Assembly (NCBI GenBank): GCA_048884965.1
Contig: JBHLQH010000051.1
Span: forward strand, 1-17,759
From: Candidatus Thorarchaeota archaeon
GTDB lineage: Archaea; Asgardarchaeota; Thorarchaeia; Thorarchaeales; Thorarchaeaceae
Direction of reading: 5' to 3'
Length of the DNA stretch: 17,759 bases
The position numbers and the translations under genes are program-made. The number at the start of each line of letters is the position of its first letter. Positions within the stretch are counted from its first letter, which is position 1. Shown piece by piece: positions 1 to 17,759 of this stretch. The notes under the pieces were generated by a model. That model made no database searches, had not been told where the DNA came from, and saw only the letters and a list, made by a program, of their open reading frames with translations.

Positions 1-2
1 CT

Positions 3-140
3 AGAAACGAAGCATCGTTCGATATAGAGGTGGAGATTACTGAAGAAGCGGATATACTACCAACAATCTACGCCATTATAGGAATCGCTGTGGTTGGATC
101 AATCATTATTGCCATGGAAGTCTATCATCGCAGAAAATAG
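3..140 (+). CDS. 3' end of a C-terminally membrane-anchored (surface) protein, truncated by the window edge
   Basis: Frame 3 is open from the window start: RNEASFDIEVEITEEADILPTIYAIIGIAVVGSIIIAMEVYHRRK*. A single hydrophobic helix is followed by a basic tail and TAG at 138-140. Confidence 0.75.
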   Translation, partial: RNEASFDIEVEITEEADILPTIYAIIGIAVVGSIIIAMEVYHRRK

Positions 141-262
141 GTTATTTGTAGATTTCACCTTCGACTAGACACAGATTATAAGAGAGATGAAAAGTAAACA
201 CAATTCAGCACATAGAGGTACCCTAAAAAGGACATTTTCAAAAGGAGGAGGAAGCAGTTTTC

Positions 263-538
263 ATGGTGTGGAGAATGAAGATCGAAGACTATGAATTTGA
301 AGAGGAGAAAACTCTCTCAAACCTCGCGACACTTTTGGAAGATATCGCAGAACAACTTCGAGAGGGTCAAATATTAGAGTTGCCTATGCCTTCTAGAAAA
401 GAGGGAAGAATTGAGTTATCTATTGGAGAGCCAGTAGAAACAGGGATTGAAGTAGGAATCCGAAAACATTTCATCCACGTGACACTATCGCTCGCTTGGG
501 CAAGACCGGAAATGAAGGGAGTAATTGATGATGAATGA
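263..538 (+). CDS. Amphi-Trp domain protein
   Basis: About 90 aa with an amphipathic helix (LATLLEDIAEQLREG), beta-strand-like segments and the characteristic terminal Trp (VTLSLAW). An alternative start is ATG 275. It overlaps the next ORF. Confidence 0.7.
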   Translation: MVWRMKIEDYEFEEEKTLSNLATLLEDIAEQLREGQILELPMPSRKEGRIELSIGEPVETGIEVGIRKHFIHVTLSLAWARPEMKGVIDDE

Positions 539-1154
539 TGTGGTATTCACTAGGAAGGAGGTATTGGAAAAGACTGCCGCCATCTTGGAACTTCAAGAGG
601 CTATTAGTTCCTTTGTAGGAAAGAGGCTTTGCGAAACATGTGAAACTGCAGAAGAGGAATGGATGGAAAAACGAACTCACATCATGAAGCATCTGAAGAA
701 TCTCATTTCAAAATACGACTTCGCTCGCACTCTCCCAAGAGACGACTTAGGTATAGCAGCTCAAGCAGTTCTTAGCTACCTCCTCAAGATCCAGTACACT
801 TACGCACAGGTCGTAGTCATGATCGATATGATTCGAGGTGAGCCATTCGGAGAAGTCTATCTGGATTCAATGAATGCTATCTCATCGAAGACCCATCAGC
901 AATTGACGGCCTTGAAGAACTTGACCCTAGAGCGAATAGCAAATCAAGAAGCAGCGACAGCTGCACTGCAATCAGTTGTCAGATTGGAAAGGGAGATTGA
1001 TGAGGACAATATTGTCATTTGCAGGCAAATATCTGTAGCAAGTTTTGAAGGAGAAACGAACTACACATGCTATATGATGCGAAAAATCGTGAGTGAGCTG
1101 GAGCATATCTCGGATTACATAAAGGATGCTGCTGAGGTCATAATCGATATATGA
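525..1154 (+). CDS. DUF47/PhoU-like helical-bundle protein (putative transport regulator)
   Basis: All-helical 209 aa with acidic motifs LEREIDE and ELEHISDYIKDAAE typical of DUF47/PhoU repeats. The N-terminal repeat is degenerate. Confidence 0.65.
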   Translation: MMMNDVVFTRKEVLEKTAAILELQEAISSFVGKRLCETCETAEEEWMEKRTHIMKHLKNLISKYDFARTLPRDDLGIAAQAVLSYLLKIQYTYAQVVVMIDMIRGEPFGEVYLDSMNAISSKTHQQLTALKNLTLERIANQEAATAALQSVVRLEREIDEDNIVICRQISVASFEGETNYTCYMMRKIVSELEHISDYIKDAAEVIIDI

Positions 1155-1165
1155 GGTGTTCGTAA

Positions 1166-2845
1166 GTGGCTGATGTTCTCCCGCTTTACCTCATTGCAGC
1201 CGTCCTTATTGGTGGTGTTGCACTAGCAAAGGTATCTGAAACATACAGGTTTCCATATCCAATCCCATTGATTATAGCGGGGATCCTTCTAGGACAGGCA
1301 AACGAAGTCTTCCCCTTTTTTCCAATCGATATCGATGTCAGCTTTATCGCACAGCTAACACTGGCATGTGTACTCTTCTATGCGGGACTTACTATGAACT
1401 TGAAGGAAACAAATAGAGCTAGAACCTCAATTATCCTTCTTGCAACTTTAGGTGTTTTGCTTACTTCTGTTATCACAGGAGTCACAATGTTCTACATAAC
1501 GCCAGCCGTAGGCACAATCCTTCCTCTTGCGTTGCTTATCGGAGCGATTGTATCACCTACGGATCCAGCTGCCCTATTCTCAGTTCTTGAAAGCGGTGGG
1601 GTCCGAGTCAAGAGAAAGCTCTTCACTTTGCTTGAAGGTGAAGCGGTCTTCAATGATGCAACAGCAGTTGTTCTGGTCACTACAGTCTTTGAGCCTCTGA
1701 TTGTGCCTGGCATTTATGGAGAAGCTCAAATTGAATGGTATATCATTTTCATTGACTTCATCCTTAGTATGGGTTTGGGTGTAGTGATTGGATTTGCAGT
1801 CGCATATGGACTTGGCAGACTGATTAATTCCACTGCTGGAGATACAAATGTTTCAATCCTTACAGCTACTACCCCAATTTTCGCATACGGGATAGGAGAA
1901 GCAATAGCAAGCATTGTTCCAGGAGTCCATCCAGGAGCATTGGCTGCAGTATTTGCGGGAATATTCATGGCTAACTCAAGGATGGTTTCGGTTCCATTCC
2001 TACCTCAAAAATCTATGAGGGGAGTCATGAAGAACGTTTCATTCTTCTTTGAGATTGTAGTCTATATACTTCTAGGATTGACATTGAACACCGTACAGCT
2101 GATAGCAAGACCGGATCTACTTTTCGCAGGATTGGTAGTAGGTATGCTGGTCATTTTTGTTGCACGACCCGTTTCCGTCTTCGCAGTAACGCTGCAGGAT
2201 AAAACAGTAGGATTCAAGGAGAGGTTCTTACTGAGCTGGGCGGGGGTGAAAGGAGTAGCAAGTGCAGCACTTGCCGCTATTGTAGTTGCAGTAATCACAT
2301 CCGTCGATCACGCGGCAGATGTCGAAATTCTTTGGGGTATAAGTGCACAGGAAATTGGTTTGACTATCAATTCAATTGTATTCATCGTAATCCTGATGAG
2401 TCTCTTCATTCAAGGGCTTACAACTCCTATACTCACAACTATGCTTGGACTGGTTGAGGAACAGGATCGAGCACAAGAAATAACTGCTGAAAGAAACGCT
2501 ATACGCCAATCCCTACTACATCTAGTTGATCAGTATACCGAAGGCAAGGTAGATTCGAGACTATACTCACTCTTAAAGATGGAGCTCGAAGAGCAAATTT
2601 TCCATCTTGAGGATGAGCTCCGAAAACTTGTTGCCGAAAGAAGAGCAAGACTTAGGGAGCTAGAGATAAGACATAATCTCGCCCAAAAGAAACTCGAGTT
2701 CTACTCAGCAGAATATGAGGCAGGGAGGATTTCTGACACCACCTTTGAGGATATGAAGGCGGAGCTGGAAGCAGATATAGACGAACTCGCTGCGCATATG
2801 AAGAGTGCTCAAGCATCAGCGCCAAAGAAGAGTGAAGAATCATAG
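1166..2845 (+). CDS. CPA1 / NhaP-type cation:proton antiporter with a C-terminal coiled-coil tail
   Basis: Many TM helices; CPA1 motifs SPTDP, LEGEAVFNDA (ND motif), ARP and WAGVKG. GTG start preceded by GAGGTG RBS. Hydrophilic helical tail of about 130 aa. Confidence 0.9.
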   Translation: MADVLPLYLIAAVLIGGVALAKVSETYRFPYPIPLIIAGILLGQANEVFPFFPIDIDVSFIAQLTLACVLFYAGLTMNLKETNRARTSIILLATLGVLLTSVITGVTMFYITPAVGTILPLALLIGAIVSPTDPAALFSVLESGGVRVKRKLFTLLEGEAVFNDATAVVLVTTVFEPLIVPGIYGEAQIEWYIIFIDFILSMGLGVVIGFAVAYGLGRLINSTAGDTNVSILTATTPIFAYGIGEAIASIVPGVHPGALAAVFAGIFMANSRMVSVPFLPQKSMRGVMKNVSFFFEIVVYILLGLTLNTVQLIARPDLLFAGLVVGMLVIFVARPVSVFAVTLQDKTVGFKERFLLSWAGVKGVASAALAAIVVAVITSVDHAADVEILWGISAQEIGLTINSIVFIVILMSLFIQGLTTPILTTMLGLVEEQDRAQEITAERNAIRQSLLHLVDQYTEGKVDSRLYSLLKMELEEQIFHLEDELRKLVAERRARLRELEIRHNLAQKKLEFYSAEYEAGRISDTTFEDMKAELEADIDELAAHMKSAQASAPKKSEES

Positions 2846-2899
2846 TATCAATGAATTGATTCATATTATCGTTTCATTATTTGCTTCCGCGGTGATTCA

Positions 2900-4276
2900 A
2901 TGGCACATCCTAGGAAGCAGTTCAAGAAGCGAAAACCCACCCCGACAACGATTGTTCGTACCATTCGCCCATTCCGAGAATTCATTCGCTTGGAGTCAGC
3001 TGGTGGTATGATCCTCATCGCCTGCATAGTTATCGCACTAGTGTGGGCCAACTTGCCATTGCTTGGTTTGACATATGAATCTCTGTGGAATTCATACATC
3101 GCAATCGGACTAGGGGAGTTTCTTCTTTCACAGCCCCTTCATTTTTGGATTTCTGATCTGCTGATGGTGGTCTTCTTCTTCCTAATTGGTCTTGAGATCA
3201 AGAGAGAGCTTATGATTGGTTGGTTGTCATCATTTCAACAAGCAATTCTTCCGGTCATCGCTGCAATGGGAGGCATGATCTTTCCTGCGATAATCTTCTC
3301 GGCCTTCAATCCACCGGGATCTCTAGGTTCATTAGGATGGGCAATACCTACCGCTACGGATATTGCAATTGTCCTTGGACTGCTATCTCTATTTGGGAAC
3401 AAAATACCGACCCCACTGAAAGTCTTTGTTGCGACGCTGGCAATTGTGGATGACATCGGTGGTGTAGTACTCATCGCGGTATTCTATTCTCATGGATTGA
3501 ATCTTGTTTTCCTTGGAACCGCTGCTTTAATTGTGGCCATACTCCTAATGCTCAATTATTATGAGATAAGACGACGAATAGCGTACCTTGTCTTTGGATT
3601 ACTACTTTGGGCCAGCCTCTATCTTGGTGGTATCCATCCAACGATAACAGGAATTCTACTTTCCCTCACCATTCCAGCAACCAGATCCATTGACTACAAG
3701 GAGTTCATGGAGATTGCAGATCAATTGGTAGATAGGTTGCACAAGATTATAGGTCCAGAACCTGAAGAAACTGATCCAAAAGCGTTTTTGAATACCACAC
3801 AGACGCTTGAGCTTTCATGTCAAGAGGCTCAGGTACCTCTTCAAAGATTGGAGCATGAACTGACACCTTGGGTTGCTTTCTTAATAGTACCGATATTCAC
3901 CTTGGCAAATGCGGGGTTGATTTTCTCGGAGAATACTCTCATTGCACTAGCAACTCCTCTCTCGGTGGGAATAATCTTGGGACTGGTTGTTGGAAAACCT
4001 CTCGGCATCCTAACTGCACTCCTGATTTCAGACAAACTAGGATTAGTAAAACTACCCGAAACCTTCAGTAAGGGAATGCTTGTTGGTGTGTCGATTCTTT
4101 GTGGTGTAGGTTTCACAATTGCGATTTTCATTTCATCCTTGGCATTTGTTGATCCAATTCTATTAGATGGCGCAAAAGGAGCGATCCTGCTTGCATCCCT
4201 GATATCTGCTGTCGTGGGCGTATTATATCTCAGATGGCAAATAAAACGAGAATCTCTCTTGGTGGCTCAGCAGTAA
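2900..4276 (+). CDS. nhaA: Na+/H+ antiporter NhaA
   Basis: NhaA signatures ESAGG, FFFLIGLEIKRE, GWAIPTATDIA, LAIVDD, GIHPTITG, PLQRLEH, GKPLGI and LCGVGFT. GGTGA RBS upstream of the ATG. Confidence 0.95.
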   Translation: MAHPRKQFKKRKPTPTTIVRTIRPFREFIRLESAGGMILIACIVIALVWANLPLLGLTYESLWNSYIAIGLGEFLLSQPLHFWISDLLMVVFFFLIGLEIKRELMIGWLSSFQQAILPVIAAMGGMIFPAIIFSAFNPPGSLGSLGWAIPTATDIAIVLGLLSLFGNKIPTPLKVFVATLAIVDDIGGVVLIAVFYSHGLNLVFLGTAALIVAILLMLNYYEIRRRIAYLVFGLLLWASLYLGGIHPTITGILLSLTIPATRSIDYKEFMEIADQLVDRLHKIIGPEPEETDPKAFLNTTQTLELSCQEAQVPLQRLEHELTPWVAFLIVPIFTLANAGLIFSENTLIALATPLSVGIILGLVVGKPLGILTALLISDKLGLVKLPETFSKGMLVGVSILCGVGFTIAIFISSLAFVDPILLDGAKGAILLASLISAVVGVLYLRWQIKRESLLVAQQ

Positions 4277-4296
4277 GAAAAAAGGAAGGAGAATCC

Positions 4297-4953
4297 CTAG
4301 AATGATACCTTTCGATAGATATCAGGGATTCTAACTCCGGTCTTTCCATTGAAGACATCACGTAGAAGGTCGAAGTGTTCGTCCAAGTCCTTCAGCAGTT
4401 TCTCAAGTTCATCTGTTGAGATATTGGGTTCTGCGACCCAGATAGTGAGATAATTACTGATTACTCCCAACTCAACTGAACCTTCCTCAAGGTCACGAAA
4501 GATTGTGATCTTGATGAGGAACTCAGCTTCGAACATATTGAGGATGTCATGAACGCTAAGGATGATCAGGTCCAGGAAACCAACAAGATCCTCAAGTTCA
4601 GGCTGCTCTGAAAGACTTCCACGTAGTGATTCATTGAATGTCTGAATAGTTGACGCCTTTTGACGAAGGGTCTCGAACATCTTCATGAGCTTTGTAAAAT
4701 CCTTGATGCTAGTTTCTAGTGAAGGAACAAGTTTTGTGAATAGATTGACTAGAAGCTTGCCTTTTGTATTCTCACGAATGCTTTGATGTTCGTTTAGTTT
4801 GCCGAGAGGTCCGTCGAGGTGTTCAAGCTGCATCAATGTGTTTGTTACTGCTTGGATGGATTTGACAGAGTTCCGCTGAATCTTACCCCAGCGCTCTACG
4901 AAGCTGTCGATGCCGTCACGAAGGTCCTCAAGGATATCGAGCTCTCGAGACAA
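4297..4953 (-). CDS. Helical protein resembling eukaryotic CINP / C1orf109 (AIRIM) family
   Basis: 218-aa all-helical ORF, TTG start with GGAG upstream. The segment SVHDILNMFEAEFLIKITIFRDL...YLTIWVAEPNI matches my recollection of the conserved C-terminal half of CINP. The CDS is solid; the family call is tentative. Confidence 0.55.
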   Translation of the reverse strand: MSRELDILEDLRDGIDSFVERWGKIQRNSVKSIQAVTNTLMQLEHLDGPLGKLNEHQSIRENTKGKLLVNLFTKLVPSLETSIKDFTKLMKMFETLRQKASTIQTFNESLRGSLSEQPELEDLVGFLDLIILSVHDILNMFEAEFLIKITIFRDLEEGSVELGVISNYLTIWVAEPNISTDELEKLLKDLDEHFDLLRDVFNGKTGVRIPDIYRKVSF

Positions 4954-5037
4954 CTTGATGTTCTACTCCATTTACAACTTCTTTTCTTAGCTTATAACTC
5001 ATTCTCAGGGGGCATATCTTCAGAGTTGGCATTTGAA

Positions 5038-7503
5038 TCATGACAATTTGGACGTATCAACTTTCGATGTCCTTCCGAGCGCAATCTTCAATGCATCTAC
5101 GCCACTCGTTGCAAGACCCACTACATCACCAGTGAATAGAGAGAAAAGGACAGAAGCAGCTTTTGCAGGAGCGTCTGTACGTTTCTGTATCGACTCTACT
5201 TCATTGGAGAACCTATGCCAGAGACCATCAAGTGTGCCTCTCTCGACGACTCCTTCTTCCTCAAGGGCTTTCACCAGATTCTTGCCTACGACTCCCTCTG
5301 AGCTGAAGTCACATATCATATCAAGGATCTCCTTATTCTCCGGATTATCCTTCTGACGCTCCAGCAAGGCCACAAATGAGAGAGTAGTATGTTGTACAGT
5401 TTCCAACAATTCTACCAACCGAGCCTTCTGCATTGGTTCGAGATCTGCGTCAAGGGTCAAGTCAATCGATCGTTCAATATTCCCAAAGTCCACAAACGAG
5501 AGATCCTTAAACCGTAGGGTACGCTCAATCTTGTGAGGTTCATCTGTGATAAGATCACGCAATTCCTGTGTACCCAGAATCTTAAGAAGCGAGTCTATCG
5601 TTTTCGGAGAATTGACTCCAGTAATCGGCAGGATGTCCTTAAGATAAACAAGGAACGTTGTGAAATTAGGAAGGAAGCGTTTCAGATCCATTCTCAAGCG
5701 ATCCCGAGATTTTCTCGTTAGCAGATTCAGGTCCTGTCGTTCTCCCTCTGCAGCTAATATAAGTGAGAACTCTATAGCTTTACGCCAGTCCGATTCAAGT
5801 TCGGTATCTATAATTTTGGCAGAGAGAGCAGATTTGTGATCTTTAAGGTAGGTATCTTGTGCTGTATCAGACAGATCAGAGCTTGTTTTGTCCTTTCGAC
5901 CAAGAAGAGATGATGAATAATTGACCAGCAACAACAAGTCCATCATGGTGGGTACGGATTTCGTGGATTCCAAGAGAGCAAGACCCTCAAGGATTCTAGC
6001 TGCTACTGGAAACGCAATCGAGGAAACAAAAGCTGCCCTTCCTAGTGAAGTAAGAGAAAGCTCGGATTTACCAGCTTCTTGGATAAATGGTGGCTCGTGA
6101 CTCATCATTGTCTTGAGCGTCTTGCTGGTTGATCCCTTCTTGAAGAAGAGGTCAAGATTCTCTGAGACTTTTCTTCGATCATCATCAGTCTTTATGATAC
6201 CGTGACCAATCAAGCCAATCAGGAGGCTTGACACATTCGTTTCATCAATAAAGCGGACAGGCATAGTAGGAGAGTTGTACACCTTCTTTAGCGCACCTAC
6301 ATCTTCTATTGACTTTGTGAAGACCGTGCAATTGCCAGGTCGTATCTTTCCCCTGCGTAGACGAACTGCACGAGCCATCATTGATTGTCTGAATATCTCA
6401 TCAATTCCTGGGGACTCCATCACCACATGCGAAACCGGAGCAGTCACGCCATACCCAAGTGCCTCTGTGCCAAAGAGGAATCGTAGATATCCTCTTCGAA
6501 ATGCCCATTCGACAAACCAGCGTTGGCTTTCGGATAGAAGTCCATGATAGATACCAATACCTCCTCTGAATGTAACAGGTGAAGGGTAGCCTACCTCTGC
6601 AATTATCGATGAGATGCTGTTCAAACGTTCCTTGATCAGAGGGTCCAAATCGTATGAGACGGCATCGGCAAGCGAAGGTCCTTCAGAGTCAATGTAGGAA
6701 ACTATTGAGTCGATTGATTTCATGTACACCAACGTGCGTGTACCTTCATCAGCTAGATCTTCAAGAAGGGAGTTGAGTGCTTCCTCCTTTTCTTTTGTCT
6801 TGTTATACTTCACCAAATCAATCTCAGGAGGCAAATACTTCGATTCATCTTGAATCAACTTCACTCCAAAATATGATTCGAGTCGTTCAGGTTCCTCGAA
6901 TTCTGCAGAAAGCACTAGCATTCGAGAGTTGGAGTTGGAAATCGTGCTAAGTATGCTTGATACCTCAAAGAGACGCAATCCTCGCATGGGATCGTGCAGA
7001 ATTGAATGTGCATCATCAAGTACCGATGCAACAAGAGTCTGATTCAGAAGCCAACTGCGTGTAGTATCATATCGAAGGAACTCGCAAAGTGCATCGGGTG
7101 TTGCGATGATGATATTTGGAGGTAATCCTTTTGAGAGGCGTACAATGATATCTGATTCCTCAACACCACGAAAGAGGACGAGAGGGCGAAGGAACCAACC
7201 AAAATATCGTGAGATTGTTGCAGCAGTTTCTCTTGCAGAAGCGTGAAATGGTGCGATGAAAATGGCGAGCTCATTGCAGATCCCTTTGTCAGACTTCTTT
7301 CCCTTCTGTATTGCCTTGAACATCTCATTCGCAATGAAAAGAATACCAGCAAAGGTCTTTCCAGTTCGGGATTGAGACATCAAAGCATAGCTATCCCTTG
7401 ATGAGAACAGTCCTTTCTTCTCCGCAATCAGTTGAACATCATTTAGCTCTTGTATCCCAAGTGCTTTCAATGCCTTGGCGAGTGATGGCTCTAGTGTCTT
7501 CAT
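5038..7503 (-). CDS. Ski2/Hel308-like superfamily 2 helicase, degenerate motifs (possible pseudo-helicase)
   Basis: Q motif GIQELNDVQ, motif I SRTGKT, Ia FIAPF, Ib IIIATPD, II LDDAH, III LSAE, GIGIYHGLLSESQRWFVEWAFRRG, V TEALGYGVTAP, VI QSMMARAVR and winged-helix LTSLGR. Start moved to ATG 7503 (GGAGAGGAG RBS), which removes the overlap with the upstream gene. Confidence 0.85.
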   Translation of the reverse strand: MKTLEPSLAKALKALGIQELNDVQLIAEKKGLFSSRDSYALMSQSRTGKTFAGILFIANEMFKAIQKGKKSDKGICNELAIFIAPFHASARETAATISRYFGWFLRPLVLFRGVEESDIIVRLSKGLPPNIIIATPDALCEFLRYDTTRSWLLNQTLVASVLDDAHSILHDPMRGLRLFEVSSILSTISNSNSRMLVLSAEFEEPERLESYFGVKLIQDESKYLPPEIDLVKYNKTKEKEEALNSLLEDLADEGTRTLVYMKSIDSIVSYIDSEGPSLADAVSYDLDPLIKERLNSISSIIAEVGYPSPVTFRGGIGIYHGLLSESQRWFVEWAFRRGYLRFLFGTEALGYGVTAPVSHVVMESPGIDEIFRQSMMARAVRLRRGKIRPGNCTVFTKSIEDVGALKKVYNSPTMPVRFIDETNVSSLLIGLIGHGIIKTDDDRRKVSENLDLFFKKGSTSKTLKTMMSHEPPFIQEAGKSELSLTSLGRAAFVSSIAFPVAARILEGLALLESTKSVPTMMDLLLLVNYSSSLLGRKDKTSSDLSDTAQDTYLKDHKSALSAKIIDTELESDWRKAIEFSLILAAEGERQDLNLLTRKSRDRLRMDLKRFLPNFTTFLVYLKDILPITGVNSPKTIDSLLKILGTQELRDLITDEPHKIERTLRFKDLSFVDFGNIERSIDLTLDADLEPMQKARLVELLETVQHTTLSFVALLERQKDNPENKEILDMICDFSSEGVVGKNLVKALEEEGVVERGTLDGLWHRFSNEVESIQKRTDAPAKAASVLFSLFTGDVVGLATSGVDALKIALGRTSKVDTSKLS

Positions 7504-7559
7504 GTAATCTCCTCTCCGACGAGTTTCATGCGCGAAGTTCTCCGTAATAAATCTACACA

Positions 7560-8114
7560 CTAGAGGACAAGGATTCCATCACGTATCTGTTTCAGAAGGT
7601 CGGAACTCGTGATGATCCCACTCAACCGTCCCTGTTTCTGTACAATGACTGCCTGATAGTCTTGTAGGAGCGGGATGATAGATTCTACTGATGTTTTCTC
7701 ACTGACCATAGGAATTCCTTCGGGATTCATAATTGCTTCAACAGTCATATCGGTAAGATTGAGGTTCAGATTACGAATGATGTCCCCCTGAGAGATTGAA
7801 CCCACCAATCGAGTTCCCCTAAGAACCGGCAATTGTGAATAACTACCACGTCTCATTATCGCAGCAGCTTGGAGAACAGGGTCTCTTGCATCGATAGTTT
7901 CAACTTCAGAAGTCATTATCTCTGAGCAGACCTTCTTTGTTACACCTGCAAGATATCGAATGATGTCGCGTACAAGCGAGAGCTTGGGATCGAGTTCGCC
8001 TTTCTCCATACGAGCAATGAAAGCTTGAGAAACCCCAACCTCATCGGCCAATTCCATCTGACTGATACCAGCTGAGAGGCGCATTTGCTTGAGGTCTTCT
8101 ACAGTAACGATCAT
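7560..8114 (-). CDS. XRE-family HTH transcriptional regulator with tandem CBS domains
   Basis: N-terminal LKQMRLSAGISQMELADEVGVSQAFIARMEKG HTH followed by two CBS motifs (YSQLPVLRGTRLVGSIS; GRLSGIITSSDLL). This is a widespread archaeal architecture. Confidence 0.92.
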   Translation of the reverse strand: MIVTVEDLKQMRLSAGISQMELADEVGVSQAFIARMEKGELDPKLSLVRDIIRYLAGVTKKVCSEIMTSEVETIDARDPVLQAAAIMRRGSYSQLPVLRGTRLVGSISQGDIIRNLNLNLTDMTVEAIMNPEGIPMVSEKTSVESIIPLLQDYQAVIVQKQGRLSGIITSSDLLKQIRDGILVL

Positions 8115-8133
8115 TCATACCACTTATAATATT

Positions 8134-8152
8134 TTATTACTGGGAGTAATAA
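8134..8152. promoter_or_regulatory. Perfect inverted repeat (candidate operator) in the divergent HTH-CBS / mat promoter region
   Basis: TTATTACT-GGG-AGTAATAA, 8-bp arms with a 3-bp spacer, in the 100-bp intergenic region. Confidence 0.55.
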
Positions 8153-8165
8153 CCTATCGGTTGAC

Positions 8166-8172
8166 TTATATA
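8166..8172 (+). promoter_or_regulatory. Candidate TATA box for mat
   Basis: TTATATA about 43 nt upstream of ATG 8215. Confidence 0.4.
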
Positions 8173-8214
8173 CATTCGTCTGAGCCCTTCCCTTTCAAAG
8201 ACGAGTTGATTATT

Positions 8215-9414
8215 ATGGATCTAAGAGTCACTAGAGGAGCAGGCCCGCCCTTGTCGGAACGAGGTATGGAAATCGTAGAGAGAAAGGGAAAAGGCCATCC
8301 TGATACACTTTGTGACAAGGCGGCTGAGGAACTATCAGTACGCCTTAGCGAGTTTTACATTGAGACCTTTGATAAGGTCCAGCATCATAATGTTGACAAA
8401 GTATTGTTAGTCGGTGGGCAATCGAACGCCCGTTTCGGAGGTGGAGATGTCATCGAACCTATCTACTTACTTCTCAGCGGTCGTGCTGTAGACGTTGTAG
8501 ATAAGAACTATGAGAAGCAAGTACCAGTTGGCAAGTTTGCTGTGGAGCACACCAGGGAGTGGCTACACAATGACCTACCACATCTGGATGTTAATTCAGA
8601 TATCATCATCGATTACAAGATTCGAGCAGGTAGTACTGATCTTGTTGGGAACTTTGATGTTTCCCAGGACGTGCCTAGAGCGAATGATACAAGCTTTGGA
8701 GTAGCCTTTGCACCATTCAGCGATACCGAGAAGATCGTTCTCGAAGCTGAACAGCTCTTGAACAGCTCAAAGGTCAAGAAAGCATGGCCTCAGATTGGTG
8801 AAGACGTTAAGATCATGGGCACTCGAGTTGGGAACAAGCTGCACGTACAAGTAGCAGCAGCAATCATCTCAACTGAAACAAAGGATGCGGACGAGTACAT
8901 GAACGTCATGGATGCTATCAAGAACTATGTGTTTGATCATGCTGTAAAAATCACTGATCACGAGGTCGATGTTTCTGTAAATACAGCAGATTCCTACGAT
9001 GATGGTCTCTACTATCTAACCGTTACGGGTACATCAGCAGAGCATGGTGACGATGGTCAAGTAGGACGAGGCAATCGTGCTACCGGTCTTATCACACCGT
9101 ACAGACCAATGACCCTTGAGGCAGCAGCTGGTAAGAATCCCGTTTCTCATGTTGGTAAGACCTACAATGTTGCCGCACGTGAGATCGTCGAGCGAGTGGT
9201 CAAGGAGCATCCCGATGTCAGCCAGGTCTATTGTTACATGGTCAGCAAGATTGGTGCGCCCATCACTGAGCCACAGGCGGTGAATGTCGAGATCTATGGC
9301 GACTGCGATGTCGATGCAATAAGGAAATCTGTTGAAAGCATCAGCGAAGAAGTCATCGCAAAGCTACCTGATGTCTGGCAAGGCTTTGTAAAACGCGAAT
9401 ACCAACTCTGGTAA
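8215..9414 (+). CDS. mat: Archaeal-type S-adenosylmethionine synthetase (methionine adenosyltransferase)
   Basis: Motifs EIVERKGKGHPDTLCD, HHNVDK, ANDTSFGV, GEDVKIMG, YLTVTGTSAEHGDDGQVGRGNR and EAAAGKNPVSHVGKTYN. True start is probably ATG 8215 (399 aa). Confidence 0.97.
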   Translation: MDLRVTRGAGPPLSERGMEIVERKGKGHPDTLCDKAAEELSVRLSEFYIETFDKVQHHNVDKVLLVGGQSNARFGGGDVIEPIYLLLSGRAVDVVDKNYEKQVPVGKFAVEHTREWLHNDLPHLDVNSDIIIDYKIRAGSTDLVGNFDVSQDVPRANDTSFGVAFAPFSDTEKIVLEAEQLLNSSKVKKAWPQIGEDVKIMGTRVGNKLHVQVAAAIISTETKDADEYMNVMDAIKNYVFDHAVKITDHEVDVSVNTADSYDDGLYYLTVTGTSAEHGDDGQVGRGNRATGLITPYRPMTLEAAAGKNPVSHVGKTYNVAAREIVERVVKEHPDVSQVYCYMVSKIGAPITEPQAVNVEIYGDCDVDAIRKSVESISEEVIAKLPDVWQGFVKREYQLW

Positions 9415-9428
9415 AGTCAAATCAATTT

Positions 9429-9462
9429 AGAGACCCTGAGTGGGTCTCTCATCTTCTTTTTC
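9429..9462 (+). terminator. Hairpin plus T-tract terminator after mat
   Basis: AGAGACCC-TGAGT-GGGTCTCT followed by CATCTTCTTTTTT, between convergent genes. Confidence 0.6.
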
Positions 9463-9748
9463 ATCGTATTCTATTCGGGGTCACTTTTCGGTATTCCCTC
9501 TCCATGGTGTAGAAAAGACCCCATAGAATCAAGCCAAAAGAAAAGAGTAGTAGAGTCTGTAGTGAAGGAATATACACTCCAGGAAAAAGCACCATATACG
9601 CAATCCCGAAGAAAGAAAACGCGAAGCAAATACCGGAAAGCGATTTGAGAATAGATCTATTAGTCCAAGTATTCCATGACGATAGCTTCTGTTGTGCTTC
9701 AGTTGGGTTATCGCCAAACTCAAAATCAGAATCGTAGTTACTTGCCAT
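9461..9748 (-). CDS. Small hypothetical membrane protein (2 TM)
   Basis: GGAGG RBS before the ATG; two hydrophobic helices and a basic C-terminus. Confidence 0.7.
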   Translation of the reverse strand: MASNYDSDFEFGDNPTEAQQKLSSWNTWTNRSILKSLSGICFAFSFFGIAYMVLFPGVYIPSLQTLLLFSFGLILWGLFYTMEREYRKVTPNRIR

Positions 9749-9946
9749 GTCTTACCCTCCAGCAATACCTAATTTAAGCATTAGAAACGATATATGCTTT
9801 TGCGACTCGTGATAACCTTTCGAAAAATGAAGAGGAATCATCAGAGGTCATTCGTAACATCTTTTATTAAGACTCACGTACATCCCCATCCTAGAACAAC
9901 TCGACATTTGATACTCGAGTTGCAATAAATCAGGAGATTTCAAAGC

Positions 9947-10507
9947 ATGGGTAAAGTAGATGACCCAATTGCCAAGCGCATTAGGAAGAAGGCTGCCAAG
10001 GATATCAAGGGAGGCATCTTCGGTAAGATCACTCACTACATTCCTGGCTGGCACGGATACCAAGAGAAGGAAGAACGCCGTGCTGCAGACAAGGTACTTC
10101 GAGAGTTTCTCGCAGACCAGCTTCGGCTAGTCAAACAGGACTTGGAGAAGCTTCAGATGATGGTCGTTGACTACAACTTGACCAAAACCTGGGAAACCTT
10201 CGACCGCATGCTTGCGCTTACGGACAAGATAGAGTCTGGCATTCGATATGCAGACTATGGGTATGCAGCTTGGGGCTCCAAGGAGAAAATCAATGAGGGC
10301 GAACTCGATAAGGTTTACGAGTTCGACGCAGTCATCATTGACGACATTGGGGCCATTAATGATGTTGTAGAAGAATTCCAAGATCAGATGAATCAGGGTA
10401 AGTTCGATGACGCTTGGAACTACACCTACCGCATGTGGACCATCATGCAACGCCTTGAGGAGAAATGGGCGCAGCGTGAGGGTTACATGAAAGGCTATCA
10501 GGATTAA
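9947..10507 (+). CDS. Conserved hypothetical helical protein (IPGxxGYxEKExRRxADKxLR family)
   Basis: GGAG RBS, 186 aa, soluble and helical, with a conserved-looking motif IPGWHGYQEKEERRAADKVLREFLA and a second motif IRYADYGYA. Followed by its own terminator. Confidence 0.85.
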   Translation: MGKVDDPIAKRIRKKAAKDIKGGIFGKITHYIPGWHGYQEKEERRAADKVLREFLADQLRLVKQDLEKLQMMVVDYNLTKTWETFDRMLALTDKIESGIRYADYGYAAWGSKEKINEGELDKVYEFDAVIIDDIGAINDVVEEFQDQMNQGKFDDAWNYTYRMWTIMQRLEEKWAQREGYMKGYQD

Positions 10508-10514
10508 TATATGC

Positions 10515-10552
10515 AAGGTCTTGGGGCTCTGCCCCAACCTTTCTTCTATTTT
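10515..10552 (+). terminator. Hairpin plus pyrimidine-tract terminator
   Basis: TTGGGGC-TCT-GCCCCAA (10521-10537), flanked by AAGG/CCTT and followed by TTTCTTCTATTTT. Confidence 0.6.
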
Positions 10553-10580
10553 CATTTGTTGAAATATTGAGGGGGAAAAT

Positions 10581-10994
10581 ATGCAAACAAGTATTGAATT
10601 CTATGGAGAACCAGCAATAGTGATTGCTCTCTTCTTAGGCGTTGGACTAGGATTCCTCTTGACGGAACTTCTTGAAAGGAAATTTGCCACATGCATTCAT
10701 AGAGGACAAGTGCATGAGAAAAGCCAAAGATCAGTTGATGATGAAACATCATTCTGCTCAAAAGTCTTCAAGTTGTATCAACGAAGCAGGTTTCGTGCAG
10801 GATTCATAACACAGTTACCATACTATATCGTAGTATGCATACTACTGGTCTATCCATTCTCGTTTATGTTGATGAGCAACCCAGATGCTCCGCCCATCTG
10901 GTTGATATTCCCATTATGGGTGATTATTCTGACATGTGTCACGTGTGGGCGAGGGGAACGTGATATTGAGAGGAAAATAGCGAAACGTGAATAG
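10581..10994 (+). CDS. Hypothetical membrane protein (about 3 TM)
   Basis: GAGGGGG RBS; three hydrophobic segments. Confidence 0.7.
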   Translation: MQTSIEFYGEPAIVIALFLGVGLGFLLTELLERKFATCIHRGQVHEKSQRSVDDETSFCSKVFKLYQRSRFRAGFITQLPYYIVVCILLVYPFSFMLMSNPDAPPIWLIFPLWVIILTCVTCGRGERDIERKIAKRE

Positions 10995-11261
10995 ACTGAT
11001 TAATGATCAAGAGATTGGATTTTCAGAATCAACCACCTACATAGTATGAAGATTTTCTTTTGGATTCTAAAGATAATACGAGAACTACTAGGATGACTAC
11101 AGAACTACCTATGGTTATAGTCTGAGATATCACCTTATCTTTGGACTTCTTTGTCATTGTAGTAATTCTCTATCGAATCGAGAAGAATTATCGTGTTCCA
11201 CCTATCAGAGATGCAGAGGCAAGCACTTGAGTACTTCATCTCCAACTGATACGTTTGGGCC

Positions 11262-11723
11262 TCACAGATTCTTCCGTTCATATTGTATTCTTGATTTCCT
11301 CTTTGCCATTGGACGTGCCATTATCCCACCAATCAAAGCACAAAGTCCGGTGATTGCCCAGAAGATTGTGAAGATATTCGGCATGGTTAGTCCTAGATAT
11401 TCCCAATCGACAATTCCTGTAAAGGAGAATGCGACTATAATCATAGAGACTATCCCTGTTACAATACCGAATGCACTTGGGTCAATTGAACCTGCATATT
11501 TCCATACTCCCCATCTCTTCTCTTCATACAGATCGAAGATGATCCTGGCGTATGCGCTTAACAGCGAGAAGAGTAGTAGGAATCCAAGGAAGAAGGCAAC
11601 TCCAATCGCTGCCATCTGCATAATCGTGTTATACAGCAGACTAAGTGGAATCGTAGCAAGAAGACATATCTCAGCGATTCCGTAAAGTACCAATACACGC
11701 TTTCTCAATTCCAAAAAATACAC
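11262..11723 (-). CDS. Hypothetical membrane protein (about 4 TM)
   Basis: Four hydrophobic helices and a basic C-tail (ARPMAKRKSR); GTG start. Confidence 0.75.
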   Translation of the reverse strand: MYFLELRKRVLVLYGIAEICLLATIPLSLLYNTIMQMAAIGVAFFLGFLLLFSLLSAYARIIFDLYEEKRWGVWKYAGSIDPSAFGIVTGIVSMIIVAFSFTGIVDWEYLGLTMPNIFTIFWAITGLCALIGGIMARPMAKRKSRIQYERKNL

Positions 11724-11787
11724 CCTAAACTTAGGGGAAAACCTGACCTAGTATATTAATTCTGTCATCTTTGTGAGATCTTAGTGG

Positions 11788-13836
11788 TCACTCTAATACT
11801 AAATGTGAGTTCCTTCTTCTATCTTGTCCAAATAAGAAAAGTACGATTAGGATAACTGAAAAACTGCCAATGGTTATAGCTTGAGAAATCAGCGTTAGAA
11901 TGTATTGAGGGTTATCAAAGTTGAATGGAAAGGCTGTATACCGATAGGCATCGAGCCCAAAGCTCGACCCCATACCATCATTGTATTTTGTATAGCTGAT
12001 ATACAGCAGTCCATTAGAGCCAATTTCAATCGGATAGGTATAGCTATGGCTAGGGTACGACCAGGTATGATCGCCTATTGTACGATTCCACTCCAGGGAG
12101 CCATTTGAATCCAATTTAATGAGCTCGAATCTATCCGAAAACTTTGGCTCCTCAATGATAGCAAATAATGAAAGATCAGGAGCGATTGCAAAATTGTAAC
12201 ATTCGGCCCAGTCCTGATAGCCGTGGCCATAGTCTAAATTGAATATTGTACTCCAGGAAGGCGAATCCAACGATTCCCATTTTCTGAATGTCGTGAAGCG
12301 GCCACCGGTTTCCTCGACACTTGTGATAGATGCAGTATACAAGTCGCCATTGGTGGAGATATCAATTGCAGTTACAGCGTCTTCCAAATCCCATGCCGAG
12401 CTATCCCAGAGCATAGAGCAATTATTATCAAATTTGTAGAGAGTACCGTATGATTGCACATAGACATTCCCCTCTAAATCGACTTCCAAATCATGGATTC
12501 TGCTTTCTGGAAGGAGGTTATTCGTAAGTACTTCACCCTCATTATTTAGTTTCAAGAGCTCTAGAAATGAAACGGGGATTGAAATATCATAAGAGAGGAA
12601 CCCAACAAAAATGGACCCATCAAAAGAAACTCCTATTTGCGGGTCCAGTACATTGAATTCTGAATGGTATCTTCGTTCCCAAATGATATTTCCATCTGAG
12701 TTGTATTTTACAACAAGAAGAATTGAATTGGCATCCTCTTGATATATTACGCCTGCGGTATAAATTGAATCTCCATCAATGGCCACACTGAAACCACGAG
12801 TCATATTACCATATCTTTGAATCCAGTCTACACCTGTCTGCGGAGTCCATTTCACCAATACTTGTGAGAGATAAATGGGAGAACTATGTGTGTGCATGGA
12901 AGCACCTATTGTGTAGACACAATTATCACTTCCCAGATGCATTGATTCTATATCATCCAATATGGAAAAGTCGTCAACCTGAGCGTCAAAGGGAAATATT
13001 TCTGATGCGGGAGTATTATAGGAATTATTGTAATCTGGTTGAATTGTTTCAGAAGGGTCAGACGGAGTTGTTACAAGAGCGGATAAGGAAGCAGAATAGA
13101 AACGAACAGACACATTTCCTGAATATGTCCTCCAAGGCTCAGATGTACCATACAAACGAAAAGAGTCAGTTGGAGCCAAGCCAAATGCCACAGTTAGAAT
13201 ATCAGTTGGGTCTTCCTGCTCACCCTCATCATTCTCAATCATTCCATGCCAGCCTGCAGACAGAGAAAAGTAGTTCAAATCGACATCATCGGATTTTGTG
13301 CCAACTGAATAAGGTGGATATGAATAATGAATCAAATCCCAATTGCCAGAAGAATCGATAATCCACCAATATACTTCGAACATTTCGTCTGCTTCCTCAT
13401 TTTCTGAGAAGTCACCCGAAGTCGTGATGCTGTATTCCATGGAACCTATTACATCCACTGGGATGAATTCGTAAATCCATTCAAATGACTGCGAAAAGGA
13501 TATGAAATCAGTATGGTCATTGATATACTCTCTCCCGCTAGCAATTGACAATTCGGTCTCAGGTATATGACTCCATGTAAGGTCAATGTAGTAATCATCC
13601 TCTTCGAGATCTGTATCATGGGTCCAAGAGAATTCCCCTGAGAGACCATGAATTTCTATTTCCGGTGTACTCTCGAAATCAGGATCAGGTAGCAAATCAA
13701 TCCAAAAGAGGCCACCTCCAGGAGAATATGATTTAATACAGTCATTGATGGGATTGGGGGATATTGTGAATATGGCTGGAAGTGCGAATAACAGAATGCA
13801 GGTTAGACTCAATATCTTGTAACTTTGCAAATGCAA
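11788..13836 (-). CDS. Secreted, C-terminally anchored protein with a beta-propeller region
   Basis: N-terminal signal-like helix, acidic beta-rich N-domain, repeated blades (VVKYNSDGNIIW, LLKLNNEGEVL, LYKFDNNCSMLW, LIKLDSNGSLEW; D-x-x-G-x-V/L-Y) and a C-terminal TM helix followed by RRR. Confidence 0.85.
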   Translation of the reverse strand: MHLQSYKILSLTCILLFALPAIFTISPNPINDCIKSYSPGGGLFWIDLLPDPDFESTPEIEIHGLSGEFSWTHDTDLEEDDYYIDLTWSHIPETELSIASGREYINDHTDFISFSQSFEWIYEFIPVDVIGSMEYSITTSGDFSENEEADEMFEVYWWIIDSSGNWDLIHYSYPPYSVGTKSDDVDLNYFSLSAGWHGMIENDEGEQEDPTDILTVAFGLAPTDSFRLYGTSEPWRTYSGNVSVRFYSASLSALVTTPSDPSETIQPDYNNSYNTPASEIFPFDAQVDDFSILDDIESMHLGSDNCVYTIGASMHTHSSPIYLSQVLVKWTPQTGVDWIQRYGNMTRGFSVAIDGDSIYTAGVIYQEDANSILLVVKYNSDGNIIWERRYHSEFNVLDPQIGVSFDGSIFVGFLSYDISIPVSFLELLKLNNEGEVLTNNLLPESRIHDLEVDLEGNVYVQSYGTLYKFDNNCSMLWDSSAWDLEDAVTAIDISTNGDLYTASITSVEETGGRFTTFRKWESLDSPSWSTIFNLDYGHGYQDWAECYNFAIAPDLSLFAIIEEPKFSDRFELIKLDSNGSLEWNRTIGDHTWSYPSHSYTYPIEIGSNGLLYISYTKYNDGMGSSFGLDAYRYTAFPFNFDNPQYILTLISQAITIGSFSVILIVLFLFGQDRRRNSHLVLE

Positions 13837-14202
13837 ACTAAATCCCTTCCTTGTTGTAACAACTTAAAGTCAAAAGATTAAGATTTCCCATTAGGCATCC
13901 CTTTATGCTATTTCGAGATGCAGAAGAATACTCAATCTGTCAATCTTCTGTTTGCAAAGAGGAACCAACTCCACACCGTTTCGAATACCGCTTCAGAGAT
14001 TAAAAACAAGCTATTTGGGTTTCTAATGGCTAGAAGAATGCATTTTCATGACAATCAAAGAATCCGAAATCAATGATGTAAAAAAGCCACAGTAGTGACA
14101 GAAACTATATCAGTACAAATCTGATACCACGAGTTCGGACTTCGTCTTGAAGTCTTTCTCTGTTCACTCAGGGAAAAAGTGTTAGGAAGGAGAATTCAAT
14201 AG

Positions 14203-14394
14203 TTGTCTGAAAAAACTAGAGATGTAATGGATTTTGTAATTGGAATACTGGTGGTCACAATGCTCTTTATGGGAGTCATAGTAGGCCTTGGAGGATGGAG
14301 TGACCAGAATGTCTACCTCAAACTGATTGGAATCATTCTCACTCTCGGATTTACTAGTGTTACTATGGCGAGTATGCGCAGCACGACGAAATAG
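14203..14394 (+). CDS. 2-TM membrane microprotein (paralog A)
   Basis: 63 aa, TTG start after GGAAGGAG; aligns with the downstream ORF. Confidence 0.65.
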   Translation: MSEKTRDVMDFVIGILVVTMLFMGVIVGLGGWSDQNVYLKLIGIILTLGFTSVTMASMRSTTK

Positions 14395-14435
14395 GTTCAG
14401 TTCCGTGAAGGGATGACAAGAAAGAGGAGTATCAT

Positions 14436-14624
14436 ATGCGTGACGATATGCTTACGATGAAAGATGTTACTGATTGTGGACTAGGTCTGATGATGATCAT
14501 AATCGTTTTTGCAGGAGTTTTATTTTTCTTTGTACCAACGAACGATTTAGCTTCGTTTCTTAGATTGATTGGATTCACGTTATCGGTGGGTTTCATCGCA
14601 ATGTACAGGATTTTCAAGATGTAG
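14436..14624 (+). CDS. 2-TM membrane microprotein (paralog B)
   Basis: 62 aa, GAGGAG RBS; aligns with the upstream ORF. Confidence 0.7.
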   Translation: MRDDMLTMKDVTDCGLGLMMIIIVFAGVLFFFVPTNDLASFLRLIGFTLSVGFIAMYRIFKM

Positions 14625-14742
14625 AAGAATCGTTTCCGCGAATCTGAGATTCTAAAAATTGTTGCCAGTTTACGAAGTACTATAACGAATAGGACTAGAT
14701 TTTTCGTTCCTATTCTACTGCACTAAGGAGCTAAGATTCTCA

Positions 14743-16149
14743 ATGAATGATTCGCAACCACAAGAAGAGCAGATAATATTGCAACAGTCCAACGAAGAGG
14801 AGGATGTTTCTAGTTTAAGTTGGTCCCAATCTCTTCGCAGAGTGCTTAGTAATCGCAATTGGTCGATCTATTTGGCTACAGTGTGGATATATTCTAGTAT
14901 GAGTGTCCTGATGCAGTATTTCACAATCTACTTTCGGGATATCGGAATTTCATATGTGCTTGTAGGAGCATTGCTTACCCTGATGTTTGGAGTGAACATA
15001 ATAGGCACGGTTGTTTCAGGATATCTAGCTGATAATTACGATAGAAGGAAACTATCTGCTGTCACAATGTTCGTCAACGCAATTGCATTCTTCCTTCTTA
15101 CATTCGCAACCGAGTTTTTCGCGATAGCAATTGCCATGGTCATTGCAGGGTTATCATCATTCACAGGAACTGCGGGACAAGCATACTCAATGCAACAGAT
15201 AGATAGAAGACTAGGAGGAGTTGCGAACAGCTTGTTCACGTTGGGAACAGCATTAGGCTTGGTGCCTTTGTATGTCGTTACTCTCTTGCTCGATGTTGGA
15301 ACGCCATTCATCTTGGTCATGCAGTACCTACTATTCGGAGCGGGTGTGTTGTATGTCTTGGCAGGACTTGTAAGAATGACAGCGCTTGCATCATTGCCAC
15401 TTCCAAAACGTGACAATCACTCAGCCAATTTGCTAAGAGATTTCTTAAGCGAGAATACACGAGGATTAAAACTCCTCATCAAGGTCTTTCCTGTATTCGT
15501 AGCCGTCATTTGTTTAGATGCCTTCAGTGATAGCTTCTACAGATTCGCTAGCTTATACTATGTTAACGAAACACTTGAGTTTTCAATACCTGACATCAAT
15601 CTAATGATGCTGATAACGCTTACAATATCAGTACCCCTGACACTTTGGCTTGGTAGAGTATTTGATAAACGTGGAGGGAAAGGTGTCACAATCGCCGTAT
15701 ACTCGGTCATGCCCATCGCTATTGCTCTGCTCATAATAGCTCAGTATATTCCATATATCTCTCCAGCTGGTTGGAACGAAGCGGTAGATGCAGTATATCC
15801 GGGCTTGAGTGTGATATTCTCTCTTGCATTCATAGGAACCGCAATGAAGTCAATAAACGATGTTCTATGGTTCAGTGTTCTGGGAACATACATCCTGAAA
15901 TCATTGCCAAGACAGGACTTGGGTAAGATGCTGAGTCTCACCATGGTAATTGTTATGATCTTCGTTACATTAGGACCCATTCCTGCAGGAATAATCTACG
16001 ACCTCTTTCAAGGACTACCACTCCTCTACTCAGTCATTGCGATCAATCTTGTGATACTCATCATTCTGATCACAAAGAGTATTGAGCCAAGAATAGATGT
16101 CATCGAACTTGAGAATGGAGATATCCCTAAAACTCAAGAGGATCAATGA
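14743..16149 (+). CDS. Major facilitator superfamily transporter
   Basis: About 12 TM helices, motif A-like GYLADNYDRRK and its second-half repeat GRVFDKRGGK. AAGGAG RBS. Confidence 0.92.
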   Translation: MNDSQPQEEQIILQQSNEEEDVSSLSWSQSLRRVLSNRNWSIYLATVWIYSSMSVLMQYFTIYFRDIGISYVLVGALLTLMFGVNIIGTVVSGYLADNYDRRKLSAVTMFVNAIAFFLLTFATEFFAIAIAMVIAGLSSFTGTAGQAYSMQQIDRRLGGVANSLFTLGTALGLVPLYVVTLLLDVGTPFILVMQYLLFGAGVLYVLAGLVRMTALASLPLPKRDNHSANLLRDFLSENTRGLKLLIKVFPVFVAVICLDAFSDSFYRFASLYYVNETLEFSIPDINLMMLITLTISVPLTLWLGRVFDKRGGKGVTIAVYSVMPIAIALLIIAQYIPYISPAGWNEAVDAVYPGLSVIFSLAFIGTAMKSINDVLWFSVLGTYILKSLPRQDLGKMLSLTMVIVMIFVTLGPIPAGIIYDLFQGLPLLYSVIAINLVILIILITKSIEPRIDVIELENGDIPKTQEDQ

Positions 16150-16284
16150 TTCCCACTCACACGAATTGATACCAATGAATGATTCCCAGGGATATTGAGC
16201 CCTATGACAGATGAAGATAGCTTTTGAAGAAGAGCATTCCAATTTTCAAACCAAGAAAACGTGTAGGGAACTCAAGAAAATGGA

Positions 16285-16716
16285 TCATTCCTTGTCTACA
16301 AAAGCTGAGAACATCTCATCAAAACGTTTCTTCGCTTTCGCTTCATGTTCCGGATCAGCCGTGGTCTTAAGTTCATCAATGTTCAATATGTTGACCTTAA
16401 GCTCGGGGGATTCTTGAATTTCAATCTCAACCGACTCAAAGACCTTTGAAGAGGTCCGACCCATGATATTGGAAAGTTCTTTCACTAATTCCTGACGTCG
16501 TAGACCATATCCAGCAGGTCCTGTGACTTCTCCAAACCACTCCCAGAGATCATACATAGCATCTCCCAATGGTGTATCTCCGTGACCTATTGAAGAGAGT
16601 GTCTTGCTTACTTGGTTTATTATCTGAAAATACACACCACCGTTCCATTCGCCCTTTGTCCAAGACATAACTAACTCATACATACTGGAGGCCAATTCAC
16701 TCACCACGCTACTCAA
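16285..16716 (-). CDS. Hypothetical protein
   Basis: 143-aa ORF with protein-like composition, co-oriented with the upstream Zn-ribbon gene. The start is uncertain (TTG 16716 or ATG 16683). Confidence 0.65.
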   Translation of the reverse strand: MSSVVSELASSMYELVMSWTKGEWNGGVYFQIINQVSKTLSSIGHGDTPLGDAMYDLWEWFGEVTGPAGYGLRRQELVKELSNIMGRTSSKVFESVEIEIQESPELKVNILNIDELKTTADPEHEAKAKKRFDEMFSAFVDKE

Positions 16717-16766
16717 TAGTTGGACTTTGAAGAATCTTATGTAGGGAGTGCGTATCGCTCATTAAT

Positions 16767-17030
16767 CTATTTCTCTGATGTGACCTGAATCCTTCTTACA
16801 TGAACGAGCTCCAAGCAATGAGTGCAAGTGAAATGACTTGGACCATACCATTCAATCACTGCATTAAAATTGATGCTACCTCCGCATTTTGGACATAGAA
16901 CTCGATGCTCATCGGATAGCTGACTCAGACGTTTTGTAATCGATGTGAAATCAACTTCAGGAAATTGAGCCCTTTCGTATTCAAGTTGCGATGGAAGTCT
17001 GGGCTCAACGACTCTGTAATCCTTCTTCAT
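16767..17030 (-). CDS. Small zinc-ribbon protein
   Basis: CPKC...CTHC pairs in 87 aa; GAGGT RBS-like sequence upstream. Confidence 0.75.
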   Translation of the reverse strand: MKKDYRVVEPRLPSQLEYERAQFPEVDFTSITKRLSQLSDEHRVLCPKCGGSINFNAVIEWYGPSHFTCTHCLELVHVRRIQVTSEK

Positions 17031-17190
17031 TTATCAGACCTCATCTCATTCGTAATGATTCCGAAAAGAGCCTATAAGACCGTGCAATACACGCTACACT
17101 CTAAAATCCTAGAGGAGTTTAAACTGTTCAAACGATGTATTGTTCACTATTATATTCAGAGACTCTATCACTTTGTCTAGGTCATAAAAG

Positions 17191-17589
17191 ATGAGAAGCA
17201 AAACTCCAGACACATATTGGTCTACTACAAATGCATTTCATTATCATCAGAATTCATACTCACAAGAGCTTAGAGAAGTAGCCATAGATTTGATTGAATC
17301 AATAAGAGCTGGGAGTCATCGAGGAACCCTTCTCTCACTTCATGGAGACCTTACCAATGCCCTAGATAGAATCTGGATGAGGGCCAGTGATGGCATTCTT
17401 CAAGTAGAATCTATTGCTGTTCTCAGAGCACTTCGAAAAGTGACTTGTCCAGATATACAGAGTCAATTACTAAAACCAACATTGGACTATAGGAAAATCC
17501 TGATGGACCTTAGGCTTTTTATCAATACTGTTGATCACCTACTCATGCCTACGATGAAAAACGCTTCATCGCAATATAGAGCATGGTGA
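17191..17589 (+). CDS. Hypothetical helical protein
   Basis: 132-aa ORF divergent from the Zn-ribbon gene and ending at a shared terminator. Confidence 0.65.
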   Translation: MRSKTPDTYWSTTNAFHYHQNSYSQELREVAIDLIESIRAGSHRGTLLSLHGDLTNALDRIWMRASDGILQVESIAVLRALRKVTCPDIQSQLLKPTLDYRKILMDLRLFINTVDHLLMPTMKNASSQYRAW

Positions 17590-17620
17590 AAAAAATAGGC
17601 TAACGTAATGTTAGCCTTTC
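17589..17620. terminator. Probably bidirectional hairpin terminator
   Basis: AGGCTAAC-GTAAT-GTTAGCCT (17597-17617) with A7 on the left (T-tract on the - strand) and TTT on the right, between convergent genes. Confidence 0.65.
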
Positions 17621-17624
17621 TAGT

Positions 17625-17759
17625 TTATCCGTACTTGATACGAGGATCAAGGACACCATACAATAGATCTGCAACGAAATTCGCAAGGATCGCAGTGATG
17701 GCGATGATCATGAATATCGCTTGGACTACTGGATAGTCAAGGATGAACAGGCTATCGAA
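17625..17759 (-). CDS. 3' end of an ABC peptide/nickel transporter permease (DppB/OppB type), truncated by the window edge
   Basis: Minus strand reads FDSLFILDYPVVQAIFMIIAITAILANFVADLLYGVLDPRIKYG*, containing the DYP...N..ADLLY..LDPRI signature. It is absent from the supplied ORF track. Confidence 0.92.
   Translation of the reverse strand, partial: FDSLFILDYPVVQAIFMIIAITAILANFVADLLYGVLDPRIKYG

Follow-up and report, generated by a model that had tools for sequence, protein, structure and literature searches.

A CINP-like protein encoded by Thorarchaeota and the archaeal side of the 55LCC adaptors

The proteins CINP and C1orf109 attach an AAA+ unfoldase, the 55LCC/AFG2 machine, as its adaptors to ribosomes and replication forks. 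This machine is essential and linked to disease, and its origin has been described as animal-specific. A small helical protein encoded on a contig of Candidatus Thorarchaeota (JBHLQH010000051.1, positions 1 to 17,759; this whole stretch of 17,759 nucleotides is referred to as the window) raises the question of how far back these adaptors reach. That an Asgard homologue puts the origin of the adaptor before eukaryotes is a point already published, as discussed below. With the gene described here it becomes testable whether one archaeal protein was the source of both eukaryotic subunits. Equally, the role of such an adaptor in a cell that possesses neither RLP24 nor nuclear export nor ES27 would tell whether substrate adaptors of unfoldases of the Cdc48 family predate eukaryogenesis.

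The gene, here called CINP-like (CINPL), occupies positions 4297-4953 on the reverse strand, starts with TTG and encodes 218 amino acids, the stop codon being included in the coordinates. The frame from stop to stop comprises 221 amino acids, three codons beyond the called ORF, and since the initiator methionine of twenty homologues aligns with the TTG codon, start and gene model are sound. A helical ORF with three peptides had been reported by the first-pass annotation, and it is present as described, intact and all-helical: FVERWGKIQRNSVKSIQAVTNTLMQL covers residues 18-43 (nt 4825-4902), LGKLNEHQSIRENTKGKLL residues 50-68 and SVHDILNMFEAEFLIKITIFRDL...ISNYLTIWVAEPNI residues 133-178 (nt 4420-4557), the last at the very positions that had been given for it. 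The motifs of human CINP to which these peptides had been likened, LILKWETLNDAGFTTANNIANL and SHKLLEMYRKELLLKRTVAKEL...LSYLSMWLHQPYVE, are genuine; they occur in the PDB chains and align to the same segments of CINPL.

The helix-1 motif FVERW... (residues 18-43, 4825-4902, reverse strand) contains W22, which does not vary in alignments A2 and A3 and corresponds in the profile alignment to W37 of human CINP, within LILKWETLNDAGF. Helices 3 and 4 carry the family signature M-[FY]-E-x-E-[FL]-L-x-K ... Y-L-T-[IV]-W-x-x-E-P (residues 133-178, 4420-4557, reverse strand), of which M140 and P176 are invariant and E142, E144, Y168, W172 and E175 nearly so across the Asgard classes (alignments A2/A3), and which aligns to EMYRKELLLK...YLSMWLHQPYV of CINP. 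CINPL and CINP have in common the tryptophan in helix 1 and the motifs M-[YF]-x-x-E-[LF]-L-x-K and YLxxWxxxP, which align with the same CINP residues.

A further stretch of conservation, consisting of the C-terminal helix and the tail (residues 180-218, 4300-4416, reverse strand), is of a Thorarchaeota type and distinguishes the protein from CINP. Among 20 aligned thorarchaeal sequences K185, L190, H193, L196, L197, F201, G203, K204, T205, G206, P210 and D211 are invariant or nearly so, and the tail, at residues about 202-218 (window 4300-4350, reverse strand), follows the pattern F-x-G-K-T-G-[IV]-R-x-P-D-x-Y-[RK]-K. In the alignment this C-terminal segment is not conserved in the other Asgard classes, and the tail is absent from them as well as from CINP. 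The pLDDT of the AF2 model in consecutive blocks of ten residues from residue 191 onwards is 86, 58 and 43, with values below 50 at residues 213-218; the tail is possibly a short linear docking motif. No family matching the protein was found in NCBIfam. Two metatranscriptome libraries contain only short contigs of 178-233 nt, about 94-95% identical to nt 4736-4966, but these were rejected as evidence of CINPL transcription because they derive from relatives and DNA carry-over is possible.

What kind of protein is encoded? When the single CINPL sequence was compared by phmmer with the 177,635 sequences of the PDB, only human CINP chains were retrieved (E 0.0017-0.003). A profile of 18 Asgard members recognised CINP at E 6.3e-10, positions 6-185 running collinear with positions 5-181 of the 196-residue chain, and a profile from which every thorarchaeal sequence had been left out did so at E 5.9e-10. 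Coiled-coil proteins were also matched by the Asgard profiles (E 1e-4 to 1e-2), the best unrelated ones being 5-6 orders of magnitude weaker than CINP. The sequence similarity to CINP is significant, full-length and collinear between two proteins of around 200 amino acids, although their identity is only 15-19%.

The relation to C1orf109 is more distant. The best Pfam family for CINPL is PF15011 (C1orf109-like / CA109-like), with 16.8 bits and E 0.0065 over model positions 13-99; as the gathering cut-off is 27 bits, CINPL itself is a relative of this family rather than a Pfam member of it. Of the 18 Asgard family members 17 match PF15011, and several non-thorarchaeal ones pass the cut-off with 36-54 bits (52.1, 54.5 and 50.9 among them), nearly spanning the model (positions 5-158 of 161) with a best E-value of 1.6e-14, although these matches are to be read with the qualification that the current seed may itself include CINP-like or Asgard sequences. 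Many thorarchaeal homologues bear a precomputed PF15011 match as well. The human C1orf109 chain was matched collinearly by the 18-member Asgard profile at E 0.12 only and was not reached at E<=1 by the non-thorarchaeal profile. Judged by direct sequence comparison, CINP is closer to CINPL than C1orf109 is.

The predicted fold leads to the same pair of proteins. An AF2 model computed from a 32-sequence alignment (pLDDT 89.2, pTM 0.82) is a bundle in which five helices are long (residues 2-45, 59-112, 118-157, 162-174 and 180-201) and one is short (51-55). A structural comparison had been proposed with the first-pass annotation; in a Foldseek search of the PDB with this model, the top rows were CINP and C1orf109 chains of 8CIH, 9GWJ, 8RHN and 9LGO, with a probability of 1.00 and TM values of 0.5-0.7, at E-values of only about 3e-3. 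With VIA-align, CINP (8cih_A) was the best solved match, the helical bundle superposing with Z 16.3 and an rmsd of 3.2 A over 182/188 residues. A search of 48,161 representative chains that was independent of Foldseek placed CINP at rank 1 (Z 14.8) and C1orf109 at rank 3 (Z 13.7), C1orf109 being the next-best natural structural match after CINP. For C1orf109/AIRIM (PDB 9GWJ_A/C, 8RHN_A), the counterpart of which in plants is OPNR, the superposition extends over 186/202 residues with an rmsd of 3.7 A and a TM of about 0.6, and the fold is the same. In the ESM Atlas, too, the clusters nearest to CINPL are eukaryotic and C1orf109-like, whether nearness is measured in shape or in language-model features.

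De novo designed bundles reach Z 14.2 and 13.5 against the CINPL model, values comparable with that of C1orf109, and because designed bundles score similarly, homology is not provable from the fold alone; fold and sequence evidence together prove it. The proposal that CINPL is homologous to CINP is thereby borne out by both the profile (E 6e-10) and the structure (Z 16.3). That the protein would show features of both eukaryotic families has held as well, for CINP by direct comparison and for C1orf109 by way of the relatives that pass PF15011, the second-best natural structure and the ESM Atlas.

The family appears to be confined to Asgard archaea. An index of 5.8 billion proteins yielded 147 relatives at 65-100% identity, the named ones being without exception proteins of Thorarchaeota-type Asgard MAGs annotated as 'hypothetical'. 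When 1.84 billion representatives were scanned exhaustively with HMMER, only 22 proteins came up at E<=0.001, several of them unnamed metagenomic proteins and none a recognisable eukaryotic protein. The distant full-length homologues (22-31% identity, E 2e-20 to 3.5e-4) belong, where named, to Asgardarchaeia, Promethearchaeota or Hodarchaeota, such that every homologue carrying a name in the protein-index and HMMER searches is Asgard. A survey across the Asgard phylum, which the first-pass annotation had likewise suggested, detected the gene in 128 of 400 genomes, clustered in few families. Within these it is near-universal (79/85 in its own family and 21/22, 17/19, 5/5 and 2/2 in others), and from other Asgard families in the same scan it is absent (0/135, 0/31, 0/14, 0/12 and 0/12). 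CINPL is thus a real gene, conserved across Thorarchaeota and detectable in other Asgard classes. It is essentially present in one copy per genome, the few extra matches in the 400 genomes being fragments or split contigs, and it is single in its own genome (4.09 Mb, 96% complete), where a second, divergent paralogue was considered and rejected, the sole other match (13 bits, E 0.09) being taken as noise. With high confidence, the protein is a Thorarchaeota-type member of an apparently Asgard-restricted CINP-like family, homologous to CINP and more distantly to C1orf109/AIRIM.

Such a family is already known. CINP homologues have been described in five major Asgard clades, no prokaryotic ones having been known before and none being found in other prokaryotes (Koestlbacher et al., bioRxiv 10.1101/2024.07.03.601958, July 2024; Nat Microbiol 2026, PMC12962969). 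The first-pass annotation had taken the protein for a possible new eukaryotic signature protein; that part of it does not stand, since the Asgard CINP homologues had been published in both of these versions. The published proteins and CINPL are, as far as can be judged, of the same family, the inclusion of this exact protein or clade among them being assumed: both are apparently Asgard-restricted, occur in several major clades but not in all, match over the full length and find in CINP their best eukaryotic structural counterpart. In the published phylogeny, which covers CINP only, the eukaryotic sequences form one clade, placed with those of Hodarchaeales (UFBoot 99%; PMC12962969). The main text of that study mentions C1orf109 in a reference title only and discusses neither an ATPase partner nor a linkage to a helicase (PMC12962969), and our literature search returned no other paper that links C1orf109 to archaea.

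Has one archaeal protein then given rise to both eukaryotic adaptors? Both paralogues are found in animals and plants, OPNR being C1orf109-like and OAP1 CINP-like (PMC12332008), and the duplication that separates CINP from C1orf109 is therefore old within eukaryotes. The archaeon encodes, according to the search of its own genome, no second, C1orf109-like paralogue with which CINPL could pair, a difference from the situation of CINP. A single Asgard copy that resembles both paralogues is compatible with an ancestor from before the split between CINP and C1orf109, and no less with a CINP orthologue, in which case C1orf109 would have branched off in eukaryotes and evolved fast.

For the function of the protein, the eukaryotic relatives provide the frame. 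The funnel above the AAA+ rings of human 55LCC is built from two C1orf109-CINP heterodimers, each T-shaped, and from the N-domains of SPATA5 (four subunits) and SPATA5L1 (two subunits). The C-terminal helices of RLP24 are bound by both adaptors before this protein is threaded, and on the pre-60S particle CINP touches GTPBP4 and ES27A (PMC12019325). Plants use OPNR and OAP1 equivalently in the OPENER complex (PMC12332008). By homology, CINPL would be a non-enzymatic adaptor as its relatives are in 55LCC and OPENER. It would, probably as a homo-oligomer, sit on the N-domains of a double-ring AAA+ unfoldase of the Cdc48 type, to the pore of which it would deliver a client associated with ribosome or replisome. 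We hold such an adaptor role on a Cdc48-type unfoldase tentatively, as the likeliest of the roles considered here; for the explanation as a whole, which combines the CINP-like identity with the adaptor mechanism and is the best that we can offer, we regard the chances as evenly balanced.

Candidate partners are at hand, as the genome of the archaeon (G000) encodes two CDC48_N-CDC48_2-AAA-AAA proteins, at C8:83263-85509 and C96:2107-4302, which share 55% identity. A dedicated 'AFG2-like' Cdc48 paralogue co-distributing with CINPL was looked for and rejected: a tree of 60 sequences from 9 CINPL-positive and 12 CINPL-negative genomes contains no clade restricted to CINPL-positive genomes. Nor does the copy number of CDC48_N track CINPL, with 2 copies in the CINPL-positive thorarchaeal family versus 3-5 and 2 in two CINPL-negative families. 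A complex prediction of CINPL (A3) with the N-domains of both Cdc48 paralogues (A5, A6), run without controls, scored 0.01, below the mark, and counts neither for nor against binding.

In an alternative reading, CINPL is a true homologue of CINP and C1orf109 that would act in archaea as a free-standing scaffold for ribosome-biogenesis or replication factors, independently of an AAA+ ATPase, the AFG2-type link having arisen in eukaryotes only. The failure to find a co-distributing Cdc48 paralogue agrees with it, as do the lack of an AAA gene near CINPL in any of the six loci examined, the retention of 2-5 Cdc48 genes in many Asgard families that do not possess CINPL, and the contacts of human CINP with GTPBP4 and the rRNA element ES27A, which are made independently of the ATPase (PMC12019325). 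However, a generalist Cdc48 with exchangeable adaptors is not expected to co-distribute with any single one of them, and the only biochemically defined setting of these proteins, in animals and plants alike, is the N-domain ring of a Cdc48-family hexamer (PMC12019325, PMC12332008), which argues for an old association between adaptor and ATPase. We consider the free-standing scaffold rather unlikely.

The eukaryotic client is not simply transferable to the adaptor role proposed here. The contact segments in eukaryotes are residues 80-163 of RLP24 and residues 452-474 of GTPBP4 (PMC12019325). The single L24e of the archaeon lies in a 71-aa frame and its one NOG1-type GTPase in a 365-aa frame, both too short to hold these segments; the partners that CINP contacts in eukaryotes, namely the tail of RLP24, the extension of GTPBP4 and ES27A, are missing from the archaeon in that form.

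Two minor observations concern the Cdc48 proteins themselves. In two Asgard genomes the CDC48_N domain is found in frames of about 1240 aa (G075:C9:116707-116955 (L073) and G397:C47:3860-4111) instead of the usual 730-770 aa, which may represent fused or extended forms of Cdc48. Equally, one CINPL-positive genome (G079, contigs C704 and C335) encodes two very divergent Cdc48_N proteins (L041 and L043) with branches of 2.9 and 3.5 substitutions per site, the placement of which in the tree is unreliable.

A different partner is suggested by the genomic surroundings. Upstream of CINPL and on the same, reverse strand follow a divergent Ski2/Hel308-like helicase of 840 aa (5038-7560, with DEAD and Helicase_C matches) and a regulator with HTH_3 and a CBS pair according to Pfam (7560-8114), the order being regulator, helicase and CINPL, with an archaeal SAM synthetase gene divergent to them. 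The regulator is divergent from the SAM synthetase in two other Thorarchaeota contigs as well (window 7560-9414; L007:4027-5885; L008:3950-5811). The helicase motifs are degenerate in translation, DDAH and SAE replacing DExH and SAT, and the nearest solved relatives are weak matches of the ASCC3, Slh1 and Hel308 type. CINPL might have as its main partner this adjacent degenerate (pseudo)helicase, with which it would constitute a nucleic-acid or ribosome surveillance module under the HTH-CBS regulator. For such a module speaks the linkage itself: the helicase occurs in 11 of 86 genomes of the thorarchaeal family, belonging to 4 of 16 genera (besides the window, G325, G326, G328, G329, G335, G336, G341, G347, G355 and G319), and in each of these 11 it immediately precedes CINPL, upstream and in the same orientation, even though identity between copies is as low as 47-64%. 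The intervening gap in the window is 84 nt, and ASCC3 and Slh1, although matched weakly (E 4e-8 to 6e-7), are ribosome-quality-control helicases.

The distribution, on the other hand, does not follow. With this query no helicase was found in 75 of the 86 genomes, yet CINPL is kept in 79/85; in L007 and L008 the HTH-CBS gene is directly upstream of CINPL with no helicase between them, and in three other Asgard lineages no helicase stands beside CINPL either. Within the same genera CINPL is about 85-89% identical, the helicase thus evolving much faster, and the latter would be at most a lineage-specific add-on. Although the linkage between helicase and CINPL is genuine, it is lineage-specific and cannot account for what the family as a whole does, and a helicase as main partner is in our estimation improbable. 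The gene neighbourhood as a functional clue in general was discarded, the neighbours of CINPL being wholly different between Asgard classes in three other lineages.

That the resemblance to CINP is convergent, CINPL being a generic prokaryotic helical bundle or coiled coil that matches by composition and heptad pattern, as the designed bundles scoring as high as C1orf109 and the coiled-coil proteins matched by the profile might suggest, is highly improbable in the face of CINP matches far above the best coiled-coil noise and collinear over the full length, of non-heptad motifs that do not vary across Asgard classes and recur in CINP (W22; M-F/Y-E-x-E; YLTxWxxEP), of the independent PF15011 matches and of a published phylogeny that places eukaryotic CINP within Asgard sequences (PMC12962969).

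The adaptor reading can be extended into a more far-reaching scenario, which takes up a suggestion of the first-pass annotation. Both 55LCC adaptors would descend from a still undivided CINPL, which would surround the N-domain ring of archaeal Cdc48 as a homo-oligomeric collar; from this pair the AFG2A/B-CINP-C1orf109 machine would have been elaborated by duplication of ATPase and adaptor, and in some Thorarchaeota the pair would have become coupled to the degenerate Ski2-like helicase. Taken in its entirety this scenario is speculative, and we deem it unlikely.

Two loci deserve mention for their own sake. On an 'Asgardarchaeia' contig (L003:6677-10389) CINPL is situated between the gene of an Arf-like small GTPase and RNase HII, close to PAC2, a chaperone of proteasome assembly, and a family-B DNA polymerase, a context unseen in the other lineages. 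In G326, just upstream of the helicase (C341:2038-2464), the C-terminal part of the helicase (residues 693-839) is matched twice more over short stretches. One of these bears two in-frame TGA codons, and both have the appearance of a decayed copy or a partial duplication.
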